A DNA stretch of 64,000 bases from Acholeplasma sp. (GTDB lineage: Bacteria > Bacillota_I > Bacilli_A > Acholeplasmatales > UBA5453), in the NCBI GenBank assembly GCA_036677365.1, contig JAVBWN010000014.1, forward strand, positions 127,137 through 191,136. Reading direction: 5' to 3'. A model generated the notes under the pieces. The model did no database searches, was not told the origin of the DNA, and saw only the letters and a program-made list of their open reading frames with translations. How positions within the stretch are numbered: the stretch's first letter is position 1; each line of letters begins with the position of its first letter. The translations under genes and the position numbers were made by a program. Positions 1-64,000 of the stretch are shown here, in pieces.

Positions 1-1634
1 TTAAAGCGACCTACAAAGTCGATAAAAAACACGATCAAATCGTCAAAGACCTGATTAAGGTCACCAAAAACAAAAAAGTATTGCTCGCAACCGACCCTGA
101 CCGCGAAGGTGAAGCCATCGCTTGGCACATCGCGGATGTATTGAACTTAGATTTGAATGACCAAAACCGAATTACCTTCAATGAGGTGACCAAACCAGCC
201 ATCTTAAAGGCGATTGAACACCCAAGACAAATCGATATGAATTTGGTGAAGTCTCAAGAAACCAGACGCATATTGGACCGCATCATCGGATTTAAATTGT
301 CGCCACTGCTTCAAAAGAAAATCAAATCAGAATCGGCAGGTCGTGTTCAAAGTGTCGCTTTGAAGATGATTGTCGATTTGGAAAAAGAAATCGAAGCCTT
401 CATCCCAGAAACGTACTACACCATCAAAGCCAGATTTTCTAAGTTTGAAGCCGATTATACTAAAAATAAAGACAAATCCTTAAAGACCCCTGAAGAGCTG
501 AACCAAATCATTGAAAAGCTTCAAGGTCCTTTTGTCGTGACCAAAGTGAACCATCGTAAGCGAAGCCGTGCAGCACAACCGCCGTATACGACATCGACGT
601 TCCAACAGGATGCGGTATCGAAACTCAATTATTCCCCTTCAAAAGCGATGGGTATTGCTCAGGAACTTTATCAAGGGATTCTACTGAGTGGTGAAGAAGT
701 TGGGTTGATTACTTATATGAGAACCGACTCTGTCCGCTTGAATGATGATTTCATTTTAGAAGCACAAGCCATGATTGAAAAGCATTTTGGTCATGAGTAT
801 GTGGGTAAGATTAAAACCAAATCAAACACAAACATTCAAGACGCCCATGAAGCCATTCGTCCAACCATACTCGCCTATACCCCTGAGTCTTTAAAAGGCG
901 TATTATCCGATGATCAGTATAAAATATATGACCTCATCTATCGTCGTGCTGTCATGAGTTTGATGGCAGATGCCTTATATGAAGAACAGTCCGTAGAAGT
1001 AGAAAATCAAGGTGAAGTCTTTGAATACGGTGGGTCTAAGTTGTTATTCCTAGGTTTCCATCGTGGTAACCCAGAATATAAGGAAAAACTTTCAACCCTC
1101 TTAGACATCGAAGTTGGTAAGACACTCGAAGCCAAAGAAATCACCCATGAAGAAAATCAAACCAAACCAAAATCTCGCTACACTGAGGCCAGTTTGATCA
1201 AAGATATGGAAGAATTTGGCATTGGTCGTCCATCCACGTACGCTGAAACCACGCGAACCCTCTTATCACGCAAATACGTAGAAAAGAAACAAAAAGCTTT
1301 GGTACCGACCGATCAAGGTAAACTTACCATCGATGAACTCGATAAGTTCTTTAATCATATTATTAATACCAACTACACCAAGAAGATGGAATCGGTACTT
1401 GACGATATTTCCAACGGTGAGCATGAAAGTAGTGTCATCCTAGATGGGTTTTACCATAAGTTCATCGCCTTGGTAAAACATGCCGATGAACACATGGAAA
1501 AACGTCAACCCACCCAAGTTGGACGCGATTGTCCACTGTGTGGCGCGCCATTGGTCATTCGAAAATGGCGCAAAGGCGAATTCATTGGTTGTTCCAATTT
1601 TCCACGCTGCAAACATACTGAAAATCTTACATAA
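1..1634 (+). CDS. topA: DNA topoisomerase I (type IA), 5'-truncated by the window edge
   Basis: Frame is open from position 3. ATDPDREGEAIAWH (TOPRIM), SAGRVQS, LITYMRTDS (catalytic Tyr), QDAHEAIRPT, GIGRPSTY, one C-terminal Zn ribbon (CPLC...FIGCSNFPRC). Confidence 0.97.
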   Translation, partial: KATYKVDKKHDQIVKDLIKVTKNKKVLLATDPDREGEAIAWHIADVLNLDLNDQNRITFNEVTKPAILKAIEHPRQIDMNLVKSQETRRILDRIIGFKLSPLLQKKIKSESAGRVQSVALKMIVDLEKEIEAFIPETYYTIKARFSKFEADYTKNKDKSLKTPEELNQIIEKLQGPFVVTKVNHRKRSRAAQPPYTTSTFQQDAVSKLNYSPSKAMGIAQELYQGILLSGEEVGLITYMRTDSVRLNDDFILEAQAMIEKHFGHEYVGKIKTKSNTNIQDAHEAIRPTILAYTPESLKGVLSDDQYKIYDLIYRRAVMSLMADALYEEQSVEVENQGEVFEYGGSKLLFLGFHRGNPEYKEKLSTLLDIEVGKTLEAKEITHEENQTKPKSRYTEASLIKDMEEFGIGRPSTYAETTRTLLSRKYVEKKQKALVPTDQGKLTIDELDKFFNHIINTNYTKKMESVLDDISNGEHESSVILDGFYHKFIALVKHADEHMEKRQPTQVGRDCPLCGAPLVIRKWRKGEFIGCSNFPRCKHTENLT

Positions 1635-1651
1635 TTCTTAAGTTTGTTGAC

Positions 1652-1680
1652 TTTACAAATGGCAATTTCCATGTTATGAT
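1652..1680 (+). promoter_or_regulatory. sigma-70-type promoter for the intergenic small RNA
   Basis: TTTACA (1652-1657), 17 bp spacer, TATGAT (1675-1680) preceded by an extended TGn. Confidence 0.65.
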
Positions 1681-1686
1681 GTTTTT

Positions 1687-1766
1687 GATAGCGCATAGCT
1701 AGGTGTGTACCCCGACACACCAATCCCCTGACCCCCCTCATTGAGTTGAGGGGGTTTTATTTTTTT
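1687..1766 (+). ncRNA. candidate ~80-nt C-rich small RNA (RsaE/RoxS-like architecture)
   Basis: Own promoter; hairpin GGTGTGT-ACCCCG-ACACACC; single-stranded AATCCCCTG; strong terminator CCCCCTCA/TGAGGGGG + T tract; no ORF. tpx downstream has a separate -10. Confidence 0.5.
1733..1766 (+). terminator. intrinsic terminator
   Basis: CCCCCTCA-TTGAGT-TGAGGGGG followed by TTTTATTTTTTT. Confidence 0.9.
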
Positions 1767-1832
1767 CGATTTGTTTGAATATTAAAAATAAAACGACTAT
1801 AATTAAAATAGATATTCATAGGAGGTTTCACC

Positions 1833-2333
1833 ATGAAAACATTCAAACAAAAACCAATCACTGTCCTTGGACAACCCCTTCAAGTTGGCGATGTTGCTCC
1901 AGAATTCAATGTGGTCGACAATAAACTAGATCCTGCACATTTATCCGATTATAAAGCCAAAACGATTGTTTTAAATGTCGTACCATCGCTGGATACCGGT
2001 GTGTGTTCTTTACAGACCAGAACCATTAACCAACGTTTGTCGAATTACAAAGATTTGCTCGTCATCACATTATCCAATGATTTACCATTCGCACAACGCC
2101 GTTGGTGTGGGGCGGAGGGGTTAAATAACATCATTACGTTATCCGATTACCAACAATGTGACTTTGCTTGGAAGTATGGTGTCCTCATTGAAGAATTGAG
2201 ATTACTCGCCCGTTCCGTATTCGTTTTAAATTCAAAACGCGAAGTGGTTTACGTTGAATATTTGGATGAAATGGCGAACCACCCGAATTATGACAAGCTA
2301 TTTCAATTTTTAGATACCTATCAACCGCGATAA
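1833..2333 (+). CDS. tpx: thiol peroxidase (atypical 2-Cys peroxiredoxin)
   Basis: VPSLDTGVC, DLPFAQRRWC, LLARSVFV, HPNYD motifs; RBS AGGAGG. Confidence 0.95.
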   Translation: MKTFKQKPITVLGQPLQVGDVAPEFNVVDNKLDPAHLSDYKAKTIVLNVVPSLDTGVCSLQTRTINQRLSNYKDLLVITLSNDLPFAQRRWCGAEGLNNIITLSDYQQCDFAWKYGVLIEELRLLARSVFVLNSKREVVYVEYLDEMANHPNYDKLFQFLDTYQPR

Positions 2334-2358
2334 TGGCTTGTAAAAAAGCCATTTTTTT
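2332..2358 (+). terminator. intrinsic terminator after tpx
   Basis: AATGGCTT/AAGCCATT stem + T run. Confidence 0.75.
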
Positions 2359-2417
2359 CACCTTTCTAAGCACGATGTTTTAGTTATATGTTATAATAAC
2401 ATCTAGGAGTTGAACCT

Positions 2418-3383
2418 ATGGGATTTTTTAAAAATTTATTCAAGAAAAACAACAAGAAAAATGAAAAATACGCGCTTGGTTTACACAAATCGAAAGAGAT
2501 GTTGGGGAGCTTAAAGCGCTTGATAGAACAAAACCAAACGCTCGGTGAAGACTTCTTTATTGAACTTGAAGATATCTTCATTCAAGCAGACTTAGGGGTC
2601 GATACGGTTTTGTATTTTATTGATACACTCAGAAAACAAATGAAACTCAAAAACATCACAGACCCAAAAGAAATCGAAGAGATGATTGTCGATGAGATGT
2701 TTAAAATATACTTACAGGATGAAGTTGTCATCGCCGATTTAGACTATGTCGAAGGTGCAACAAACGTCTACTTGATTGTCGGCGTAAATGGCGTAGGAAA
2801 GACAACTTCCATCGGTAAACTGGCACATCAACTCAAGGGTGAAAAGAAGAAGGTATTGGTTGTTGCTGGCGATACTTTTAGGGCGGGCGCGATTGAACAA
2901 TTGCGTGTATGGGCAGACCGTGCCAAAGTCGATTTTTTCGGTAAAGAACCCGGTTCAGACCCTTCATCGGTCATTTATGATGCCTTACAAAAAGCGAAAA
3001 AAGAAAAATATGATGTCGTCTTGTGTGACACCGCTGGCCGACTTCAAAATAAAGTCAATCTCATGAACGAACTTGAAAAGATGCGCCGTGTGATTGAAAA
3101 GGAATTACCGAAGGGATTAAGAGAAACCCTCTTAGTCATTGACGCGACCACTGGTCAAAACGGTTTGAAACAAGCCGAAATATTTAAAGAGGTCACCAAA
3201 GTCACAGGCATCATCTTAACCAAAATGGATGGGTCTGCCAAAGGTGGTATTGTCTTAGCCATCCGTCATTTATATCACTTACCGATCAAATACATCGGTT
3301 TAGGTGAAAAGATGGATGACTTGGTATTGTTCGATATTGAAGCATATATTTATGGGTTATTCTCAGATTTCTTCGGAGATTGA
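2418..3383 (+). CDS. ftsY: SRP receptor GTPase FtsY (short NG-only form)
   Basis: GVNGVGKTT, DTFRAGA, DTAGRLQ, DATTGQNG, TKMDGSAKGG; extended -10 TGTTATAAT at 2389-2397. Confidence 0.97.
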   Translation: MGFFKNLFKKNNKKNEKYALGLHKSKEMLGSLKRLIEQNQTLGEDFFIELEDIFIQADLGVDTVLYFIDTLRKQMKLKNITDPKEIEEMIVDEMFKIYLQDEVVIADLDYVEGATNVYLIVGVNGVGKTTSIGKLAHQLKGEKKKVLVVAGDTFRAGAIEQLRVWADRAKVDFFGKEPGSDPSSVIYDALQKAKKEKYDVVLCDTAGRLQNKVNLMNELEKMRRVIEKELPKGLRETLLVIDATTGQNGLKQAEIFKEVTKVTGIILTKMDGSAKGGIVLAIRHLYHLPIKYIGLGEKMDDLVLFDIEAYIYGLFSDFFGD

Positions 3384-3385
3384 TT

Positions 3386-3703
3386 ATGGACCAATTACAA
3401 AAAACAGAACGACTCAATCAATTGTTTGAACTTTATGGGGTCTTGTTAACGGATAAACAACAAGCGTATTTTGTTGCGTATTATCAAAATGACTTTTCTT
3501 TAGCTGAAATTGCTCAAGAGTTTAAAGTATCACGAAACGCGGTGTTTGATCAGCTTAACAACGCGATTGAACATTTAGAACATTACGAAGAAAAACTCAA
3601 ATTATTGAATAAAAAGAATGAACGCATGGATTTGATCAAATTGTATGAAGAGACCAAAGACGTTCAATATTTAGAAAAACTCGCAGAAATGGATGATTTA
3701 TAA
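3386..3703 (+). CDS. ylxM: YlxM-family DNA/RNA-binding protein
   Basis: LFELYGVLLTDKQ...DFSLAEIA...VSRNAVFD HTH; canonical position between ftsY and ffh. Confidence 0.92.
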   Translation: MDQLQKTERLNQLFELYGVLLTDKQQAYFVAYYQNDFSLAEIAQEFKVSRNAVFDQLNNAIEHLEHYEEKLKLLNKKNERMDLIKLYEETKDVQYLEKLAEMDDL

Positions 3704-5106
3704 TGGCATTTGACAGTTTAAGTAGCCGTCTCCAGATGGCAATGCGCCGTATCACCGGCAAAGGAAAACTCAATGAAACCGACATCGATGAAATGATGCG
3801 TGAGGTCCGCTTATCGCTCTTAGAAGCGGACGTCAACCTAAAAGTCATTCGTCAATTCACGACCAATGTGAAGGAAAAAGCCTTAGGACAAAAAATCTTG
3901 TCGGGTTTAAATCCTGGTCAACAAGTCGTCAAAATTGTATTTGATGAACTCAAACGTGTGATGGGCGATGAAACCGTCGGCATCAGTTATAAAGCCAGTG
4001 GGTTAACCACAATTATGACGGTGGGTCTACAAGGGACAGGTAAAACCACGGCGATTGGTAAACTCGGGGCATTCATTCGCAAGACTGAAAAGAAAAAAGT
4101 CATGTTCATCGCAGCCGATATTTACCGACCAGCTGCGATTGACCAATTGATGACCCTTGGAAAACAACTCGACATTTTTGTTTATCAAGAAGGGATTATT
4201 AAAGCCCAAACCATCGTTAAAAACGGGCTGAAATACGCCAAAGAAAACGATTATGATGTCGTAATCATCGATACCGCTGGTCGCTTAAACATTGACCAAG
4301 AGATGATGCAAGAACTCATCGATGTTAAAGAAATCGCAAAACCAGATGAAATCCTATTAACCGTAGACGCGATGACCGGACAAGTAGCTGCATCCGTTGC
4401 CCAAAGTTTCCACGAGCAACTCAACACCACCGGTGCCATCATCACCAAACTCGATGGCGATACCCGTGGTGGTGCTGCCTTATCGATCCGTGAAATCTCA
4501 CAAATCCCCATCAAATTCGCCTCAAACGGTGAAAAGATGGATGCGTTTGAAGTGTTCCACCCAGAACGTATGGCCAGCCGTATCCTCGGGATGGGCGATG
4601 TCCTCACCTTGATTGAAAGCGCCACCCAAAACATCGATGAAGATGAAGCCATGGGCATGATGGAAAAAATGCTTTCTGGCAATTATAACTATAACGATTT
4701 ACTCAAACAATTTAAAATGATCAAACGCATGGGTTCGATTTCAAAAATCATGGGCTTCATGCCTGGGGTTTCAAAATACAAAGATGCGCTCAATAATGTG
4801 GATGACAAGCAGTTCGATAAGATGGCCGTCATCATCCATTCGATGACTGAAGCAGAACGTAAAAACCCTAAACTGATTGAAGAATCTTCAAGACGTCGAT
4901 CACGTATCGCCAATGGTGCAGGGGTCCAAGTCTCGGATGTCAACCGCTTAAGAGCGGCGCTAGACCAACAAAAACAAATGGCGAAACAAATGTCTAAGAT
5001 GTCTGAATCTGACATGAAATCCGCCCAAAAAGACCCATCAAAGTTGATGCCACAACCGAAGATGAAAAAAGGCAAAGGCAAAAATAAAGGCCAATTTAGA
5101 TTCTAA
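3703..5106 (+). CDS. ffh: signal recognition particle protein Ffh
   Basis: LLEADV, GLQGTGKTT, DIYRPAA, DTAGR, TKLDGDTRGGAALS, RILGMGD, Met-rich M domain. Confidence 0.98.
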   Translation: MAFDSLSSRLQMAMRRITGKGKLNETDIDEMMREVRLSLLEADVNLKVIRQFTTNVKEKALGQKILSGLNPGQQVVKIVFDELKRVMGDETVGISYKASGLTTIMTVGLQGTGKTTAIGKLGAFIRKTEKKKVMFIAADIYRPAAIDQLMTLGKQLDIFVYQEGIIKAQTIVKNGLKYAKENDYDVVIIDTAGRLNIDQEMMQELIDVKEIAKPDEILLTVDAMTGQVAASVAQSFHEQLNTTGAIITKLDGDTRGGAALSIREISQIPIKFASNGEKMDAFEVFHPERMASRILGMGDVLTLIESATQNIDEDEAMGMMEKMLSGNYNYNDLLKQFKMIKRMGSISKIMGFMPGVSKYKDALNNVDDKQFDKMAVIIHSMTEAERKNPKLIEESSRRRSRIANGAGVQVSDVNRLRAALDQQKQMAKQMSKMSESDMKSAQKDPSKLMPQPKMKKGKGKNKGQFRF

Positions 5107-5206
5107 CTAATTTGGCTTTTTTTCTAAAGTGTCGTCAATTACCCACAAAACTGGTGGAAAAGTATTCGAAACCTATATGTTAAAATACATATAAAGGAGA
5201 CAAATT

Positions 5207-7831
5207 ATGCAGAAATTGATCCTGATTGATGGTAACTCACTATTCTTTAGAGCTTACTACGCGACCGCTTATCTCGGTGGCGATTTAATGAAAAATAAAC
5301 AAGGGGTATATACCAATGCCCTTTTTGGCTTTGTCAATATGGTGGATAAAATCCTCCAACAACCGTATAGTCATGTGTTGGTTGCGTTTGATACCAAAGA
5401 AAAAACAAAGCGTCACGAAGCCTTTGATGACTATAAAGCAGGCCGTCCACCGATGCCAGCAGAAATGGCTCAACAAATCCCACTCATACATACCTACTTA
5501 AAACATTTAAATATCCCAGACCACAGTTTGGTTGGGTATGAAGCCGATGATATCATCGGTACCTTATCCAAAGAAGCGTGTAATCGTGGGTTTGAAGTCT
5601 CTATTTATTCCTCTGACCGTGACCTTTTACAACTCATCAGTGACAATGTAACCATTCATTTGCTCAAAAAAGGTGTGACAGACATTGAAGACTTAACCCC
5701 AAAAACATTCCTTGAAAAATACGGGATCAACCATACCCAAATGATTGATTTAAAAGCCCTCATGGGGGATCCATCAGACAATATCCCTGGTGTCCCTGGG
5801 GTGGGTGAAAAGACCGCAGTGAAGCTTTTACAAACTTACGGTACTTTAGAAGCAATATTGCAAAAAAAGGATGAAATCGCTGGTAAATTGGGTGAACGCA
5901 TCCGCGAACACGAAGACAAAGCCGTCCTATCGAAAATGCTCGCCACCATCGATTTGGCCGTACCCCTCGATTTTAGTTTAGACGACATAAAGCGAAAAGA
6001 CGTCGATTACGATGGTTTGGTCTCGTTTTATAATGAGATGGACTTACATGTATTCATCAAACGGTTGGATAAACCTGTTCAAAAGGTATCTAACTTTGAT
6101 TATACAATCATTCAAGACCACGATGAATTTGTAGATATCTTAAAACCAAACATGGCCATCCATATGGAATTGGCGGATTTTAATTACCATACTTCAGACA
6201 TCCTTGGGTTTGGCTTATCCGATGGTTCAAAACATTACTTTATCCCTAAAGACATTGGGCTCGCATCGATCGATTTCCAACTTTATTTAACCGACCCCAA
6301 TATTCCCAAATTAACCTACGATCAAAAAGCATTTAGAACCGCATTGAAATGGTTGGGCTATGACCTCCAAGGGGTCAAATTCGATTTATTATTATCGAGT
6401 TACCTCATCCATCAAAAGATTGCGAAAGATGACTTTAAAGTCATTTGTATGGCTTTTGAGTATGAAGATATCGAATACGATGAACTCATTTATGGCAAAG
6501 GTGCGAAAAAAGGCTTGCCAGCACTGGATGTCTATGCAGCGCACATCGCGAAAAAAGCGAAAGCCATTTTCCAACTTGAACCAATTTTGATTGAAAAACT
6601 CAAAGCGCTCGATTTGTTGGATTTATTCAATCAAATTGAAATGCCATTATCGACGGTTTTATCTGACATGGAATACAGTGGGATTGCAGTCGACCAAAAT
6701 GAACTGAAAAATCAAAAGACCGCGTTAAAATCACGCATCGATGCGATTGAAAGTAACATTTATGCTTCGGTGGGTAAAACATTCAATATTGGTTCGCCAA
6801 AACAATTGGCAGAAATTCTATTTGTCGACTTGGGGTTAGACCCTTCAAAGAAAACAAAAACGAAAAACCTATCCACCAATGTCGATGTTTTGAATACGTT
6901 GATCGATAAACACCCGGTCATTCCGATGATCTTAGAATACAGACAATTGACCAAACTCTATTCAACTTACATTGAAGGGATTGAACAAAGCATTTTTAAA
7001 GATGGCAAAGTCCATACCATTTTCGCTCAAGCACTCACTGCAACGGGGCGTTTATCCTCATTAGAACCGAACTTACAAAATATCCCCATAAGAACCGAAG
7101 AAGGCAGACAAATTCGAAAACTGTTCGTTCCTTCCAAACCCAACCATTATTTTGTTTCGGCCGACTACTCTCAAATCGAACTCAGGGTGCTCGCAGATAT
7201 GGCCAATGTCCAAGGGTTGATTGAGGCTTTTAATAACCATGAAGACATCCACACACGGACCGCGAAAGAAGTCTTCGGTACAGAAACAGTTACCGGAGAA
7301 GAACGTCGTAAAGCCAAAGCGGTCAACTTTGGAATCATCTATGGGATTGGGGCTTGGAGTTTATCGGAAGATATCCACACCACACCAAGGGAAGCCCAAG
7401 CGTTCATCGACAAGTATTTAAGCATTTACCCAGAAATCAAAACCTACATGGAAACCACCGTGGAAAATGCCATTAAAAATGGCTATGTCACAACCATGAT
7501 GAAACGTCGTCGTTACATCGGTGAACTTGAAAGCCCAATTTACGCGGTGCGTGAGTTTGGTAAACGCACTTCTATGAACGCACCGATTCAAGGGTCTGCC
7601 GCGGACATCATCAAAAAAGCAATGATCGATTTGCATGCATATATTTATAAAAACAAGAAAAAATCGCGCATCCTCCTGCAGGTCCATGACGAACTCGTAT
7701 TAGAAGTCCCTGAGTCTGAACTGTCTGAGATGCAAAGTGTTGTTCCAACCATCATGTCTAAAGCGGTTAAACTCAAAGTCCAATTGGAATCCTCCTGTGA
7801 TACCGGTAAAAACTGGTATGAGTTGAAATAA
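5207..7831 (+). CDS. polA: DNA polymerase I
   Basis: 5'-3' exonuclease (LIDGNSL, YKAGR, EADD, GDPSDNIPGVPGVGEKTA); polymerase motifs ADYSQIELR, KAVNFGIIYG, LQVHDEL. Confidence 0.98.
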   Translation: MQKLILIDGNSLFFRAYYATAYLGGDLMKNKQGVYTNALFGFVNMVDKILQQPYSHVLVAFDTKEKTKRHEAFDDYKAGRPPMPAEMAQQIPLIHTYLKHLNIPDHSLVGYEADDIIGTLSKEACNRGFEVSIYSSDRDLLQLISDNVTIHLLKKGVTDIEDLTPKTFLEKYGINHTQMIDLKALMGDPSDNIPGVPGVGEKTAVKLLQTYGTLEAILQKKDEIAGKLGERIREHEDKAVLSKMLATIDLAVPLDFSLDDIKRKDVDYDGLVSFYNEMDLHVFIKRLDKPVQKVSNFDYTIIQDHDEFVDILKPNMAIHMELADFNYHTSDILGFGLSDGSKHYFIPKDIGLASIDFQLYLTDPNIPKLTYDQKAFRTALKWLGYDLQGVKFDLLLSSYLIHQKIAKDDFKVICMAFEYEDIEYDELIYGKGAKKGLPALDVYAAHIAKKAKAIFQLEPILIEKLKALDLLDLFNQIEMPLSTVLSDMEYSGIAVDQNELKNQKTALKSRIDAIESNIYASVGKTFNIGSPKQLAEILFVDLGLDPSKKTKTKNLSTNVDVLNTLIDKHPVIPMILEYRQLTKLYSTYIEGIEQSIFKDGKVHTIFAQALTATGRLSSLEPNLQNIPIRTEEGRQIRKLFVPSKPNHYFVSADYSQIELRVLADMANVQGLIEAFNNHEDIHTRTAKEVFGTETVTGEERRKAKAVNFGIIYGIGAWSLSEDIHTTPREAQAFIDKYLSIYPEIKTYMETTVENAIKNGYVTTMMKRRRYIGELESPIYAVREFGKRTSMNAPIQGSAADIIKKAMIDLHAYIYKNKKKSRILLQVHDELVLEVPESELSEMQSVVPTIMSKAVKLKVQLESSCDTGKNWYELK

Positions 7832-7832
7832 C

Positions 7833-8639
7833 ATGCCAGAACTACCTGAAGTAGAGACCGTTAAAACGGTACTTAAAAGAAGAATCCAAGGGTTTACCAT
7901 CCAAAAAGTCGATGTTTATTATGAAAAAATGATGGATATCGATACCCAACAAGCCTTGGTCGGTCAAACGATTTTAGACATCAAACGCTATGGTAAATAC
8001 ATTTGTTTTGTGTTATCGAACCACATACTCATCAGCCATTTAAGGATGGAAGGCCGCTATTTCTTTAAACATCATGACGAACCCGTTTTAAAGCATGAAC
8101 ACATCGTATTTCATTTATCCGATGGGTTATCCTTAAGGTATCACGATACGCGGAAATTTGGTACGTTTGATCTGCGGGATAAAGATCGCTATTTATCCTT
8201 ACCGCCATTGAGTCTCCTTTCCAAAGAGCCTTTCGATATCGATCCTAAGGCGTTCTATTTAACCCTTAAGTCCAAATCAAAGGCCATCAAAACCGCACTC
8301 TTAGACCAAACCATCATCGCAGGGATCGGCAACATTTACGCCGATGAGATTTTATTTGCTTGTAAAATAAACCCGTTAAGAAAAACCAATTTAATCACAC
8401 AAAAAGAAGCGAAAGCCATCGTCGAAAATGGCGTATTGATTTTGAATCAAGCCATTTTGGCGGGTGGAACAACGATTCGAACCTATGTCTCAGAACTCGG
8501 TGTTTCAGGTCGTTTTCAACTCAAATTGATGGTCCATCAACGTGAAGGTGAGCCTTGTTATACCTGCGGGTCTAGCGTCGTTCGTGAAGTCATCAACGGC
8601 CGTTCGAGTTTTTATTGTAAAAAGTGTCAATCGAGGTGA
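7833..8639 (+). CDS. mutM: formamidopyrimidine-DNA glycosylase
   Basis: N-terminal PELPEV, HLRMEG, H2TH GIGNIYADE, C-terminal Zn finger CYTC...CKKCQ. Confidence 0.97.
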   Translation: MPELPEVETVKTVLKRRIQGFTIQKVDVYYEKMMDIDTQQALVGQTILDIKRYGKYICFVLSNHILISHLRMEGRYFFKHHDEPVLKHEHIVFHLSDGLSLRYHDTRKFGTFDLRDKDRYLSLPPLSLLSKEPFDIDPKAFYLTLKSKSKAIKTALLDQTIIAGIGNIYADEILFACKINPLRKTNLITQKEAKAIVENGVLILNQAILAGGTTIRTYVSELGVSGRFQLKLMVHQREGEPCYTCGSSVVREVINGRSSFYCKKCQSR

Positions 8640-8644
8640 TTTTT

Positions 8645-9223
8645 ATGAAAGTCCTGGGAATCACAGGGGGGATTGCTTCCGGCAAATCCTTGGTCAGCCA
8701 ACAATTCAAACAAAGAGGATTCACGGTGCTAGACGCGGATGCGGTGGTCCATGAACTTTTTAAGGATGAAACTGTCCTTTCTGAAATAAAAACCCGATTT
8801 AAAGCGGTTTTTTCCAGTGAAGGCTTCGATCGAAAAGCATTGGCTGACATCATTTTTACTGACAAAGAAGCCAAACAAGATTTAGAACATATCCTACACC
8901 CAAAAGTCTATGCACAGTTAAAAGTGGACATTGAAAAACATTCAAATGAACCCTGGGTCGTGGTTGATATCCCATTATTGTATGAAACCGGTGGGCAGTC
9001 CATGTGTGACTTGGTGATGGTGGTCTATGTCAATGAAGAGACCCAACGCCAACGTTTGATGGCCAGAAATCAATTATCATTGGAAGCAGCGAACCAACGG
9101 ATTGCTTCACAAATGCCCCTTAAAGATAAAGTCAACCAAGCCGACATTGTCATTGACAATTCCGGTTCAATTCAAAAAACGCTCGACCGCGTCAATGAAA
9201 TCATCGATAAAGTATTGATTTAG
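8645..9223 (+). CDS. coaE: dephospho-CoA kinase
   Basis: GITGGIASGKS, DAD, LHPKV, DIPLLYE, RLMARN; start placed at ATG 8645 behind GAGGTGA. Confidence 0.95.
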   Translation: MKVLGITGGIASGKSLVSQQFKQRGFTVLDADAVVHELFKDETVLSEIKTRFKAVFSSEGFDRKALADIIFTDKEAKQDLEHILHPKVYAQLKVDIEKHSNEPWVVVDIPLLYETGGQSMCDLVMVVYVNEETQRQRLMARNQLSLEAANQRIASQMPLKDKVNQADIVIDNSGSIQKTLDRVNEIIDKVLI

Positions 9224-9233
9224 GAGGAAATAT

Positions 9234-9569
9234 ATGCCAATTTATCGCACCACAGATTCAAACAAAGATGCCCGTCTTCAAACCCGCTGGTATCAAAACG
9301 ATTACAAGGAATGCCAACAAGCGGTCCTTTCCATTTTAAAAGGGTTTGGCTACAGTTTAAAGCACCAAGACGATACGTATGGTGAATTCATTTTTGAACG
9401 TAAAAATGAAACATTAGACGTCAAAGTGGTCAGTTTACAACGCCGTCAAACCGCCATCGACTTTGTATTAAACGCCGATGTCATGTTTGATTTTGGTCGT
9501 CGTAAAGCGGTCATCGCAGAAATTTATGCGAGACTACAAAAACTATTAAACGAGAAGAAGTTCAACTAA
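9234..9569 (+). CDS. conserved hypothetical cytosolic protein (DUF1499-like)
   Basis: RBS AGGAGG; LQTRWY...YGE...TAIDF...DFG pattern resembles the small Bacillus protein found upstream of nrdR-dnaB. Confidence 0.6.
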   Translation: MPIYRTTDSNKDARLQTRWYQNDYKECQQAVLSILKGFGYSLKHQDDTYGEFIFERKNETLDVKVVSLQRRQTAIDFVLNADVMFDFGRRKAVIAEIYARLQKLLNEKKFN

Positions 9570-9585
9570 GAAAAATAGGTGTCAC

Positions 9586-10767
9586 ATGAAAAATGAATCG
9601 TTTTGGGTCATCGGTAGTGGTACCTTATCACTCGATGATTCATCCACATTAGCACTCTTATACCAGCCACTCATCGGCACCGAAAGCCATGGGTTGTATT
9701 TGTTTCTTCAAGCACTGGTGAATGCGAAAACATATCAATCTGAAGTCTACCCAAAATCGTTTCTTTTAGATGCGTTAAACCTCAAGGATAAAAATTTGAG
9801 TGACGCCTTTGGTAAACTTGAAGCGGTAGGATTATTATCCACGTATCAAAAAGATACGATTTTTATGTATCGTTTGACGATGCCACTCACCCCTAAGCAA
9901 TTTTTCTTAGATGGCATTTTAGGTAGTTTTTTGAAGAGCGAAATTGGTGAAAGTAACTTTGAGTGGCTTTTTGAACGGTTCGCCATCCCCGAAATCAACC
10001 GTGTGGGCTATGAAAATATCACCAAATCTTTTGACCAAGTATACCAAGTGAAAACCCTCGATTCTGTGTCGTCTTCACTACATATTGTAGGTCGAAAAAA
10101 TGGTTCAGGGATTGTCATCAACCAAGACTTTAAACTCGATCAATTGTTTGAAGTCTTGCCCGTTCGACTACAAAAGAAACGTATTTTTACTAAAAAGATT
10201 CAATCTCAAATCGCCTCCATCCTCTATGTCTATGGGTTTACTTTGGAAGACATGAAACAAGTACTCATCGAAGCGTATGATGAAGACCATAGTGGTTTGT
10301 TTTATGAGAAAATCAATCTCTGTGCACAAAGATACCATGAAAAACACAATGGTAAAGAACGCATCGAAATCGATTTAAAAGGCGATTCAGAACGTCCGAA
10401 ATTATCGGATTTTAGCCCGCAAGATTTGATCAGCCATTACGCTCCAAAAATGACCAACAGTGCGTTTGCTTTAGAGACGATTCGTCAGTTTGTCGAAAGG
10501 AATGCGGTAGAAGTGGGTGTCATCAACGCGGTCATCATCATTTGTTTGAGAATCAAACCCGATTTACCGAACTTAAATTACTTAGAAAAAGTCCTCAATA
10601 CACTCTTACAAAAAGGCATCACAACCGAACCAGAGGCGTATGAGTATATCATGAAAGACCCTGAACCCAAGGTCGAAAAGAAAACGTATTATCCAAAAGA
10701 AAAACGGGTTGCACCTGTCCCTGAGTGGATGGATGAATTCAAAGCATTGTTGGAAAGTGGGGATTAA
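9586..10767 (+). CDS. dnaB: Bacillota-type helicase-loader accessory DnaB (DnaD/B domain)
   Basis: LYQPLIG, KLEAVGLL, NITKSFDQVY; directly upstream of dnaI. Confidence 0.88.
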   Translation: MKNESFWVIGSGTLSLDDSSTLALLYQPLIGTESHGLYLFLQALVNAKTYQSEVYPKSFLLDALNLKDKNLSDAFGKLEAVGLLSTYQKDTIFMYRLTMPLTPKQFFLDGILGSFLKSEIGESNFEWLFERFAIPEINRVGYENITKSFDQVYQVKTLDSVSSSLHIVGRKNGSGIVINQDFKLDQLFEVLPVRLQKKRIFTKKIQSQIASILYVYGFTLEDMKQVLIEAYDEDHSGLFYEKINLCAQRYHEKHNGKERIEIDLKGDSERPKLSDFSPQDLISHYAPKMTNSAFALETIRQFVERNAVEVGVINAVIIICLRIKPDLPNLNYLEKVLNTLLQKGITTEPEAYEYIMKDPEPKVEKKTYYPKEKRVAPVPEWMDEFKALLESGD

Positions 10768-11595
10768 ATGGGCAGCTTAGATCTATTAAGAAAAGAAATT
10801 GCATCGTTTTCTGAAACCAAAGATTTAAACGTCAGTGATTCCGATGTCATCACAGTGGTTCAATACATCGATTTAAAAAAAGCATATAACCCTAAAGACC
10901 CAACTCAAAAGTTTGAACCTGTATTGGTGATTGAGCCTTTTGTCACCATCGAATACCGTGTGTCGGCAGCGTATCAAAAAAATGAAATCGAACAAGGCAA
11001 ACAAAAGAAGTTGGACACCACCTACCACAACGATTATTTAATTGATGCGAAACTCGCTGATTTCAAGTTATTTAACGATGAACGCAGAGAAGCACTAGAG
11101 GCATCCAACCGTTTTATTGAATCCATCAAACCAGGCGAATTTGTTCGTGGGATGTATTTTTATGGTAAATATAGAACTGGGAAAACCTATCTACTCTCTG
11201 CGATTGCCAATGCACTGATTGAAAAAAACATTTCGGTTGTGTTTGCATACTTCCCAGATTTGGTTAGAAACATGAAGAATGCATTTGCTGACAATTCGTT
11301 AGAAACCAAAGTCAAACAACTCAAATCCTGTGGGGTTCTCATTTTAGACGATGTGGGCGGTGAGTACATGACCGCTTGGTTTAGAGATGAAATTTTCGGA
11401 CCGATCTTACAATACCGCTTGACTGTGGGGTTACCTGTGTTGATCTCCTCAAACTACAAGATGACCGATCTACACCGCGTGTTCGCAGAAGCCAAAGATG
11501 GTGTCGATGAAGTGAAAGCGATGCGAATCATGATGCGCATCCGCGAACTCACCAAAGAAATCAAATTGTCTGAAAAGAGTTATGATTCGATTTAA
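10768..11595 (+). CDS. dnaI: primosomal helicase loader DnaI
   Basis: Walker A GMYFYGKYRTGKT, Walker B LILDDVGGE, WFRDEI, ILQYR. Confidence 0.92.
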   Translation: MGSLDLLRKEIASFSETKDLNVSDSDVITVVQYIDLKKAYNPKDPTQKFEPVLVIEPFVTIEYRVSAAYQKNEIEQGKQKKLDTTYHNDYLIDAKLADFKLFNDERREALEASNRFIESIKPGEFVRGMYFYGKYRTGKTYLLSAIANALIEKNISVVFAYFPDLVRNMKNAFADNSLETKVKQLKSCGVLILDDVGGEYMTAWFRDEIFGPILQYRLTVGLPVLISSNYKMTDLHRVFAEAKDGVDEVKAMRIMMRIRELTKEIKLSEKSYDSI

Positions 11596-11596
11596 C

Positions 11597-11624
11597 TTGA
11601 CAGGGCACTTTAAAGTGCTATAAT
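11597..11624 (+). promoter_or_regulatory. thrS promoter
   Basis: TTGACA (11597-11602), 16 bp spacer, TATAAT (11619-11624) preceded by an extended TGn. Confidence 0.85.
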
Positions 11625-11629
11625 TTATA

Positions 11630-11832
11630 TGAAAAGCGAAGAATAGGCCATGATTTTTATACCCAAAGCGATGTAGGACGGTGCAAGCTACAACCATAAA
11701 AATTACTCCCTATGAGCTGCCTGCGAAAGCAGATGCCGTCTAACCGCGTTAAGGTGTTGAGTGCTAGAGTAATCTAGAACTAAGGTGGTACCACGATGAT
11801 TCGTCCTTAACTTTTTGTTAGGGACTTTTTTA
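11630..11832 (+). promoter_or_regulatory. T-box riboswitch (Thr)
   Basis: Stem I with AGCGA/GGTGCAA boxes and ACT (Thr) in the specifier position; T-box AAGGTGGTACCACG at 11782-11795; antiterminator CGTCCTT; terminator GTCCTTAAC/GTTAGGGAC + T run. Confidence 0.93.
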
Positions 11833-11851
11833 TTCTAAGGAGGATAATCAT

Positions 11852-13777
11852 ATGAAACTACATTTACCTGATGGCAAACAACTCGAAGTTGAAGTTGGCA
11901 TCAATCCATTACAAGTCGCACAGTCGATTTCCATGTCACTGGCGAAAAAATCAGTGGCTGCACTCTATAACGGTCAAGCGATTGAATTAGAAAAACCGAT
12001 GTTTGAAGACGGTGCATTCAAACTGCTTACCGCCGCAGACCCGGAAGCATTTGCTGTACTGAACCACTCTACAGCACACCTTTTAGCACAAGCGGTGAGA
12101 AGTTTGTATCCACAAGCGTGTTTTGGTGTTGGACCATCGATTGAAGAAGGATTTTATTATGACATCGATTTGGGGGATGTGAAATTCACGGATGAAATGT
12201 TGCCTGAGATCGAAAAGAAGATGGCCGAACTTGCGAAACAAGGCTTTGCCATCCATGGCAAAGAAGTTTCTTATGAAGAAGCTAAAGCCATTTTTAAACA
12301 AGACCCCTATAAACTTGAATTGATTGAAGGGTTAAAAGACCAAAAGATTTCTGTATACCAACAAGGCGATTTCATCGATTTATGCCGTGGTGGACACGTA
12401 TCCAATACCAAGGAAATCAAGTATTTCAAACTGCTCAACTTGGCAGGCGCTTATTGGCGTGGAAACAGTGACAATAAGATGTTGTCACGTGTCTATGGGG
12501 TTGCATTTTTTACCAAAGAAGCCCTCGATGCCCATCTAAATATGCTTGAAGAACGTAAACAGAGAGACCACAGAAAAATTGGTAAAGAACTCGATTTGTT
12601 CTTAATTTCTAAAGAAGTGGGATCTGGTTTGGGTTTCTGGCTTAAAAATGGGGCTACCATCCGTAGAATCATCGAAAGATACATCACCGATAAAGAAATC
12701 AGCCTAGGTTATGAACACGTCTATACCCCAATCATGGCGAATGTGGAACTTTATAAAACCAGTGGACACTGGTCTCATTATAAGGATTCGATGTTCCCAC
12801 CGATGGACATGGGCGATGGTGAATTGTTGGTATTAAGACCAATGAACTGTCCACACCACATGATCATTTTCAAAAATGAAGTCCATTCCTATAAAGAACT
12901 CCCTATCCGCATCGCTGAACTCGGGATGATGCACAGATATGAAAAATCAGGGGCACTCTCCGGATTACAACGTGTACGCGAAATGACCTTGAATGATGCG
13001 CATATTTTCGTCAGACCAGACCAAATCAAAGATGAATTCAAACGCACTGTGGACTTACTCCTCAATGTGTATAAAGATTTCAACATCCATGACTATAAGT
13101 TCCGTTTGAGTTACAGAGACCCTGAAAACAAGGAAAAATACTTTGATGATAATCAAATGTGGGAAAATGCTCAAAAAGAACTCAAAGAAGTGATGGATGA
13201 ACTAGGAATGCCATACTTTGAAGCGATTGGTGAAGCGGCTTTCTATGGACCGAAACTGGATGTTCAAGTCAAAACAGCTTTAGGTAACGATGAAACCTTA
13301 TCCACCATTCAAATCGACTTCTTATTACCGAGACGATTTGAACTCACTTATGTCGGTGAAGATGGTAAAAACGACCAAGTCCCTGTGGTCATCCACCGCG
13401 GGATTGTTTCCACCATGGAACGCTTTGTGGCTTTCTTAATCGAAGAATACAAAGGTGCATTCCCATTGTGGTTATCGCCAGTTCAAGCGAAGATTTTACC
13501 GGTAAACTTAAACTTCCATGCCGACTATGCCATCGAAGTTCAAAAACAATTATTAGCCTTAGGGTTTAGAGTAGAAGTGGATTTGAGAAACGAAAAACTC
13601 GGTTATAAGATCAGAGAAGCACAAACCAAAAAGGTGCCACTTCAACTGGTCATTGGTGACAAAGAAGTTGAACAAGGCGGCGTCACATATCGCTTATACG
13701 GTAAAGAAGAACAAATCTTCTTACCAATGGCTGAATTCGTGGCTTGGTTCAAAGCTTATAACGATTCGAAGAAGTAA
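11852..13777 (+). CDS. thrS: threonyl-tRNA synthetase
   Basis: TGS domain, [44 protein letters not shown]. Confidence 0.99.
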
Positions 13778-13794
13778 TTTTTTAACCATAAATG

Positions 13795-13820
13795 AAGGCC
13801 CATGCATGGGCCTTTTGTTT
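13795..13820 (+). terminator. intrinsic terminator after thrS
   Basis: AAGGCCCA/TGGGCCTT stem + TTGTTT. Confidence 0.85.
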
Positions 13821-13986
13821 AAATATAAATAAATTCAAAAAAATTCAAAACATCTATTGAAAATTCATAAAAAGGTGTATAATAAGGTTGACATGAGATT
13901 TTGTTCGATACGTTTAAGATTTATTCTAAAGCATGACAGTGTTTTTTTGGTATGCGAACAATTAATAATATTGAAGGAGTGAAACT

Positions 13987-14889
13987 ATGTTAGAAGTGAA
14001 TCACGTCAAAAAGAATTATGGGTCACTGACTGCGGTCAATGATTTGTCTTTTTCGATTCAACCAGGTGAAATCTTTGGGCTATTGGGTACCAATGGGGCA
14101 GGGAAAACCACCACATTTAAAATGATTTTGGGTTTATTAGAACCCACCGAAGGCAACATCCGTTTTCATGGTAAAAAGATCTCTTATGATGATGTAGACC
14201 AGATTGGCTATATGATTGAAGAGCGCTCGTTACTGGTCAAATTGAGTGTGAAAGAATTGGTTTTACATTATGGCGCATTGAAAGGTTTAGATAAAGATAC
14301 CATCCTTGAACGTTTGAACTATTGGCTCAAACGTTTCAACATAGAATCCTATTTGGACAAAAAAATCAAGGAACTATCCAAAGGAAACCAACAGAAAATC
14401 CAATTCATCACAGCCATCATCAACAACCCGAAATTGTTGGTACTAGACGAACCATTTTCTGGACTAGACCCCATCAATACCAATAAATTTGTTGAAGTCA
14501 TCCGAGACTTTCAACAAAAAGGGACCATGATTATTTTCTCTACCCACCAAATCGATCATGTTGAATCCTTTTGTGAACAATTGATTGTCTTAGAAAAAGG
14601 GATTCCAGTCTTACAAGGCAAAATCAGTGACATCAAGAAGGACTTCAAGCGACACAACATCCGTTTGATTGGTGAGGTTGAAGAAGCCAAACTCAGATCG
14701 ATTGAAGGCGTATTAGATGTCATCATTCAACCGAATGAGTGGATTGTTAAAATCGCCGATGAATCGTTTTCTGAAGCGGTATTTAATTACGTGAAAACCT
14801 GCAAAAATGTTCGTAAGTTCGATGTTGAACAAGCGACTTTATCTGAAATTTTCATTGAGAAAGTAGGCGAAACTTATGAGCAAGTTTAA
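13987..14889 (+). CDS. ABC-2 exporter ATP-binding subunit (YhaQ/NatA-like)
   Basis: GTNGAGKTT, LSKGNQQK, LDEPFSGLDP, C-terminal DUF4162-like tail. Confidence 0.92.
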   Translation: MLEVNHVKKNYGSLTAVNDLSFSIQPGEIFGLLGTNGAGKTTTFKMILGLLEPTEGNIRFHGKKISYDDVDQIGYMIEERSLLVKLSVKELVLHYGALKGLDKDTILERLNYWLKRFNIESYLDKKIKELSKGNQQKIQFITAIINNPKLLVLDEPFSGLDPINTNKFVEVIRDFQQKGTMIIFSTHQIDHVESFCEQLIVLEKGIPVLQGKISDIKKDFKRHNIRLIGEVEEAKLRSIEGVLDVIIQPNEWIVKIADESFSEAVFNYVKTCKNVRKFDVEQATLSEIFIEKVGETYEQV

Positions 14890-16189
14890 ATATTTACTCA
14901 AATATGGCATCAAACGACGTATTGGAACGAAGGCATTCTATATCGCCAACATCGTCATCTTCATCGCCTTATTGGCGTTGATGAATATCCCAAACATCGT
15001 TGCTTTCTTTGACGATGGTGAGGCATCTAAAGAAATCGTTTATGTGGTAGATGATACCCAAAAAGGCCTCGAATCGATAGAAATCTTAGACCAAAGTGCA
15101 CAAGCCCTCTTGAGCATGATTCCAGGGGCGAATGTCTCATTTGAACCACAAGCCACGGTAGACCCCAACAATTTGAGTTTTGGTGCTTCCAAAGCCATCA
15201 TACATTTAACGGCCAATGGGGACATCTTGGTGGTCGACATTTATAAAAACGGTTTGGATACGTTGAATGAGACGGTTTTGTTACAAGCTTTATCTGTCTT
15301 AAAAGTCCAAGTATGGGCTGCCGATAAAACACCAGCCGAATTAGAACTCATCTCCGATTTTAACCAACCATTGGTCTATGAGATCCACACACAAGAAGAT
15401 GACCATACCACGAGAGATTTAATATTATCTGCCATCAGCGTGTTTGTCGCTATCCCCATCTTCATCATGCTCATCCTAAGCGTTCAATTCGTGGGTGTCG
15501 ATATCATTGAAGAAAAATCAACAAAAGCCATCGAATTTGTGATGTCTACCGTACCACCACAAACCCATTTCATGACCAAGATTTTAGCGTCATTTATTTT
15601 CTTAATTGTCCAATCGGGATTGATTTTCATCTACGGGATCATCGCTGGGTTTGTTTCAACCACAGTCCTTGGTGCGACCAATGGTCAAATGTCGATCAGT
15701 GAACTCATTGGGATGTTGACTGAAACCGATTCAAACATCATCTCAAGTGTACTGAATGCCTTACCGATGGCTTTATTCATAACCCTGATCTTTATGATTG
15801 TGGGTGGTTTGTTCTTCATGATATTCATGGCGACCCTCGCCTCTATGTCAACCTCGATGGAAGACTTCCAATCGTTTCAATCGCCGTTCATGTTTACGAT
15901 GTTGATTGGATTTTATGCTTCGATTTTCTCCATGTACATGGGGGATTCCATCGTACTGAAGATTTTAGGTTATATCCCACTATTTTCACCCATCGTGGTT
16001 CCGACCCTGTATATGAGTGGGGTCTTGGGTGTAGTCGATGTCATCATTTCATTTGTGATCTTAATCGGGTCTACGGTTGGGATGTATTACTTACTCGCCC
16101 CAGTGTACAAAGCCTCCATCTTGAGTTATGACCAATCGCCATTTTTCCAAAGAATTAAAAAGATGTTTAAACGCAGTAAAGCGATGTAA
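14876..16189 (+). CDS. ABC-2 exporter permease (YhaP/NatB-like)
   Basis: N-terminal TM + extracellular loop + multiple TMs; EEKSTKAIE motif; overlaps the ATPase stop. Confidence 0.88.
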   Translation: MSKFKYLLKYGIKRRIGTKAFYIANIVIFIALLALMNIPNIVAFFDDGEASKEIVYVVDDTQKGLESIEILDQSAQALLSMIPGANVSFEPQATVDPNNLSFGASKAIIHLTANGDILVVDIYKNGLDTLNETVLLQALSVLKVQVWAADKTPAELELISDFNQPLVYEIHTQEDDHTTRDLILSAISVFVAIPIFIMLILSVQFVGVDIIEEKSTKAIEFVMSTVPPQTHFMTKILASFIFLIVQSGLIFIYGIIAGFVSTTVLGATNGQMSISELIGMLTETDSNIISSVLNALPMALFITLIFMIVGGLFFMIFMATLASMSTSMEDFQSFQSPFMFTMLIGFYASIFSMYMGDSIVLKILGYIPLFSPIVVPTLYMSGVLGVVDVIISFVILIGSTVGMYYLLAPVYKASILSYDQSPFFQRIKKMFKRSKAM

Positions 16190-16191
16190 CC

Positions 16192-16223
16192 AAAGACTTC
16201 CCGAATTGGGAAGTTTTCTTTTT
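16192..16223 (+). terminator. intrinsic terminator
   Basis: ACTTCCC-GAATT-GGGAAGT + TTTCTTTTT. Confidence 0.8.
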
Positions 16224-16224
16224 A

Positions 16225-16331
16225 AATTAGATGATTATCTAATTAAACGGGTGTTTATTCAGAACATTAATCATAAAAATAGATAAAAGTCTAACAAAAC
16301 AGTTGACAAAATTAGATGAACATCTTATAAT
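16225..16331 (+). promoter_or_regulatory. MFS-arsR promoter with three TAGAT-N4-ATCTA operator boxes
   Basis: TTGACA 16303-16308, 17 bp spacer, TATAAT 16326-16331. Perfect palindrome AATTAGAT-GATT-ATCTAATT at 16225-16244; degenerate copies at 16280-16293 and 16313-16326. Confidence 0.75.
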
Positions 16332-16356
16332 TGGTGTGTATTCAGGGGAGGTATCT

Positions 16357-17655
16357 ATGCACACACACATCTTAAAAAACACACAATATCGAAGACTCAT
16401 CTTTGGTAAACTCGTCTCGCTATTGGGATCTAATATCATGCAATTTGCGCTATCGCTATACGTATTGAATACCACAGGTTCAGCGACACTGTTTGCCAGC
16501 ATGTTGTCGATTTCCATTTTACCCAGATTGGTATTCACCCCATTTGCGGGCGTCATTTCAGACCGTTGGCATCGTAAACACATGATTGTTGGACTAGACA
16601 TGCTGAGCGGGGTTTTTCTCATCCTCACTGGGTTTTATTGGTTGGCCGATCAACAACAATTATCGATACTTGCCATTTACATCATCATCGTGGTATTGGA
16701 AATCATAGAAATATTCTTCCACGCAGCGATGTCAGCGGTCTTACCTTCAATCGTTCCAAAGACACAATATTTAGAAGCCAATTCATTTCAAACGGTGGTT
16801 TTGAATATCGGCCAACTGCTTGCACCTGTGTTGGGGGCATTGCTTTATATGCATACCGATATGCTATGGATTTTATGGATCAACGGGTTGAGTTTTATCT
16901 TATCTAGTATCGCAGAGATGATGATTACCTTACCAAAACAGGTGAAGAACAATGAAAAAATGACATTCAAGGTGTTTTATCAAGATACCATGGCTGGGAT
17001 CGATTTGATCCGTAAAGAAGCGTCTATTTCATCGATGATTTCACTCGCAACCATCATCAACTTTTGTATCGCACCGCTGTTTTCGGTGGGTTTGATTTAC
17101 ATCATCAAATCGGTCTTATTGGTCAGCGATTTTGAGTTTGGTTTTTATCAAATGGCGATTTCTCTATCGATGATTGTGACCCCATTATTCGCGGTTAAAA
17201 TCATTAGACGATTTTCATTATCCAAAGTCTTTTTCCAGGCTTTTATGGGGTTGTCGTGCATCATATTTGTTTTAGCATTCATATTGTCCCCTTGGGCAAT
17301 TCAAGCCGTGGGTGCGCTAAAAATCACATTTTATGTCATTTTGATTTTAAGTTTCCTAACGGGGATGTTGGTCAGTATCGCCAATCTCGCGAACGCCACG
17401 ATTTTTCAAAAAGTGGTCCCGTTATCGATGATGGGTCGAGTATCCTCGGTAATGATGTTGCTTGTTACCATATTTGTACCGATTGGGCAAATGATTTTTG
17501 GGGTGTTGTATGATATAATGGACCCAAGCATTGTGATCTTTTTTGCAGGATTGATTTTGATGGTTTCGGTAATTTTACACAAATCAAAATTAAACCAAGT
17601 CAATACCACAAAACAACCTAAAATAATCAAAGGAGTGGAAGTCGTTGGAAGTTAA
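16357..17655 (+). CDS. MFS efflux transporter (DHA3/MefA-like)
   Basis: About 12 TMs, motif A GVISDRWHRK, MMGRV; start at ATG 16357 after GGGGAGG (the ORF-track TTG start is the -35 box). Confidence 0.9.
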   Translation: MHTHILKNTQYRRLIFGKLVSLLGSNIMQFALSLYVLNTTGSATLFASMLSISILPRLVFTPFAGVISDRWHRKHMIVGLDMLSGVFLILTGFYWLADQQQLSILAIYIIIVVLEIIEIFFHAAMSAVLPSIVPKTQYLEANSFQTVVLNIGQLLAPVLGALLYMHTDMLWILWINGLSFILSSIAEMMITLPKQVKNNEKMTFKVFYQDTMAGIDLIRKEASISSMISLATIINFCIAPLFSVGLIYIIKSVLLVSDFEFGFYQMAISLSMIVTPLFAVKIIRRFSLSKVFFQAFMGLSCIIFVLAFILSPWAIQAVGALKITFYVILILSFLTGMLVSIANLANATIFQKVVPLSMMGRVSSVMMLLVTIFVPIGQMIFGVLYDIMDPSIVIFFAGLILMVSVILHKSKLNQVNTTKQPKIIKGVEVVGS

Positions 17656-18676
17656 TTTTCTAAAACAGGAATCACGTCTATTGGATTTATTGAAATTTGG
17701 TAAACTGTTATTTTTGACCGAAACGGAAAAAGAATTTGATGACCAATATCAAATTTGGATCAAGGAGATTCAAACCAAACTAGAACCATTCAGATCGCAA
17801 ATTCAGTCATTTTATTTAAAAGACGAGTATGCAACCCAAGATTTGAGTCATCTGTTGTTCAATGCTTTTCCAATCCACGGTTTTGATCAACAGGGTTATT
17901 TCAACTATATACTCAGTCAAAACACCGATACACTTAAATCCAAATTGTATGAAGCACTGGTGGTTTCGAATCAAGAAAAAGTAGAATCACACCCCAATCC
18001 AATTGTATTTATCCAAGGATTGGATTTGGATAACACCTTTAAGTGGCAACTCCTACTGATGATTGAAAACCCAATTCAAACCATCCAATCGTTTACCCAA
18101 CTGATGAAGCAATTAGAACCCCTCTTCAATCGTTACTATGACATGGTATCAAGTGCTGTCATTACACTTGGTGAACAGATGTCCCACGAACTTTTAACCC
18201 AGGGCAGTTCAGTGATAGAAACATGGAGCCAAGGGCGAATCAAAGGGATGACGATTGAAGACCAAACGCTCAACCTCATGATTTCCGGGGTCTATCAATA
18301 TGAAGTGATGATCAATCCGAAAAAGGATTGTCTCAATTTGGTTTGGGGACTTAAAATGAAACAAGCCTTTGACCACATGAGTCAAGCGGTTGAAAATAAA
18401 ACATCAGAACGGGTCACGGTCTTTAAAAACCTCGGCGATAAAACCCGTTATGAAGTGATTAAATGGATTTCAACGGGTCTCACCTCAGTGAAAGAAATCG
18501 CTGCGAAGATTGGTGTTTCCTCAGCCACCATTTCCTACCACATCAATGAACTATTGAAAAGTAAAATCATTACTCTGGAAAATCAAAACAAGAAATTTTC
18601 CTATGTCGTGGATTATGCCTATCTGAATGAAATCATCGATGAGTTGAAAACGGATTTGGATTTTCCAAAACCATAA
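17645..18676 (+). CDS. ArsR/SmtB-family regulator with long N-terminal domain and C-terminal wHTH
   Basis: FKNLGDKTRYEVI...KEIAAKIGVSSATISYHINEL. Confidence 0.85.
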   Translation: MEVNFLKQESRLLDLLKFGKLLFLTETEKEFDDQYQIWIKEIQTKLEPFRSQIQSFYLKDEYATQDLSHLLFNAFPIHGFDQQGYFNYILSQNTDTLKSKLYEALVVSNQEKVESHPNPIVFIQGLDLDNTFKWQLLLMIENPIQTIQSFTQLMKQLEPLFNRYYDMVSSAVITLGEQMSHELLTQGSSVIETWSQGRIKGMTIEDQTLNLMISGVYQYEVMINPKKDCLNLVWGLKMKQAFDHMSQAVENKTSERVTVFKNLGDKTRYEVIKWISTGLTSVKEIAAKIGVSSATISYHINELLKSKIITLENQNKKFSYVVDYAYLNEIIDELKTDLDFPKP

Positions 18677-18683
18677 CACATAC

Positions 18684-18707
18684 GCCACCCTTAGGGGTGG
18701 TTTTTTT
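18684..18707 (+). terminator. intrinsic terminator
   Basis: CCACCC-TTAG-GGGTGG + T7. Confidence 0.88.
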
Positions 18708-18766
18708 GCATTTTTTACATGCCTGCGGGGTCGGTTATGTTATAATCATTGTCGAGGTGTTAATTT

Positions 18767-19765
18767 ATGGCTACATATGAAGAACTTAAAAAACGCATTG
18801 AAGAACTCGTTGACCCAGGGTATGAAAAACCGTTAAGAGACGTCAATGGGATTAAAAAACTGACCGTAGGTCCAACCGGTGTGGTGGATGTTGAACTCTA
18901 CTTTTCCAAACCAGGCACGCCTGAAGAACAAAAATTTAAAATCAATTTAATCAAACTCGTGAAAGTCGAGTTGGGTTTCCCAGGCATCAAAGTCACCTTT
19001 GAACAAAACGAAGTTGTCAATGAAGGTGAAAAGAAAATCATTTATTTAGGCATCGCCTCTGGTAAAGGTGGCGTGGGTAAATCGACCGTTACAGCGAACC
19101 TCGCTGCGGCATTAACCCGATTGGGGAAAAAAGTCGGCATCATTGATGCGGACATTTATGGGGCTTCGATCCCACAAATCCTTAAAGTCGACATCAAGCC
19201 ATTGTCAGGGACCGATGACGATATGATGATCCCTTTACAAAGCGATGGCATTGAAGTCATTTCCACAGAATTTTTCATGCCAGCAGATAAACCCATCATG
19301 TGGCGTGGTCCGATGTTAGGCAAAATGCTTTCGCATTATTTCGGTGGGGTTGCGTGGCGTCCGGATACCGATTATGTGTTAATCGATTTACCTCCAGGCA
19401 CTGGCGATGTTGCCTTAGACATTCAAAAATTCGCACAACATACCAAGATGTTGATCGTTACGACCCCACATGTAAACGCGGCACACGTCGCGGTGAAAGC
19501 AGGGCTCGGTGCACAACAAATCGGTCACGCCGTGATTGGTGTGGTTGAGAACATGAGCTATTTTTTAAACCATTGTAATAGAAAACGTGAATTCATCTTT
19601 GGTCAAGGTGGTGGCGATAAAGTGGCTAAACAATTGGGTGTCGATGTATTGACTCAAATCCCGATTGGTCAACCAGTCGATGGCTATATCTTCCAAAGTG
19701 TTGAACCTGCAGGTTTAGCTTACGACCAACTCGCTTCAAAAGTCATCGATTTATTAGACGAGTAA
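18767..19765 (+). CDS. Mrp/ApbC/NBP35-family P-loop ATPase (SalA-like)
   Basis: SGKGGVGKST, DADIYG, WRGPML, DLPPGTGD, GVVENMSY. Confidence 0.92.
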   Translation: MATYEELKKRIEELVDPGYEKPLRDVNGIKKLTVGPTGVVDVELYFSKPGTPEEQKFKINLIKLVKVELGFPGIKVTFEQNEVVNEGEKKIIYLGIASGKGGVGKSTVTANLAAALTRLGKKVGIIDADIYGASIPQILKVDIKPLSGTDDDMMIPLQSDGIEVISTEFFMPADKPIMWRGPMLGKMLSHYFGGVAWRPDTDYVLIDLPPGTGDVALDIQKFAQHTKMLIVTTPHVNAAHVAVKAGLGAQQIGHAVIGVVENMSYFLNHCNRKREFIFGQGGGDKVAKQLGVDVLTQIPIGQPVDGYIFQSVEPAGLAYDQLASKVIDLLDE

Positions 19766-19766
19766 T

Positions 19767-20513
19767 ATGGTCCATTACCATCTATTTGAAACATCGCCTA
19801 AATCACCACTCATCATTTTTACCCACGGGATTGGTGAGTATGGGTTGTTGTATGAAGGGATTGCAAAAAGATTCAATGCTGCTGGGTATGCGTTTCTTGT
19901 TTATGATGTGAGGGGGCATGGTCAACAGATACCACTAGGTGTGCTTAAAGATTATAAGCACCTGATAGAAGATTTGGATGAGATCATCGCTCAAGAGGAA
20001 AAAGACCGTAAAGTATTTTTGATGGGTCATTCATTGGGGGCATTGATCAGCCACTTATATGCCACTTCGAGACCAGATATTCAAGGTGTCATTTCTATTG
20101 GGTACCATTACCACATCATTTCAATGGTGAAGTGGTTGGGTTTCTTGTTTCCAAAACGAAAACTCCATCTCAATTGGGCAGATCCCAAGAGTCGCCATGA
20201 GAAAACAGAAGCAGAAATCCATGATCCCATGTTATTGAAGTTTGTGACATTTAAGATGTTGTATGAAACCATCTATAAAGCCAATAAATACATACATAAG
20301 CAATTGGATACATATAAACCAGATTTACTCGTCATCCATGGGGGTAGCGATTTAATTGTGCCATTAGATAATGCACACGCGTTATATGATAAAGCCAGTA
20401 CGAAAAACAAAGACATCATCATTTATCCAGACAGTTACCACGATGTTTTACTCGATTTTGACCAAGATTTGGTTATATCCGATATCCTTGCTTGGCTCAA
20501 TATGAAAAACTAA
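19767..20513 (+). CDS. alpha/beta hydrolase, lysophospholipase/monoacylglycerol lipase-like
   Basis: HGIGEY, DVRGHG, nucleophile elbow GHSLG, HGGSD, YHDVL. Confidence 0.88.
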   Translation: MVHYHLFETSPKSPLIIFTHGIGEYGLLYEGIAKRFNAAGYAFLVYDVRGHGQQIPLGVLKDYKHLIEDLDEIIAQEEKDRKVFLMGHSLGALISHLYATSRPDIQGVISIGYHYHIISMVKWLGFLFPKRKLHLNWADPKSRHEKTEAEIHDPMLLKFVTFKMLYETIYKANKYIHKQLDTYKPDLLVIHGGSDLIVPLDNAHALYDKASTKNKDIIIYPDSYHDVLLDFDQDLVISDILAWLNMKN

Positions 20514-20519
20514 TCCGAC

Positions 20520-20562
20520 TTTACAAGTTCTTTACAAACTGCTTACAAGAGTGTGATATATT
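20520..20562 (+). promoter_or_regulatory. PHO boxes and promoter of the pst operon
   Basis: TTTACA/TTTACA/CTTACA at 20520, 20531, 20542 (11-bp period, PhoP-type TT(A/T)ACA), then TGA-TATATT as -10. Confidence 0.82.
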
Positions 20563-20615
20563 CACATTCTTTTTTTTTGTACAATCGAGGTGAACAAAAT
20601 AAAAAAGGAGATTAT

Positions 20616-21545
20616 ATGAGAAAAATATTCTTAGTATTGGCTTTAGCATTGTCATTCAGTTTAGCTGCTTGTACATCGGGTTCATCGTTTGATGATTCCA
20701 AAAACATCACCGTTTACACCCGTGATACCACCTCAGGTACACGTGCAGGGTTTATGGAAGGGATCGGGTTCTCAGCAGCAGCTGGTTCAGATGATGTGTT
20801 GGTTGAAGGTTTCGTCATCAAAGACAACACAGGGATCATGACTTCAATGGGTACCGATGAATACGGGATTGGCTATGTATCCTTATCCTCATTAAACAAT
20901 ACAATTAAAGGGTTAAGTTTTGAAGGTGTCGCACCAACGGTTGCGAACGTACTCAACAATACTTACGGATTAAAACGCCCATTCATGTGGATGGTCAGAG
21001 ACGCTGGTGATTATGAATCGACAGAAATTGAACAATTGGTCAATGCATTCGTCGCATTCTTAGGTACCACCGATGCCGCAGACATCATCAACAACAATGG
21101 TGCGATTGCGTTACAAACCACAGTGACTTGGGATTCGATCAAAGCACAACACCCAATCACCGCTAGAAACAATTCAAACGTGACCTTACGTTTTGGTGGG
21201 TCTGACTCCATTCAAAAAGTTGCACAAGCCTTAACACAAGCATTCAGTGCGAAAGCCGGTAACTTTGTGGCTGAACACGATCACACAGGTTCTGGGGATG
21301 CTTACAAGCGTACACAAACCATTGGTTTAAGCGATCCGGTTTCTAAACACGTTGGGTTCTCTTCAAGATATTTCAAAGACACAGAAAAAGTTGGGGTTGC
21401 AACCTCGGATATGGGTCAATTGGCTTGGGACGCGATTGTTGCGATTGTCCATAAGAACAACCCAGTGACCAACATTACAGCAGCACAACTCAAAGCGATT
21501 TACGACGGTACATATACTAAGTGGTCAGACGTCGTTTCTGAATAA
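20616..21545 (+). CDS. pstS: phosphate ABC transporter substrate-binding lipoprotein (circularly permuted type)
   Basis: Lipobox LAAC; RDTTSGTR, IGYVS, LKRPF, GSDS, GFSSR, DAIVAIVH; first gene of the pst operon. Confidence 0.9.
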   Translation: MRKIFLVLALALSFSLAACTSGSSFDDSKNITVYTRDTTSGTRAGFMEGIGFSAAAGSDDVLVEGFVIKDNTGIMTSMGTDEYGIGYVSLSSLNNTIKGLSFEGVAPTVANVLNNTYGLKRPFMWMVRDAGDYESTEIEQLVNAFVAFLGTTDAADIINNNGAIALQTTVTWDSIKAQHPITARNNSNVTLRFGGSDSIQKVAQALTQAFSAKAGNFVAEHDHTGSGDAYKRTQTIGLSDPVSKHVGFSSRYFKDTEKVGVATSDMGQLAWDAIVAIVHKNNPVTNITAAQLKAIYDGTYTKWSDVVSE

Positions 21546-21554
21546 ACCTGAAAT

Positions 21555-21576
21555 AGGCCCAATCGGGTCTTTTCTT
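21555..21576 (+). terminator. hairpin / partial terminator between pstS and pstC
   Basis: AGGCCC-AATC-GGGTCT + TTTCTT. Confidence 0.6.
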
Positions 21577-21596
21577 GCATAAAAAAGGAGTATCTG

Positions 21597-22553
21597 ATGC
21601 AATCAAAAATACATTTAAAACAGACTCAAAAAAGACATAATCAATGGCTAGATAACGCCATTAAATACATCTTGATGGGTTTTGCCATATTATCTTCCTC
21701 ATTCATCTTCATCATCGCAGGTGTCATCATGGTCAAAGGGGTTACCCCTTTTATCACGAATAATGGTGGTTTAGGTCGTGTGAATCTCGCTGACTTTTTA
21801 ACGGGTTCCACGTGGTTGATTGGGGAATCGTTTAACTCCAATTTATACGCGGTGGGTTTTCTCATCATCTCCACCCTATTCATCGCGTTTTTATCGTTGC
21901 TCATCTCATTTCCAGTTGGGGTACTGACTGCCTTATTCATTGCGAAAATCGCCCCTAAAAAACTGGCTGAAACCTTAAGAACCGTCATTGAAATGCTTGC
22001 CTCGATCCCATCGATTATTTACGGTTTGTTTGGAGCGGGGATCATTTTAAAACTGGTGTATGATTTTTCAACAATCCTTGGTTTCCAATCCAAAGGTGGT
22101 AACTCGATTTTATCTTCTGTACTGGTTTTAGCCATCATGACGATTCCAACGATTGCTTCCATCAGCGAAGTGGCGATCCGTAGTGTGGATAAATCGATTG
22201 AACATGGGTCTTTAGCCCTTGGGGCATCCAAAACCCAAACGCATTTCAAAGTCGTGTTAACCTCAGCGAAGAGTGGGATATTCACCTCAGTGATCCTGGG
22301 TATTGGCCGTGTGTTAGGTGAAGCGACCGCGGTTTCATTGGTGGCGGGTGGTAGACGAAGCGGGATCAATTTTAATATTCTGGATACCACATCGACGTTA
22401 ACCACCATGATGTTAGAAGGCATGAAGGAAACCACAGGGCTCGATTATGATATTCGCTTTTCTGTCGGTATTGTCCTGATGGTAGTGATTTTGATTACCA
22501 ACTTCACCTTAAACTACATCAAACGAAAGGTGGGGAATGTCGATGTTAAATAG
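21597..22553 (+). CDS. pstC: phosphate ABC transporter permease PstC
   Basis: EMLASIPSIIYG, SLALGAS EAA loop, GRVLGEA. Confidence 0.93.
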   Translation: MQSKIHLKQTQKRHNQWLDNAIKYILMGFAILSSSFIFIIAGVIMVKGVTPFITNNGGLGRVNLADFLTGSTWLIGESFNSNLYAVGFLIISTLFIAFLSLLISFPVGVLTALFIAKIAPKKLAETLRTVIEMLASIPSIIYGLFGAGIILKLVYDFSTILGFQSKGGNSILSSVLVLAIMTIPTIASISEVAIRSVDKSIEHGSLALGASKTQTHFKVVLTSAKSGIFTSVILGIGRVLGEATAVSLVAGGRRSGINFNILDTTSTLTTMMLEGMKETTGLDYDIRFSVGIVLMVVILITNFTLNYIKRKVGNVDVK

Positions 22554-23754
22554 CCGTAGAAAAAAAGACCTCATTTTACAATCCATCACTTATATGGCTT
22601 CATTCATCTCCTTATTCGTTTTGATATCGATTCTATTATTTGTGTTCCTCAATGGATTCAAATTGCTCAATATGGACCTCATTACCCATAACTTTGAATC
22701 GACCAGTTATATCGCCGATTTGAAAGATTTTACCGGTCCTGGGGTATTCAATACCAATAAAGATTTTGATGATCACACCTATTACTCTACCAAGTGGGGG
22801 ATTGCTTTGAGTGATTCTGAAAACTTGATGGGGCATACGATTGTCTTAGTGACCTACGTTCACGAAGATTCACCGTTTAAAGATTTACGTAACAAAGGGG
22901 TAGCTACCCAAGATCTGATGTTGGATGTCGATTACGAAATCGTCCGAATTGCTTTTGACGATGGGCCATCTGCGCTATCGATTCAAGGGGCACAAAACAT
23001 GATTCAAGTATTGGATACGAAAACGACCTTCCGTGAATTGGAATATTCAACCTCAGGGGGTGGAATTCGAGGGTCCATCATCACCACACTTTATTTGATT
23101 GGCTTAACCTTATTGATTGCTTTACCTGTTGGTGTGGGTGCAGCCTTATATTTGAATGAATATGCCCCTAAAAATAAGTTCACCAAAGCATTAAGAAACT
23201 TGATAGAAACCTTAACAGGTGTCCCATCCATCATCTACGGTTTGATGGGGTTAGCCTTGTTTGTCCCAATCACCATCTCCCTCACCAAAGCGACTGGGGC
23301 AAACCTCATTTCAGGGGCACTGACATTATCCGTCATTTTGATGCCTGTCATCATCCGTACCACAGAAGAATCGCTTAAAGTGGTGCCTGATGATTATAGA
23401 CATGCCTCCCTAGCTTTGGGTGGAAATAAAACCCAAACCACCTTTAAAATTGTTTTACCGAGTGCATTTTCAGGGATTCTAACCGCGACCTTGCTCGCGA
23501 TAGGCAGAATCATAGGGGAAAGTGCAGCTTTGGTATTCGCGGTAGGTACAGCCATCAAAGACCATGTATCCATCTATGATAAATCAACGTCATTATCCGT
23601 TCATATTTGGGCGATGATGACCGATGAACCTGCCAACATTGAATTATCGACCACCATCGCCATCATCATATTGGTGATCGTGTTATCGATGAATTTATCG
23701 ATCAAATTGATCTCGAAAAGACTGTTAAGAAAGTATGGTGTCACCCATGAATAA
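22537..23754 (+). CDS. pstA: phosphate ABC transporter permease PstA with large extracellular insertion
   Basis: [33 protein letters not shown]; about 120 extra residues after TM1. Confidence 0.92.
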
Positions 23755-24502
23755 AGTATTTGATGTCAAAGGACTTGACCTTTATTATGGTCAAAAACAA
23801 GCCTTAAAACAAATTGAATTTTCAATTTATGAGAAGAAAGTCACCGCGCTGATTGGGCCATCGGGTTGTGGGAAATCGACTTTTTTACGTACCTTGAACC
23901 GGATGAACGACTTGATTGACAACTGTGTCATACAAGGCGAAATCCACTACAATCATCAACAAATTTATGATAAACAAACCGATGTCATTGGTCTTAGGAT
24001 TAAAGTTGGGATGGTATTTCAAAAACCAAACCCATTCCCGATGAGTATTTATGACAACATCGTCTATGGTCCTAGGTGCCAAGGCATTAAAAACAAAGCA
24101 GAACTCGATGAAATTGTTAAAACCGCTTTAGAACAAGCTGCCTTATGGGAAGAAGTCAAAGACCGTTTGAGAGAATCCGCCTTATCCTTATCGGGTGGAC
24201 AACAACAACGTTTGTGTATCGCTAGAGCATTGGCGATGAAACCCGAAGTCCTTCTGATGGATGAACCCACCTCAGCACTTGACCCGATCGCAACCTCCAA
24301 AATCGAGGATTTGATTTTACAACTCAAACAAAATTACACGATTGTCATTGTCACGCACAACATGCAACAAGCGGCCCGTATTTCGGACTATACCGCATTT
24401 TTCCTCTTAGGTGAAATGGTCGAATACGAAGAAACCGAACGATTATTCTCACACCCGAGGGACCAACGCACCGAAGATTACATCACCGGTCGTTTTGGAT
24501 AA
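23747..24502 (+). CDS. pstB: phosphate ABC transporter ATPase PstB
   Basis: [49 protein letters not shown]. Confidence 0.98.
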
Positions 24503-24511
24503 TGATATAAT
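24503..24511 (+). promoter_or_regulatory. internal extended -10 promoter for phoU-phoP-phoR
   Basis: TGATATAAT immediately after the pstB stop, 20 bp before the phoU start. Confidence 0.55.
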
Positions 24512-24531
24512 GAAAGTAAAGGTGATTACCC

Positions 24532-25191
24532 ATGAATCGTAATACGTATCAAACCGCCTTGAATCAACTTAAAAAATCCGTCATTGAAATGGCTGACCAA
24601 GCCTTACTCAATGTCAGAGATGGCTTAAAAAGTTTTGAAACCAACGATTTGGTTTTAGCCAAAAACATCATCAAAGCCGACGACCAAATCGACATGATGG
24701 AAGAAGAAATTTCCAAACAAGCCTTAAGAATCATTTGGAAAGAACAACCCATCGCCCAAGATTTACGTTTGGTCACGACCATTCTAAAAATACTCACAGA
24801 CATTGAACGCATCGGTGACCATGCTTCAGACATTTCAGAGATTTCTTTACATTTGGAAGGTCACCAATTTGTGCGCGATTTATCGGTCGTTTTATCGATG
24901 GCTAAACACGCCGAACACATGGTCCAATCCGCGATTGAAGCGTTGGTGAGTGAAGACGCTGTGTTAGCGAAACTCATCATCGCTCAAGACGACATTGTTG
25001 ACCATGAATACCGACAAATGATTCAACTTGCTGCCCAGTGGATCAAAGACGATGTCGATGATACGCCTTATGTCATCTCCATCATCTTAATTTCTAAATA
25101 CCTTGAACGCGTCGCTGACCACGCCGTGAATATCGCCGAATGGGTTATATTTTTGGTCACGGGTTCACACAAGAATACACCCCTATTTTAA
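24532..25191 (+). CDS. phoU: phosphate signalling protein PhoU
   Basis: QPIAQDLR, DIERIGDHA, YLERVADHAVNIAE. Confidence 0.96.
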   Translation: MNRNTYQTALNQLKKSVIEMADQALLNVRDGLKSFETNDLVLAKNIIKADDQIDMMEEEISKQALRIIWKEQPIAQDLRLVTTILKILTDIERIGDHASDISEISLHLEGHQFVRDLSVVLSMAKHAEHMVQSAIEALVSEDAVLAKLIIAQDDIVDHEYRQMIQLAAQWIKDDVDDTPYVISIILISKYLERVADHAVNIAEWVIFLVTGSHKNTPLF

Positions 25192-25200
25192 GGAGGGTTT

Positions 25201-25875
25201 ATGCCAAAAATCTATTTTATCGAGGATGACCATTCGATTGCCTATGTGATTGAAAAAACCCTCAGTAACGCAAAATATGAATATAGATGGTTTCAACAGG
25301 GTAAAGACTTATTCGAAGCGATCGAAAAATCACTGCCAGATTTGATTCTTTTAGATTTGATGTTGCCCAATGAATCGGGGTTAGATCATTTGAAACGCTT
25401 GAGATCAGACAAACAAACCGAAGATATCCCTGTGATCATCTTATCGGCATTATCCAGTGAACTCGACAAAGTCACAGGTTTGGATTTGGGTGCCGATGAT
25501 TATTTAACCAAACCATTTGGGGTCTTGGAATTGTTATCGCGGATTCAAAGTAAACTCAGAAAAACCAAAATCAAAAAACGCTTGGAAATTGGTAACATTC
25601 AAATGGATTTACAAACCCGTGAGGTCACTGTGGATGCACAACTCGTCACATTGACCTATAAGGAGTTTGAACTCTTAAAACTATTGTTAGAACACCCAGA
25701 TGAAGTGTTGCACCGAGACCGCATATTTCAAGTGGTTTGGGGGTCGGATTTGGTTTTGGAGTCCAGAACCATCGACATGCATGTCAAATCGATTCGTAAA
25801 AAACTGATGGATTTGAGTGCGAGCATTGAAATCATCACCGTGAGAGCGGTGGGTTATCGGTTGGTGAAACTATGA
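25201..25875 (+). CDS. phoP: OmpR-family response regulator PhoP/PhoB
   Basis: EDD, LDLMLP, GADDYLTKPF, SRTIDMHV wHTH; located in the pst operon. Confidence 0.88.
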   Translation: MPKIYFIEDDHSIAYVIEKTLSNAKYEYRWFQQGKDLFEAIEKSLPDLILLDLMLPNESGLDHLKRLRSDKQTEDIPVIILSALSSELDKVTGLDLGADDYLTKPFGVLELLSRIQSKLRKTKIKKRLEIGNIQMDLQTREVTVDAQLVTLTYKEFELLKLLLEHPDEVLHRDRIFQVVWGSDLVLESRTIDMHVKSIRKKLMDLSASIEIITVRAVGYRLVKL

Positions 25876-27557
25876 AACGCACCTTCGTTTTATACCACCT
25901 CTTGATGACGAGTTTGCTGATTGTTTTATATTTAGCGATTTCTTTTACGCTTACCAACTTTGTCAATCAAAGACAATCGGCCTATATGCTCGATATTGTT
26001 TTAGAAGACACTTTGGTGGCTTATAATTATAAAACGGTCACAGATGAAGTCTTCGTCACCCAATTTCAAAACTCAAATAAACGCATTTCCATCATCACTC
26101 CTGAAGGGGTCACGATTGCCGATTCAATGCGCATTTCAACCTCTGGCAATCAAAATAACTACCCTGAAATCAAAAATCTAGGGCGTGCTTACACCCGATA
26201 TTCAGAAACACTCAATTTGAATTTAATGTATATCGCGAATCGTGCTGCCAATGGCAATTACGTGCGGGTTGCCATCGTTATGGATCAAAATATCGCCTTA
26301 AATACCCAAACCATTTCCATTTTAATCCTCATCTCTTTGGGGATTCTTGGGTTATCGGTAGGAAGCTATAAAAAGATTTCCGATACCTTCATGAAACCCA
26401 TCCATGACATCGCCCTGTCGGTTAAAAGTATTAAAGACGGTCATTACCAATGGGTGATGCCTGCCACACAATACGATGAAATCAATGAATTGTTACGAGA
26501 AATCAATGGGGTCAATGAATCGATTGTCAGAAACATCCATAGCCTCAATGAAAAAGAAGAATTGTTATCGATTTTGGTTAAACACATGGACCAAGGCATC
26601 TTACTGGTTGGTTCAGACCAATCGATCGTCTTTTATAATGAACTTGCACAAAAATGGTTTAACATCAAAGAACACGATTTGATCCTTTCGATTCGTAATA
26701 AAGAAATTTATGAAGCGATCAAACTCGCCACGGAAGAAGATATATCACTATCCTTTAGAGTTCCTTACCACGAACGATTCATTATGGTCACAGTCAATAG
26801 TGTATACAACAAGTTACTATTGAAATCAAAAGGCAAACAAGGGGTATTGGTTACCTTGATTGACGATACCGACCGCATTCGCCTAGAAAACAACAAACGT
26901 GATTTCTTCGCCAATGCTTCCCATGAACTGCGTACCCCACTGACAGCCATCAAAGGGTCTGCAGAACTCATCTTATATGAAATGGCGACCCCTGACGAAA
27001 AGAAAAAGTTATCACAAGAAATCATTCACCAAGTGGTGATCATGGATAACTTACTCAAAGACATGTTAGAACTCTCTAGACTTGAGAACAGACCAAAGAT
27101 GGATCAAGTCTCATTCAATTTGAAAAAGGTATTGGATGGGGTTTTAGAAGATTTGAACCCGCTCATTCAGGATAAGCAAATTCAAGTCACTTTGGAAACA
27201 CATAACGTGATGTTTAAAGGCATCGAGACCGATTTTAAATCCCTCTTTAAGAACTTGATTGAAAATGCCATCAAATACAATAAATTTGGTGGGGCCATTG
27301 ACATCGCTTTAACTCAAAATGAAGATGTCATCAAAATCAGAATTAAAGACACGGGCATTGGTATTCCAAAAGAATATCAACAACGGATTTTTGAGCGGTT
27401 CTATCAGGTCAACAAATCAAGGAATCTGTATCAAAATGGCACAGGTTTGGGTTTAGCCATCGTGAAGCATGTGGTATCTTACTATAAAGGCATCATCACG
27501 GTGGAATCAGAACTCAATGTGGGGTCTACGTTCACCATCACATTCCATAAAGAATAA
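25872..27557 (+). CDS. phoR: sensor histidine kinase PhoR
   Basis: 2 TM + HAMP + PAS; H-box ASHELRTPL, N-box NAIKYN, DTGIGI, GTGLGLAIV. Confidence 0.9.
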   Translation: MKRTFVLYHLLMTSLLIVLYLAISFTLTNFVNQRQSAYMLDIVLEDTLVAYNYKTVTDEVFVTQFQNSNKRISIITPEGVTIADSMRISTSGNQNNYPEIKNLGRAYTRYSETLNLNLMYIANRAANGNYVRVAIVMDQNIALNTQTISILILISLGILGLSVGSYKKISDTFMKPIHDIALSVKSIKDGHYQWVMPATQYDEINELLREINGVNESIVRNIHSLNEKEELLSILVKHMDQGILLVGSDQSIVFYNELAQKWFNIKEHDLILSIRNKEIYEAIKLATEEDISLSFRVPYHERFIMVTVNSVYNKLLLKSKGKQGVLVTLIDDTDRIRLENNKRDFFANASHELRTPLTAIKGSAELILYEMATPDEKKKLSQEIIHQVVIMDNLLKDMLELSRLENRPKMDQVSFNLKKVLDGVLEDLNPLIQDKQIQVTLETHNVMFKGIETDFKSLFKNLIENAIKYNKFGGAIDIALTQNEDVIKIRIKDTGIGIPKEYQQRIFERFYQVNKSRNLYQNGTGLGLAIVKHVVSYYKGIITVESELNVGSTFTITFHKE

Positions 27558-27560
27558 TAG

Positions 27561-27593
27561 AAATCCCCGCTAAGTATCGTTAGCGGGGGTTTT
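27561..27593. terminator. bidirectional terminator between convergent phoR and tetR
   Basis: AAATCCCCGCTAA-GTATCG-TTAGCGGGGGTTTT. Confidence 0.85.
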
Positions 27594-27594
27594 G

Positions 27595-28203
27595 TTATTG
27601 GTTAAACATACCGTTTTTTAAGACATACATGACTTGATCGACAATGCGGTCTAAGTCCATGTCTGTGAGGGTTTCTCTGAATAATACTTGTAAACCAACG
27701 AAGTTTGAAATCCCCATCAAAATATAGGATAAGGTTTCTAAGTCGATTGCAGCATCCACTTCACCGGAGGCTACCGATGTACTGAGTTTATCCACATAAG
27801 CACTCGAGAAGTTTTGGTAGTACTCTTTGAAGATGTCTTTATCGACGAACATCGACTCCCAAATGATTCGATAGGAAAGCGGGTCTTGCCACGCAAATTT
27901 TAAGAATGCTTTGATACCAAGGCGTTCTTTTTCATAGCGAGTATTCGCGTCTTTGATCGCTTCGTTGATGGCTTCACCAATCTTTGCTCTATACTGATGT
28001 AAGAGGTAAACATATAAAGCGAGCTTGTCATCAAAATAAATGTAAAAAGTTCCAGTGGCGATTTTTGCCTTGTCAATAATCTCATTGATTGATGTCGCTT
28101 GATAGCCTTGTTTGGAAAATAGTTTTTTACCACTATTGATTATTTTATTGAATGTCTTTTGACCATCTTTTCTTTTTGGTAAGCGATAGTTCATTTTGTC
28201 CAT
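27595..28203 (-). CDS. TetR/AcrR-family regulator, divergent from maoC-bcd-etf
   Basis: LFSKQGYQATSINEI...IATGTFYIYFDDK HTH; start at 28203 behind AGGTGA (alternatives 28209/28212). Confidence 0.92.
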   Translation of the reverse strand: MDKMNYRLPKRKDGQKTFNKIINSGKKLFSKQGYQATSINEIIDKAKIATGTFYIYFDDKLALYVYLLHQYRAKIGEAINEAIKDANTRYEKERLGIKAFLKFAWQDPLSYRIIWESMFVDKDIFKEYYQNFSSAYVDKLSTSVASGEVDAAIDLETLSYILMGISNFVGLQVLFRETLTDMDLDRIVDQVMYVLKNGMFNQ

Positions 28204-28269
28204 TTTCATCACCTATAATTAGTGTAAACGATTTCTTTGAAAAAAACAAGAGATATCTTTTTCCCCCTA

Positions 28270-28323
28270 TTGACATCTATGAATAATCGGTCTATTATAA
28301 AGGTAAGATGAACGTTTATTCAT
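28270..28323 (+). promoter_or_regulatory. maoC-bcd-etf promoter with two putative TetR operators
   Basis: TTGACA 28270-28275, 17 bp spacer, TATTAT 28293-28298. ATGAACGTTTATTCAT at 28308-28323 and an inverted 12/16 copy ATGAATAATCGGTCTA at 28279-28294. Confidence 0.7.
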
Positions 28324-28348
28324 AGTATATAATGAAGAAAGGAATATT

Positions 28349-28765
28349 ATGACAAGCAAAACAATTAAAGACATCAAGGTTGGGGATATCGCTTTTTTCG
28401 AGAAGACCATCACCGAAGAAGACGTGAAACACTTCGCACAAGTATCGGGGGATTTTAACCCTGTCCACTTGGATGAAGACTTCGCAGCACGATCGATTTT
28501 TCACCAAAGAATCGCGCATGGGGGTCTCATCAATGCTTTGTTTTCAACCGTTTTAGGCACCCAGTTGCCTGGGGTAGGGACGATTTATTTACAACAAGAT
28601 TCCAAGTTTGTAAAACCCGTCTATTTAAACGACCATATCAAGGCTACGGTCGAAGCCGAAGAAATCAATGAGGAGAAAAATCGCGTGTTGTTCAAGACAG
28701 TGGCTTATAACCAAAACAATGAACCAGTGGTTGTTGGACACGCGCTGGTGATGCCAAGACGATGA
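28349..28765 (+). CDS. MaoC/PhaJ-type (R)-specific enoyl-CoA hydratase
   Basis: Hydratase-2 motif FAQVSGDFNPVHLD, IAHG, LPGVGTIY, FVKPVYLND. Confidence 0.92.
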   Translation: MTSKTIKDIKVGDIAFFEKTITEEDVKHFAQVSGDFNPVHLDEDFAARSIFHQRIAHGGLINALFSTVLGTQLPGVGTIYLQQDSKFVKPVYLNDHIKATVEAEEINEEKNRVLFKTVAYNQNNEPVVVGHALVMPRR

Positions 28766-29883
28766 AACATGAACTCTTATTAAAAATGCTCGAAGAATTT
28801 GCTTTAAAAGAAGTGAAACCACTGGCGAAAACCATCGATGAAGAAGAAAGATTCCCCATCGAAACGGTTCAAAAAATGGCTGAACTTGGGATTTTAGGTT
28901 TACCTTATGAACCACTTTATGGTGGGGTAGGTGCGAGCTACACGGCTTATGTGGATGCGGTCCGTATTCTATCGAAATACTGTGCCACCACTGGGGTGAT
29001 TTTATCTGCCCACACCTCCTTATGTGCTTCACCCATCCATGCGTTTGGTACAGAAGCTCAAAAGGCTAAGTATTTGCCTAAACTCAATCGTGGACAGTGG
29101 TTGGGTGCCTTTGGGTTAACCGAACCGAGTGCAGGCACAGACGCCTCAAAACAACAAACCAAAGCCCTGGATAAAGGCAGTTATTATGAAATCACAGGGT
29201 CTAAAATATTCATTACCAATGCGGGTTATGCGGATCTGTACATCATTTTTGCGATGACCAATCCAGAACTCGGACTCAAAGGTATCAGTGCGTTCATCTT
29301 AGAAAAAGATACCAAAGGGTTCAGTGTTGGACCAAAAGAACGAAAGATGGGGATCCGTGGGTCATCCACCTGTGAATTGGTATTCGATAAAGTTCAAGTA
29401 CCCAAAGAAAATTTACTGGGTAAATTAGGCGAAGGTTTTAAAATCGCGATGTCTACTTTAGATGGTGGACGTATTGGGATTGCCGCCCAAGCCGTAGGGA
29501 TTGCAGAAGGGGCATTCGAACGTGCAGTGGATTATGTCAAGACCAGAAAACAGTTCGATAAACCCATCGCTTCATTCCAACATACCCAATTCAAGATTGC
29601 AGACATGAAAACCGAAATTGAAGCGGCTAAAGCATTGTTATACCAAGCAGCAACCGCGAAAGAAAAAGGCGAATCTTATTCTGACAAAGCGGCGATGGCT
29701 AAACTATACGCCTCGAGGGTCGCTTTTGAAGTTTCTGACCAAGCGATTCAACTGATGGGTGGTTATGGCTACATCCGTGATTTTGAAATCGAACGCTACT
29801 TAAGGGATGCGAAAATCACTGAAATATATGAAGGCACCAGTGAAGTCCAACGTATGGTCATTGCCGGAAAGGTGTTACGCTAA
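28762..29883 (+). CDS. bcd: acyl-CoA (butyryl-CoA-like) dehydrogenase
   Basis: FGLTEPSAGTDA, GSKIFITN, KMGIRGS, TLDGGRIGIAAQA, ITEIYEGTSEVQR. Confidence 0.9.
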   Translation: MKHELLLKMLEEFALKEVKPLAKTIDEEERFPIETVQKMAELGILGLPYEPLYGGVGASYTAYVDAVRILSKYCATTGVILSAHTSLCASPIHAFGTEAQKAKYLPKLNRGQWLGAFGLTEPSAGTDASKQQTKALDKGSYYEITGSKIFITNAGYADLYIIFAMTNPELGLKGISAFILEKDTKGFSVGPKERKMGIRGSSTCELVFDKVQVPKENLLGKLGEGFKIAMSTLDGGRIGIAAQAVGIAEGAFERAVDYVKTRKQFDKPIASFQHTQFKIADMKTEIEAAKALLYQAATAKEKGESYSDKAAMAKLYASRVAFEVSDQAIQLMGGYGYIRDFEIERYLRDAKITEIYEGTSEVQRMVIAGKVLR

Positions 29884-30677
29884 TGGATATCATTGTATTG
29901 GTTAAACAAGTACCAGATACGACTGAAATCAAAATTGATAAAGAAACCAACACCTTGATCCGTGCTGGTGTACAAAGCATTGTGAACCCCAACGATTTGG
30001 CTGGGGTCGAAGAAGCACTTAAACTGAAAGCCCGTTATGGTGGGACGGTTTCTGTGGTGACCATGGGGCCGATGCAAGCCGAATCGATGCTTGTTGAACT
30101 CTATGGGCGTGGGGTGGATGCGTGTTATTTACTTTCTGACCGTGCATTTGCGGGGTCAGATACGTGGGCCACATCGACCATCTTATCTAGTTTCTTAAAA
30201 ACATTAAAGTATGACTTAATCATCGCTGGTTACCAAGCCATCGATGGTGATACCGCTCAAGTAGGGCCACAAGTGGCTGAGTTCTTAAATATCCCACAAG
30301 TGACTTATCTATCTGAAATCACCGCTTTAAATGGCCGAGAATTGATTGTTAAAAAACGCACAGACAGTGAAGTCCTCACATTGTCAGTTGAATTACCTGT
30401 CCTCGTGACTACATTGGCAGATATGAACAAACCTAGATACATGAATGCGTGGGACATTTATCATAATACCGATAAAAAAGTGAACCTCGTGACATTCAAT
30501 GATTTGAATATTGACCCAAGCCATATTGGTTTAAAAGGGTCACCGACCAAAGTGAAAAAAACATACGTCAAACAAGTTCAAGCGAAATCTGAGAAAGTCG
30601 TGATGACCCCTGAAGACGCGGCGAAATGGATTACGAAGTTATTGTATCCTTATATGGAGGTTAAAAACCATGAATAA
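29883..30677 (+). CDS. etfB: electron transfer flavoprotein beta subunit
   Basis: KQVPDT, TMGP, DRAFAGSDTWATS, DGDTAQVGP, GLKGSPT. Confidence 0.95.
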   Translation: MDIIVLVKQVPDTTEIKIDKETNTLIRAGVQSIVNPNDLAGVEEALKLKARYGGTVSVVTMGPMQAESMLVELYGRGVDACYLLSDRAFAGSDTWATSTILSSFLKTLKYDLIIAGYQAIDGDTAQVGPQVAEFLNIPQVTYLSEITALNGRELIVKKRTDSEVLTLSVELPVLVTTLADMNKPRYMNAWDIYHNTDKKVNLVTFNDLNIDPSHIGLKGSPTKVKKTYVKQVQAKSEKVVMTPEDAAKWITKLLYPYMEVKNHE

Positions 30678-31656
30678 TGTATGGGTCTTCATCGAACAAA
30701 ATCATGGGAAACTACAACCCATTGGATTAGAATTACTCTCTGAATGTCGTCGTAAACTCGATGCATCGGTTCAAATCAGTGCCGTCTATTTTGGTCAATC
30801 GTTACAAGCAAAAGACATCGATGCGATGACCTTTTGTGGGGCAGATGAAATCATTTATACCGTGGATGAGAAACTGGCTGTTTACGATACCCATTATTAT
30901 GCAAGAGCCATCACGAACTTGATGAAAGACACACGTCCGGATGTGTTCTTGATAGGTTCCACCTTAGAAGGTAGAGATTTGGCACCAAGGGTATCTGCGA
31001 GACTAAACACAGGGCTAACTGCAGACGCGACGTTATTAGAATTTGAACAAAGCGATAAATTACTGTTGCTTGCAACCAGACCAGCACTGGGGGGTAATTT
31101 GTTCGCAACCATCATTTGTGAAAATACCATCCCACAAATGGCGACCATCAGACCTTCAATATTCAAAATTGAAGAGGATAGAACACGAACTTCTAAACTC
31201 AAAGCTGTGCCGTTTGTGTGCGAATCTGAGTCCAAAGTAAAAGTTTTAAGCAGTGAAAAACTCACCCACAAAAAAGTAGAACTCAACAAAGCCCAAGTCA
31301 TCGTCGCTGGTGGACGTGGGGTATCGAACATGTTCCCTGTATTAAAAGATATTGCTAACCTCATCGGTGGTGAAGTCGCTGCTTCAAGGGCTGTGGTTGA
31401 CGCGAACATTGAACAAAAAGACCGTTTGGTTGGCCAAACAGGGACAACAGTCCATCCAAAAGTCTATTTCGCCTCTGGCATCAGTGGTGCCATCCAACAC
31501 ATCAGTGGGATGGATAAATCGGAACTCATCATCGCGGTCAATACTGACCCCAATGCGTTAATATTTGATGTCGCGGATGTTTCCATCATCGCCGATGCAA
31601 AACAAGTTTTACCGCTTGTAAAAGAAGAACTCAAAGCCATCTTATCTTATAAATAG
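30670..31656 (+). CDS. etfA: electron transfer flavoprotein alpha subunit
   Basis: GLTADAT, RPALGGN, PQMATIRP, VGQTG, GISGAIQH, AVNTDPNA. Confidence 0.95.
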   Translation: MNNVWVFIEQNHGKLQPIGLELLSECRRKLDASVQISAVYFGQSLQAKDIDAMTFCGADEIIYTVDEKLAVYDTHYYARAITNLMKDTRPDVFLIGSTLEGRDLAPRVSARLNTGLTADATLLEFEQSDKLLLLATRPALGGNLFATIICENTIPQMATIRPSIFKIEEDRTRTSKLKAVPFVCESESKVKVLSSEKLTHKKVELNKAQVIVAGGRGVSNMFPVLKDIANLIGGEVAASRAVVDANIEQKDRLVGQTGTTVHPKVYFASGISGAIQHISGMDKSELIIAVNTDPNALIFDVADVSIIADAKQVLPLVKEELKAILSYK

Positions 31657-31668
31657 ATTTCTCCAAGG

Positions 31669-31700
31669 GAAAAGCCTTCTATACGGAAGGTTTTTTCTTT
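31669..31700 (+). terminator. intrinsic terminator after etfA
   Basis: AAAAGCCTTC-TATACG-GAAGGTTTTTTCTTT. Confidence 0.8.
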
Positions 31701-31807
31701 GTGTATTAAATGATAAAATATGCAAAAATCCAAAAATAACGTTAAAAAAATATGTGGATACACTTGCTAAAAAACGATCATTTAACTATAATGATTGTGG
31801 TGATAAT

Positions 31808-33103
31808 ATGTTGAAAAGAAAGATTAACCAAGATTTAGCGCTCTGGCGTGAGAACCCAAGTCGTCCAGCTTTACTTGTAAAAGGACCACGTGGCGTAGGT
31901 AAAAGCACATCCATCGAACGATTTGCGAAAGAAAACTACAAGTATGTCGTCAAAGTGGACTTTGAAAAAAATCCGGAATTGATCCCTGTATTCAATGAAA
32001 ACTTGGATGTGACCACCCTGATTAAAAAAGTCAGTCTATTTTTACAAGTCGAACGCATCGTTTCGGGTCAAACGTTGTTTTTCTTTGATGAAATTCATCT
32101 GTGTCCAAATGTGCGTGTCGCGGTTAAAAACTTCGTCAACAACCAAAAGTTTGATGTCATCATGGCGACCTCTTATTTTGGTATCAACCCAGATATTTTT
32201 CCAACCAATCCATACAGTTATGAACAAATTTTAGACATGAATGCACTCGATTTCGAAGAGTACTTATGGGCGAGTGGCGTATCTTCGAACATCATGAATG
32301 ACTTAAGACATTATTTTAATAATAAAATCCCAGTACCAGATGCACTCCATGAATTGATGCTCAATGTCTTTTATGAGTATATGACTGTGGGTGGGATGCC
32401 AGAAGTCGTCAATTCGTTTTTAAATACCCATAATTTCAGTTTAGTGACTAAAAAGCATGCGAAAATCATTCAAACCTATACGAAGGATATGAAACAATAC
32501 TTATCCAAACCAGACTTTACAAAATCTGTGAAATGTTTCTTATCGGTGCCATTTCAGCTTGACAAAGAAAATAAAAAATTCCAATATGGGTTTGTTGAAG
32601 CCAAAACAGCGGCACGTAAATATGAGAAGAATTTATTGTGGTTATACTATGCCGACATGGTCGACATTTGTTTCAATTTGAACTTGCCAAAAATGCCGTA
32701 TGCACAACAAGCCAAATACGACGTGTTTAAAGTCTATTATAAAGACATTGGTCTATTGACATCCTCTTATGGTGGGGATGCCCAAATTGCCATCCATACA
32801 GGCAAACTCAAAGCGTACCATGGGGCATTATTAGAAGCTGTGGTTGCGGATATCTTGATGAAAAATGGGAAGAAGTTGTACTACTTCGATCGAAACACCA
32901 CGTTGGAAGCAGATTTCTTAATCAAATTTAATGATAAAAATACGGTGTTGGAAGTTAAAGAAGCGGATAATCCAAAAACCAAAATGATTGAAAGTATGTT
33001 TGAAAACTTCGGTTTGACTCAAGCCATTAAACTGTCTTTGAATAACGTTTCGTATACCAAAAATGTCATCACCTATCCGATTTATATGGCGATGTTCCTA
33101 TAG
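31808..33103 (+). CDS. AAA+ ATPase with C-terminal DUF4143 (PD-(D/E)xK-like) domain
   Basis: GPRGVGKST, FFDEIH, YMTVGGMPEVV, KVYYKDIGLL, EADF...VLEVK. Confidence 0.88.
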   Translation: MLKRKINQDLALWRENPSRPALLVKGPRGVGKSTSIERFAKENYKYVVKVDFEKNPELIPVFNENLDVTTLIKKVSLFLQVERIVSGQTLFFFDEIHLCPNVRVAVKNFVNNQKFDVIMATSYFGINPDIFPTNPYSYEQILDMNALDFEEYLWASGVSSNIMNDLRHYFNNKIPVPDALHELMLNVFYEYMTVGGMPEVVNSFLNTHNFSLVTKKHAKIIQTYTKDMKQYLSKPDFTKSVKCFLSVPFQLDKENKKFQYGFVEAKTAARKYEKNLLWLYYADMVDICFNLNLPKMPYAQQAKYDVFKVYYKDIGLLTSSYGGDAQIAIHTGKLKAYHGALLEAVVADILMKNGKKLYYFDRNTTLEADFLIKFNDKNTVLEVKEADNPKTKMIESMFENFGLTQAIKLSLNNVSYTKNVITYPIYMAMFL

Positions 33104-33202
33104 TTTTTTCAAGAAAGCATTTTCTTTAGAAAAGCGCTTAGTATAGGGCTTGTTTTATCGATATTGGTGCTATAATGATGGGTGGAAATTGAAGGTGTTA
33201 TT

Positions 33203-34024
33203 ATGTTGAATTACTTGCTTGGATTGGATACTTGGCAACTTGCGTTATTGGGTGGCATACTCACTTGGTCGTTGACAGCGCTTGGGGCTTCCTTGGTATT
33301 CTTTTTCAAAGGCATTCATAAAAATGTATATAACATGATGCTTGGTTTCGCAGCCGGTGTCATGATCGCAGCATCCGTATGGAGCTTAATCATCCCTGCG
33401 GTTGATATGGCAGAAGCCCAAGGGGCCATCCCTTGGTTGGTAGCAGCCATTGGGATTTTGGTGGGTACAGGGTTTTTATTCGCATTCGATAAAATCATCC
33501 CACACATTCACTTTGGTAAAGAATCACTCCAAGAAGGGATTCGAACCAAATTATCACGTAATATTCTTTTGGTATTCTCAATCACATTGCACAACATCCC
33601 TGAAGGGTTGGCGGTTGGTGTGGCATTTGGTGCTGTCGGTTTAGCAACCAACCCAGAAATAGCTTTATACGCAGCCATCGCTGTGGCCCTCGGTATTGGG
33701 ATTCAAAACTTCCCAGAAGGTGCAGCGGTATCCATCCCACTTAGACAAGAAGGCAACTCCCGTCGAAAATCCTTTTTCTATGGACAAGCCTCTGCTTTAG
33801 TTGAACCCATTTCAGCCGTTATTGGCGCGATTTTGGTCAATGTTGTCAGTCAAATCTTACCTTATGCACTGACATTCGCTGCAGGTGCGATGATCTATGT
33901 TGTGATTGAAGAACTCATCCCAGAATCGAAAGATATCGTGGATGAAAAAGGTGAGCACTACGCGACCTTTGGGTTTGTGTTGGGGTTCATCATCATGATG
34001 ATTTTGGATATTGCTTTAGGCTAA
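33203..34024 (+). CDS. ZIP-family (GufA/ZupT-like) divalent metal transporter
   Basis: LGFAAGVM, ITLHNIPEGLAVG, IQNFPEG, AAGAMIYVVIEELIPE. Confidence 0.94.
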   Translation: MLNYLLGLDTWQLALLGGILTWSLTALGASLVFFFKGIHKNVYNMMLGFAAGVMIAASVWSLIIPAVDMAEAQGAIPWLVAAIGILVGTGFLFAFDKIIPHIHFGKESLQEGIRTKLSRNILLVFSITLHNIPEGLAVGVAFGAVGLATNPEIALYAAIAVALGIGIQNFPEGAAVSIPLRQEGNSRRKSFFYGQASALVEPISAVIGAILVNVVSQILPYALTFAAGAMIYVVIEELIPESKDIVDEKGEHYATFGFVLGFIIMMILDIALG

Positions 34025-34026
34025 AT

Positions 34027-34053
34027 AAAAAACCACGACATGTGGCTTTTATT
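34027..34053. terminator. bidirectional terminator between ZIP and the hmoA-like gene
   Basis: AAAAAACCAC-GACAT-GTGGCTTTT. Confidence 0.65.
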
Positions 34054-34366
34054 TAGCAACTACAGTTGAAAGTTCGAAATAGGTTTCTTTTGAAGATTCG
34101 ATGACCCCAGGCATCTCACCATGGCTTTTACCGCCCTTATGCAGTGCCTTATGTTCCTCTGAACCTTCCCAGGCATAAAATGCTTCACGGGAGGTCCAAT
34201 AAATCGAAACGCGGTAGGTATCGTAATCTTTGTTTTTCTCATCGATCAACACTTCACGTTTGATGAAACCATCGACGGTTTGTAAACGGAAGGGTTGACT
34301 GAAGCGTTCTTGTAAAATGGTTTTCTGGCCCTTTTCAACTTTGAGCACTCGTGTGATAATATACAT
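34049..34366 (-). CDS. antibiotic-biosynthesis-monooxygenase family, IsdG/HmoA-like heme-degrading enzyme
   Basis: 105 aa from ATG 34366 (RBS AAAGGA); ERF...DGF...WTSREAFYAWEGSEEHKALH. Arg at the IsdG Asn position, as in B. subtilis HmoA. Confidence 0.75.
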   Translation of the reverse strand: MYIITRVLKVEKGQKTILQERFSQPFRLQTVDGFIKREVLIDEKNKDYDTYRVSIYWTSREAFYAWEGSEEHKALHKGGKSHGEMPGVIESSKETYFELSTVVAK

Positions 34367-34487
34367 CGTCATCATCCTTTCGAATTCATTGTAACAAATG
34401 ATAAAAATCAAAGGTAAATGATATGATAAGGATTCTATTTTATGGCTCAATTGGCTATAAATAAACTATAAATATAAGGGGTTAAGC

Positions 34488-35120
34488 ATGAAATCTATTT
34501 TTTTTAAAGCCATTTATGCAGGGCTTTTAATCGGTATCGCAGCAGTAGCGTATTTGTCAGTTGACAGTGCGTATTTGGGTTCACTCCTATTCGGATTTGG
34601 GCTTTTAATGATTGTATCCTCTGGTTATTATCTCTATACCGGTAAGGTTGGGTATTGGGTAAAAGAACACAACTACACAAAAGTATTACTGACTACTTTA
34701 GGCGGTAACTTAATCGGAACATTCATAATCGGTATTTTTGTAAGATTAATGCAATTACCGATTATTGTTAAGACAGAAGCCTTAGTTGAACTTAAACTTG
34801 AAAATGGTTTAATCAAAGTTTTAATACTATCAATCTTATGTGGGATGATGATGTATTTGGGTGTCGATGGCTATCGAAAAGCTAAAAATGAAGTTGCGAA
34901 AGTCATAATGGTTTTATTCGCCGTCATGATTTTTATTCTTTCTAAGTTTGAACACAGTGTCGCAAACATGGCCTATTTCGCCATTAGTGGTAGCTACTCG
35001 ATTAAATCATTGATTTATCTTGTTATTATGATCATTGGTAATGGTTTGGGTGCGATGGGGTTATGCTATTTAGATAAAACCATTGAACATTTAGACCAAA
35101 AGAAATCGATTGAATCCTAG
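34488..35120 (+). CDS. formate/nitrite transporter (FNT) family, short form
   Basis: AGLLIG, LYTG, GNLIG, FEHSVANM, GNGLG. Confidence 0.88.
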   Translation: MKSIFFKAIYAGLLIGIAAVAYLSVDSAYLGSLLFGFGLLMIVSSGYYLYTGKVGYWVKEHNYTKVLLTTLGGNLIGTFIIGIFVRLMQLPIIVKTEALVELKLENGLIKVLILSILCGMMMYLGVDGYRKAKNEVAKVIMVLFAVMIFILSKFEHSVANMAYFAISGSYSIKSLIYLVIMIIGNGLGAMGLCYLDKTIEHLDQKKSIES

Positions 35121-35409
35121 TTGACTATATTTTATTCTTATAAAAAACAGGTTAAATTGCCAATATTTTGCAAACGAGTTTTTCTGTTTTGAACAATCCT
35201 ATTTAGTAATCTAATTCACCTAAATAAAACAAAATAAAATAGCCTTTTTTCTTGCAATTGACGCGGTAATTGTTTAAACTGGTCTTACTAAGACTGAACA
35301 AATAAAACATTGATAAATGACAGATTTTGATGAGTCTTAAAAGTTTTATTTTAAAATTGAGTACATAGTTTACTTAATTTATTTAAATATCTTAAAGAGG
35401 AGGAATCAA

Positions 35410-36894
35410 ATGAAAAATTCGATTTTAGTCGAAAAAATTATCGAATCGGCTAAAGCCATCCTACCTGTGGGTCTTTTAGGTTTAATCGTCAGTATCCTCA
35501 TTAAAGTAGAAGGTACCGATTTGATTAACTTCGGGATTGGAACAGCGATGTTGATTTTAGGCTTAGCTCTGTTCCAAATTGGTTCGCTGTCGTCTACCGT
35601 TGCGCTTGCTGAAGATATCGGTATATTCATTACTCGCAAAAAGAAGTTACCCCTTTTCATTGGTGTAGCGTTAATTCTTGGATTAATGATTACAGTTGCA
35701 GAACCTCAACTATGGGTGCTTGGAGACCAATTAAAAGAAGTCATTCCACCCGTTGTATTGATTCTAACTGTATCAGTAGGCGTTGGGATTTTAATTGTCC
35801 TTGCACTCTTGCGTATCCTATTCCAATTTAGTTTACAAAAAATGTTCATGATTCTTTATATCACGCTATTCATATTGGCTGGTATCGTATCATTTAGCAG
35901 TCCAGATTTCATTCCTGTGGCATTTGACTCGGGTGGTGTAACGACTGGACCCATGGTGTTTTCATTTATCATGGCGTTTGGATATGGTATTTCTCATGCC
36001 CGTGGTGATAAATCTTCTGAACTTGATGCCTTTGGTTTAATTGGTATTGTTTCTGTAGGCCCAATTCTCAGTGTTTTGTTGTTGGGAATCTTTTACAATC
36101 CGAGTGCACCAATTGTGGATACGAGTTCAACACTAATCGATTATTTGCTCATCAATATTACTCAAATGGCGATTGCAATATTACCGTTTGTTCTATTATT
36201 TTTCGTTTTTCAAATTACCGCTTTCAAATTCCCAAAAATTCGTGTTTATAAGATTTTAGTATCCTTTTTATATACATATTTAGGTCTGGTGTTATTCTTA
36301 ACAGGTGCGAATGGCGGATTGGTCAATATTGGTACTTACATAGGCGAATATTTTGGGGGTAACATGAAATGGTTACTCATTCCACTAGGCATGATCTTTG
36401 GACTATCGGTCGTTGCAGCAGAACCAACTGTTATCGCATTGAATCGTCAAGTTGAAGAAGTTTCTGCCGGTGCTATTAGCCGTCGCATCATGATGGTTGC
36501 GTTATCGATTGGGGTTTCAGTGGCTGTAGGATTATCGATGCTACGTGTCGTGACAGGTATCAGCATCTGGTGGATTTTATTACCTGGCTATGGTATAACG
36601 ATACTATTGACATTTATATCACCTAAAATCTTCTCATCGATTGCATTTGACTCAGGTGCAGCTGTGACCGGTGTATTAGCGACCGGATTCCTCATGCCAC
36701 TCGCAATTGGGGCAGCGATTGCCATCCCAGGGGCGAATCCATTAACAGATGCTTTCGGGTTGATTGCTTTAGTAGCGATGACCCCGCTCATCACCATTCA
36801 ATTGGTTGGGATGATGGCTCAACGTCGTCAACATAAATCAAAAGCGGTTGTTGTTGAGGATGAAATTATTGACTTAAAAGGAGAAAAATCATGA
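35410..36894 (+). CDS. DUF1538-domain membrane protein (two fused repeats), putative transporter
   Basis: Internal duplication: TVAEP/AAEP, AFDSGGVTTGP/AFDSGAAVTG, DAFGLI twice; highly hydrophobic. Confidence 0.85.
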   Translation: MKNSILVEKIIESAKAILPVGLLGLIVSILIKVEGTDLINFGIGTAMLILGLALFQIGSLSSTVALAEDIGIFITRKKKLPLFIGVALILGLMITVAEPQLWVLGDQLKEVIPPVVLILTVSVGVGILIVLALLRILFQFSLQKMFMILYITLFILAGIVSFSSPDFIPVAFDSGGVTTGPMVFSFIMAFGYGISHARGDKSSELDAFGLIGIVSVGPILSVLLLGIFYNPSAPIVDTSSTLIDYLLINITQMAIAILPFVLLFFVFQITAFKFPKIRVYKILVSFLYTYLGLVLFLTGANGGLVNIGTYIGEYFGGNMKWLLIPLGMIFGLSVVAAEPTVIALNRQVEEVSAGAISRRIMMVALSIGVSVAVGLSMLRVVTGISIWWILLPGYGITILLTFISPKIFSSIAFDSGAAVTGVLATGFLMPLAIGAAIAIPGANPLTDAFGLIALVAMTPLITIQLVGMMAQRRQHKSKAVVVEDEIIDLKGEKS

Positions 36895-37217
36895 GATTGA
36901 TGATTACAATTGTACCGAAAGGTAAAGCCGATGCAGTTGCAAAAGTCATCGGTGAAGGACTCATTCATCATCAAGAAACGATGCTTGGACGTGGGACAGC
37001 ACCAACCGACATTATGGAGATGTTGGCAATGAGTGAACGTGACAAAGAAGTGATCTTCTCGATTGTAGATGACAACGATGTGAATATGATTTATCAGGAT
37101 TTAGACGAAACATTCGACTTTAAAAATTCCCATTTTGGGATTTCCTTTACGATTGAAATTGACTCAATTGGTAAAATGGGATTTAATTATTTATACGAAA
37201 TTACGGAGGAAGCATAG
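36891..37217 (+). CDS. PII-like (GlnB-fold) protein 1
   Basis: LMITIVPKGK...LGRGTA...KEVIFSIV...GISFTI. Confidence 0.78.
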   Translation: MRLMITIVPKGKADAVAKVIGEGLIHHQETMLGRGTAPTDIMEMLAMSERDKEVIFSIVDDNDVNMIYQDLDETFDFKNSHFGISFTIEIDSIGKMGFNYLYEITEEA

Positions 37218-37218
37218 T

Positions 37219-37539
37219 ATGGAAAATCAATCATTGATATTATTCGTTTGTAATCATGGCTATGCCTATGATGCAATGGCTGAGGCTAGAAAAGCAGGGG
37301 CTCGTGGTGGAACCATTATTCATGGTAGAAGTAGCATATCTACCGAAAAACAAAAGTTCTTTGGAATCACTGTACACCCTGAAAAAGACATTTTGATGGT
37401 TGTATGTACTGAAGAACAAAAACCTCTTTTAATGAAGGCGATGAGTTCAAAATACGGTGTCACTTCCGATGCAAAAGGGCTTTGTTTCTCTCTCAAAGTT
37501 GAAGATTCAATTGGCATCAGTTTTGATCCACTCGTTTAA
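37219..37539 (+). CDS. PII-like (GlnB-fold) protein 2
   Basis: AMAEARKAGARGGTIIHGR...PEKDILMVV...GLCFSL; start at ATG 37219 after GGAGG. Confidence 0.82.
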   Translation: MENQSLILFVCNHGYAYDAMAEARKAGARGGTIIHGRSSISTEKQKFFGITVHPEKDILMVVCTEEQKPLLMKAMSSKYGVTSDAKGLCFSLKVEDSIGISFDPLV

Positions 37540-37569
37540 TCTTTGAATAAATAGAAAGAAGGCTTACTT

Positions 37570-38577
37570 TTGGATACTTTGGTATTTGCAATCAACGCCA
37601 TCATGCCGATTGTGCTTTTGATTGTGTTGGGTTACGGTTTAATGAGGGTACATTTTCTCGATGAAAAATTCTTAAAAATGGCGAATCGTTTTGTATTTTT
37701 CATCGCTTTACCCGTATTATTAGCGAAAAATATATACGATGTCGACTCGATTGGACAAATTGAGTTTGGGATTGTCATCATCTCTTGTTTAGGCATATTC
37801 TTATTGTTTTTAATCGGTCTTTTGGTAGTTAAATGGTTGGTACCCAAGGATGAGCGTAAAGGTGTCGTCTTACAATGTTTATTCCGTTCGAACTTCGCCA
37901 TCATCGGGTTGCCTTTAGCCACGTCTTTAGGCGGTAATGGCGCAGCAGCATTGGTATCCATTCTAGCCGCATTCACCATCCCATTATTCAACATATTAGC
38001 GGTATTATCCTTAACGATGTTCAATAAAGAACACGGCAGCCTAAACTTTAAAAAAGTGGCTCGAGATGTGGTGAAAAACCCACTCATCATCGGTGTCGTG
38101 GTCGGATCTTTCTTATTGGTACTACGTGAATTTATCCCTATGGTGGACGGCGAACGCGTCTTTTCCATTAAACGCGATATGCCATTTTTCTATCAAGCAG
38201 TGAAATACGTCGCAGACATCGCTTCGCCACTCGCATTGATTGTTTTGGGTGGTCAGTTTAAGTTTAAAGCACTCGCTTCCATGATCAAAGAAGTATCGAT
38301 TGGTGTGGTGGGTAGATTGATATTCGCACCAACCCTTGGGTTCGCTTTGATTTATTTGGCAGATGCTTTGATTCCAAGTTTTGAAATGAAAGCGAGTTAT
38401 TTTGCGGGAACCATCGCGTTATTTGCTTCACCGGTAGCGGTATCTTCTGCAGTCATGGCATCAGAAATGAAAGCCGATGAATCCTTGGCTGCACAACTGG
38501 TCGTTTGGACATCCTTATTTTCTGTGTTCTCGATTTTCGGGATTGTCGTCGTCCTTAGAAGCTTAGGTTTATTATAA
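37570..38577 (+). CDS. AEC (auxin efflux carrier / malate permease) family transporter
   Basis: FVFFIALP, FRSNFAIIGLP, KNPLI, ASPLALIVLG, SPVAV. Confidence 0.9.
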   Translation: MDTLVFAINAIMPIVLLIVLGYGLMRVHFLDEKFLKMANRFVFFIALPVLLAKNIYDVDSIGQIEFGIVIISCLGIFLLFLIGLLVVKWLVPKDERKGVVLQCLFRSNFAIIGLPLATSLGGNGAAALVSILAAFTIPLFNILAVLSLTMFNKEHGSLNFKKVARDVVKNPLIIGVVVGSFLLVLREFIPMVDGERVFSIKRDMPFFYQAVKYVADIASPLALIVLGGQFKFKALASMIKEVSIGVVGRLIFAPTLGFALIYLADALIPSFEMKASYFAGTIALFASPVAVSSAVMASEMKADESLAAQLVVWTSLFSVFSIFGIVVVLRSLGLL

Positions 38578-38585
38578 TTACATCC

Positions 38586-38625
38586 AACACGATGACCACA
38601 ATCCCAAGGTAATCGTGTTTTTATT
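38586..38625 (+). terminator. intrinsic terminator after the AEC gene
   Basis: AACACGAT...ATCGTGTT + TTTATTTT. Confidence 0.7.
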
Positions 38626-38633
38626 TTGATAAT

Positions 38634-38664
38634 CGTCAAGGTTTTGTAAAGATTGTGTTAAAAT
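38634..38664 (-). promoter_or_regulatory. inverted PHO-box-like repeats overlapping the extended -10 of the VTC gene
   Basis: Minus strand reads TTAACA-N5-TTTACA-N5-TTGACG (11-bp period). Plus-strand TGTTAAAAT at 38656-38664. Confidence 0.55.
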
Positions 38665-38695
38665 AATTACAGCAACGATGATCGAGGTTTTTACT

Positions 38696-39412
38696 ATGGC
38701 TTTAGGGCAATCTTTCAACCGATTTGAAAAAAAATATTTAGTCACCAAAGCACAAAAAGACGAACTCGTCGATTTTTTAACACAATACTTAACGTTTGAT
38801 GATTATTCTAAAGATGACTATTATACAATTTACAACATTTACTACGATACTGCTGACCAAAACATCATCCGCCAATCGGTGGATAAACCGCCATATAAAG
38901 CGAAATTAAGGTTGCGAAGTTATACGTGTCCAGTCGAACCAACCGATTTGGTATTCCTAGAAATTAAAAAGAAAATCGATGGTAAAGTCACCAAACGTCG
39001 GGTCATCATGACCTATGTAGATGCCAACCGGTTTGTGATCAAAGGGGTGCGTCCTAAGATGCACGATTACATGTCGCAACAAGTACTCAATGAAATCGAC
39101 TATTATTTGAAGCGAAACCCCGTTCAACCGAATTATTACATTGCCTATGAACGTAGGGCGATGGCAGATGCACAAAATTTGCTTCGCGTCACCATCGATA
39201 AACGGATCGATATCCGGCGCGAAGATGTGAGTTTCTTGTTGTGTGGGGGACATTCAATGTTACCGAAAGACCACTACTTGATTGAAATCAAATCGGGTGA
39301 AAATTTTCCGATTTGGTTAGCTCACAAACTGTCTGAAATGAACTTATTTGCGCAAAGCTTTTCGAAATACGGGGAAGCTTACCGCATCAGTATACAAGGA
39401 GAAGAATTATAA
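38696..39412 (+). CDS. VTC-domain (polyphosphate polymerase-like, CYTH/TTM fold) protein
   Basis: RFEKKY, NIYYDT, KLRLRSY, FLEIKKK, KRR, YER, RVTID, EIK, FSKY. Confidence 0.9.
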   Translation: MALGQSFNRFEKKYLVTKAQKDELVDFLTQYLTFDDYSKDDYYTIYNIYYDTADQNIIRQSVDKPPYKAKLRLRSYTCPVEPTDLVFLEIKKKIDGKVTKRRVIMTYVDANRFVIKGVRPKMHDYMSQQVLNEIDYYLKRNPVQPNYYIAYERRAMADAQNLLRVTIDKRIDIRREDVSFLLCGGHSMLPKDHYLIEIKSGENFPIWLAHKLSEMNLFAQSFSKYGEAYRISIQGEEL

Positions 39413-40092
39413 TGGAAAACTTTTTAAAATTACCAATGACCAACATCACTTACACCACGGTCTTAATCGTACTTGTGGTGACCACCTTGCTTGGGATGTT
39501 ACTATCCTTAGCACTGGCTTATATTAGACGTAAAGAAGGGTATGATCGTTCATTTGTCGTGACATTATTGTTGTTGCCACTGATCATTTCAATCATCATC
39601 ATGTTGGTCTCCGATAACGTCGCTAGAGCCTTCAGTTTGGCAGGTGTATTCACATTGGTTCGTTTCAGAACAACCATCAGCGACACCAAAGACATCACCT
39701 TCGTCTTTTCAACCGTAGCGATTGGTTTAGCCACAGGGATGGGCTATATTGGTTATGCCATGATCATCACCGCGTTCATTATCGCTGTGCTCTTATTGAT
39801 TCATCTATTCAAACTCGATGAAATCAAAGACAACCATGCGAAACTCAAAATTGTGGTTCCTGAAAGTTTAAATTATGTGGGTGCCTTTGAACCTGTGTTG
39901 ATTGAATATTGTTCGCACGCCAAATTGAAAAAAGTGAAAACCACCGATTTTGGTACCACGTTTGAACTGACCTATTTAATTAATATGAAAAGTGGCATCA
40001 ATCAAAAAATGTTCATCGATGATTTAAGGGTCATCAATGGCAATTTAAACATCATTTTGACCCAGGAGTATCTTGAAAGAGCAGTAGACTAA
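39412..40092 (+). CDS. DUF4956 membrane protein (MgtC-like TMs + ACT-like C-terminus)
   Basis: AFSLAGVFTLVRFRT...DTKDI...GLATGMG; translationally coupled to the VTC gene, its usual partner. Confidence 0.88.
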   Translation: MENFLKLPMTNITYTTVLIVLVVTTLLGMLLSLALAYIRRKEGYDRSFVVTLLLLPLIISIIIMLVSDNVARAFSLAGVFTLVRFRTTISDTKDITFVFSTVAIGLATGMGYIGYAMIITAFIIAVLLLIHLFKLDEIKDNHAKLKIVVPESLNYVGAFEPVLIEYCSHAKLKKVKTTDFGTTFELTYLINMKSGINQKMFIDDLRVINGNLNIILTQEYLERAVD

Positions 40093-40095
40093 ACC

Positions 40096-40527
40096 ATGAA
40101 ATCATTTCAATATCGAATCTCCATTGAAATCGAAGTACCGCGTCAAAAAGTGGTAGAAACGTTGTTTGATTATGACCAATTTGTGAATTACCAAGAACCA
40201 CCCCTCAAGTCTTATACTTTAAAACAAGGTAATTACTTACAACCCAACGCGATTGTCGATTTGGTTTACCTATATAAAAAACAAGAAATTCACATGGCTG
40301 AAATCACCGTTGAATGTGATTTGCCCAACCGTATTCACCAACTTTTCATCTTAGGTGAAGTCAAGAATAAATGCATCTCGCATTTTATTGAGACCAAAAA
40401 AGGCACGCTATGGACCATGGATGTGACCTTTCAGTTTCCTAAAGACGATGGTCAAGACAAACTCGAATACATGAAGAAAACCGAAGAAGACATGGTCACT
40501 TTCAAACATTACGTGGAGAACTTATGA
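40096..40527 (+). CDS. SRPBCC/START-like hypothetical protein
   Basis: ISIEIEVPRQKV start and C-terminal helix MVTFKHYVE, typical of the SRPBCC fold. Confidence 0.6.
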   Translation: MKSFQYRISIEIEVPRQKVVETLFDYDQFVNYQEPPLKSYTLKQGNYLQPNAIVDLVYLYKKQEIHMAEITVECDLPNRIHQLFILGEVKNKCISHFIETKKGTLWTMDVTFQFPKDDGQDKLEYMKKTEEDMVTFKHYVENL

Positions 40528-41012
40528 TCCGATTAGCAACCGAAAAAGACATTAAAGCAATACAAGCCATTTATAAAGACGGTAGGGCACTGATTGCATC
40601 CTACGGGTCACCGCAGTGGCAAAATAATTACCCTATGCTTTCAGTGACATTATCTGACATTGAACAGCATGCATTATACGTCTATGAAGACCAAGATATT
40701 CTAGGTGTCATGACAGTGTTTGATGATGAACCCACCTATAATAAAATTGAAGGGGCTTGGTTATCCAATAGACCTTATAAAGTCATTCACCGCATCGCGA
40801 CCAAAGCAGGCCATTATGGTAAAGGTATCTCAAAATCATTGATTGAATTTGTGTTTACCGATTTGAATGCACAAAGCATTCGTATCGATACCCATGAACT
40901 GAATATACCGATGCAAAACTTACTCAAGAAGATGGATTTCACCTATTGTGGGAAAATCTACTTGAATCAACCCACCGACCGGATGCGACTGGCATATCAA
41001 AAAGACAAATAA
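40524..41012 (+). CDS. GNAT-family N-acetyltransferase
   Basis: IRLAT, QWQNNYP, VIHRIA, GKG, RIDTHELN.PM. Confidence 0.9.
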   Translation: MIRLATEKDIKAIQAIYKDGRALIASYGSPQWQNNYPMLSVTLSDIEQHALYVYEDQDILGVMTVFDDEPTYNKIEGAWLSNRPYKVIHRIATKAGHYGKGISKSLIEFVFTDLNAQSIRIDTHELNIPMQNLLKKMDFTYCGKIYLNQPTDRMRLAYQKDK

Positions 41013-41025
41013 TCGAAAAAAGTCT

Positions 41026-41053
41026 TTGACAAATGAATCATATTCATTATAAT
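41026..41053 (+). promoter_or_regulatory. tRNA promoter
   Basis: TTGACA 41026-41031, 16 bp spacer, TATAAT 41048-41053. Confidence 0.85.
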
Positions 41054-41064
41054 AGATTATGCGT

Positions 41065-41139
41065 GGAGGCTTAGCTCAGCGGGAGAGCACTTGCTTGACG
41101 TGCAAGGGGTCATGGGTTCAATCCCCTTAGCCTCCACCA
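41065..41139 (+). tRNA. tRNA-Val(GAC)
   Basis: Acceptor GGAGGCT/AGCCTCC + ACCA, D arm GCTC/GAGC, anticodon arm CTTGC-TTGACGT-GCAAG, T loop TTCAATC. Confidence 0.95.
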
Positions 41140-41149
41140 TGCATAAGTT

Positions 41150-41206
41150 AAAAACAACACTTCTATCAACTCAAGATGCGTATAAGGAAGTGTTTTTTAT
41201 TTTTTT
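41150..41206 (+). terminator. terminator after the tRNA
   Basis: AACACTTC...GAAGTGTT + long T tract. Confidence 0.7.
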
Positions 41207-41435
41207 AGTGAATGACGAACTAACATAAAAATCTCCTCATTAAAACAATAATGAATACATTCATACTCATAAAACTATTAATAAAAATCATCATATAGGT
41301 ATTTTGAGTATGTTTAAATGAAAAAACAACTAAAAACATAAGGGTCATGAATCTGGATGATCATACGATTGGTTGAGCAAACTATTACAAAAATAAGTTT
41401 GATTGAGCTAAACTACCCTCAAAGGGGGATTTTAT

Positions 41436-41756
41436 ATGAAAAAAATCATCGTTTTACTCGGGCTATTGTTCTCATTCTCATTACTTGTGGGTTGCACAGA
41501 AAAAACACCTGAAGAAGAAGGTAGAACATTTACCCTCGCTGAACTTGCCAATTTTGATGGACAAAGCGGTAGACAAGCGTATGTTGCTGTCGATGGTGTG
41601 GTGTATGATGTCACGAATGCAAGCAACTGGTCGAATGGATCTCATAATGGTCAACGTTTGGCTGGTACGGATGCTTCATCTGTAATTTTGTCGAGCCCAC
41701 ATGGTAAATCTGTACTTGCTGGATTACCTGTGGTAGGGACACTGGTTACCGACTAA
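41436..41756 (+). CDS. cytochrome b5-like heme/steroid-binding lipoprotein
   Basis: Lipobox LVGC; FTLAELANFDG...AYVAVDGVVYDVT...W.NGSH.G..AGTD...SPHG. Confidence 0.88.
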   Translation: MKKIIVLLGLLFSFSLLVGCTEKTPEEEGRTFTLAELANFDGQSGRQAYVAVDGVVYDVTNASNWSNGSHNGQRLAGTDASSVILSSPHGKSVLAGLPVVGTLVTD

Positions 41757-41840
41757 AAAAGTCACGATATTTTAATGAAAACCACTTCATTTGGACCTAT
41801 TTAAAAAGATTCTATATAAAATAAAAAACAGTGGTTTTTC

Positions 41841-41878
41841 GCACCTATAAGCAATTATACGGTGCTTTTTTTTATTTT
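41841..41878 (+). terminator. intrinsic terminator
   Basis: GCACCTATA...TATACGGTGC + T8. Confidence 0.8.
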
Positions 41879-41935
41879 AATCTATAAATTTCTTTGAAAT
41901 TCAAGATATTAAAAACGCTTACAATTTTTATGGGG

Positions 41936-41964
41936 TTTACAAGCAGGATTGATGGTGCTAAAAT
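41936..41964 (+). promoter_or_regulatory. promoter for the 6S-like RNA / acc-fab operon
   Basis: TTTACA 41936-41941, 17 bp spacer, TAAAAT 41959-41964 preceded by an extended TGn. Confidence 0.75.
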
Positions 41965-41970
41965 AGGTGC

Positions 41971-42164
41971 ATGCACGTATATTTTGAACATCAAAACAAC
42001 TTATGCGTTAACGGGGGAGATGGTAACCATTCTACCGCGGATCATGATAAACCTTCCAACATTAAACACCTATCCACGTAGAATACCAGACTGAATTGCT
42101 TCACCACAAGCGCGACCACTTATCTTGGGCAAGGCCTCAATTTAACTAAGGATCGTGATTGTGT
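41971..42164 (+). ncRNA. ssrS: probable 6S RNA
   Basis: About 195-nt rod: TTGA/TCAA flanking a central bubble, TGCGTT/AGCGCG, GGGGGAG/CTTCACC, TGGT/ACCA, ATTCTAC/GTAGAAT, GGAT/ATCC. TGAACAT, GGGAG and CCAC..GG..TCAA motifs resemble Bacillota 6S. Confidence 0.65.
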
Positions 42165-42198
42165 AAACACACACTTTATAGAAAGAGAACAGAGAATT

Positions 42199-42660
42199 AT
42201 GACCATAAAAGAACTGCAAGCCATCATCAAAGACATCGAGAATTCGCCTTTGATGACTTTAGAGCTTGAAATGGAAGATTTCAAACTCAAATTATCGAAA
42301 AACAAATTCGAACCTACCCAAGTATTACAACCAGTTAATACCCCTGTGGCTGCCCCAGTTGCACCACAACCTTCAGCCCCAGTGTCTGAAGTTAAGCAAT
42401 CCCTAAATACACCGAAAAACACCATTAAATCCCCATTAGTCGGGACATTTTACGCATCCGCAACCATCAATGGCAATCCATATGTAGAAGTTGGACAACC
42501 TGTGAAAAAGGGCCAAGTCGTCTGCATCATTGAAGCGATGAAAATCATGAACGAAATTACCTCACCTTTCGATGGGGTCGTTAAAGAGATTTTCGTCAGA
42601 AACGGTGAGGTCGTGGGCTTTGACCACGAACTGATGGTTGTGTCGGAAAATGAAAAATAA
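42199..42660 (+). CDS. accB: acetyl-CoA carboxylase biotin carboxyl carrier protein
   Basis: SPLVGTFY, biotinylation motif EAMKIMN. Confidence 0.96.
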   Translation: MTIKELQAIIKDIENSPLMTLELEMEDFKLKLSKNKFEPTQVLQPVNTPVAAPVAPQPSAPVSEVKQSLNTPKNTIKSPLVGTFYASATINGNPYVEVGQPVKKGQVVCIIEAMKIMNEITSPFDGVVKEIFVRNGEVVGFDHELMVVSENEK

Positions 42661-44014
42661 AATCTTAATCGCGAACCGTGGCGAGATTGCTGTTAGAATC
42701 ATTCGAGCAGCCAAAGAACTCGGCATTGAAACGGTCGCCGTCTATTCCCTAGCGGATAAAGACGCACTGCATGTGAAACTCGCGGATGAAGCCGTATGTA
42801 TCGGTAAAGAAAAATCCAAAGAGTCTTATTTGAACATGAATGCAGTGTTATCAGCAGCTGTGGCTACTGGGTGTAATGCCATTCACCCAGGGTACGGTTT
42901 TTTATCCGAAAATGCGAAATTTGTCGAAATGGTGGAATCCATTCAAATCAAATTCATCGGACCCAACTCACAAACCATCCAGTTGATTGGTGATAAAGCC
43001 AGCGCAAGATCGATTGCGAAAGCCAATGGGGTGCCTGTGGTTGAAGGGTCTGATGGGATTTTGGAAGATGTCCATGAAGCCATTAAGATTGCGAAAAAAA
43101 TAGGTTATCCAGTGATGATTAAAGCCACCTCAGGTGGGGGTGGTAAAGGGATCAGTATTGCACGCTCTGACGAAGAACTCATGAGTGCCTTTGAGCGTAC
43201 CCAATTGGAAGCTTTATCTTCCTTTGGTGACAAATCACTTTATATTGAAAAATTCATTGAATCACCAAAACACATTGAAATTCAAATCATGGGGGACGCG
43301 TTTGGTAACGTCGTTCACCTCTTTGAGCGCGACTGTTCAACCCAAAGAAGAAACCAAAAGATGATTGAAGAAGCACCTTCACCAGTCCTCAATGAGATCT
43401 TAAGAAAAAAGATTGGGCAATCGGCGGTTAAACTCGCCAAAGCCATCAATTATGAAAATGCCGGAACGATGGAGTTTTTAGTCGACCCTAAAGGCAATTA
43501 TTATTTCATTGAAATGAATACAAGAATTCAAGTCGAACACCCTGTGACAGAACTCATCACTGGCATCGATTTAGTGAAAGAACAAATCAAAGTGGCTTAT
43601 GGCAAGCCATTATCCTTCAAACAAAAAGACTTGGTCATTTTAGGCCACGCGATTGAATGTCGAATCAATGCCGAAGACCCAAGTAAAGGCTTCATTCCTA
43701 CCCCAGGTAAAATCTTGAATGTATTATTCCCTGGTGGTAATGGCGTCCGCATGGATACCCATATTTACCCAGGGTATGTCGTCCCGCCATTTTACGATTC
43801 GATGTTGGCGAAACTGATTGTGTTCGCACCCAATCGTAAAGAAGCGATTAAAAAAATGCGTGTTGCATTAGAACAATTTGTCATCGAAGGCATTTCAACC
43901 AACATTGAATACCAATACTTGATCATGCATGATTTAGAATTCATCAAAGGTCAATACGATACTGGTTTTATCGCAAAATTCAACGCGAGATATGAGGCGA
44001 AGCGCAATGAGTGA
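42650..44014 (+). CDS. accC: acetyl-CoA carboxylase biotin carboxylase
   Basis: ANRGEIA, HPGYGFLSEN, GGGGKG, ERDCS, EMNTRIQVEHPVTE. Confidence 0.97.
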   Translation: MKNKILIANRGEIAVRIIRAAKELGIETVAVYSLADKDALHVKLADEAVCIGKEKSKESYLNMNAVLSAAVATGCNAIHPGYGFLSENAKFVEMVESIQIKFIGPNSQTIQLIGDKASARSIAKANGVPVVEGSDGILEDVHEAIKIAKKIGYPVMIKATSGGGGKGISIARSDEELMSAFERTQLEALSSFGDKSLYIEKFIESPKHIEIQIMGDAFGNVVHLFERDCSTQRRNQKMIEEAPSPVLNEILRKKIGQSAVKLAKAINYENAGTMEFLVDPKGNYYFIEMNTRIQVEHPVTELITGIDLVKEQIKVAYGKPLSFKQKDLVILGHAIECRINAEDPSKGFIPTPGKILNVLFPGGNGVRMDTHIYPGYVVPPFYDSMLAKLIVFAPNRKEAIKKMRVALEQFVIEGISTNIEYQYLIMHDLEFIKGQYDTGFIAKFNARYEAKRNE

Positions 44015-44879
44015 TTTCATCAGCGAACGCAAGAAGCGGATTCAGGAATTCAAAGACCGCTTTTTTGGTAAAGATAAAAGCAAACCCATCGACATTCCCG
44101 ATGGGCTCTTCGTTAAATGTGACGAGTGTGGGACAGCACTCTATGAAAAAGAGTTAGAACAAAAGTTATCGGTTTGTCCAAATTGTGGCCACCATTTTCG
44201 TATTGGTGCCCGTAAACGTATAACCATCACCGTCGATGCGGGGTCTTTTTGTGAAGTCGATCAAGACCTCATTTCAGTGAACCCTTTATCGATGCCAGAC
44301 TATGAAGTGAAAATCGCTTCAGCGAAAAAACTCACGAATCAAAATGAAGCTTTTGTTGGCGGTTCTGCCACGATTTTTGGATACCCATGTTATATTGGTG
44401 TCTTAGACAGCTATTTCATGATGGGATCCATGGGCAGTGTGGTCGGTGAAAAAGTGACCCGATTGATTGAACGTGCGACCAAAGACAAACGCCCACTCGT
44501 GTTATTTTCAGCCTCAGGCGGTGCCCGTATGCAAGAAGGGATTTTATCTTTGATGCAGATGGCGAAGACCTCAGGTGCATTATTTTATTTAAATCAAGCC
44601 GGTGTGTTATTCATCAGCATCCTAACCAACCCAACCACCGGTGGGGTTGCAGCGAGCTTTGCCTCCTTGGGGGATATCAACATCGCTGAAAAAACAGCCA
44701 CCATCGGGTTTGCTGGGGCACGTGTCATCAAACAAACCATCAAACAAGATTTACCACCACATTTCCAAACGGCAGAGTTTCAACTCGAAAAAGGACAAGT
44801 CGATTTGGTGTTATCCAGACACGACATCCGTCCAACACTCGCTAAACTCTTGTTATTCCATGGAGGTCAACATGTCTAA
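44007..44879 (+). CDS. accD: acetyl-CoA carboxylase carboxyltransferase beta
   Basis: Zn finger CDEC...[29 protein letters not shown]. Confidence 0.97.
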
Positions 44880-45693
44880 TACCGCGTGGCAACATGTTCA
44901 ACTGGCCAGACACCCAAAAAGACCGACCAGCCGTGTCTTGATCAACACGTTATTCGACGATTTTATCGAATTGCACGGGGACAGACAATTTAGAGATGAC
45001 GTGTCCATCATTGGTGGGATCGCCACTTTAAATGGAATTCCAGTCACCATCATCGCTGAAGAAAAAGGCGATTCAACCAACGATAAGATCTTACACAACT
45101 TTGGTATGCCACACCCTGAAGGCTACCGTAAAGCCTTGAGATTGATGAAACAAGCAGAAAAATTCAAACGCCCAATCATCACGATCATCGATACCCCAGG
45201 GGCTTACCCTGGTTTAGGGGCAGAAGAACGTGGGCAAGCCCAAGCCATCGCTTTAAACTTACAAGAAATGATGGGCTTGAAGGTACCTATTTTGGTTATT
45301 GTACTGTCTGAAGGGGGGTCCGGTGGTGCTTTAGCCATTGGCGTGGGTGACCATGTCATGATGTTTGAACACAGCATCTATTCGATTTTATCCCCTGAAG
45401 GCTTCGCCTCGATTTTATTCAAAGACGCCAAACAGGCGGAACACGCCGCCTCATTGATGAAACTCACAGCGAAAGATTTACTTGATTTCAATGTGATCGA
45501 TGAAATTATCCCTGAAGGCTTAGGCTTACATGAGTCTAAGGAAGGTTTATTCCATTTAAAGAGTGCCCTTTCCTTTAAAATGGCTCAAATCATCCAAGAG
45601 AAAACCAGTGTTATTTTACAAAAGAGATATCAAAAATACCGTCAAATGGGCGTATTTTTAGAAGGAGTAACCATTGAACACACACAACATTAA
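44872..45693 (+). CDS. accA: acetyl-CoA carboxylase carboxyltransferase alpha
   Basis: [38 protein letters not shown]; start at ATG 44872 after GGAGG. Confidence 0.96.
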
Positions 45694-46594
45694 GGTGGTG
45701 GCTTCTGGGAAATATGCCCCAGAAAAAATCATTACGAATAAAGATTTAGAAGCGATTGTGGAAACCTCAGACGAATGGATTCGTACGAGAACCGGGATCC
45801 ATGAAAGAAGAAAAGCAGAAACTGAAACGTCTACAGATATGGCGTATTACGCTGCATTAAACGCGATTGAAACGTATGGGTATGACAAATCCAAAATCGA
45901 TTTGGTGATCGTCGCAACCATCACGTCAGAACGTCAAACCCCCTCAGTAGCGAATTTAGTGATGGGTCGTTTGGGCCTAAGGGAAGGCATCATGAGCTTT
46001 GATGTGAATGCAGCATGCACCGGCTTTGTTTATGCCTTAGAAATTGCTTCTTCACTCATCTCAACCAACCAATACAAGAGTGCTTTGGTGGTCGGGTCTG
46101 AACGGTTATCTTCGGTTTTAGATTATACCGATCGAAACACATGTATTTTATTTGGGGATGGCGCTGGCGCGGTCATCATTGAACAAAATATAAATGCCAA
46201 AGCCTCTTACTACAATGCTTCAAAAGCCGATATGACCGACATTTTAACGGTGGATAAAACCATTCGCATGGATGGTAAAAAAGTATATGTCTTCGCCACC
46301 GATGTTGTTGAAAAAAGCATCCGACACATCCTAGAAGTCAATCACTTAACGATCGATGATATCGATGCGATCTTGCCGCACCAAGCGAATGAAAGAATCA
46401 TTCAATCGGTTGCGAAATCGATGGATATCCCGATGTCTAAGTTTGAACTCAATATCGCAACCTATGGCAACACTTCTGCAGCGAGCATCCCCATCCTCAT
46501 TGCAGAATATATGACAAAACATCAAAATAAACGGGTCCTCTTGGTAGGGTTCGGCGGTGGATTCACTTGGGGTTCCGCCATCATCGAGGTCTAA
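45674..46594 (+). CDS. fabH: 3-oxoacyl-ACP synthase III
   Basis: [34 protein letters not shown]. Confidence 0.96.
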
Positions 46595-46595
46595 T

Positions 46596-47528
46596 ATGAA
46601 AAACATCACAGAAATTTTAGGAACGAAGTACCCCATCATTCAAGGTGGGATGGCGAACATCGCGAACGCCGTGTTGGCCAGTGCCGTATCGAATGCGGGT
46701 GGTCTCGGTTTAATCGGGGCCGGTGGTTATGACGCTGAATGGGTCAGAACCGAAATCCGTAAATGTAAAGCCCTAACGAATCAACCCTTTGGGGTTAACA
46801 TCATGTTGATGAGCCCACATGCGAAAGACATCGCACAAGTGGTCATCGATGAAGGTGTAAAAATTGTCACTACAGGCGCAGGTTCCCCAGGGATTTACAT
46901 TCCTGCATGGAAAGCCGCAGGCATCAAAGTCATTCCTGTGGTACCCTCAGTCGCCTTAGCTGTGCGCATGGCACGGGCTGGGGTAGACGCCGTGATTGCT
47001 GAAGGGACTGAATCGGGAGGTCATATTGGTGAACTGACCACCATGGCACTCATCCCGCAAGTCGCTGATGCGGTTTCAATCCCAGTGATTGCTGCCGGTG
47101 GGATTGCCGATCAACGGGGTGTCCTCGCCGCTTTCGCTTTAGGTGCGAAAGGGGTTCAAGTCGGTACAGTCTTACTCGCAACCAAAGAATGCCCAATTCA
47201 TGATAACTATAAACAAATTGTGGTGGATGCGAAAGATACCGATACCGTGGTTACAGGTAGAGGGACTGGCGCACCTGTACGCGTTTTAAAAAATAAAATG
47301 GCCGTTGAATACTTAAGAATCGCTGAACAAGGGGTGCCACTCGCTGAACTTGAGAAATTGACCTTAGGTTCTTTGAGAAGAGCTGTGTTTGATGGCGATA
47401 TCGACCGTGGTTCATTCATGGCGGGTCAAATCTCTGGTTTAATTAAAGAAATCAAACCAGTTCAACAAGTCTTGTCTGAATTGTTCGATGGTGTCGACCA
47501 ATACAGACAACAATTGAGTGTGTTATGA
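46596..47528 (+). CDS. fabK: enoyl-ACP reductase II
   Basis: YPIIQGGMA, PFGVNIML, EGTESGGHIG, AAGGIAD, MAGQ. Confidence 0.92.
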   Translation: MKNITEILGTKYPIIQGGMANIANAVLASAVSNAGGLGLIGAGGYDAEWVRTEIRKCKALTNQPFGVNIMLMSPHAKDIAQVVIDEGVKIVTTGAGSPGIYIPAWKAAGIKVIPVVPSVALAVRMARAGVDAVIAEGTESGGHIGELTTMALIPQVADAVSIPVIAAGGIADQRGVLAAFALGAKGVQVGTVLLATKECPIHDNYKQIVVDAKDTDTVVTGRGTGAPVRVLKNKMAVEYLRIAEQGVPLAELEKLTLGSLRRAVFDGDIDRGSFMAGQISGLIKEIKPVQQVLSELFDGVDQYRQQLSVL

Positions 47529-48454
47529 TGGGTAAACTCGCGTTATTATTTCCAGGTCAAGGAGCACAATACGTTGGGATGGGTTTGGACTTTCCAAATC
47601 ACCAAGCGCTATTGGCATTGGCTCAGGAGGATACAGGCTTAAATATTTTACATGCCATCACAACCGGTGAAGGTTTGAATGAAACGTTATACACCCAATT
47701 ATCGGTATTTCTAACTTCCGTGCTCGCTTTGGAAGTGGTCGAATCCTTAAAACCCAAATATGAAGCGTTAACCGGGTTCAGTCTAGGGGAGTATTCAGGG
47801 TTATTCGCTTCTGGTGTATTATCGCTTGAAGACGCGATTAGACTGATCCATCAACGCTCTACTTTTATGCAAGGTGAGACACTCAAATCACAAGGTTTTA
47901 TGGCCGCGGTTTTAGGGCTAAGTGCGAGTGAAGTCGATGCGGGGTTAGCCAAAGTCACTTCCGGTCAAGTCGTTTGTGCGAACTACAATAGTCCGATTCA
48001 AACGGTCATCAGCGGCGAAGAAGTTGCATTTGTTGAGGCTGAACAAATCCTTAAAGGGTTGGGTGCGAAACGCGTGATTAAACTATCTGTATCTGGGGCA
48101 TTCCATTCCCCACTCATGAAAGAAGCCGGATTGAAACTGTCTGAATACTTAAAGACAATCACCCTTCAATCGCCAAAAGTATCTGTATACTTAAATACCA
48201 CGGCACAACCTTTAACCATCGAAACCTTAAAGGCTGAAATGACTTTACAGGTCTATAGTTCGGTGCGTTTTCAACCCACCATTGAACACATGGTGAAAGC
48301 AGGGTTTACCCACTTTTTAGAGATTGGTCCAGGTCAAGTCTTAGGACCGTTGGTTAAAAAGATTGACCCAACACTGGAAACCTTCAGTTTTGGTAAATAT
48401 AGTGAATTAGAAAACTTGAAAGGATGGTTAACAACCCATGGATTTATCCAATAA
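47525..48454 (+). CDS. fabD: malonyl-CoA:ACP transacylase
   Basis: FPGQGAQ, GFSLGEY, VSGAFHS, EIGPG. Confidence 0.95.
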   Translation: MMGKLALLFPGQGAQYVGMGLDFPNHQALLALAQEDTGLNILHAITTGEGLNETLYTQLSVFLTSVLALEVVESLKPKYEALTGFSLGEYSGLFASGVLSLEDAIRLIHQRSTFMQGETLKSQGFMAAVLGLSASEVDAGLAKVTSGQVVCANYNSPIQTVISGEEVAFVEAEQILKGLGAKRVIKLSVSGAFHSPLMKEAGLKLSEYLKTITLQSPKVSVYLNTTAQPLTIETLKAEMTLQVYSSVRFQPTIEHMVKAGFTHFLEIGPGQVLGPLVKKIDPTLETFSFGKYSELENLKGWLTTHGFIQ

Positions 48455-49181
48455 AGTAGCAATCATCACAGGCGGTGCCGCTGGGATCGGCCGCGCCATC
48501 ACCAAGACTTTGGCATCGTATGGTGCGAAAGTGGTCATCAACTACAACCGCTCTGCAGAAGCAGCGGAATCATTACAAAAAGAAATTGAATCGAGTGGTG
48601 GTGAAGCCCTCATTGTCCAAGCCGATATTTCCAAATTCGCTGACGCTGAGAAATTGGTATTGGCAACCATTGAACGCTTTGGTACCATCCATATTTTGGT
48701 TAACAACGCCGGCATCACCGATGACGCGCTCATCTTACGGATGAATGAAACCCAATTTGACCGTGTCATCGATACCAACCTTAAAGGCGTATGGAACGTG
48801 ACCAAACACGCCGCGAAAACCCTATTAAAATCCGGGTATGGTCGTGTAATCAATATCTCATCGGTTTCTGGTGTGTTAGGCAACGCTGGACAAACCAATT
48901 ACAGTGCCGCCAAAGCTGGTGTCATTGGTTTGACCAAAGCCTTAGCGAGAGAATTTGCTTCCCGAGAAGTGACTGTAAACGCAGTGGCTCCAGGGTTCAT
49001 TGAAACCGATATGACCAGAAAACTATCGGATGATATTCGCAACCAGTGGCAAGCCCAAATCCCACTTAAACGCTTTGGTCAAGATACTGAAGTTGCTGAA
49101 GTGGTGGCCTTTCTCGCAAGCCCGCGTGGGGCGTACATTACAGGCCACACATTGGAAGTTGATGGCGGGTTGGTGATGTAA
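48438..49181 (+). CDS. fabG: 3-oxoacyl-ACP reductase
   Basis: TGGAAGIG, NNAGIT, NYSAAKAG, VAPGFIETDMT. Confidence 0.95.
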   Translation: MDLSNKVAIITGGAAGIGRAITKTLASYGAKVVINYNRSAEAAESLQKEIESSGGEALIVQADISKFADAEKLVLATIERFGTIHILVNNAGITDDALILRMNETQFDRVIDTNLKGVWNVTKHAAKTLLKSGYGRVINISSVSGVLGNAGQTNYSAAKAGVIGLTKALAREFASREVTVNAVAPGFIETDMTRKLSDDIRNQWQAQIPLKRFGQDTEVAEVVAFLASPRGAYITGHTLEVDGGLVM

Positions 49182-50414
49182 ATGAAAAGAAGAGTTGTCG
49201 TTACAGGCTTAGGCTTAGTCAGCCCCCTTGGCAATACCGTAGAATCTTCATTCCAAGCGATGATTGAAGGCAAAAACGGGATTGATTTCATCACACTAGA
49301 AGATGTTACCAACTGGAAAGTGAAACTCGCTGGTGAAGTTAAAAATTTAAACTTTGAAGATTTCATCGACAGAAAAGAAGTCAAACGTTCAGACCGTTCG
49401 GTCTTACTGGCTTTGATCGCTGCCGATGAAGCTTATAAACAAGCCAAACTCGAAGGTGCAGAGATTGATCGTACCCGATTTGGACTATTCGTAGGTAGTG
49501 GGATTGGGGGGTTAAATACCATCCAAGAAGAGGTTTCTACTTACGCAACACGCGGTCAAGACCGCATGTCACCGTTTTTTATCCCAAATTCCATCATCAA
49601 CTTGATTGGTGCGAAGATTGGTATTAAATATCAAATTTATGGACCGAACTTACCACAAGTTACGGCGTGTTCAGCAGCCACCAACTCGATGGGTGAAGCG
49701 TTCAGATACATCCGTGATGGGTATTTAGACATCGCCATGACTGGCGGTGCAGAAGCGCCTGTAAACGGGATCGGTGTGGGTGGATTCGCAGCGATGAAAG
49801 CCCTCAATACATCAAATAATCGGGATAGAGCATCCATCCCATTCGATGCTGACCGTAGCGGGTTTGTCATCGCTGAAGGTGCTGGCATCCTCATTTTGGA
49901 ATCCTACGACCACGCAGTCAAACGCGGTGCACCGATTTTGGCAGAAATGGTTGGGTACGGGTCTTCGACCGATGCTTTCCATATGACCTCACCAGATGAA
50001 GAAGCCAAAGGCATCACCTTATGCTTAAAACAAGCTTTACAAGACGCAGGGATTGAACCCAAGGATGTGGGTTATATCAATGCCCACGGAACCTCGACTG
50101 TGTTGAATGACAAATTCGAGACCATGGGTATTAAAAAAGCCTTTGGACCCGCTGCCTATGATGTCAATATTTCATCGACTAAATCGATGACTGGACATGC
50201 TTTGGGTGCGGCTGGGGCGATTGAAACGATCGCTGTCATCAAAGCACTTCAAACGGGTATCATCCCTCCAACCATCAATTATCAAAATCCTGACCCGGAT
50301 TGTGACCTCAATTACACGATAAATGTCGCGGTCAAACGCGATATTCAGTATGGGATGAATATCAATATTGGTTTTGGCGGACAAAACGCTGCCATCATCT
50401 TTAAAAAGGTGTAA
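49182..50414 (+). CDS. fabF: 3-oxoacyl-ACP synthase II
   Basis: VTACS, NAHGTST, KSMTGH, GFGGQNA. Confidence 0.96.
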   Translation: MKRRVVVTGLGLVSPLGNTVESSFQAMIEGKNGIDFITLEDVTNWKVKLAGEVKNLNFEDFIDRKEVKRSDRSVLLALIAADEAYKQAKLEGAEIDRTRFGLFVGSGIGGLNTIQEEVSTYATRGQDRMSPFFIPNSIINLIGAKIGIKYQIYGPNLPQVTACSAATNSMGEAFRYIRDGYLDIAMTGGAEAPVNGIGVGGFAAMKALNTSNNRDRASIPFDADRSGFVIAEGAGILILESYDHAVKRGAPILAEMVGYGSSTDAFHMTSPDEEAKGITLCLKQALQDAGIEPKDVGYINAHGTSTVLNDKFETMGIKKAFGPAAYDVNISSTKSMTGHALGAAGAIETIAVIKALQTGIIPPTINYQNPDPDCDLNYTINVAVKRDIQYGMNINIGFGGQNAAIIFKKV

Positions 50415-50416
50415 GT

Positions 50417-50842
50417 ATGCTCAATCAAGAACAAATAAAAAACATCTTACCCCACCGTGACCCTTTTTTGATGATCGATGAAATCACTTTTCTAGAACCC
50501 CTCAAAAAAGCGATTGGGGTGAAGCATGTGAAAGTAACCGAGGATTACTTCCGTGGTCATTTTCCTTCTAAACCCGTGATGCCAGGGGTACTCATCATTG
50601 AATCCCTCGCTCAAGTCGGTGCGGTCGCTTTGTTATCCTCTGAAACTTATCAAGGGAAACTCGCGTTTTTCACAGGGATTGAATCGGCTAAATTTAGAAA
50701 AAGTGTCTTGCCGGGCGATGAACTCGTCTTAGAATGTGAAATCACGAAAGTCAGAGGACCCTTTGGTTTTGGGTCAGGCAAAGCGTATGTGAATGACGAA
50801 CTGGTATGTGAAGCCAACATCTCATTCGCTGTCGGCAGCTGA
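50417..50842 (+). CDS. fabZ: 3-hydroxyacyl-ACP dehydratase
   Basis: LPHRDPFL, FRGHFP..PVMPGVLIIESLAQ. Confidence 0.96.
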   Translation: MLNQEQIKNILPHRDPFLMIDEITFLEPLKKAIGVKHVKVTEDYFRGHFPSKPVMPGVLIIESLAQVGAVALLSSETYQGKLAFFTGIESAKFRKSVLPGDELVLECEITKVRGPFGFGSGKAYVNDELVCEANISFAVGS

Positions 50843-51357
50843 TGAGCTATACCATTTTAGAATACAAGACACTCGATTCTACCAATACATTTTTAAAGAC
50901 GTACCACAGTGCATTATCCCATTTGACATTCGTTAGAACGAGACACCAAACCGCTGGTCGAGGCCAATTCGACCGGATTTGGACATCGAATGACAATGAA
51001 AATATTTTGTGTTCAGTCTTATTAAAAGACGTCCCATTGGATAAAGCAGAACACCACAAGCGTTGGATTGAACAAGGGTTATTAACATTTTTAAAAAACA
51101 TGCAACTGATGACCACCTTCAAAGCACCCAACGATATCTATGTTGGTACTCAAAAAATATGTGGGATTCTCACTGAATCGCAAAGTGATGCAAACCAATT
51201 CACCTATGTGGTGATTGGGTTTGGACTCAATGTCAATCAAACCGAATTTGGTGGGTTAAACGCGACGTCTTTGGCACTTCAATTTAAACAAAACTTCAAT
51301 GTGGATACACTGTTTGAATCGTTAATTCAACATTTATTATCCACCTATGGTGACTAA
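50842..51357 (+). CDS. birA: biotin-protein ligase, catalytic domain only (no HTH)
   Basis: DSTN, QTAGRGQFDR.W, KAPNDI, KICGILTE, GFGLNVN. Confidence 0.9.
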   Translation: MSYTILEYKTLDSTNTFLKTYHSALSHLTFVRTRHQTAGRGQFDRIWTSNDNENILCSVLLKDVPLDKAEHHKRWIEQGLLTFLKNMQLMTTFKAPNDIYVGTQKICGILTESQSDANQFTYVVIGFGLNVNQTEFGGLNATSLALQFKQNFNVDTLFESLIQHLLSTYGD

Positions 51358-51358
51358 T

Positions 51359-51895
51359 ATGACGAAACTCAACCATTGGATTAAAATAGCCGCGATGACG
51401 GCTGTTTTATGCATATCTGTATATCTTGTTCCACCCATCGTGGTCTTTGGGGGTGTTCCATTGACCATCCAAACGTTCGTCATTTTCTTGATCGCCTATT
51501 TATTCAATAAAACAGACGCTTTTTTGACTTTAGTTTTATATCTTTTCATTGGGGTACTAGGGTTACCTGTATTTTCAGGTGGTACGGGTGGTTTATCAGC
51601 CATCTTAGGCCCGACCGGTGGATTCTTAGTGATGTTTCCCATCATCGCATATTTGATTTCTAGCTTTAAATCCAAGGACAAACACAGGGTTTATGACATC
51701 CTCATGACCTTTGGATTTGGTATTCTTTTGTTGTATGGTTTTTCAGCCTTATGGCTGGCTTATGTTTTAAACGTATCGTATTTAAACGCAATCGTAATAT
51801 TACTTCCATTTGTGCCATTAGACATCTTTAAGATTGTCATCGCACATACTGTGTACACTAAAATGCCATCCGTATACGAACTATCTACACATTAG
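51359..51895 (+). CDS. bioY: biotin transporter BioY (ECF S-component)
   Basis: VPLTIQT, GLPVFSGG.GG, GPTGGFL, PFVPLD. Confidence 0.93.
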   Translation: MTKLNHWIKIAAMTAVLCISVYLVPPIVVFGGVPLTIQTFVIFLIAYLFNKTDAFLTLVLYLFIGVLGLPVFSGGTGGLSAILGPTGGFLVMFPIIAYLISSFKSKDKHRVYDILMTFGFGILLLYGFSALWLAYVLNVSYLNAIVILLPFVPLDIFKIVIAHTVYTKMPSVYELSTH

Positions 51896-51920
51896 GGCAA
51901 CCCCCAATAAAGGAATTGTA

Positions 51921-53336
51921 ATGACATTATCTTTACCGAAAATCATCCAAGGTGGGATGGGCGTGGGTGTGAGTTCTGCACAACTCGCCAACACCGTATC
52001 TAGAGCAGGGCAACTCGGGGTGGTCTCAGGGACCGCACTCGGTTTAACTTTCGCAAGAAGACTCATGCAAAAAGGCAATGAAGTCTATCTTGAAGCGATG
52101 AATCACTTTCCATTTAAAAAAGTGATTGAACGCATTCAACAAAAGTTTCATCTAAAAGCAGACAATGACCCATTCAAAATGGTTGAAATGCCAACGATTC
52201 ATCCCTCAGAAGATTTGAATGAACTGATTGTCGTGGCGAACTTCGTCGAGGTCCATTTGGCGAAAAAAGGCCACCAAGGGGTGGTAGGCATCAACTTTTT
52301 AGAGAAAATCCAGTTTCCAACCCTCGCGTCCATTTATGGGGCGATTTTGGCCGGTGTCGATTATATCCTGATGGGCGCTGGGATCCCCCACCGCATTCCA
52401 GATGTCATCAAAAAGTTATCGAAACATGAGGATGCGAACTTACCGATTAAAGTAGCGAATGAACACGCCAATGACATCGAGTTATCGACATTCTCACCCA
52501 AAGCATTTGCGAAAGAAGAAGCGCTGCCTGAACTGAAAAAACCTCAATTCTTAGCCATCATTGGGTCACATACGTTAGCGAATTATTTGATGAAAAGTGA
52601 GTTTGGTTCACCCGACGGTTTTGTCGTTGAATTGCCCATCGCTGGTGGGCATAACGCCCCACCCCGTGGCAATTACCCGCTCACCGAATCGGGCGAACCG
52701 ATTTATGGGGATAGAGACCAAGTGGATTTTGAAGCTTTAAAAGTACACAATAAACCGTTTTGGTTGGCTGGTGGGTTTGGTAATCCAGAAAGCCTTCAAC
52801 GGGCTTTGGTTTTAGGCGCGGTAGGTATTCAAGTTGGGACAGCGTTCGCGTTTTCCAATGAATCGGGGTTTGAAGCGGAATTGAAACAACGTGTCTTAAA
52901 ACAAGTGGTTTCTAAAAATATTCGGGTCAAAACCGACATCAAAGCCTCACCCACTGGATTCCCGTTTAAAGTTGCAGGTGTGTCTGATACCCTGTCTGAA
53001 GATGCCGCATACGCCGCACGCAAGCGTGTTTGTGATTTGGGTTATTTAAGAGAAGCTTACCGTAAAGACAATGGGTCGATTGGTTACAGATGTCCTTCTG
53101 AACCCATCGATGATTATGTCCGTAAAGGTGGTAAAATCGAAGATACCGTGGGTCGTAAGTGCTTGTGTAATGGGTTGGTTGCAGGCATCGGTTTAGGTCA
53201 AAAGCGTAAAGATGGCCGCGATGAATTACCTTTGGTGACCTCCGGGGACGATTTGGTGAACTTAACTCCACTCATCCATAAGGAAACGTTTAGTTACTCA
53301 GCGACCGATGTTTTGAAATATATCTTACAGTCCTAA
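51921..53336 (+). CDS. nitronate monooxygenase/FabK-superfamily flavoprotein, FabX-like, with C-terminal 4-Cys domain
   Basis: IIQGGMGVGVS, GAGIP, E.PIAGGH, LAGG, GIQVGTAF, SPTGFP; CDLGYL...RCPSEP...CLCNGL. Confidence 0.8.
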   Translation: MTLSLPKIIQGGMGVGVSSAQLANTVSRAGQLGVVSGTALGLTFARRLMQKGNEVYLEAMNHFPFKKVIERIQQKFHLKADNDPFKMVEMPTIHPSEDLNELIVVANFVEVHLAKKGHQGVVGINFLEKIQFPTLASIYGAILAGVDYILMGAGIPHRIPDVIKKLSKHEDANLPIKVANEHANDIELSTFSPKAFAKEEALPELKKPQFLAIIGSHTLANYLMKSEFGSPDGFVVELPIAGGHNAPPRGNYPLTESGEPIYGDRDQVDFEALKVHNKPFWLAGGFGNPESLQRALVLGAVGIQVGTAFAFSNESGFEAELKQRVLKQVVSKNIRVKTDIKASPTGFPFKVAGVSDTLSEDAAYAARKRVCDLGYLREAYRKDNGSIGYRCPSEPIDDYVRKGGKIEDTVGRKCLCNGLVAGIGLGQKRKDGRDELPLVTSGDDLVNLTPLIHKETFSYSATDVLKYILQS

Positions 53337-53342
53337 AAAAAT

Positions 53343-53380
53343 GGGTCAATACCGTTCGGTGTTGGCTTTTATTTCTTCTT
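53343..53380 (+). terminator. terminator ending the acc-fab operon
   Basis: GGTCAATAC-CGTTCG-GTGTTGGCT + T-rich tail. Confidence 0.7.
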
Positions 53381-53394
53381 TCTTAACTCGAGTG

Positions 53395-53451
53395 TTTACA
53401 TTATATCTTTGGGCAGTTATAATGATTTTGGGTGTATGAAATCGGTTTCCT
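53395..53451 (+). promoter_or_regulatory. GH3 promoter with downstream cre/LacI-type operator
   Basis: TTTACA 53395-53400, 17 bp spacer, TATAAT 53418-53423; TGAAATCGGTTTCC at 53437-53450. Confidence 0.7.
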
Positions 53452-53477
53452 TATAAAGAAACCCCTAGGAGAACTAC

Positions 53478-55307
53478 ATGAAAAAAATAATGTATGCGAT
53501 TCAATGCTTATTATTGGTGGTGTTTTTGGTCGGTTGTACGAACCAAGGCCCTAAAACCATCGATGGACCAGAAGACTTAGATACCATTGAAGAAAAGGTT
53601 GCTTGGTGGGTAGAAAATTTGTCTTTAGATGAAAAAGCTGGACAAATGATTCAAGCGGAACGCATCAACAATAACAATGGCATTTCGGTAGACGATGCGA
53701 GAAGACTCAACATCGGTTCGATTTTAAATGGCGGCGGGAATACCCCAACCACCAACAACGTACCGAGTTGGTATTTAATGTATCAATCGTATTATCAAGC
53801 ATCGATTCAAAGTTCTTCAGGGATTCCAGTCATTTACGGGGTAGATGCGGTGCATGGTCATGGGAACTTACAAAACGCGACGATTTTCCCACACAACATT
53901 GGATTAGCTGCTGCGAACAACCCAGAACTTATGAGAGCGATTGGTGAAGTCACGGCTTATGAAATCGCACAAACTGGATTAACGTATAATTTTTCGCCTT
54001 CACTTGGTATCATTAAAGACAAAAGATGGGGTAGAACCTATGAAACCTTTGGTGAAAACCCTGCTGTTCCGATGAATTTGATTGGACCTTACATTGAAGG
54101 CTTACAAACCTATGGCATCGCAGCCTCTGCGAAACATTTTGTGGGTGATGGATACACCACGTATAGTACGGGTTTAGGCGGTAAATTAGACCGCGGAAAC
54201 GCGACGATTACACTCGATGATTTAGAAAATATTCATTTACCGTTATACCGAGAAGCCATTGAAGCTGGGGTTAAAACCATCATGGTTTCTTATAGCAGTT
54301 TAAATGGATTACAAATGCATGAGAATGCCCATATGATTACGGATGTTTTAAAAGGTGAATTGGGTTTTAAAGGGTTTGTTATATCGGATTATAACGGGAT
54401 TGATAACATTGCAGAAAATGGTTTTGAACAGAAAGTGGCTGCAGCCATCAATGCAGGCATCGATATGCTGATGCAACCCCATAATTTTGAAGACACCATC
54501 GCAGCGATCAAAATCGGTGTTCAAACCGGTGATATCCCAATGGCACGCATCGATGACGCGGTATCGCGTATATTAACCGTAAAATATGAATTAGGTTTAT
54601 TTGAAACTAAAGAACGACTTGCAGCGGATTTAAGAAACGCCGAGAGTTTAGCAGTCGCGAGACAAGCGGTGAGAGAATCCTTAGTACTATTAAAGAACGA
54701 ACAAAATGTATTGCCATTATCCAAAGATATGAATCTATTGGTGGTAGGTCAAGGGTCAAACAATATTGGTATCCAATCTGGTGGTTGGACCATGACATGG
54801 CAAGGCAGTGACAATTTAAACATCGCTGGCACATCCATCTTAAAAGCATTCAGAGAAGCGACTTCAGGTTCCATTTATACGAACATGGCCGATGTCAATA
54901 AAGTGGATGCCATTATATTGGTATTATCGGAAAAACCACACGCAGAAATGATGGGCGATTCTGTGGGGTTATCCTTGATTGATGATACGGGGTATGCTCA
55001 AAACTTAAACTGGATCAACCAAGTGAGAAATGCAGGCAAACCGGTCATTACCATCATGCTTTCATCAAAACCGTTGTTAGTGACGGATTACATCGATGAC
55101 TTCGATGCCTTTGTCATGGCATTCCTGCCAGGGACAGAAGGGGCAGGCATCACCGATGTCCTTTATGGCGATTATGACTTTGTTGGTAAACTGCCTTATA
55201 CCTATCCAATGTATGTATCTCAAGCTGCACATACGATGCTCGATCCCGATTATGACCCAGAGGATTACTTGTTCCCATATGGGTATGGATTGAACTATCC
55301 AAACTAA
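53478..55307 (+). CDS. GH3 beta-glucosidase / exo-beta-glucanase lipoprotein
   Basis: Lipobox LVGC; GIPVIYGVDAVHG, RWGRTYE, AKHFVGDG, LGFKGFVISDY (nucleophile), LFPYGYGL. Confidence 0.93.
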   Translation: MKKIMYAIQCLLLVVFLVGCTNQGPKTIDGPEDLDTIEEKVAWWVENLSLDEKAGQMIQAERINNNNGISVDDARRLNIGSILNGGGNTPTTNNVPSWYLMYQSYYQASIQSSSGIPVIYGVDAVHGHGNLQNATIFPHNIGLAAANNPELMRAIGEVTAYEIAQTGLTYNFSPSLGIIKDKRWGRTYETFGENPAVPMNLIGPYIEGLQTYGIAASAKHFVGDGYTTYSTGLGGKLDRGNATITLDDLENIHLPLYREAIEAGVKTIMVSYSSLNGLQMHENAHMITDVLKGELGFKGFVISDYNGIDNIAENGFEQKVAAAINAGIDMLMQPHNFEDTIAAIKIGVQTGDIPMARIDDAVSRILTVKYELGLFETKERLAADLRNAESLAVARQAVRESLVLLKNEQNVLPLSKDMNLLVVGQGSNNIGIQSGGWTMTWQGSDNLNIAGTSILKAFREATSGSIYTNMADVNKVDAIILVLSEKPHAEMMGDSVGLSLIDDTGYAQNLNWINQVRNAGKPVITIMLSSKPLLVTDYIDDFDAFVMAFLPGTEGAGITDVLYGDYDFVGKLPYTYPMYVSQAAHTMLDPDYDPEDYLFPYGYGLNYPN

Positions 55308-55325
55308 CTAAAATATAATGATTAT

Positions 55326-55352
55326 AAAGAGTCCGAAAAATCGGACTTTTTT
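55326..55352 (+). terminator. intrinsic terminator after GH3
   Basis: AGTCCGA-AAAA-TCGGACT + TTTTT. Confidence 0.85.
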
Positions 55353-55387
55353 GTTGTTTTCATGCCTGTTTTTTGGCTTGATTACGA

Positions 55388-55401
55388 TGTAACCGTTATC
55401 A
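55388..55401 (+). promoter_or_regulatory. cre (CcpA/LacI-type) site upstream of the hydrogenase operon
   Basis: TGTAACCGTTATCA matches TGWAANCGNTNWCA at all positions; extended -10 TGATAAAAT at about 55455-55463. Confidence 0.65.
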
Positions 55402-55497
55402 TTAATATTAAATGTAAAACTTCTAATTTAGTGTCTATTATTTATAATAACTTATGATAAAATGAGGGTGTAATCAACGATACATTACAGGAGAAAA

Positions 55498-55995
55498 ATG
55501 AATATGAAAGACCATCTTTGTCAGGAAAAGCTCAATCTTTTTTATGCTAGAATGGCGGAAAACAAGCAAAAGCCAGGACCGCTCATGCCAACACTACATG
55601 ACGCGCAATCGATTTTTGGTTACATTCCTTTAACCATTCAAAAGATCATTTCGGAAGAACTTGGCGAAAGCATCGCTAAGATCAATGGTGTTGTCACATT
55701 TTATGGCAACTTTTCTGTTACACCCAAAGGCGAACATACCGTTTCTGTATGCTTAGGTACTGCTTGTTATGTCAGGGGTTCTAAGAACATCATGGAAACC
55801 TTAGAAAACGAACTTAAAATCAAAGAAAAAGAAACGACCCCGGATGGACAAGTGACCCTTGTTGCGACACGTTGTATTGGCGCGTGTGGTTTAGCACCGG
55901 TTTTTTCTGTTGACGGTGCAATCCACGGCAACGCCAACGTGTCTAAAGTCAAAGACATCATCAAAGAACTTAAGGAAACCCACCATGAAGCTTAA
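55498..55995 (+). CDS. hydC: [FeFe]-hydrogenase gamma subunit (NuoE-like, 2Fe-2S)
   Basis: GVVTFY, CLGTACYVRG, RCIGACGLAPV. Confidence 0.9.
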   Translation: MNMKDHLCQEKLNLFYARMAENKQKPGPLMPTLHDAQSIFGYIPLTIQKIISEELGESIAKINGVVTFYGNFSVTPKGEHTVSVCLGTACYVRGSKNIMETLENELKIKEKETTPDGQVTLVATRCIGACGLAPVFSVDGAIHGNANVSKVKDIIKELKETHHEA

Positions 55996-56368
55996 TGAAC
56001 TCATGGCTTTGATGGATGCGAAAAGTTATACACCGACTTTGATGAAAGATAAAGACATCCATTTTGCTTTTTGTTCCGATTTGATGAGCGATGCTTTGGT
56101 CATCATGAATTCGGTGAAAGACCCAAAAATCTTAGAACACACCATCCTCATCACGGGTTTAGCGACCCAACAATCGATTCGAACGGCAGAAATGCTCGAT
56201 GTCGATGTGGTTTTATTGGTCAGAGGTAAAATCCCTTCTGAAAAAGTCATTTTACTGGCACACGAAGCGCAGGTCATGTTGTTATCGACAGAAACCACCA
56301 TGTTTAACGCGAGTGGCATTTTGTTTGAAAAAGGCATCCGCGGTGTCAAATACAATATCCAATGGTAA
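55985..56368 (+). CDS. DRTGG-domain protein 1
   Basis: AFCSDLMSDAL, LITGL, IRTAEMLD, VRGK; start at ATG 55985. Confidence 0.85.
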   Translation: MKLNELMALMDAKSYTPTLMKDKDIHFAFCSDLMSDALVIMNSVKDPKILEHTILITGLATQQSIRTAEMLDVDVVLLVRGKIPSEKVILLAHEAQVMLLSTETTMFNASGILFEKGIRGVKYNIQW

Positions 56369-56787
56369 AAGAACACCAAATCATCGCTGGCAACTTTGAC
56401 TTGGCTGGTAGAGCGTCATCTGACCTCAAGCGCTTGTTAAAGCATAGTGCCGCATACCCTCGATTATTCATCAACCGTGTCTGTTCTGCTTCCTATGAAG
56501 CCGAAATCAATGTGGTCATCCATTCGGTGGGTGGCTATATGACTTATGAAGTCGAATCCGATACGATTGAACTCAACTTTTATGACGATGGCCCTGGGAT
56601 TCCAGACATCGAACTCGCGATGAAAAAAGGGTATTCCACAGCGACACAAATCGCACACTTGAATGGCTTTGGTGCTGGGATGGGTTTGAATAACATGAAA
56701 GAACTCTCCGACAGACTGACGATTCATTCAAGTCCACGTGGTACCCATTTACAAATGAACTTTAAAGTTGGTGAACGCGATGTCTAA
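56362..56787 (+). CDS. anti-sigma-type Ser/Thr kinase (HATPase_c, RsbT/RsbW-like)
   Basis: AGRASS, YEAEINVVIH, DDGPGIPDIELAM..GYST, GFGAGMGL. Confidence 0.88.
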   Translation: MVKEHQIIAGNFDLAGRASSDLKRLLKHSAAYPRLFINRVCSASYEAEINVVIHSVGGYMTYEVESDTIELNFYDDGPGIPDIELAMKKGYSTATQIAHLNGFGAGMGLNNMKELSDRLTIHSSPRGTHLQMNFKVGERDV

Positions 56788-57115
56788 ATTATCCGCACTA
56801 CTTGAAAATACACACTATGAAGTTTTAAACCCAAGTCAGGATGACCTTTATTTTGAAGGGGTCTACGCGACAGACCTGTTATCGACAGCCATCAAGCACA
56901 TGAAACCTGATATGGCATTGATCACGATGATTTCAACCAACTCGACATTGAATCTGGCGATGATGGTGGATTTCAATCTAATCATTTTAACCAAAGACGC
57001 CGAAGTATCCGACACATTCTTACTTAAAGCAACCTTAGAAGAAATCACCATCGTAAAAACCGATTATTTAACCCATGAAGTCATCATCGACATGGTTAAG
57101 CGGGGGTTCTTATGA
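56780..57115 (+). CDS. DRTGG-domain protein 2
   Basis: GVYATDLLS...ALIT; paralogous pattern to 55985..56368. Confidence 0.75.
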   Translation: MSKLSALLENTHYEVLNPSQDDLYFEGVYATDLLSTAIKHMKPDMALITMISTNSTLNLAMMVDFNLIILTKDAEVSDTFLLKATLEEITIVKTDYLTHEVIIDMVKRGFL

Positions 57116-57789
57116 CCTATGCGTATGATTTACACATCCACAGCGTCTTATCGCCCTGTGGTGATGTCTTGATGACGCCTAACAATATCTTCAACATGGC
57201 GACTTTAAAAGGTTTAGACATCATTTCCATTACCGACCATAATTCGCTCAAACAGTTATCCACCTGTTATGAACTATCTCAAAGTTATGATTTGTTATTT
57301 ATCCCAGGGGTAGAAATCACCGTGGCTGAAGACTTCGATGTCTTGTGTTACTTCAAGTCCATCAAAGATGCACTGGCTTTTGACCTTGAATTAGAACAAG
57401 CGTTACCCAAAGTCATGAATCAACCAGAGATCTATGGTGAACAATACATCTGTGATATCCACGATGATTTCATCGCAGAAGTACCGTATCTTTTAATCCA
57501 ACCCATCCAGTGGACATTAAAGGAACTTTTGACTAAGTTGACACCATACCCACATATTTTGATTTATGCTCACCTCGATAAAAAACATCGAAGTGGTCAA
57601 GATTATGTCGAACGATACCCACTCGATGGTAAGGAATTCATTGATCCGAGTTTAAAACAAGCTAAAACCCATGTGAAAAATAGCGATGCTCACCAAATCA
57701 TCGACATATTAGAAAAAACACAAGACAATCAAATCGAACTCGATGAATTGACCATAGACGCTTTTTTTAGGTATTTCAGGCATGACTAA
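57112..57789 (+). CDS. PHP-domain phosphoesterase
   Basis: DLHIHSVLSPC, ITDHN, PGVE, AHLD, SDAH. Confidence 0.9.
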   Translation: MTYAYDLHIHSVLSPCGDVLMTPNNIFNMATLKGLDIISITDHNSLKQLSTCYELSQSYDLLFIPGVEITVAEDFDVLCYFKSIKDALAFDLELEQALPKVMNQPEIYGEQYICDIHDDFIAEVPYLLIQPIQWTLKELLTKLTPYPHILIYAHLDKKHRSGQDYVERYPLDGKEFIDPSLKQAKTHVKNSDAHQIIDILEKTQDNQIELDELTIDAFFRYFRHD

Positions 57790-58306
57790 ATTCACCGATT
57801 ATTTATACGATTTGATTCAAAACTCAATTGAAGCGAACGCCTCTCATATTGAGTTATCCATGGTACATCAAGGGTTATTTAGAGTCACCATCCGCGATAA
57901 TGGCAAAGGGATGGATGAATCAACCTTGATGAAAGTCAAAACATTCAGTTATTCTTCAAGAAAAACAAGAACAGTGGGGTTAGGCCTTTCCCTCATCCAC
58001 GATTTAACGATTCAAACCAATGGTTACTTTGAAATTACATCCAAGCTGGGTGTAGGTACGACCTTATCTTTAGGGTTTGACGACCAACACATCGACTTCC
58101 CAGAGATGGGGGATATACCTGCGTTAATAGCTGATTTATACATTCATCAAGGGGTTTCAAACTTGGTATTCACCTATGATGGATTTCAATTAGACTTTCA
58201 GTCATTGGGGCTCAATCACCCCAATAAAACATACAAACAAAGAAACCAATTATACACATACGTCCAAGACAAATTAATAGAGGTGGCAAATGAAAACACT
58301 AGATGA
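57782..58306 (+). CDS. stand-alone HATPase_c (histidine-kinase-like ATPase)
   Basis: DLIQNSIEA.A, DNGKGM, RKTRTVGLGL, S..GVGT, HID...GD; no HisKA H-box. Confidence 0.85.
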   Translation: MTKFTDYLYDLIQNSIEANASHIELSMVHQGLFRVTIRDNGKGMDESTLMKVKTFSYSSRKTRTVGLGLSLIHDLTIQTNGYFEITSKLGVGTTLSLGFDDQHIDFPEMGDIPALIADLYIHQGVSNLVFTYDGFQLDFQSLGLNHPNKTYKQRNQLYTYVQDKLIEVANENTR

Positions 58307-58661
58307 ACTCAAGCAGTTACGTGACGAATCCTTAAAAAAGATGACCATGCGTTATCAAAAGAATGGCTTTAGAATTCAAGTTGGGATGGGTACCTGTGGC
58401 ATAGCCAGTGGTGCGAGACCGATTTTGAATGCATTTTTGGAACAAATCGAACTCAGTGAATTGAAAAATGTGACGGTGACTCAAGTCGGATGTATGGGCG
58501 AATGTGCCCATGAACCGATGGCAGAAATCATCGATGAGGCGGGACAGTCTTATATTTACTGTGCCCTCACGATTCCGATGGTCAGACAAATTGTCGAAAG
58601 ACACATTGTGAACCACCAACCGATCACGAAGTATTTACTCTCCGAAAGAAAGGACAAATAA
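58290..58661 (+). CDS. hydD: [FeFe]-hydrogenase delta subunit (thioredoxin-like 2Fe-2S ferredoxin)
   Basis: VGMGTCGIASGA, VGCMGEC..EP. Confidence 0.88.
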   Translation: MKTLDELKQLRDESLKKMTMRYQKNGFRIQVGMGTCGIASGARPILNAFLEQIELSELKNVTVTQVGCMGECAHEPMAEIIDEAGQSYIYCALTIPMVRQIVERHIVNHQPITKYLLSERKDK

Positions 58662-58664
58662 ACG

Positions 58665-60476
58665 ATGTTAGAACGTGTTCAAGTCCTCATCTGTGGGGGA
58701 ACCGGGTGCATGTCTTCGCACTCGAGAGAAATTAAAAAAGCATTTGAAGACGAACTCACTTTATTGGGCATCAAATCCGAAGTCGGTTTGGTTTTAACCG
58801 GTTGTTTTGGGTTGTGTGAAAAAGGCCCTGTATTGGTGGTATACCCGGACGAAACCTTTTATTCACACGTCACTGTGGGTGATGTGAGAACCATTTGTGA
58901 AGAACATCTATTAAAAGGTCGTCCAGTTCAAAAACTCATGGTCAATGACCCGATTGCGAAAACCAAGATCAAACAAATGAGTCAATTGAAATTTTATTCA
59001 AAACAAAAACGTATTGCACTAAGAAACTGCGGACAAATCAATCCGTTAGACATCAATGAATACATCGCACGCGATGGTTACATGGCATTGGGTAAGATTT
59101 TATCGGAAATGAGCCCAGAAGCTGTCATCGATGAAGTCATCCAATCCGGCCTTAAAGGACGTGGCGGTGGGGGCTTCCCAACCGGCATGAAATGGCAGTT
59201 TGCGAGAAGTTCTCAAAGCAAGATTAAATACGTCATCTGTAACGCCGATGAGGGCGACCCAGGTGCGTTTATGGATAGAGCGATTTTAGAGGGTGACCCA
59301 CACTCGGTATTAGAAGCGATGGCCATTTGTGGCTACGCGATTGGGTCCAACCAAGGGTATATTTACGTTAGAGCCGAATACCCTGTCGCGGTTGAACGTT
59401 TATATCACGCCATCGATCAAGCAAGATCCTATGGTTTACTCGGCAAGCATATTTTTGGAACCGATTTTGAGTTTGACATCGATTTAAGACTCGGCGCGGG
59501 GGCCTTTGTGTGTGGTGAAGAAACCGCACTCATCAAGTCGATTGAAGGCTACCGCGGCATGCCTACGTCTAAACCCCCATTCCCAGCTGTAAAAGGCTTA
59601 TGGGGACAACCAACCAACGTCAATAACGTCGAAACTTTCGCCAATGTCCCAGTGATTTTCTTACGTGGGGCTGATTACTTCAAATCGATAGGTACAGCCA
59701 AATCCTCAGGAACGAAAGTATTCGCTTTAGGTGGCAAAATCAATAATACCGGTTTGGTTGAAGTACCGATGGGCACCACCTTAAGAGAAGTCGTTTTTGA
59801 CATTGGTGGTGGGATTCCTCAAAAACGTAAATTCAAAGCAATTCAAACCGGGGGACCTTCCGGTGGTTGTATTACAGAAAAAGATTTGGATACCCCGATT
59901 GATTTTGATAACTTAACCGCCCTTGGTTCGATGATGGGTTCCGGTGGGATGATCATCATGGATGAAGACAACTGTATGGTCGACGTCGCGAGATTCTATC
60001 TGGACTTTACTGTCGATGAATCGTGTGGGAAATGTACGCCATGTCGTGAAGGCACCAAACAAATGCTCGATATCTTAAACAAGATTTGCGACGGTGAAGG
60101 CACATTAGAAGACATCGATGAACTTGAACGCTTGGGTGAAATGATCAAAAAGACCTCCTTGTGTGGTTTGGGTCAAACCGCACCTAACCCAGTATTATCC
60201 ACGATTAAACACTTTAGAGCAGAATACATCGCCCATGTTGTCGATAAAACTTGTCCAGCAGGTGTGTGTTCAAACCTTACTCACTTCGTCATTCATGACA
60301 ACTGTATTGGTTGTACAAAATGTGCGAAGAACTGCCCAGTCAACGCGATTTCGGGTTGGCCAAAACAAATCCATATATTGGACCAAGAATTGTGTATCAA
60401 GTGTGGCGCATGTAAGAAAGCTTGTCCAGTCGGTGCCATCACCTCTGAACCATTACATAAAGGAGTATCCCTATGA
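58665..60476 (+). CDS. hydB: [FeFe]-hydrogenase beta subunit (NuoF-like, FMN/NADH)
   Basis: N-terminal CGGTGC/GCFGLC, GRGGGGFPTG, ADEGDPGAFMDR, CGEETAL, GGPSGG, ESCGKCTPCREG, two C-terminal 4Fe-4S motifs. Confidence 0.95.
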   Translation: MLERVQVLICGGTGCMSSHSREIKKAFEDELTLLGIKSEVGLVLTGCFGLCEKGPVLVVYPDETFYSHVTVGDVRTICEEHLLKGRPVQKLMVNDPIAKTKIKQMSQLKFYSKQKRIALRNCGQINPLDINEYIARDGYMALGKILSEMSPEAVIDEVIQSGLKGRGGGGFPTGMKWQFARSSQSKIKYVICNADEGDPGAFMDRAILEGDPHSVLEAMAICGYAIGSNQGYIYVRAEYPVAVERLYHAIDQARSYGLLGKHIFGTDFEFDIDLRLGAGAFVCGEETALIKSIEGYRGMPTSKPPFPAVKGLWGQPTNVNNVETFANVPVIFLRGADYFKSIGTAKSSGTKVFALGGKINNTGLVEVPMGTTLREVVFDIGGGIPQKRKFKAIQTGGPSGGCITEKDLDTPIDFDNLTALGSMMGSGGMIIMDEDNCMVDVARFYLDFTVDESCGKCTPCREGTKQMLDILNKICDGEGTLEDIDELERLGEMIKKTSLCGLGQTAPNPVLSTIKHFRAEYIAHVVDKTCPAGVCSNLTHFVIHDNCIGCTKCAKNCPVNAISGWPKQIHILDQELCIKCGACKKACPVGAITSEPLHKGVSL

Positions 60477-62233
60477 AACCTGTACATATTACCATCAATG
60501 GGTTACCTTATACCGTCGACAGTACCCAAACGATTTTGGAAGCTGCCAGCAAAAACAACGTCTACATTCCCCGTCTATGTTTCTTAAAAGATGTGCATGA
60601 AGAAGCGAACTGCCGTGTATGTAGCGTTAAAATCGAAGGTCAAAAAAACTTAAAACCAGCGTGTAAGACTTTGGTCTCTGAAGGGATGAACATCATCACC
60701 GATGATCAAGAAGTCTACGATACCGTCAGTATGAACTTAGAGCTCTTGACCCACAGACACCATTTTGAATGTTTTAAATGCTCAAGAGAAGACAATTGTG
60801 AATTCTTGGATTTACTTAGAAAGTACTCTATTGATAACGAGTTTTCACAACTTTATGGGATGTTTGATGAAGAAAACTACTATTATCAAGACGATAATGG
60901 TGTGATGATCATCGACTCTAGTAAATGTATTTTGTGTGGTCGTTGTGTATCGGCTTGTGAGAAACAATCCGGATTATCTGTCTTACATTTCAATAACCGT
61001 GGGAATAAAACCTATGTCGGACCAGCTTTATTCCATAGCTTAGAAGATGCGGGTTGTATTTACTGTGGTAAATGCATCGGGGCATGCCCAACGGGTGCTT
61101 TAAGAGAAAAAGACGACATCAAAAACGTCGAACGTGTCTTAAGAGACCCGAAGAAGAAGGTTGTCGTCCAAGTCGCACCAGCGGTGAGAGCTGCTTTGGG
61201 GGAAGCCTTTGGTTATCCAATCGGTACCGATGTTGAAGGCAAGATGTTCCACGCCTTGAAAGAACTGGGTGTCGATGAAATCATGGATACCAACTTCACT
61301 GCAGACTTAACCATCTTAGAAGAAGGTACTGAGTTCTTACACAGACTCGAACATGGGGGGCCATTCCCAATGTTCACCTCTTGTTCACCTGGTTGGGTCA
61401 ATTTGTTAGAACAATATTACCCTGAATTTATCCCTAACTTATCCACATGTAAATCCCCACAACAAATGGCGGGCGCACTCATTAAAACTTATTACGCCGA
61501 TAAGATGGGTTATAATCCGAAAGACATCGTATCGATTTCCATTATGCCTTGTATCGCGAAAAAAGCAGAAGCGAGACGTGAAGGCATGGGTCGAGATGGG
61601 TATCAAGATGTTGATTATGTCTTAACAACAAGAGAATTTGCGAGACTCATCAAACGTCATGGCATCGATTTTAGAAACCTAGACGATTCCAAACCATTTG
61701 GGATGCTCGCGACCTATACCGGTGCTGGTGCGATATTTGGCGCTACCGGCGGTGTGATGGAGGCTGCACTCAGAACGGTATCCGAAATCCTTGAACAAAA
61801 AGAAACCCCGATCGATTTCTTAGATATGCGTGGTAACCAAGACATCAAAGAAGCGACTTATATGCTTCAAGGCAAAGAAATCAACGTCGCGGTTATTCAT
61901 GGCGGTGCCGCAACCAAAGCGTTCTTAGAAAACCTCAAAACCTCGGAAAAACAATACCATTTCGTCGAATTCATGGGTTGTACCGGGGGATGTATCAATG
62001 GGGGAGGACAACCTGTGGTCATCGCGAGAGACCAAGAAGCCTATGATGTGAGATCACTGCGTGCGAGTGTACTCTATAAGATCGATGAAAAATCTCGTAT
62101 GCGTAAGAGCCATCAAAACCCATTCGTTCAAGAACTCTATCAAAACTTCTTAGAAAAACCACATTCGAAGAAATCCCATGAGTTATTACATACCAAGTAT
62201 AAGAAACGTGATATTTATGCCAGTGTGGAGTAA
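60473..62233 (+). CDS. hydA: [FeFe]-hydrogenase catalytic subunit (group A, multimeric)
   Basis: 2Fe-2S, His-ligated and two 4Fe-4S domains; H-cluster motifs FTSCSPGW, MPCIAKKAE, EFMGCTGGCINGGGQP; HELLHT. Confidence 0.97.
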   Translation: MKPVHITINGLPYTVDSTQTILEAASKNNVYIPRLCFLKDVHEEANCRVCSVKIEGQKNLKPACKTLVSEGMNIITDDQEVYDTVSMNLELLTHRHHFECFKCSREDNCEFLDLLRKYSIDNEFSQLYGMFDEENYYYQDDNGVMIIDSSKCILCGRCVSACEKQSGLSVLHFNNRGNKTYVGPALFHSLEDAGCIYCGKCIGACPTGALREKDDIKNVERVLRDPKKKVVVQVAPAVRAALGEAFGYPIGTDVEGKMFHALKELGVDEIMDTNFTADLTILEEGTEFLHRLEHGGPFPMFTSCSPGWVNLLEQYYPEFIPNLSTCKSPQQMAGALIKTYYADKMGYNPKDIVSISIMPCIAKKAEARREGMGRDGYQDVDYVLTTREFARLIKRHGIDFRNLDDSKPFGMLATYTGAGAIFGATGGVMEAALRTVSEILEQKETPIDFLDMRGNQDIKEATYMLQGKEINVAVIHGGAATKAFLENLKTSEKQYHFVEFMGCTGGCINGGGQPVVIARDQEAYDVRSLRASVLYKIDEKSRMRKSHQNPFVQELYQNFLEKPHSKKSHELLHTKYKKRDIYASVE

Positions 62234-63116
62234 AAAAAGTTTCTTATTGGTATTGATTGTCACTTTATGTCTCAATCTTTTCGGATGTGAATCTAAAAAA
62301 TTAAACATCTTAATCCCCACCGGTAGTCCACAGTACGCCGCTGCCTATCTACAACAAAGTGACCATTACAATGTTACTGTCGTGAGTGGTGCAGACGCGT
62401 TAACGGCAGGGTTCAATGACATTGGTTATGACATCATCATCGCCCCAGTCAATATGGGGGCGAAACTATACGCAGCAAAACCGAATTACCAACTCTCAGG
62501 TGTCATCACTTGGGGCAATTATTATTTGATCAGCGCGTCAAGTATCGATCTATCTATGGTAGACCGATTGGACATCACTGCGTTTGGGGAAAACCAAATT
62601 CCGGACTTCATGTTGAAGTATATTGTAAATCACCACAATATTGAAGCGAACATCACTTACCTCGATTCGGTTTCAAGCGTCACGAGCGCTTATCTATTGG
62701 ATTCCTCCAAGATTTATTTAATAGCAGAACCGAGCATGAGTATTTTACAAACGAAAAAGTCGCTTCAATTTGTCGATTTACAAGCAGAATATCAAAACAT
62801 CACGGGAGAAACGGGTTTTCCTCAAGCCGGTGTATTCGTACACAAAAATATCACCACACGCGATTTAAATTTATTTCATTCGAGATTGATTCAATCCGTA
62901 TACGCACTCAAACATAACGAAGACGCGATAGAGGTACTAAAATCAGTTGGGATTGAACTCCCGGAAGCCGCTTTTAGTACAGCGATTGAGCGTTCAAACA
63001 TTGACTTTTTAGTCACAGCGGATGCGAAAGCATCGCTCATCACCTTTTATCAACTGATTTATGATTTTAACCCAAACTTTATTGGACAAATACCAAACAA
63101 CGATTTTTACAGGTAA
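62217..63116 (+). CDS. ABC substrate-binding lipoprotein (NMT1/SsuA/TauA-like)
   Basis: Lipobox LFGC; PTGSP, APVN..AKLY, WGN.Y, AEP, FPQAG. Confidence 0.75.
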   Translation: MPVWSKKSFLLVLIVTLCLNLFGCESKKLNILIPTGSPQYAAAYLQQSDHYNVTVVSGADALTAGFNDIGYDIIIAPVNMGAKLYAAKPNYQLSGVITWGNYYLISASSIDLSMVDRLDITAFGENQIPDFMLKYIVNHHNIEANITYLDSVSSVTSAYLLDSSKIYLIAEPSMSILQTKKSLQFVDLQAEYQNITGETGFPQAGVFVHKNITTRDLNLFHSRLIQSVYALKHNEDAIEVLKSVGIELPEAAFSTAIERSNIDFLVTADAKASLITFYQLIYDFNPNFIGQIPNNDFYR

Positions 63117-63119
63117 ACT

Positions 63120-63851
63120 ATGAAACATTGGATGAAATTGTCGTCAATTCTATCGATTTTCCTGCTATGGTATCTCATTTATTTGTGGGTCGACCACCCA
63201 CTCTTGATGCCTTCCATAAAAGATACCTTTTTGGCTTTATTTAGGCTGTTCGGCAGCAGGGATGCCGTGCTTGCAATGATGCACACTTTCGTGCGACTTG
63301 GCATCAGCATCGGCATCTCCCTTGCCTTAGCAATGATTTTAGCCTTTTTAAGTTATCGATTTAGACACGTTGAAACATTCATCCACCCTTATATGGTCCT
63401 TTTAAAAACCATCCCATTGGTATCGGTCATTCTCATTTTGTTCGTCCTGGTTCATTTCAGTTTAACAACTTATATCATCACCTTTTTAATGATTTATCCG
63501 ATTTTATATCAAGCGATTTTAACCGGCTTAAAATCTATAGACCAGAGTTATATCGATGTTTACAAATTAGAACAGGGTACACTTTTAAAAAGTATTGAGT
63601 ATTTGTATTTTCCAATGACGAGACCTTTCATTCTATTAGGGTTCTTACAATCCTTAGGGTTAGGACTCAAAGTCATTGTCATGGCTGAATTCATCACACA
63701 AGCTCAAAATGGGATTGGTAGAATCATTTATAATGCCAGAGTGAACCTGAGTTATGATCAAATTTTCGCCATTACCATCGTATTGGTCTTGATGACGTTT
63801 CTCATAGAAACGCTCGTTAAAAGACTCAATCAAGACATTGAACATGCATAA
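63120..63851 (+). CDS. ABC permease (NitT/TauT/SsuC-like)
   Basis: LLMPS, KTIPLVS, GLGLKVIVMAE, GIG. Confidence 0.85.
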   Translation: MKHWMKLSSILSIFLLWYLIYLWVDHPLLMPSIKDTFLALFRLFGSRDAVLAMMHTFVRLGISIGISLALAMILAFLSYRFRHVETFIHPYMVLLKTIPLVSVILILFVLVHFSLTTYIITFLMIYPILYQAILTGLKSIDQSYIDVYKLEQGTLLKSIEYLYFPMTRPFILLGFLQSLGLGLKVIVMAEFITQAQNGIGRIIYNARVNLSYDQIFAITIVLVLMTFLIETLVKRLNQDIEHA

Positions 63852-63880
63852 AAGCACAGTTAAAAGCTGTGTTTTTTTAT
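63850..63880 (+). terminator. intrinsic terminator ending the hydrogenase-ABC transcript
   Basis: AAAAGCACAGT-TAAAA-GCTGTGTTTTTTT. Confidence 0.8.
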
Positions 63881-63883
63881 TTA

Positions 63884-64000
63884 CTAGGAGTTTTTTATAT
63901 CCATCTAAATCATTTTTAATCGAGAAAGCTTTCTTAAAGAACTCTCCCGATTCATTTAAAATCACGATGTCATGTTTAGTTGAGGCGACATCAATTCCTA
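63884..64000 (-). pseudogene. N-terminal stub of an IS110-family transposase
   Basis: Minus frame from 63998 reads GIDVASTKHDIVILNESGEFFKKAFSIKNDLDGYKKLL, the DEDD_Tnp_IS110 N-terminus. It then runs straight into the host terminator and antisense permease sequence. Confidence 0.75.

Follow-up and report, generated by a model that had tools for sequence, protein, structure and literature searches.

A Vtc4-like enzyme and an MgtC-like DUF4956 protein beneath inverted PhoP-type boxes: a candidate polyphosphate operon in Acholeplasma

Introduction

Can a bacterium make polyphosphate with a VTC-domain enzyme, independently of PPK, and is such a system tied to phosphate control? The question is raised by a locus of Acholeplasma sp. 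in which a gene for a VTC-domain enzyme is followed by one for a DUF4956 membrane protein. A sequence-only reading had proposed that the two form a minimal, PPK-independent polyphosphate polymerase and translocase that is switched off by phosphorylated PhoP in phosphate starvation. Here we follow up that proposal within the window, by which we mean the whole stretch of 64,000 nucleotides that was analysed, and in related genomes. Bacterial VTC-domain genes number thousands, and the literature searched gave no enzymology for any of them and no biochemical assay of any bacterial VTC protein. The sampled portions of two reviews assign bacterial polyphosphate synthesis to PPK and treat VTC as eukaryotic (PMC12526157, PMC10657179). 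The locus offers a stripped-down test case, with enzyme and membrane partner only, in a small genome in which PPK1, PPK2 and Ppx were not detected. Furthermore, the organism is found in sludge, wastewater and bioreactor samples, habitats in which polyphosphate metabolism is of practical interest.

The analysis partly supports the earlier interpretation. The explanation that we consider best overall, and hold tentatively at somewhat below even confidence, is a polyphosphate-type pair that would work independently of PPK under an inverted operator for an OmpR-family regulator.

A VTC-domain enzyme of the Vtc4 branch

The genes and the terminator of the locus are as follows.

37570..38577, + strand: upstream gene, Mem_trans/AEC-type membrane transporter (Pfam PF03547, E 4.7e-25)
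38586..38628, + strand: intrinsic terminator after the transporter gene, formed by hairpin 38586-38619 and the T-run behind it (fold energy)
38696..39412, + strand: VTC-domain triphosphate-tunnel enzyme, Vtc4-like, 238 aa (Pfam VTC, profile, AF2/Foldseek)
39412..40092, + strand: DUF4956 membrane protein, MgtC-like, 226 aa (Pfam, AF2, hhalign)
40096..40527, + strand: 143-aa gene, 4 bp past the DUF4956 gene, maybe SRPBCC-like (Atlas feature search, tblastn)
40524..41012, + strand: GNAT acetyltransferase, overlapping the 143-aa gene by 4 bp (Pfam Acetyltransf_1/3)

The first gene of the pair matches Pfam VTC (PF09359) over window positions 38678-39412 on the + strand (E 2.5e-38; 132.4 bits, cut-off 23), above the curated threshold and across profile positions 1-233 of 235. 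Its likely start is the ATG at 38696, which is preceded by GAGG at 38684-38687; both ATG and GAGG are conserved in the genus. The protein consists of the VTC domain alone, with neither an SPX domain nor a transmembrane domain. A family profile built from 14 sequences aligns to yeast Vtc4 (3g3q) at E 1.3e-10 and pairs K13 with K200, R72 with R264, R74 with R266, K91 with K281, K100 with K294, R102 with R296, Y151 with Y359, R153 with R361 and R164 with R373. All nine of these residues are invariant in the alignment, and their Vtc4 counterparts are what we take to be functionally important residues of the tunnel. The proposal of a VTC/TTM-fold enzyme with intact basic tunnel motifs is borne out by the Pfam match and these nine positions. 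A further invariant residue, E11, aligns with T198 of Vtc4 and preserves one glutamate of the hydrolase-type ExExK motif, at a metal-binding position. The Vtc4 profile alignment ends at residue 178; E197-I-K199 and S223-K224-Y225 are likewise invariant, and we take the C-terminal catalytic residues of Vtc4 to be E426 and S457/K458. A profile of the C-terminal part, searched against solved structures, had no Vtc4 chain among its matches. Single-sequence searches of solved structures gave zero matches for either protein of the pair, and no NCBIfam model matched either one.

The AF2 model of the enzyme (pLDDT 89.3) finds Vtc4 as its best Foldseek match (E 7.6e-13, TMq 0.72). Ranks 1-11 are all Vtc4 or VTC-complex chains (E 7.6e-13 to 9.5e-10, TMq 0.61-0.75), and CYTH triphosphatases and cyclases come later, from E 3.4e-8 and at TMq about 0.5. 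The predicted structure thereby supports a product of the Vtc4 branch of tunnel enzymes, with CYTH not its nearest kin. Relatives of the enzyme number 4973 at E<=1e-10 and carry the NCBI name 'polyphosphate polymerase domain-containing protein', and the pair described here is an ordinary member of this large, already named family.

The genome, which is 99.86% complete, has zero matches to PPK1, PPK2 and Ppx-GppA. Among 41 relatives, PPK1 and VTC never co-occur, yet with 3 and 15 carriers, respectively, a mutual exclusion is not significant (p about 0.24, an estimate); 23 of the 41 have neither. The idea of PPK-independence is supported in this genome, where PPK1 and PPK2 were not found, but a missing PPK is no mark of VTC carriers, since most VTC-less relatives also lack PPK. 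Among the same 41 relatives, CotH occurs in 12 of the 15 VTC carriers and in 15 of the 26 non-carriers, which does not show a dependence of VTC on CotH. On sequence and model, we give about even chances to an enzyme that, without need of PPK, would work at the membrane and build polyphosphate from the phosphate of ATP.

A coupled, MgtC-like membrane partner

The stop codon of the VTC gene (TAA, 39410-39412) overlaps the ATG of the DUF4956 gene (39412-39414) by one base, and the two genes are adjacent in 15/15 related loci and in 75 of 80 wider loci. Judged by this layout, the genes are translationally coupled and constitute an obligate pair across Mycoplasmatota and Bacillota, as the earlier reading had said of their coupling. 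Both families are co-present in the same 3 of 14 control genomes, and the junction is bridged by two RNA-library contigs (X15 record 4, X16 record 9) from metatranscriptome libraries, which come without attached conditions or strand information. One natural fusion of the two domains (P0001, 477 aa, from a cluster of 48 sequences) is weak evidence, as it is confined to a single lineage, a second relative (P0002) looks like a frameshifted copy, and its topology, judged from charged loops, may differ from that of the DUF4956 protein in the window.

This protein matches Pfam DUF4956 (PF16316; E 1.9e-17, 63.9 bits against 30.6), a threshold that all 15 aligned partner proteins pass. Its AF2 model (pLDDT 76.5) has five predicted helices in residues 14-132 and, in residues 142-217, a C-terminal domain of beta-alpha-beta-beta-alpha-beta order that is ACT-like. 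The C-terminal domain matches those of MgtC (2lqj, Z 8.0; 7qa5, Z 7.3), matches that tie with many other ACT/S6-like folds. Aligned as profiles by hhalign, DUF4956 and MgtC reach a probability of 90.6% (E 1.3e-6, 191 columns). The protein fails the MgtC Pfam threshold (PF02308, 10.2 bits against 31.4), and 11 of the 15 partners show sub-threshold PF02308 matches (best E 0.026); a separate, true MgtC-family gene is present in the same genome. Sequence comparison and the predicted model identify DUF4956 as remotely homologous to MgtC, with an architecture of five helices and an ACT-like domain. The DUF4956 profile had zero matches among solved structures, no Vtc1-type family appeared among the Pfam matches of the 15 partners at E<=10, and Foldseek and VIA searches with the whole model listed no membrane chain of the VTC complex, all matches being to the ACT/S6-like domain at the C-terminus or to helical bundles of a generic kind. 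As such, sequence and model bear no detectable likeness to the Vtc1-type channel, and to our knowledge MgtC has no known transport activity. The translocase part of the proposal is not supported by these comparisons. We infer a role as anchor and regulator or as conduit: the protein would dock the enzyme through its cytoplasmic loops and ACT-like domain, and would regulate it or hand the chain on.

The locus from 38696 to 41012 is probably an operon, which would begin with a cytoplasmic Vtc4-type enzyme and continue with the MgtC-like DUF4956 protein. The 143-aa gene probably belongs to it; the product matches zero Pfam families at E<=0.01, its Atlas feature search score of 0.97 to SRPBCC clusters is a lead only, and tblastn places the gene next to the pair in 8 loci of the genus but not in any of 7 more distant ones. 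The GNAT gene is probably the last of the operon; position 40524 is bridged by one RNA-library contig (X15 record 6), and a 12/12 consensus promoter lies at 41026-41053, 3' of it. The transporter gene keeps its synteny with the pair in 8 genus loci, and in two of these (L010 and L013) its stop codon directly abuts the VTC start, so that an intergenic promoter region is missing. In this genome it is probably a separate transcript. The hairpin that follows it (-12 kcal/mol, z -3.5, equalled by 1 of 200 shuffles) keeps its stem, ACACGAT/ATCGTGT, in 6 genus loci with variable loops, and RNA-library contigs from three runs end at 38579, 38593 and 38608, a weak hint of termination. The stretch 38609-38857 is uncovered by contigs in four runs, which is no proof about the transcript start. 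No CotH or carbohydrate-binding gene was found adjoining the pair, just as had been noted; the two CotH genes that the genome does have are on other contigs, and it yielded no Cthe_2159 gene.

Inverted boxes over the promoter

The candidate control elements of the locus and the reference elements upstream in the window are listed here.

38634..38661, - strand: three PhoP-type hexamers with an 11-bp period, TTAACA-N5-TTTACA-N5-TTGACG (sequence)
38656..38664, + strand: extended -10 element TGTTAAAAT, TG at 38656-57 and hexamer TAAAAT at 38659-64 (sequence)
about 20520..20547, + strand: reference PHO boxes of pstSCAB-phoU-phoP-phoR, TTTACA-N5-TTTACA-N5-CTTACA
20616-27557: pstSCAB-phoU-phoP-phoR operon (Pfam matches for the operon genes)
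25201-25875: phoP within the pst operon

On the + strand the boxes read CGTCAA (38634-38639), TGTAAA (38645-38650) and TGTTAA (38656-38661), and the last of these overlaps the extended -10. The site scores 16/18 against three copies of TT[ATC]ACA, with a perfect two-box core and a third box (TTGACG) at 4/6, and spans about -37 to -10 of the VTC promoter. A simple promoter scan does not list this extended -10, because no good -35 lies 16-18 bp upstream of it. The element is kept as TGTGTTAAAAT in the four closest loci (L004-L007) and reads ATGTTAAAAT in L008 and TGTGCTACAAT in L009. At pstS, three forward hexamers stop 9 nt short of the -10, and these boxes are kept in 6/6 genus genomes examined. 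The description of the minus-strand boxes as lying over the extended -10 and sharing the pstS hexamer type agrees with the sequence. The VTC promoter, moreover, has the layout of the B. subtilis PhoP-repressed type, in which at least two TT(A/T/C)ACA hexamers, repeating every 11 bp on the non-coding strand, span the core promoter. Inverse TT(A/T/C)ACA repeats with this period lie across the core promoters of tagA and tagD.

Inside this one genome the boxes are about as frequent as chance predicts. Three-box sites of at least 16/18 number 10 genome-wide, against about 13 in Markov-1 genomes; intergenic-like DNA holds 2 (3 if pstS is included), where 2.0 would be expected. Perfect two-box cores total 10, with an expectation of 9.7, and copies of an IS605-like element account for two of them. 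More striking are the enrichment of the boxes in relatives and their position here, exactly on the promoter of the one gene related to polyphosphate. Of the 15 related loci (8 from the genus and 7 from further afield in its order), only the four closest, L004-L007, retain the inverted boxes; in these four, VTC identity is at least 83% and the whole intergenic region is similar. All four substitutions that L006 carries in the box stretch sit in the spacers. L008 and L009 have lost the boxes, and none of the 7 more distant loci has them.

The wider comparison gave a new result, an enrichment of PhoP-type boxes upstream of VTC genes in Bacillota, which offers a handle on a link to phosphate homeostasis. 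Across 80 Bacillota loci, sites of at least 11/12 occur in 20/65 VTC-upstream regions against 20/209 other promoter-bearing regions (Fisher p 8e-5), and perfect sites in 7/65 against 3/209 control regions (p 0.002), whereas composition-matched simulations gave 2.3 and 0.065, respectively. Forward pstS boxes of the same type are present in 3 of 5 genomes from the wider Bacillota set. A Pho-type link for the VTC family therefore gains support at the level of sequence, and a link of this particular locus to phosphate control appears plausible. The orientation of the wider sites is another matter, with 14 loci in the forward, pstS-like activator layout and 7 in reverse; that the boxes of distant relatives are mostly forward implies activation, not repression. 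The claim that phosphorylated PhoP switches the pair off is weakened both by this prevalence of the forward layout and by the retention of the inverted boxes in no more than 4 of 15 same-order loci.

Repression at this locus is what we infer from the sequence. Transcription would begin from the extended -10, and a regulator bound to the hexamers that cover it would block RNA polymerase and lower expression in phosphate starvation. That some OmpR-family regulator binds the predicted site at 38634-38661 seems slightly more probable than not; that it is the PhoP encoded 13 kb upstream is a tentative suggestion, short of even; and that it represses the operon in phosphate starvation we consider unlikely on present sequence grounds. 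In yeast, phosphate starvation induces the VTC genes and does not repress them.

The identity of the regulator was approached through the genome's own repertoire, which encodes six OmpR-type regulators. The response regulator of the pst operon has PhoB as its best NCBIfam match and the kinase PnpS/PhoR, all below the equivalog cut-offs. None of the genome's regulators reaches the YycF equivalog cut-off (best 179.8 against 340). In the wider loci, two-component genes adjoin the pair in 16 of 78, with an OmpR-type regulator in 10. Several of the regulators in the genome share 30-37% identity with these cluster-associated ones, but none is a clear orthologue. The kinases beside VTC clusters were considered as PhoR and set aside, as their matches are confined to the catalytic core and stay under the cut-off.

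Alternative explanations

The strongest competitor, to which we give a probability somewhat under one half, holds that the boxes have no regulatory role and that the operon is expressed constitutively from its extended -10, the hexamers being chance or promoter-related sequence preserved by recent common descent. TTHACA resembles a -35 hexamer, the right-hand box simply is the extended -10, the genome counts are those of chance, some perfect cores belong to a mobile element, and the boxes are missing from 11 of 15 related loci, with their four keepers being close relatives throughout. Yet a given 100-bp intergenic stretch would be expected to hold only about 0.001 perfect cores and one lies on this very promoter, the L006 substitutions avoid the boxes, and the enrichment upstream of VTC in the 80 other loci is strong. 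If the operator is real, it could still serve another OmpR-family regulator, be it one of the five others in the genome, resembling the two-component systems beside VTC-DUF4956 clusters in Clostridia, or a protein of WalR-like specificity, and not PhoP. The right-hand boxes, TGTAAA-N5-TGTTAA on the + strand, exactly match the YycF/WalR consensus TGT(A/T)A(A/T/C)-N5-TGT(A/T)A(A/T/C) given in the consulted part of PMC5405149, and both the number of OmpR-type regulators and the two-component genes beside the pair elsewhere fit such a view. The WalR motif is present but a WalR orthologue is absent at cut-off; a cell-wall WalRK system is unlikely because the genome has no regulator at YycF level and no PBP transpeptidase was found in it. 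The lack of a clear orthologue of the cluster regulators and the hexamer type shared with pstS also speak against a regulator other than PhoP, which we regard as distinctly improbable. Least probable by far is that the boxes, in activator orientation on the minus strand, drive a leftward antisense promoter into the 3' end of the transporter gene and not the VTC promoter: a weak promoter-like site is listed there (TTTACA-16-CAAAAT, 9/12), but its -10 is poor, no minus-strand gene lies downstream and the terminator hairpin stands directly in the path.

A different doubt concerns the enzyme, which might be a tunnel-type hydrolase (a tripolyphosphatase, polyphosphatase or nucleoside triphosphatase) or a cyclase, with DUF4956 as its anchor or sensor. 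CYTH triphosphatases and class IV cyclases have the same fold (E down to 3e-8), and where Vtc4 has threonine the invariant E11 stands at a site that in hydrolases is taken by a metal-binding glutamate. Forward, activator-type boxes such as those of the relatives are typically found at genes for phosphate scavenging, and a phosphate-releasing enzyme would, were this explanation true, go well with Pho-type control in relatives. Against it stand a sequence and a model that clearly resemble Vtc4 more than CYTH, and the retention of every one of the nine basic tunnel residues of the polymerase that could be aligned; nor does the genome possess a PPK that could supply polyphosphate as a substrate. 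We rate a hydrolase or cyclase as rather unlikely. The polyphosphate-type pair under an inverted operator can also be drawn more boldly: VTC-DUF4956 would be a Pho-regulon, PPK-independent polyphosphate synthase across Bacillota and Mycoplasmatota, perhaps one that passes the chain to the surface; its PhoP-type boxes would hold the activator position in most lineages, as they do at pstS, and would have been flipped onto the -10 in this wall-less genus so that activation became repression. This bolder version strikes us as a long shot.

Comparison with known systems

The CYTH tunnel metalloenzymes (ygiF, archaeal and plant TTMs, class IV adenylate cyclases) share with the enzyme the eight-stranded tunnel fold and the N-terminal glutamate E11. 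They are nonetheless a weaker match than Vtc4 (E 3e-8 or weaker; TMq about 0.5 against 0.72), and the Pfam family is VTC, not CYTH.

On the side of control, the nearest model is tagAB/tagDEF of B. subtilis, where TT(A/T/C)ACA repeats of the same period run along the non-coding strand through the core promoter. PMC6232261 describes tagAB as repressed by phosphorylated PhoP. The target differs, as it is here a polyphosphate-type enzyme and not wall teichoic acid synthesis, and the candidate site is not conserved beyond close relatives.

The closest gene arrangement comes from the pel locus of S. intermedius, where SIR_1594/1593/1592 (CotH/VTC-like/DUF4956) contain the same two families in the same order as here. 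The portions consulted of two reports describe a VTC-like enzyme with catalytic residues and an MgtC-like ACT membrane protein (10.1101/768473, 10.1101/2024.04.20.589940), so that the MgtC-like reading of DUF4956 is already in print for that species. According to the excerpted text of the second (bioRxiv 10.1101/2024.04.20.589940), the three-gene set of CotH, VTC and DUF4956 was not found outside pel operons, and deletion mutants of the homologous genes had no clear phenotype. Unlike in those pel loci, no CotH, pel, DUF4832 or carbohydrate-binding gene adjoins the pair in Acholeplasma; in Pfam scans of the wider loci, CotH adjoins in 2 of 78 and Cthe_2159 in 33 of 78.

The MgtC proteins of Salmonella and Mycobacterium have the architecture of DUF4956, a helical membrane N-terminus followed by a C-terminal ACT-like domain, although the protein here misses the PF02308 threshold and shares its genome with a true MgtC-family gene. 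We know of no MgtC that is paired with a tunnel enzyme. MgtC is reported to be linked to phosphate signalling via PhoR and to limiting phosphate assimilation (PMC6658541, PMC7980370).

Finally, the eukaryotic VTC complex (Vtc4 with Vtc1/2/3/5; 3g3q, 7ytj, 8i6v) shares with this pair the Pfam VTC domain, the predicted tunnel fold, the nine tunnel residues and the coupling of an enzyme to a membrane protein. The bacterial enzyme differs in having no SPX domain and no fused transmembrane domain and in carrying E11 where yeast Vtc4 has T198, and its partner is of the DUF4956/MgtC-like kind and not a three-helix Vtc1-type subunit. Since a wall-less cell of this kind has no vacuole, any translocation of polyphosphate by such a pair would be to the outside.

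Gene pair and promoter

The gene for a VTC-domain enzyme is followed directly by one for a DUF4956 membrane protein, and PhoP-type hexamers (TTHACA; H = A/T/C) lie at the VTC promoter:

38634-38639, box, plus-strand reading CGTCAA (sequence)
38645-38650, box, plus-strand reading TGTAAA (sequence)
38656-38661, box, plus-strand reading TGTTAA (sequence)
38678-39412, plus strand, VTC ORF (Pfam VTC, E 2.5e-38)
39412-40092, plus strand, DUF4956 ORF (Pfam DUF4956, E 1.9e-17)

An alignment of eight genus loci places the conserved VTC start at ATG 38696, with GAGG ahead of it at 38684-38687 and a product of 238 aa, and the VTC stop and DUF4956 start overlap by one base in TAATG. A 143-aa gene without Pfam family, whose product looks SRPBCC-like by Atlas feature search only, begins 4 bp past DUF4956 and overlaps a GNAT gene by 4 bp, and the next unit has its own promoter, a 12-of-12 match to the consensus (41026-41053). 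The gene on the upstream side encodes an AEC-type transporter and stops at 38577; after it comes a hairpin (38586-38619, then a T-run; -12 kcal/mol, z -3.5) whose stem is kept and whose loops vary in six genus loci. In loci L010 and L013 of the related genomes G002 and G003, the transporter stop abuts the VTC start, which leaves neither a terminator nor a promoter region, and transporter and pair are probably transcribed together. Just upstream of the transporter gene, 35410-37539 holds a tight three-gene unit, a DUF1538 membrane protein gene (494 aa) and two small overlapping ORFs of 108 and about 106 aa without Pfam family.

Six RNA libraries contain part of the stretch. Contigs from four, each of a different study, partly cover the VTC and DUF4956 genes; two contigs bridge the junction between these genes, one bridges the next junction but one and none crosses 38609-38857, and such contigs give no starts, strand or level and may reflect DNA contamination of the libraries.

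PhoP-type or WalR-type site

The sequence-only reading had proposed that PhoP~P represses a polyphosphate-making pair during phosphate starvation. Its description of the site is borne out: the minus strand reads TTAACA-N5-TTTACA-N5-TTGACG, and the box at 38656-38661 overlaps the extended -10 TGTTAAAAT (38656-38664), with no good -35 found 16-18 bp upstream. The window also carries pstSCAB-phoU with a response regulator/kinase pair (20616-27557); the regulator best matches the NCBIfam model PhoB and the kinase PnpS/PhoR, in each case below the equivalog cut-offs. On the plus strand, the pstS promoter reads TTTACA-N5-TTTACA-N5-CTTACA, with 9 nt from box end to -10, and these boxes are identical or nearly so in all six genomes examined (the window's own and five of nine other genus members). 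The region 20520-27557 is a complete pstS-pstC-pstA-pstB-phoU-response regulator-kinase operon under three forward PHO boxes and, since it contains its own two-component genes, would be autoregulated.

The same letters can be read for a different regulator. Specifically, plus-strand TGTAAA-N5-TGTTAA fits exactly the YycF/WalR consensus TGT(A/T)A(A/T/C)-N5-TGT(A/T)A(A/T/C) in the available text of PMC5405149, whose in-silico list catches the pstS, pitA and phnD promoters in reverse orientation, so that the YycF/WalR and PHO motifs are mirror images. A WalRK system is unlikely here: none of the six OmpR-type regulators in the genome reaches the YycF cut-off (best 179.8 vs 340), and the organism looks like one of the wall-less Mycoplasmatota, because no PBP transpeptidase was found in its 99.86%-complete genome (G000; 1.97 Mb, 37 contigs, the window being C14:127137-191136) and the closest named relatives of its VTC protein belong to Acholeplasma, Acholeplasmataceae and Izemoplasmatales. 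DNA runs carrying the stretch come from sediment, groundwater, bioreactor, wastewater, soil and plastic samples.

Frequency and conservation of the boxes

The PhoP-type reading was set against chance by scoring three TT[ATC]ACA hexamers at N5 spacing on both strands, with a cut-off of at least 16 of 18. The genome holds 10 such sites, against a mean of about 13 (range 6-21) in ten Markov-1 genomes; 184 kb of intergenic-like DNA holds two, or three with the pstS site that the ORF mask hid, against a mean of 2.0 in forty simulations; and there are 10 perfect two-box cores where 9.7 were expected. As these counts are close to chance, the motif alone is not significant genome-wide, and what is unusual is its placement. 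Seven of the 10 perfect cores lie outside long ORFs: at two IS605-like copies, an ArsC-like gene, a 908-aa gene, an ORF start, pstS and VTC.

Several of these sites are observations in their own right. A perfect inverted TTTACA-N5-TTTACA lies 78 bp upstream of an ArsC/low-molecular-weight-phosphatase-like gene (G000:C8:40265-40281; L040 766-782), oriented as the VTC boxes are. The best three-box site besides pstS, TTCACA-N5-TTCACA-N5-TTCAAA (17 of 18; G000:C12:4686-4713, L039), lies 90 bp upstream of the gene for the 908-aa protein, which has no Pfam family. Two near-identical IS605-type copies, whose ORF begins MTKAFKFRIYPN, carry TTCACA-N5-TTCACA just upstream of TATAAT (G000:C5:24168-24184 and C20:35820-35836); these box-like repeats belong to the mobile element, not to a regulon.

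Among 41 related genomes, the window's own included, 15 encode the VTC protein, and DUF4956 adjoins it in all 15. The four closest loci, L004-L007 (VTC identity 83-100%), retain the boxes: in L006, all four substitutions in the box stretch fall in spacers, and the left box is improved to TTGACA in L007 and worse in L005. They are gone in L008 and L009, L010 and L013 have no promoter region, and in the seven more distant loci no two-box site within 250 bp reaches 11 of 12. In L008 (G007:C2), which has lost the boxes, the VTC orthologue is interrupted by an in-frame TAA, perhaps as a pseudogene or through an error of assembly; the DUF4956 gene is intact. Repression by PhoP is plausible for this genus, but a single site stands behind it, and that site is not conserved.

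Wider Bacillota loci

One genome per species gave 80 wider, mostly Bacillota loci (L047-L126), in which the DUF4956 gene immediately follows VTC in 75, sits elsewhere in the locus in two and was not found in three. A Pfam scan of one upstream and two downstream genes (208 proteins, 78 loci; E cut-offs 1e-10 and 1e-12 for the first and second batch) identified a Cthe_2159 carbohydrate-binding protein of beta-helix type as the most frequent companion (33 loci), with CotH rare (two). Two-component genes adjoin the pair in 16 of the 78, with an OmpR-type regulator in 10 of these and no kinase recognisable as PhoR.

In 65 loci with at least 50 bp of intergenic DNA directly upstream of VTC, TTHACA-N5-TTHACA sites of at least 11 of 12 occur in 20, compared with 20 of the 209 remaining promoter-bearing intergenic regions in these loci (Fisher p 8e-5), and perfect sites in 7/65 compared with 3/209 (p 0.002); kinship among the loci makes these p values overstate the enrichment, and the resemblance of TTHACA to a -35 hexamer is only in part offset by the controls. 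G+C is alike (0.319 and 0.331), and 200 composition-matched simulations gave 2.3 regions (maximum 7) at the lower cut-off and 0.065 (maximum 1) with a perfect site. Counting the sites of a 200-bp scan, collapse of VTC at 70% identity left 51 clusters, 14 with a site and six with a perfect one. Orientation in that scan (75 loci; five were too near a contig end) was forward in 14 and reverse in seven, and L060, L067/L075 and L123 have two forward boxes that end 9-11 nt before a -10, the layout of the window's pstS. A PstS-family gene with forward boxes of the same hexamer type is present in three of five of these genomes; the remaining two yielded none, although stops split some of the matches there. 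Given this enrichment, the VTC-DUF4956 family does seem, by its promoters, linked with a PhoP-type regulator across many Bacillota. The link to phosphate once drawn from the single locus has thus gained evidence in broader form, mostly in an activating arrangement; what gains is the tie between family and regulator, not repression at the locus.

The pair among known systems

A profile of 14 VTC relatives matches Vtc4 structures (3g3q, E 1.3e-10) and aligns nine tunnel residues to invariant positions, with an invariant E11 at the place of Vtc4 T198; no alignment to Vtc4 was obtained for the invariant C-terminal EIK and SKY. The AF2 model (pLDDT 89.3) has Vtc4 as its best structural match (E 7.6e-13, TMq 0.72), ahead of CYTH triphosphatases and cyclases. 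PPK1, PPK2 and Ppx-GppA were not found in the 99.86%-complete genome. Among the 41 relatives, PPK1 occurs in three (none with VTC) and PPK2 in none; as 23 have neither PPK1 nor VTC, PPK absence characterises the clade rather than the VTC carriers. CotH is present in 12/15 VTC carriers vs 15/26 non-carriers, and a Cthe_2159 gene was not found in the window's genome.

The AF2 model of DUF4956 (pLDDT 76.5) shows five helices, spanning residues 14-132, and a beta-alpha-beta-beta-alpha-beta domain, for which alone fold searches gave matches, to ACT/S6-like folds; MgtC C-terminal domains are among them (Z 8.0 and 7.3), level with numerous other folds. The MgtC Pfam model matches 11 of the 15 DUF4956 partners below threshold, and an hhalign comparison with nine true MgtC proteins from related genomes reaches a probability of 90.6% (E 1.3e-6, 191 columns). 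The charge of the loops would place RRKEGYDR, FRTTISDTKD and the ACT-like domain on the cytoplasmic side, offering the enzyme a possible docking site. VTC and DUF4956 also occur naturally fused in one protein (P0001, 477 aa, in a cluster of 48 sequences), with a Pro/Arg-rich linker and a G+C-rich source organism; P0002 appears to be a copy of that gene carrying compensating frameshifts.

Neither enzymology of a bacterial VTC protein nor any description of Pho-type boxes ahead of bacterial VTC genes turned up in the literature searches. Taken together, the pair is genuine but unexceptional, one member of a known, uncharacterised bacterial family. The VTC protein has a large family, with 4973 clusters at E<=1e-10, which already bears the NCBI name "polyphosphate polymerase domain-containing protein". 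According to the available part of bioRxiv 10.1101/768473, the gene set first came to notice next to pel operons of Gram-positive bacteria; the available part of bioRxiv 10.1101/2024.04.20.589940 describes deletion mutants of S. intermedius without clear phenotype, and there the MgtC likeness is already in print for SIR_1592, next to a VTC-like SIR_1593 with its catalytic residues present.

Follow-up and report, generated by a model that had tools for sequence, protein, structure and literature searches.

The window, that is, the whole 64-kb stretch of DNA that was analysed, contains 13 genes on the forward strand that run from accB (starting at 42199) to the gene studied here (51921..53336) and are spaced -23 to +25 nt apart. 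Upstream of this target lie accB, accC, accD, accA, fabH, fabK, fabD, fabG, fabF, fabZ, a ligase gene and bioY (ORFs within 42199..51895, forward strand). These genes are spaced by -23 to +2 nt, followed by 25 nt between bioY and the target. The fabK (46596-47528), fabZ, short biotin-protein ligase (50842-51357) and bioY (51347-51895) genes were named by Pfam/NCBIfam models, and the remaining operon genes were named from their translations. The FabK matches TIGR03151 over its full length with 447.9 bits, just below the cut-off of 453.1, in agreement with an earlier note on this DNA that had listed a normal fabK in the operon.

A candidate operon promoter lies upstream of accB on the forward strand (41936..41964), composed of TTTACA, a 17-nt spacer, TG and TAAAAT; it is a pattern match only, with 10 of 12 consensus positions and the extended -10 TG. 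Behind the target, 7 nt past its stop codon, a forward-strand terminator-like hairpin (53343..53368) has 11 pairs, four of them G-C, and is followed by a T-run, while a pattern scan places a near-consensus promoter at 53395-53423 ahead of the next gene. The 25-nt gap between bioY and the target has no terminator-like site. Inside bioY there are two weaker forward-strand hairpins of 6 pairs each (51629-51648 and 51743-51758), the second of which has four G-C pairs, equal to the hairpin at 53343. The run of 13 same-strand genes, the hairpin and the following promoter bear out the statement that the operon ends with the target, which is the last cistron of an acc-fab-bpl-bioY operon in a Paracholeplasma-like anaerobe. 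Judging from the gaps and the lack of a strong terminator ahead, the target is placed for cotranscription with the fab genes, and it is probably expressed together with type II fatty acid synthesis (FAS II). A ribosome-binding site, AAGGA, lies 7 nt 5' of the target start; this site within a 25-nt gap, no strong terminator ahead and a strong one behind count for a lipid role.

The earlier note had also claimed that the operon has no fabA, fabM or desaturase gene. Indeed, none of the FabA, FabM (crotonase) and desaturase families was found among the ORFs scanned over the whole 64-kb window, and the single FabZ scores 166.5 bits as FabZ (cut-off 113) versus 27.6 as FabA (cut-off 124). No acpP was found in the 64-kb window either. 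The window also codes for a HydABC-type [FeFe] hydrogenase and an acyl-CoA dehydrogenase/EtfAB set. Classical work on Acholeplasma laidlawii found de novo synthesis of saturated fatty acids only, a point against a role of the target in making unsaturated ones.

The target reading frame is open throughout and translates into a 471-aa product that is 100% identical over all 471 residues to a public protein (P0002), and its start Met is common to homologues (alignment A1). Translation, Pfam and an AlphaFold2 model describe it as an NMO-fold flavoprotein of the FabX/FabK superfamily with a C-terminal four-Cys domain. The product matches the Pfam NMO family PF03060 in two stretches (63.6 bits, cut-off 28), a match that denotes fold-family membership and says nothing on nitronate-oxidising activity. 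No NCBIfam model reaches its cut-off, and the single match is the FabK model with 41.8 of 453.1 bits. In a Foldseek search against the PDB, the model (pLDDT 95.6, pTM 0.95) brings up the FabX entries 9lt8, 9lt5 and 7e1q on top. The GC content of the target (0.456) and its GC3 (0.445) are inside the fab-gene range in a comparison that leaves out accA, and a recent insertion was rejected because the composition matches that of the fab genes. A recent paralogue of the operon FabK was likewise rejected, with BLASTP aligning 73 residues (32% identity, E 2e-5) and a 20-residue N-terminal stretch.

FabX is the Helicobacter pylori protein HP0773 (PDB 7e1q, 9lt5), an FMN/[4Fe-4S] decanoyl-ACP dehydrogenase and trans-2 to cis-3 isomerase. 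It turns decanoyl-ACP into cis-3-decenoyl-ACP and is needed to make unsaturated fatty acids; its FMN is contacted by E175, Q240 and T243 and by the backbones of G25, G180 and G221 (PMC8626469). The QGGMGVGVS motif of the target (residues 10-18; 51948..51974), an N-terminal FMN-site motif common to both proteins, aligns in phmmer with FabX residues 21-29, including the FMN contacts G22, G23 and G25 and the acyl-tunnel positions G25/V26 (PMC8626469); the FabK of the window reads QGGMA at this position. A second motif, ELPIAGGH (E237-H244; 52629..52652), would provide the FMN/substrate Glu and the catalytic His by alignment with FabX. The phmmer alignment pairs E237 with E175, G242 with G180, H244 with H182, G285 with G221, Q304 with Q240 and T307 with T243, and further pairs G14/V15 with G25/V26, F63 with Y75, I213 with I147, G154 with G127 and F347 with Y277. 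The FabX numbering was checked, and E175, G180 and H182 all agree with PMC8626469. E237 is retained in all 120 close hits and all 68 locus proteins, and so is H244, which also occurs in 144 of the 145 representatives that are not gapped at its position. All 120 close hits have the FMN-contact E and Q, while the T is found in 113 and replaced by S in the other 7. Thus, Pfam, Foldseek and the aligned E237, Q304, T307, G14, G242 and G285 point to an FMN-binding NMO-type TIM barrel, and H244 is the predicted counterpart of the catalytic His182 of FabX.

The likeness extends to the substrate side. The SPTGFPFKV stretch (residues 343-351; 52947..52973) is invariant across alignment A1, and its F347 stands opposite FabX Y277 in the phmmer alignment, a pantetheine contact (PMC8626469). 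Residues 40-72 of the target, after strand 2, align by phmmer with the FabX segment that lines the acyl tunnel (PMC8626469), and BLASTP gave no alignment of these residues with the window's own FabK. As far as alignment can tell, the target keeps the FabX FMN contacts, the catalytic His and parts of the pantetheine/acyl tunnel.

The C-terminal domain (residues 335-471; 52923..53333) comprises 137 residues and houses all Cys of the protein. These are four: C371 of CDLGYL (53031-53033), C391 of RCPSEP (53091-53093), and C414 (53160-53162) and C416 (53166-53168) of CLC, all on the forward strand. The earlier description of a 471-aa FMN-barrel protein with QGGMGVGVS, E.P.AGGH and a CDLGYL-RCPSEP-CLC cluster is therefore accurate in every motif. 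The complete set of Cys occurs in 323 of the 325 homologues that cover the sites, namely 120/120 close hits, 135/137 covering 50%-cluster representatives (150 representatives were examined, of which 137 cover the Cys sites) and 68/68 locus proteins, which speaks against a chance cluster. In FabX, the [4Fe-4S] ligands C300, C304, C308 and C320 are located in a C-terminal subdomain spanning residues 267-363 (PMC8626469). The target spacing, C-x19-C-x22-C-x-C, differs from this x3, x3, x11 pattern, as the earlier note had remarked. Modelled by itself, the domain reaches a pLDDT of 92.6, and a fold search against the PDB returned no match (best E 0.46; FabX absent among the 50 entries listed). A sequence search against the PDB, the FabX Fe-S subdomain included, returned 0 matches at E <= 10. 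The secondary structure of the models places the Cys ligands in a beta-hairpin region and at a helix N-terminus, with the CLC motif predicted at the helix N-terminus like FabX C320. By sequence and fold search, the four-Cys domain with its near-invariant Cys is thus the subfamily's own, and the FabX C300/C304/C308/C320 cluster arrangement was not recovered in the target.

FabX docks ACP through the positively charged helix alpha7 together with R164 and T130 (PMC8626469). Seven Lys/Arg residues in FabX 150-167 compare with one, a Lys, in the aligned target residues 216-227, and no basic residue is conserved at 216-227 in the family consensus. FabX T130 stands opposite target H157, a variable position. 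The basic ACP-docking helix of FabX is thus not conserved in the target. A complex prediction of the target (alignment A2) with Bacillus subtilis ACP (ACP_BACSU), taken as a stand-in because the window has no acpP, gave a score of 0.02 and a mark of 0.32, values that speak neither for nor against binding.

The target belongs to a family of 483 clusters at 50% identity (E <= 1e-30) from many phyla. Its closest relatives share 78-87% identity with it, and members from Acholeplasmatales and from Planctomycetota/Verrucomicrobiota share 52-60%. The family tree follows phyla, with 16 label changes against a minimum of 13 and a shuffled mean of 39.5. Thus, the subfamily is large, ancient and mostly vertically inherited. 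Members are common in aerobes, and one is found in a Yoonia MAG; alphaproteobacteria have FabA/FabB. Sources name the family only 'nitronate monooxygenase' or 'YrpB', all clusters returned by the ESM Atlas bear the name 'nitronate monooxygenase', and full-text searching of the literature found no study on the four-Cys family. Together, with FabX the nearest solved relative in both phmmer and Foldseek searches and the four Cys near-invariant, the target family is a real, uncharacterised subfamily of the FabX/FabK superfamily, as proposed earlier.

To analyze gene context elsewhere, we scanned genome contigs with alignment A1 and kept the best 80 of at least 600 pattern matches as loci; these 80 come from other phyla and include no Acholeplasmatales. 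Neighbours were sought within 10 kb, with the operon proteins as phmmer queries. Among these best 80 loci, homologues of fabF, fabZ, accA/C/D, birA and bioY occur within 10 kb at 0/80, fabH and fabD at 2/80 each and FabG-like SDRs at 6/80. The commonest neighbour family reaches 8/80, and the 133 immediate neighbours of 69 of these loci are a mixed bag; in this sample, the family gene mostly stands by itself amid changing neighbours. The FAS II context had been offered as a functional clue for the whole family, and for the best 80 of at least 600 pattern matches these counts speak against it: the FAS II setting is not general.

Links to FAS II outside the target lineage are sporadic. In two loci (L042 and L052), which count as one lineage because their proteins are 81% identical, the family gene is followed immediately by a FabI-like gene in the same orientation, and one member (P0124) is fused to a FabD/MdcH-like acyltransferase. 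With this window, FAS II links thus fall into three separate tree clades. Other members are fused to a tyrosine phenol-lyase (P0394; 723.8 bits, cut-off 720.7) or a methyltransferase (P0126), and in other loci the family gene adjoins a tryptophanase-type gene (L032) or has a RidA-domain neighbour (L019). In a further member (P0393), the fusion partner belongs to the cysteine desulfurase family (TIGR01977, 399 bits, cut-off 377); a homologue of this partner lies 2 kb upstream in locus L028, and neighbours include a NifU-like protein (L034) and ferredoxin-type proteins (L011, L064). On the cofactor question, the P0393 fusion and the L028, L034, L011 and L064 neighbours count for Fe-S. On the question of substrate, the non-lipid partners (P0394, L032, P0126), the lone loci, the 19-20% identity to FabX and the occurrence in aerobes count against a lipid role.

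We then propose, tentatively and with less than even confidence, that the target is an FMN/Fe-S oxidoreductase acting on an acyl thioester and co-expressed with FAS II. The enzyme would work at the alpha,beta carbons of the thioester, most likely acyl-ACP, and the four Cys would hold an iron-sulfur cluster through which electrons pass one at a time between FMN and an external carrier (ferredoxin or ETF, for example). A parallel may be drawn with FabX, whose [4Fe-4S] cluster occupies the place of the FabK NAD(P)H site. The reaction could be either a FabX-like dehydrogenation/isomerisation for unsaturated fatty acids or an enoyl reduction fed by ferredoxin; of the two, a mere second enoyl reductase is less likely, since FabK is already encoded in the operon and the gene stands beside fabI in another lineage. 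With a ferredoxin or ETF partner, a dehydrogenase-isomerase could run without oxygen. Activity on acyl-ACP is plausible from our analysis, while its involvement in making unsaturated fatty acids is speculative. That the four-Cys family as a whole represents a second, widely distributed kind of FMN/Fe-S acyl-ACP dehydrogenase-isomerase, comparable with FabX but equipped with an electron-transfer domain of its own, seems quite improbable.

A different function is a serious possibility, if a somewhat doubtful one: the target may be a housekeeping flavoenzyme for a non-lipid substrate (a small nitronate, an enamine or a quinone-type compound), its fab-operon position being an accident of lineage or loose co-regulation. 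The mostly solitary gene with its varying neighbourhoods fits such an enzyme. So does the identity of 52-60% across phyla; together with the phylum-tracking tree, this argues for one conserved core function amid very different lipid biology. The PLP beta-lyase links (the P0394 fusion and the L032 neighbour), the RidA-domain gene in L019, the FabX docking helix that is not kept and the sources' sole names, 'nitronate monooxygenase' and 'YrpB', point the same way. However, the target's nearest solved relative works on acyl-ACP and has pantetheine/acyl-tunnel positions in common with it, there are three independent FAS II associations, and the PLP-lyase links are as sporadic as these. In addition, the target is packed tightly into its operon, with no promoter of its own and no strong terminator ahead.

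As for the cofactor, the spacing unlike C-x3-C-x3-C-x11-C makes it possible that the four Cys bind structural zinc instead of Fe-S, an alternative that concerns the cofactor only, fits any proposed function and strikes us as rather unlikely. The ligands are predicted in a beta-hairpin region and at a helix N-terminus, a common arrangement of zinc sites, and in the PDB fold search the domain resembled no known Fe-S fold. Against zinc, the nearest solved relative has a C-terminal [4Fe-4S] cluster, the modelled CLC sits at a helix N-terminus in the same way as FabX C320, and a few members have cysteine desulfurase or NifU-type genes fused or next to them. A Pro also follows one of the Cys (RCPSEP), and Cys followed by Pro is frequent in ferredoxin-type ligands. 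The likeness to FabX holds for the FMN residues, the catalytic His and the presence of four Cys, but not for the Cys domain, which is not detectably the FabX Fe-S subdomain, nor for the docking helix, which is not conserved; overall, the earlier observation is confirmed and its interpretation is partly supported.

It is very unlikely that the target is simply a second enoyl-ACP reductase, a FabK analogue in which reduced ferredoxin replaces NAD(P)H via the Cys-bound cluster: this would suit a fermenting, hydrogenase-bearing anaerobe, the FabK/FabX fold with its catalytic His, the Fe-S domain of FabX at the FabK NAD(P)H position (PMC8626469) and the hydrogenase and acyl-CoA dehydrogenase/EtfAB genes of the window, which make low-potential carriers available, but a full-length FabK is already in the operon and a FabI-like gene lies beside L042/L052, so the reductase step is covered where context is informative, the target reaches only 41.8 of 453.1 bits on the FabK model, and the family is common in aerobes. 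A further point in favour of such a reductase comes from F. nucleatum, where overexpression of the FabX homologue raises the MIC of a FabK inhibitor 8-fold (PMC11091888).

Our results thus define a large, strongly conserved family that has a generic label only and no NCBIfam model at cut-off. Its nearest solved relative is the Helicobacter enzyme that introduces the double bond into unsaturated fatty acids, and the target's own FAS operon has no known double-bond enzyme. If acyl-ACP is the substrate, the target would represent a new cofactor architecture in FAS II and a candidate for missing steps of unsaturated fatty acid synthesis; if not, a four-Cys domain that has no structural relative would still be a well-defined target for structure and cofactor analysis. 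Which enzyme introduces the double bond in Clostridia is an open question (PMC2700279), and a dehydrogenase-isomerase activity, if true, would bear on this question in such anaerobes.

Among known systems, FabX is the closest. In PDB sequence and fold searches, no solved protein comes closer in sequence (phmmer E 2.5e-11 for FabX versus 1.7e-5 for FabK), and FabX is also ahead in the family-profile search (1.1e-19 versus 1.1e-16) and nearest by fold (Foldseek E 2.3e-16, TM 0.73-0.75 on FabX length, versus E 3.5e-12 for FabK). Both proteins have the NMO-type TIM barrel, GGMGVGxS, the FMN-contacting E, Q, T and Gly backbones and the catalytic His. They further have in common the additional segment behind strand 2, an SPxG(Y/F)P stretch and a four-Cys C-terminal extension. 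They differ in that identity is 19-20%, the target is ~100 residues longer, the Cys follow C-x19-C-x22-C-x-C rather than C-x3-C-x3-C-x11-C, the C-terminal domains have no detectable relation and the basic ACP-docking helix is not kept in the target. UfaA (NGO1024) is described as the homologue of FabX in Neisseria. The FabX homologue survey of PMC8626469 used a 50% identity threshold, which would leave the four-Cys family out.

FabK (TIGR03151) resembles the target in fold, in FMN as cofactor, in the catalytic GGH motif and in its place in a FAS II operon. However, the target matches the FabK model over residues 279-330 only (41.8 bits, cut-off 453.1) and not over its full length, aligns with the operon FabK over just the 73 residues (32%) and the 20-residue N-terminal stretch, bears a FabX-like N-terminal segment, and has a Cys domain with no BLASTP likeness to FabK. 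Nitronate monooxygenases and the NADH:quinone reductase PA1024 have PF03060 and the generic database name in common with the target, but are weaker matches than FabX and FabK (phmmer E 3e-3 or worse, Foldseek E ~1e-9), and no Cys domain was noticed among the PDB entries listed. PfaD and the trans-AT PKS enoyl reductases (TIGR02814; 6lkc, 4cw5) resemble the target in length (440-530 aa), in having an NMO barrel plus extra domains and in acting on ACP-bound enoyl groups. They differ in that TIGR02814 does not match the target at E <= 0.01, which places the target outside that family, the target's C-terminal domain alone has no match to them, and the Foldseek TM is 0.45-0.49 on target length.

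The flavoprotein gene (51921–53336, + strand) has an uninterrupted reading frame of 471 codons and a ribosome-binding site (AAGGA) 7 nt 5' of its ATG, and its translation is identical to a 471-aa protein in the public set. Relatives at 78–87% identity are of equal length and share a common start. The motifs named in an earlier, sequence-only note (QGGMGVGVS, E.P.AGGH and a CDLGYL/RCPSEP/CLC tail) were all found in the translation: QGGMGVGVS at residues 10–18, ELPIAGGH at residues 237–244, and exactly four cysteines, C371 (CDLGYL), C391 (RCPSEP), and C414 and C416 (CLC), spaced C-x19-C-x22-C-x-C. The Pfam NMO match is modest (63.6 bits, cut-off 28), and no NCBIfam model reached its cut-off, the sole match being FabK at 41.8 of 453.1 bits.

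The gene is the last of thirteen same-strand genes, in the order accB, accC, accD, accA, fabH, fabK, fabD, fabG, fabF, fabZ, a short biotin-protein ligase gene, bioY and the flavoprotein gene. Intergenic gaps in the operon range from -23 to +2 nt, and that between bioY and the flavoprotein gene is 25 nt. A scan for terminator-like sequences found none inside this 25-nt gap, and the matches between the bioY start and the flavoprotein gene are weaker than the hairpin 3' of that gene, with two 6-pair hairpins inside bioY itself. As the earlier note had it, the operon ends here: a terminator-like hairpin (53343–53368) lies 3' of the stop codon, and a near-consensus promoter (53395–53423) lies 5' of the next gene, which encodes a GH3 glycosidase. 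The GC content (0.456) and GC3 (0.445) are both inside the range of the fab genes. Together, these sequence patterns of hairpin, promoter, gap and composition favour cotranscription with the FAS II genes.

The operon's own FabK is indeed a normal one, with a full-length match of 447.9 bits (NCBIfam). Its sole FabZ scores as FabZ rather than FabA, and FabA, FabM-type crotonase and desaturase families had no match among the scanned ORFs of the window, in line with their claimed absence from the operon. No acyl carrier protein gene or FabT/FapR-type regulator was seen in or beside the fab operon (42199–53336), and acpP was not found anywhere in the window. The biotin-protein ligase is unusually short (171 aa), covering only positions 5–168 of the 235-position birA_ligase model; its gene overlaps bioY by 11 nt (50842–51895 region), so that biotin uptake and ligation are bundled with acetyl-CoA carboxylase and FAS II. 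Just upstream of the operon, the 106-aa product of 41436–41756 combines a lipoprotein-like signal peptide with a cytochrome b5-like heme/steroid-binding domain (Pfam E 7.9e-6). A tRNA gene (41065–41136; Rfam 63.2 bits) stands directly behind a 12/12 sigma-70-type promoter match (41026–41053), and a VTC-domain protein adjoins a DUF4956 protein at 38678–40092. Since a threonyl-tRNA synthetase encoded in the window shares 95% identity with the Paracholeplasma manati enzyme, the host is a Paracholeplasma-like member of the Acholeplasmataceae.

This is a large family: when 50%-identity representatives were searched exhaustively with HMMER, 2010 matched at E <= 1e-3, of which 1159 also reached E <= 1e-10 and 483 reached E <= 1e-30. 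Members are named only "nitronate monooxygenase" or "YrpB" in the databases. Their sources include Acholeplasmataceae, other Bacillota, Nitriliruptoraceae, Phycisphaerales, Opitutales, Verrucomicrobia and Nitrospinota; a genome scan adds Acidobacteriota, Gemmatimonadota, Chloroflexota, Deinococcota, Armatimonadota and a few Pseudomonadota, and found members in the cultured aerobic planctomycetes Rhodopirellula, Novipirellula and Aeoliella. A FastTree phylogeny of 93 members mostly tracks phyla (16 label changes; minimum 13, shuffled mean 39.5), and the family therefore looks old and mainly vertically inherited. The flavoprotein itself falls in a well-supported clade of Acholeplasmataceae, Bacillota and Nitriliruptoraceae. 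All four cysteines are present in 120/120 close matches, in 68/68 locus proteins and in 135 of the 137 site-covering representatives (150 examined), the two exceptions reading CCCW and CCDC.

Gene neighbourhoods were compared in 80 fetched loci, the best 80 of at least 600 pattern matches, with up to 10 kb on each side and 1212 ORFs in total. The ORF procedure recovered the family member in 69 of them, and none of the 80 is from Acholeplasmatales. Homologues of fabF, fabZ, accA/C/D, birA and bioY occur in none of these best 80 loci, fabH in two (one weak), fabD in two, accB in one (weak) and a FabG-like SDR in six. The most recurrent neighbour family reaches at most 8/80, and Pfam assignments of 133 immediate neighbours at 69 loci are heterogeneous. 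The FAS II context is thus largely not general to the family, and does not provide the family-wide functional clue that had been expected of it. Two further FAS II links were seen. At two loci, L042 and L052, the gene directly downstream on the same strand is FabI-like, scoring about 300 bits against FabI models and staying under their cut-offs; these loci count as one lineage because their two proteins are 81% identical, and it is nested among Acidobacteriota. A representative grouping with Verrucomicrobiota (P0124) is fused to a FabD/MdcH-like acyltransferase. With the window, this makes three links in three distant clades, the exceptions being informative but few.

Other partners differ. 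One member (P0394) is fused to tyrosine phenol-lyase, and at another locus (L032) a tryptophanase-type gene (8449–9885) adjoins the family member. A fusion to an EF2568-type cysteine desulfurase family protein (P0393), a homologue of that desulfurase 2 kb upstream of a member (L028, 6542–7771), a NifU-like neighbour (L034) and ferredoxin-type neighbours (L011, L064) are mild hints of an Fe-S cofactor. A 799-aa member (P0126) carries a SAM-methyltransferase domain C-terminal to the family domain, and a 616-aa member (P0145) has a low-complexity tail rich in Ala, Ser and Val.

The main rival explanation, which we regard as possible but clearly short of an even chance, is a conserved non-lipid function, with the operon position incidental. 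The solitary context, variable across phyla, argues for it, as do the unconserved counterpart of the FabX ACP helix and the occurrence of members in aerobes and a Yoonia MAG. A redundant reductase fits less well than a distinct reaction, for example one of the FabX type (dehydrogenation/isomerisation), given the FabK in the window and the FabI-like neighbour elsewhere. In E. faecalis, according to PMC9671860, unsaturated fatty acid synthesis genes likewise cluster with a dedicated enoyl reductase.

We tentatively read the flavoprotein as a FabX-like oxidoreductase of acyl thioesters that is linked to FAS II, a reading not far below an even chance. Its substrate would be an acyl thioester, probably acyl-ACP, on which it would work at the alpha,beta position, and the cysteine site may hold an Fe-S cluster that relays electrons between FMN and a partner exchanging them singly. 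In FabX, the Fe-S domain takes the place of the NAD(P)H site of FabK (PMC8626469). Involvement in unsaturated fatty acid synthesis carries only about half of that confidence. Two further points count against such a role in this lineage: alphaproteobacteria have FabA/FabB, and de novo synthesis in Acholeplasma laidlawii is reported to yield saturated fatty acids only. The window encodes two candidate electron partners, one being an acyl-CoA dehydrogenase/EtfAB set and the other a HydABC-type hydrogenase that has ferredoxin-like modules. At 27595–31656, genes for a 138-aa MaoC-type dehydratase, acyl-CoA dehydrogenase, EtfB and EtfA come after a divergent TetR-family regulator gene (27595–28212, − strand), possibly an enoyl-CoA/acyl-CoA redox module, and possibly one that supplies the flavoprotein's electron partner. 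The [FeFe] hydrogenase cluster (55498–62233) encodes a NuoE-like 2Fe-2S protein, a NuoF-like subunit and the HydA large subunit, with small HATPase_c-domain and PHP-domain ORFs scattered among them.

In comparison with enzymes of solved structure, the flavoprotein is closer to FabX than to FabK by single-sequence phmmer (E 2.5e-11 versus 1.7e-5), by family profile (1.1e-19 versus 1.1e-16) and by Foldseek with an AlphaFold2 model (pLDDT 95.6) as query (2.3e-16 to 3.4e-15, TM 0.71–0.75 on FabX length, versus 3.5e-12); nitronate monooxygenases and PfaD-type reductases scored lower. We read the sequence alignment with FabX against the residue assignments in the FabX paper (PMC8626469), and the numbering is confirmed by E175, G180 and H182 landing exactly as assigned there. 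The FMN contacts (E237=E175, G242=G180, G285=G221, Q304=Q240, T307=T243) and catalytic base (H244=H182) are kept, and the pantetheine/acyl tunnel positions correspond as G14/V15=G25/V26, F63=Y75, G154=G127, I213=I147 and F347=Y277. Residues 40–72, after strand 2, align to FabX and had no BLASTP alignment to the operon FabK. Judged from these alignments, the flavoprotein resembles FabX in its flavin site, its catalytic base and part of its thioester-binding tunnel.

Identity to FabX is only 19–20%, however. The FabX ACP-docking helix (residues 150–167) has seven Lys/Arg including R164, whereas the aligned stretch has one Lys, and in the family consensus basic residues are not conserved at these positions; T130 of FabX falls on a variable position. 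The cysteine spacing, as the earlier note stated, is quite unlike that of the FabX [4Fe-4S] ligands (C300, C304, C308 and C320 in PMC8626469), although the CLC pair is predicted at the N-terminus of a helix (415–422), which is also where C320 sits in FabX. The C-terminal 132 residues matched no PDB sequence at E <= 10, and a separate model of the C-terminal 137 residues (pLDDT 92.6) gave no significant fold match (best E 0.46), FabX being absent from the 50 matches listed. The four-Cys domain is therefore specific to the family, and it may bind either an Fe-S cluster or zinc. The analysis establishes an enzyme of the FMN-barrel type that has the flavin site and catalytic His of FabX, a conserved four-Cys domain of its own and, in this genome, a place in the FAS II operon. 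The observation in the earlier note is confirmed, and its interpretation is borne out in part, a family-wide FAS II context being the part that is not.

FabX has been studied in H. pylori, F. nucleatum and Bacteroides (PMC8626469, PMC11091888 and PMC11300592), and a 2009 Clostridium study describes the double-bond enzyme of such anaerobes as unknown (PMC2700279). Full-text literature on FabX/UfaA, nitronate monooxygenase and anaerobic unsaturated fatty acid synthesis yielded nothing on the ~470-aa four-Cys family. In FAS terms its link is suggestive, not general; as a subfamily it is well defined, very widespread and unstudied, with a structurally novel Cys domain. Since it departs from FabX in Fe-S motif, docking helix and identity and from FabK in score, we treat it as a variant of its own within the FabK/FabX/NMO kind, with a putative function.
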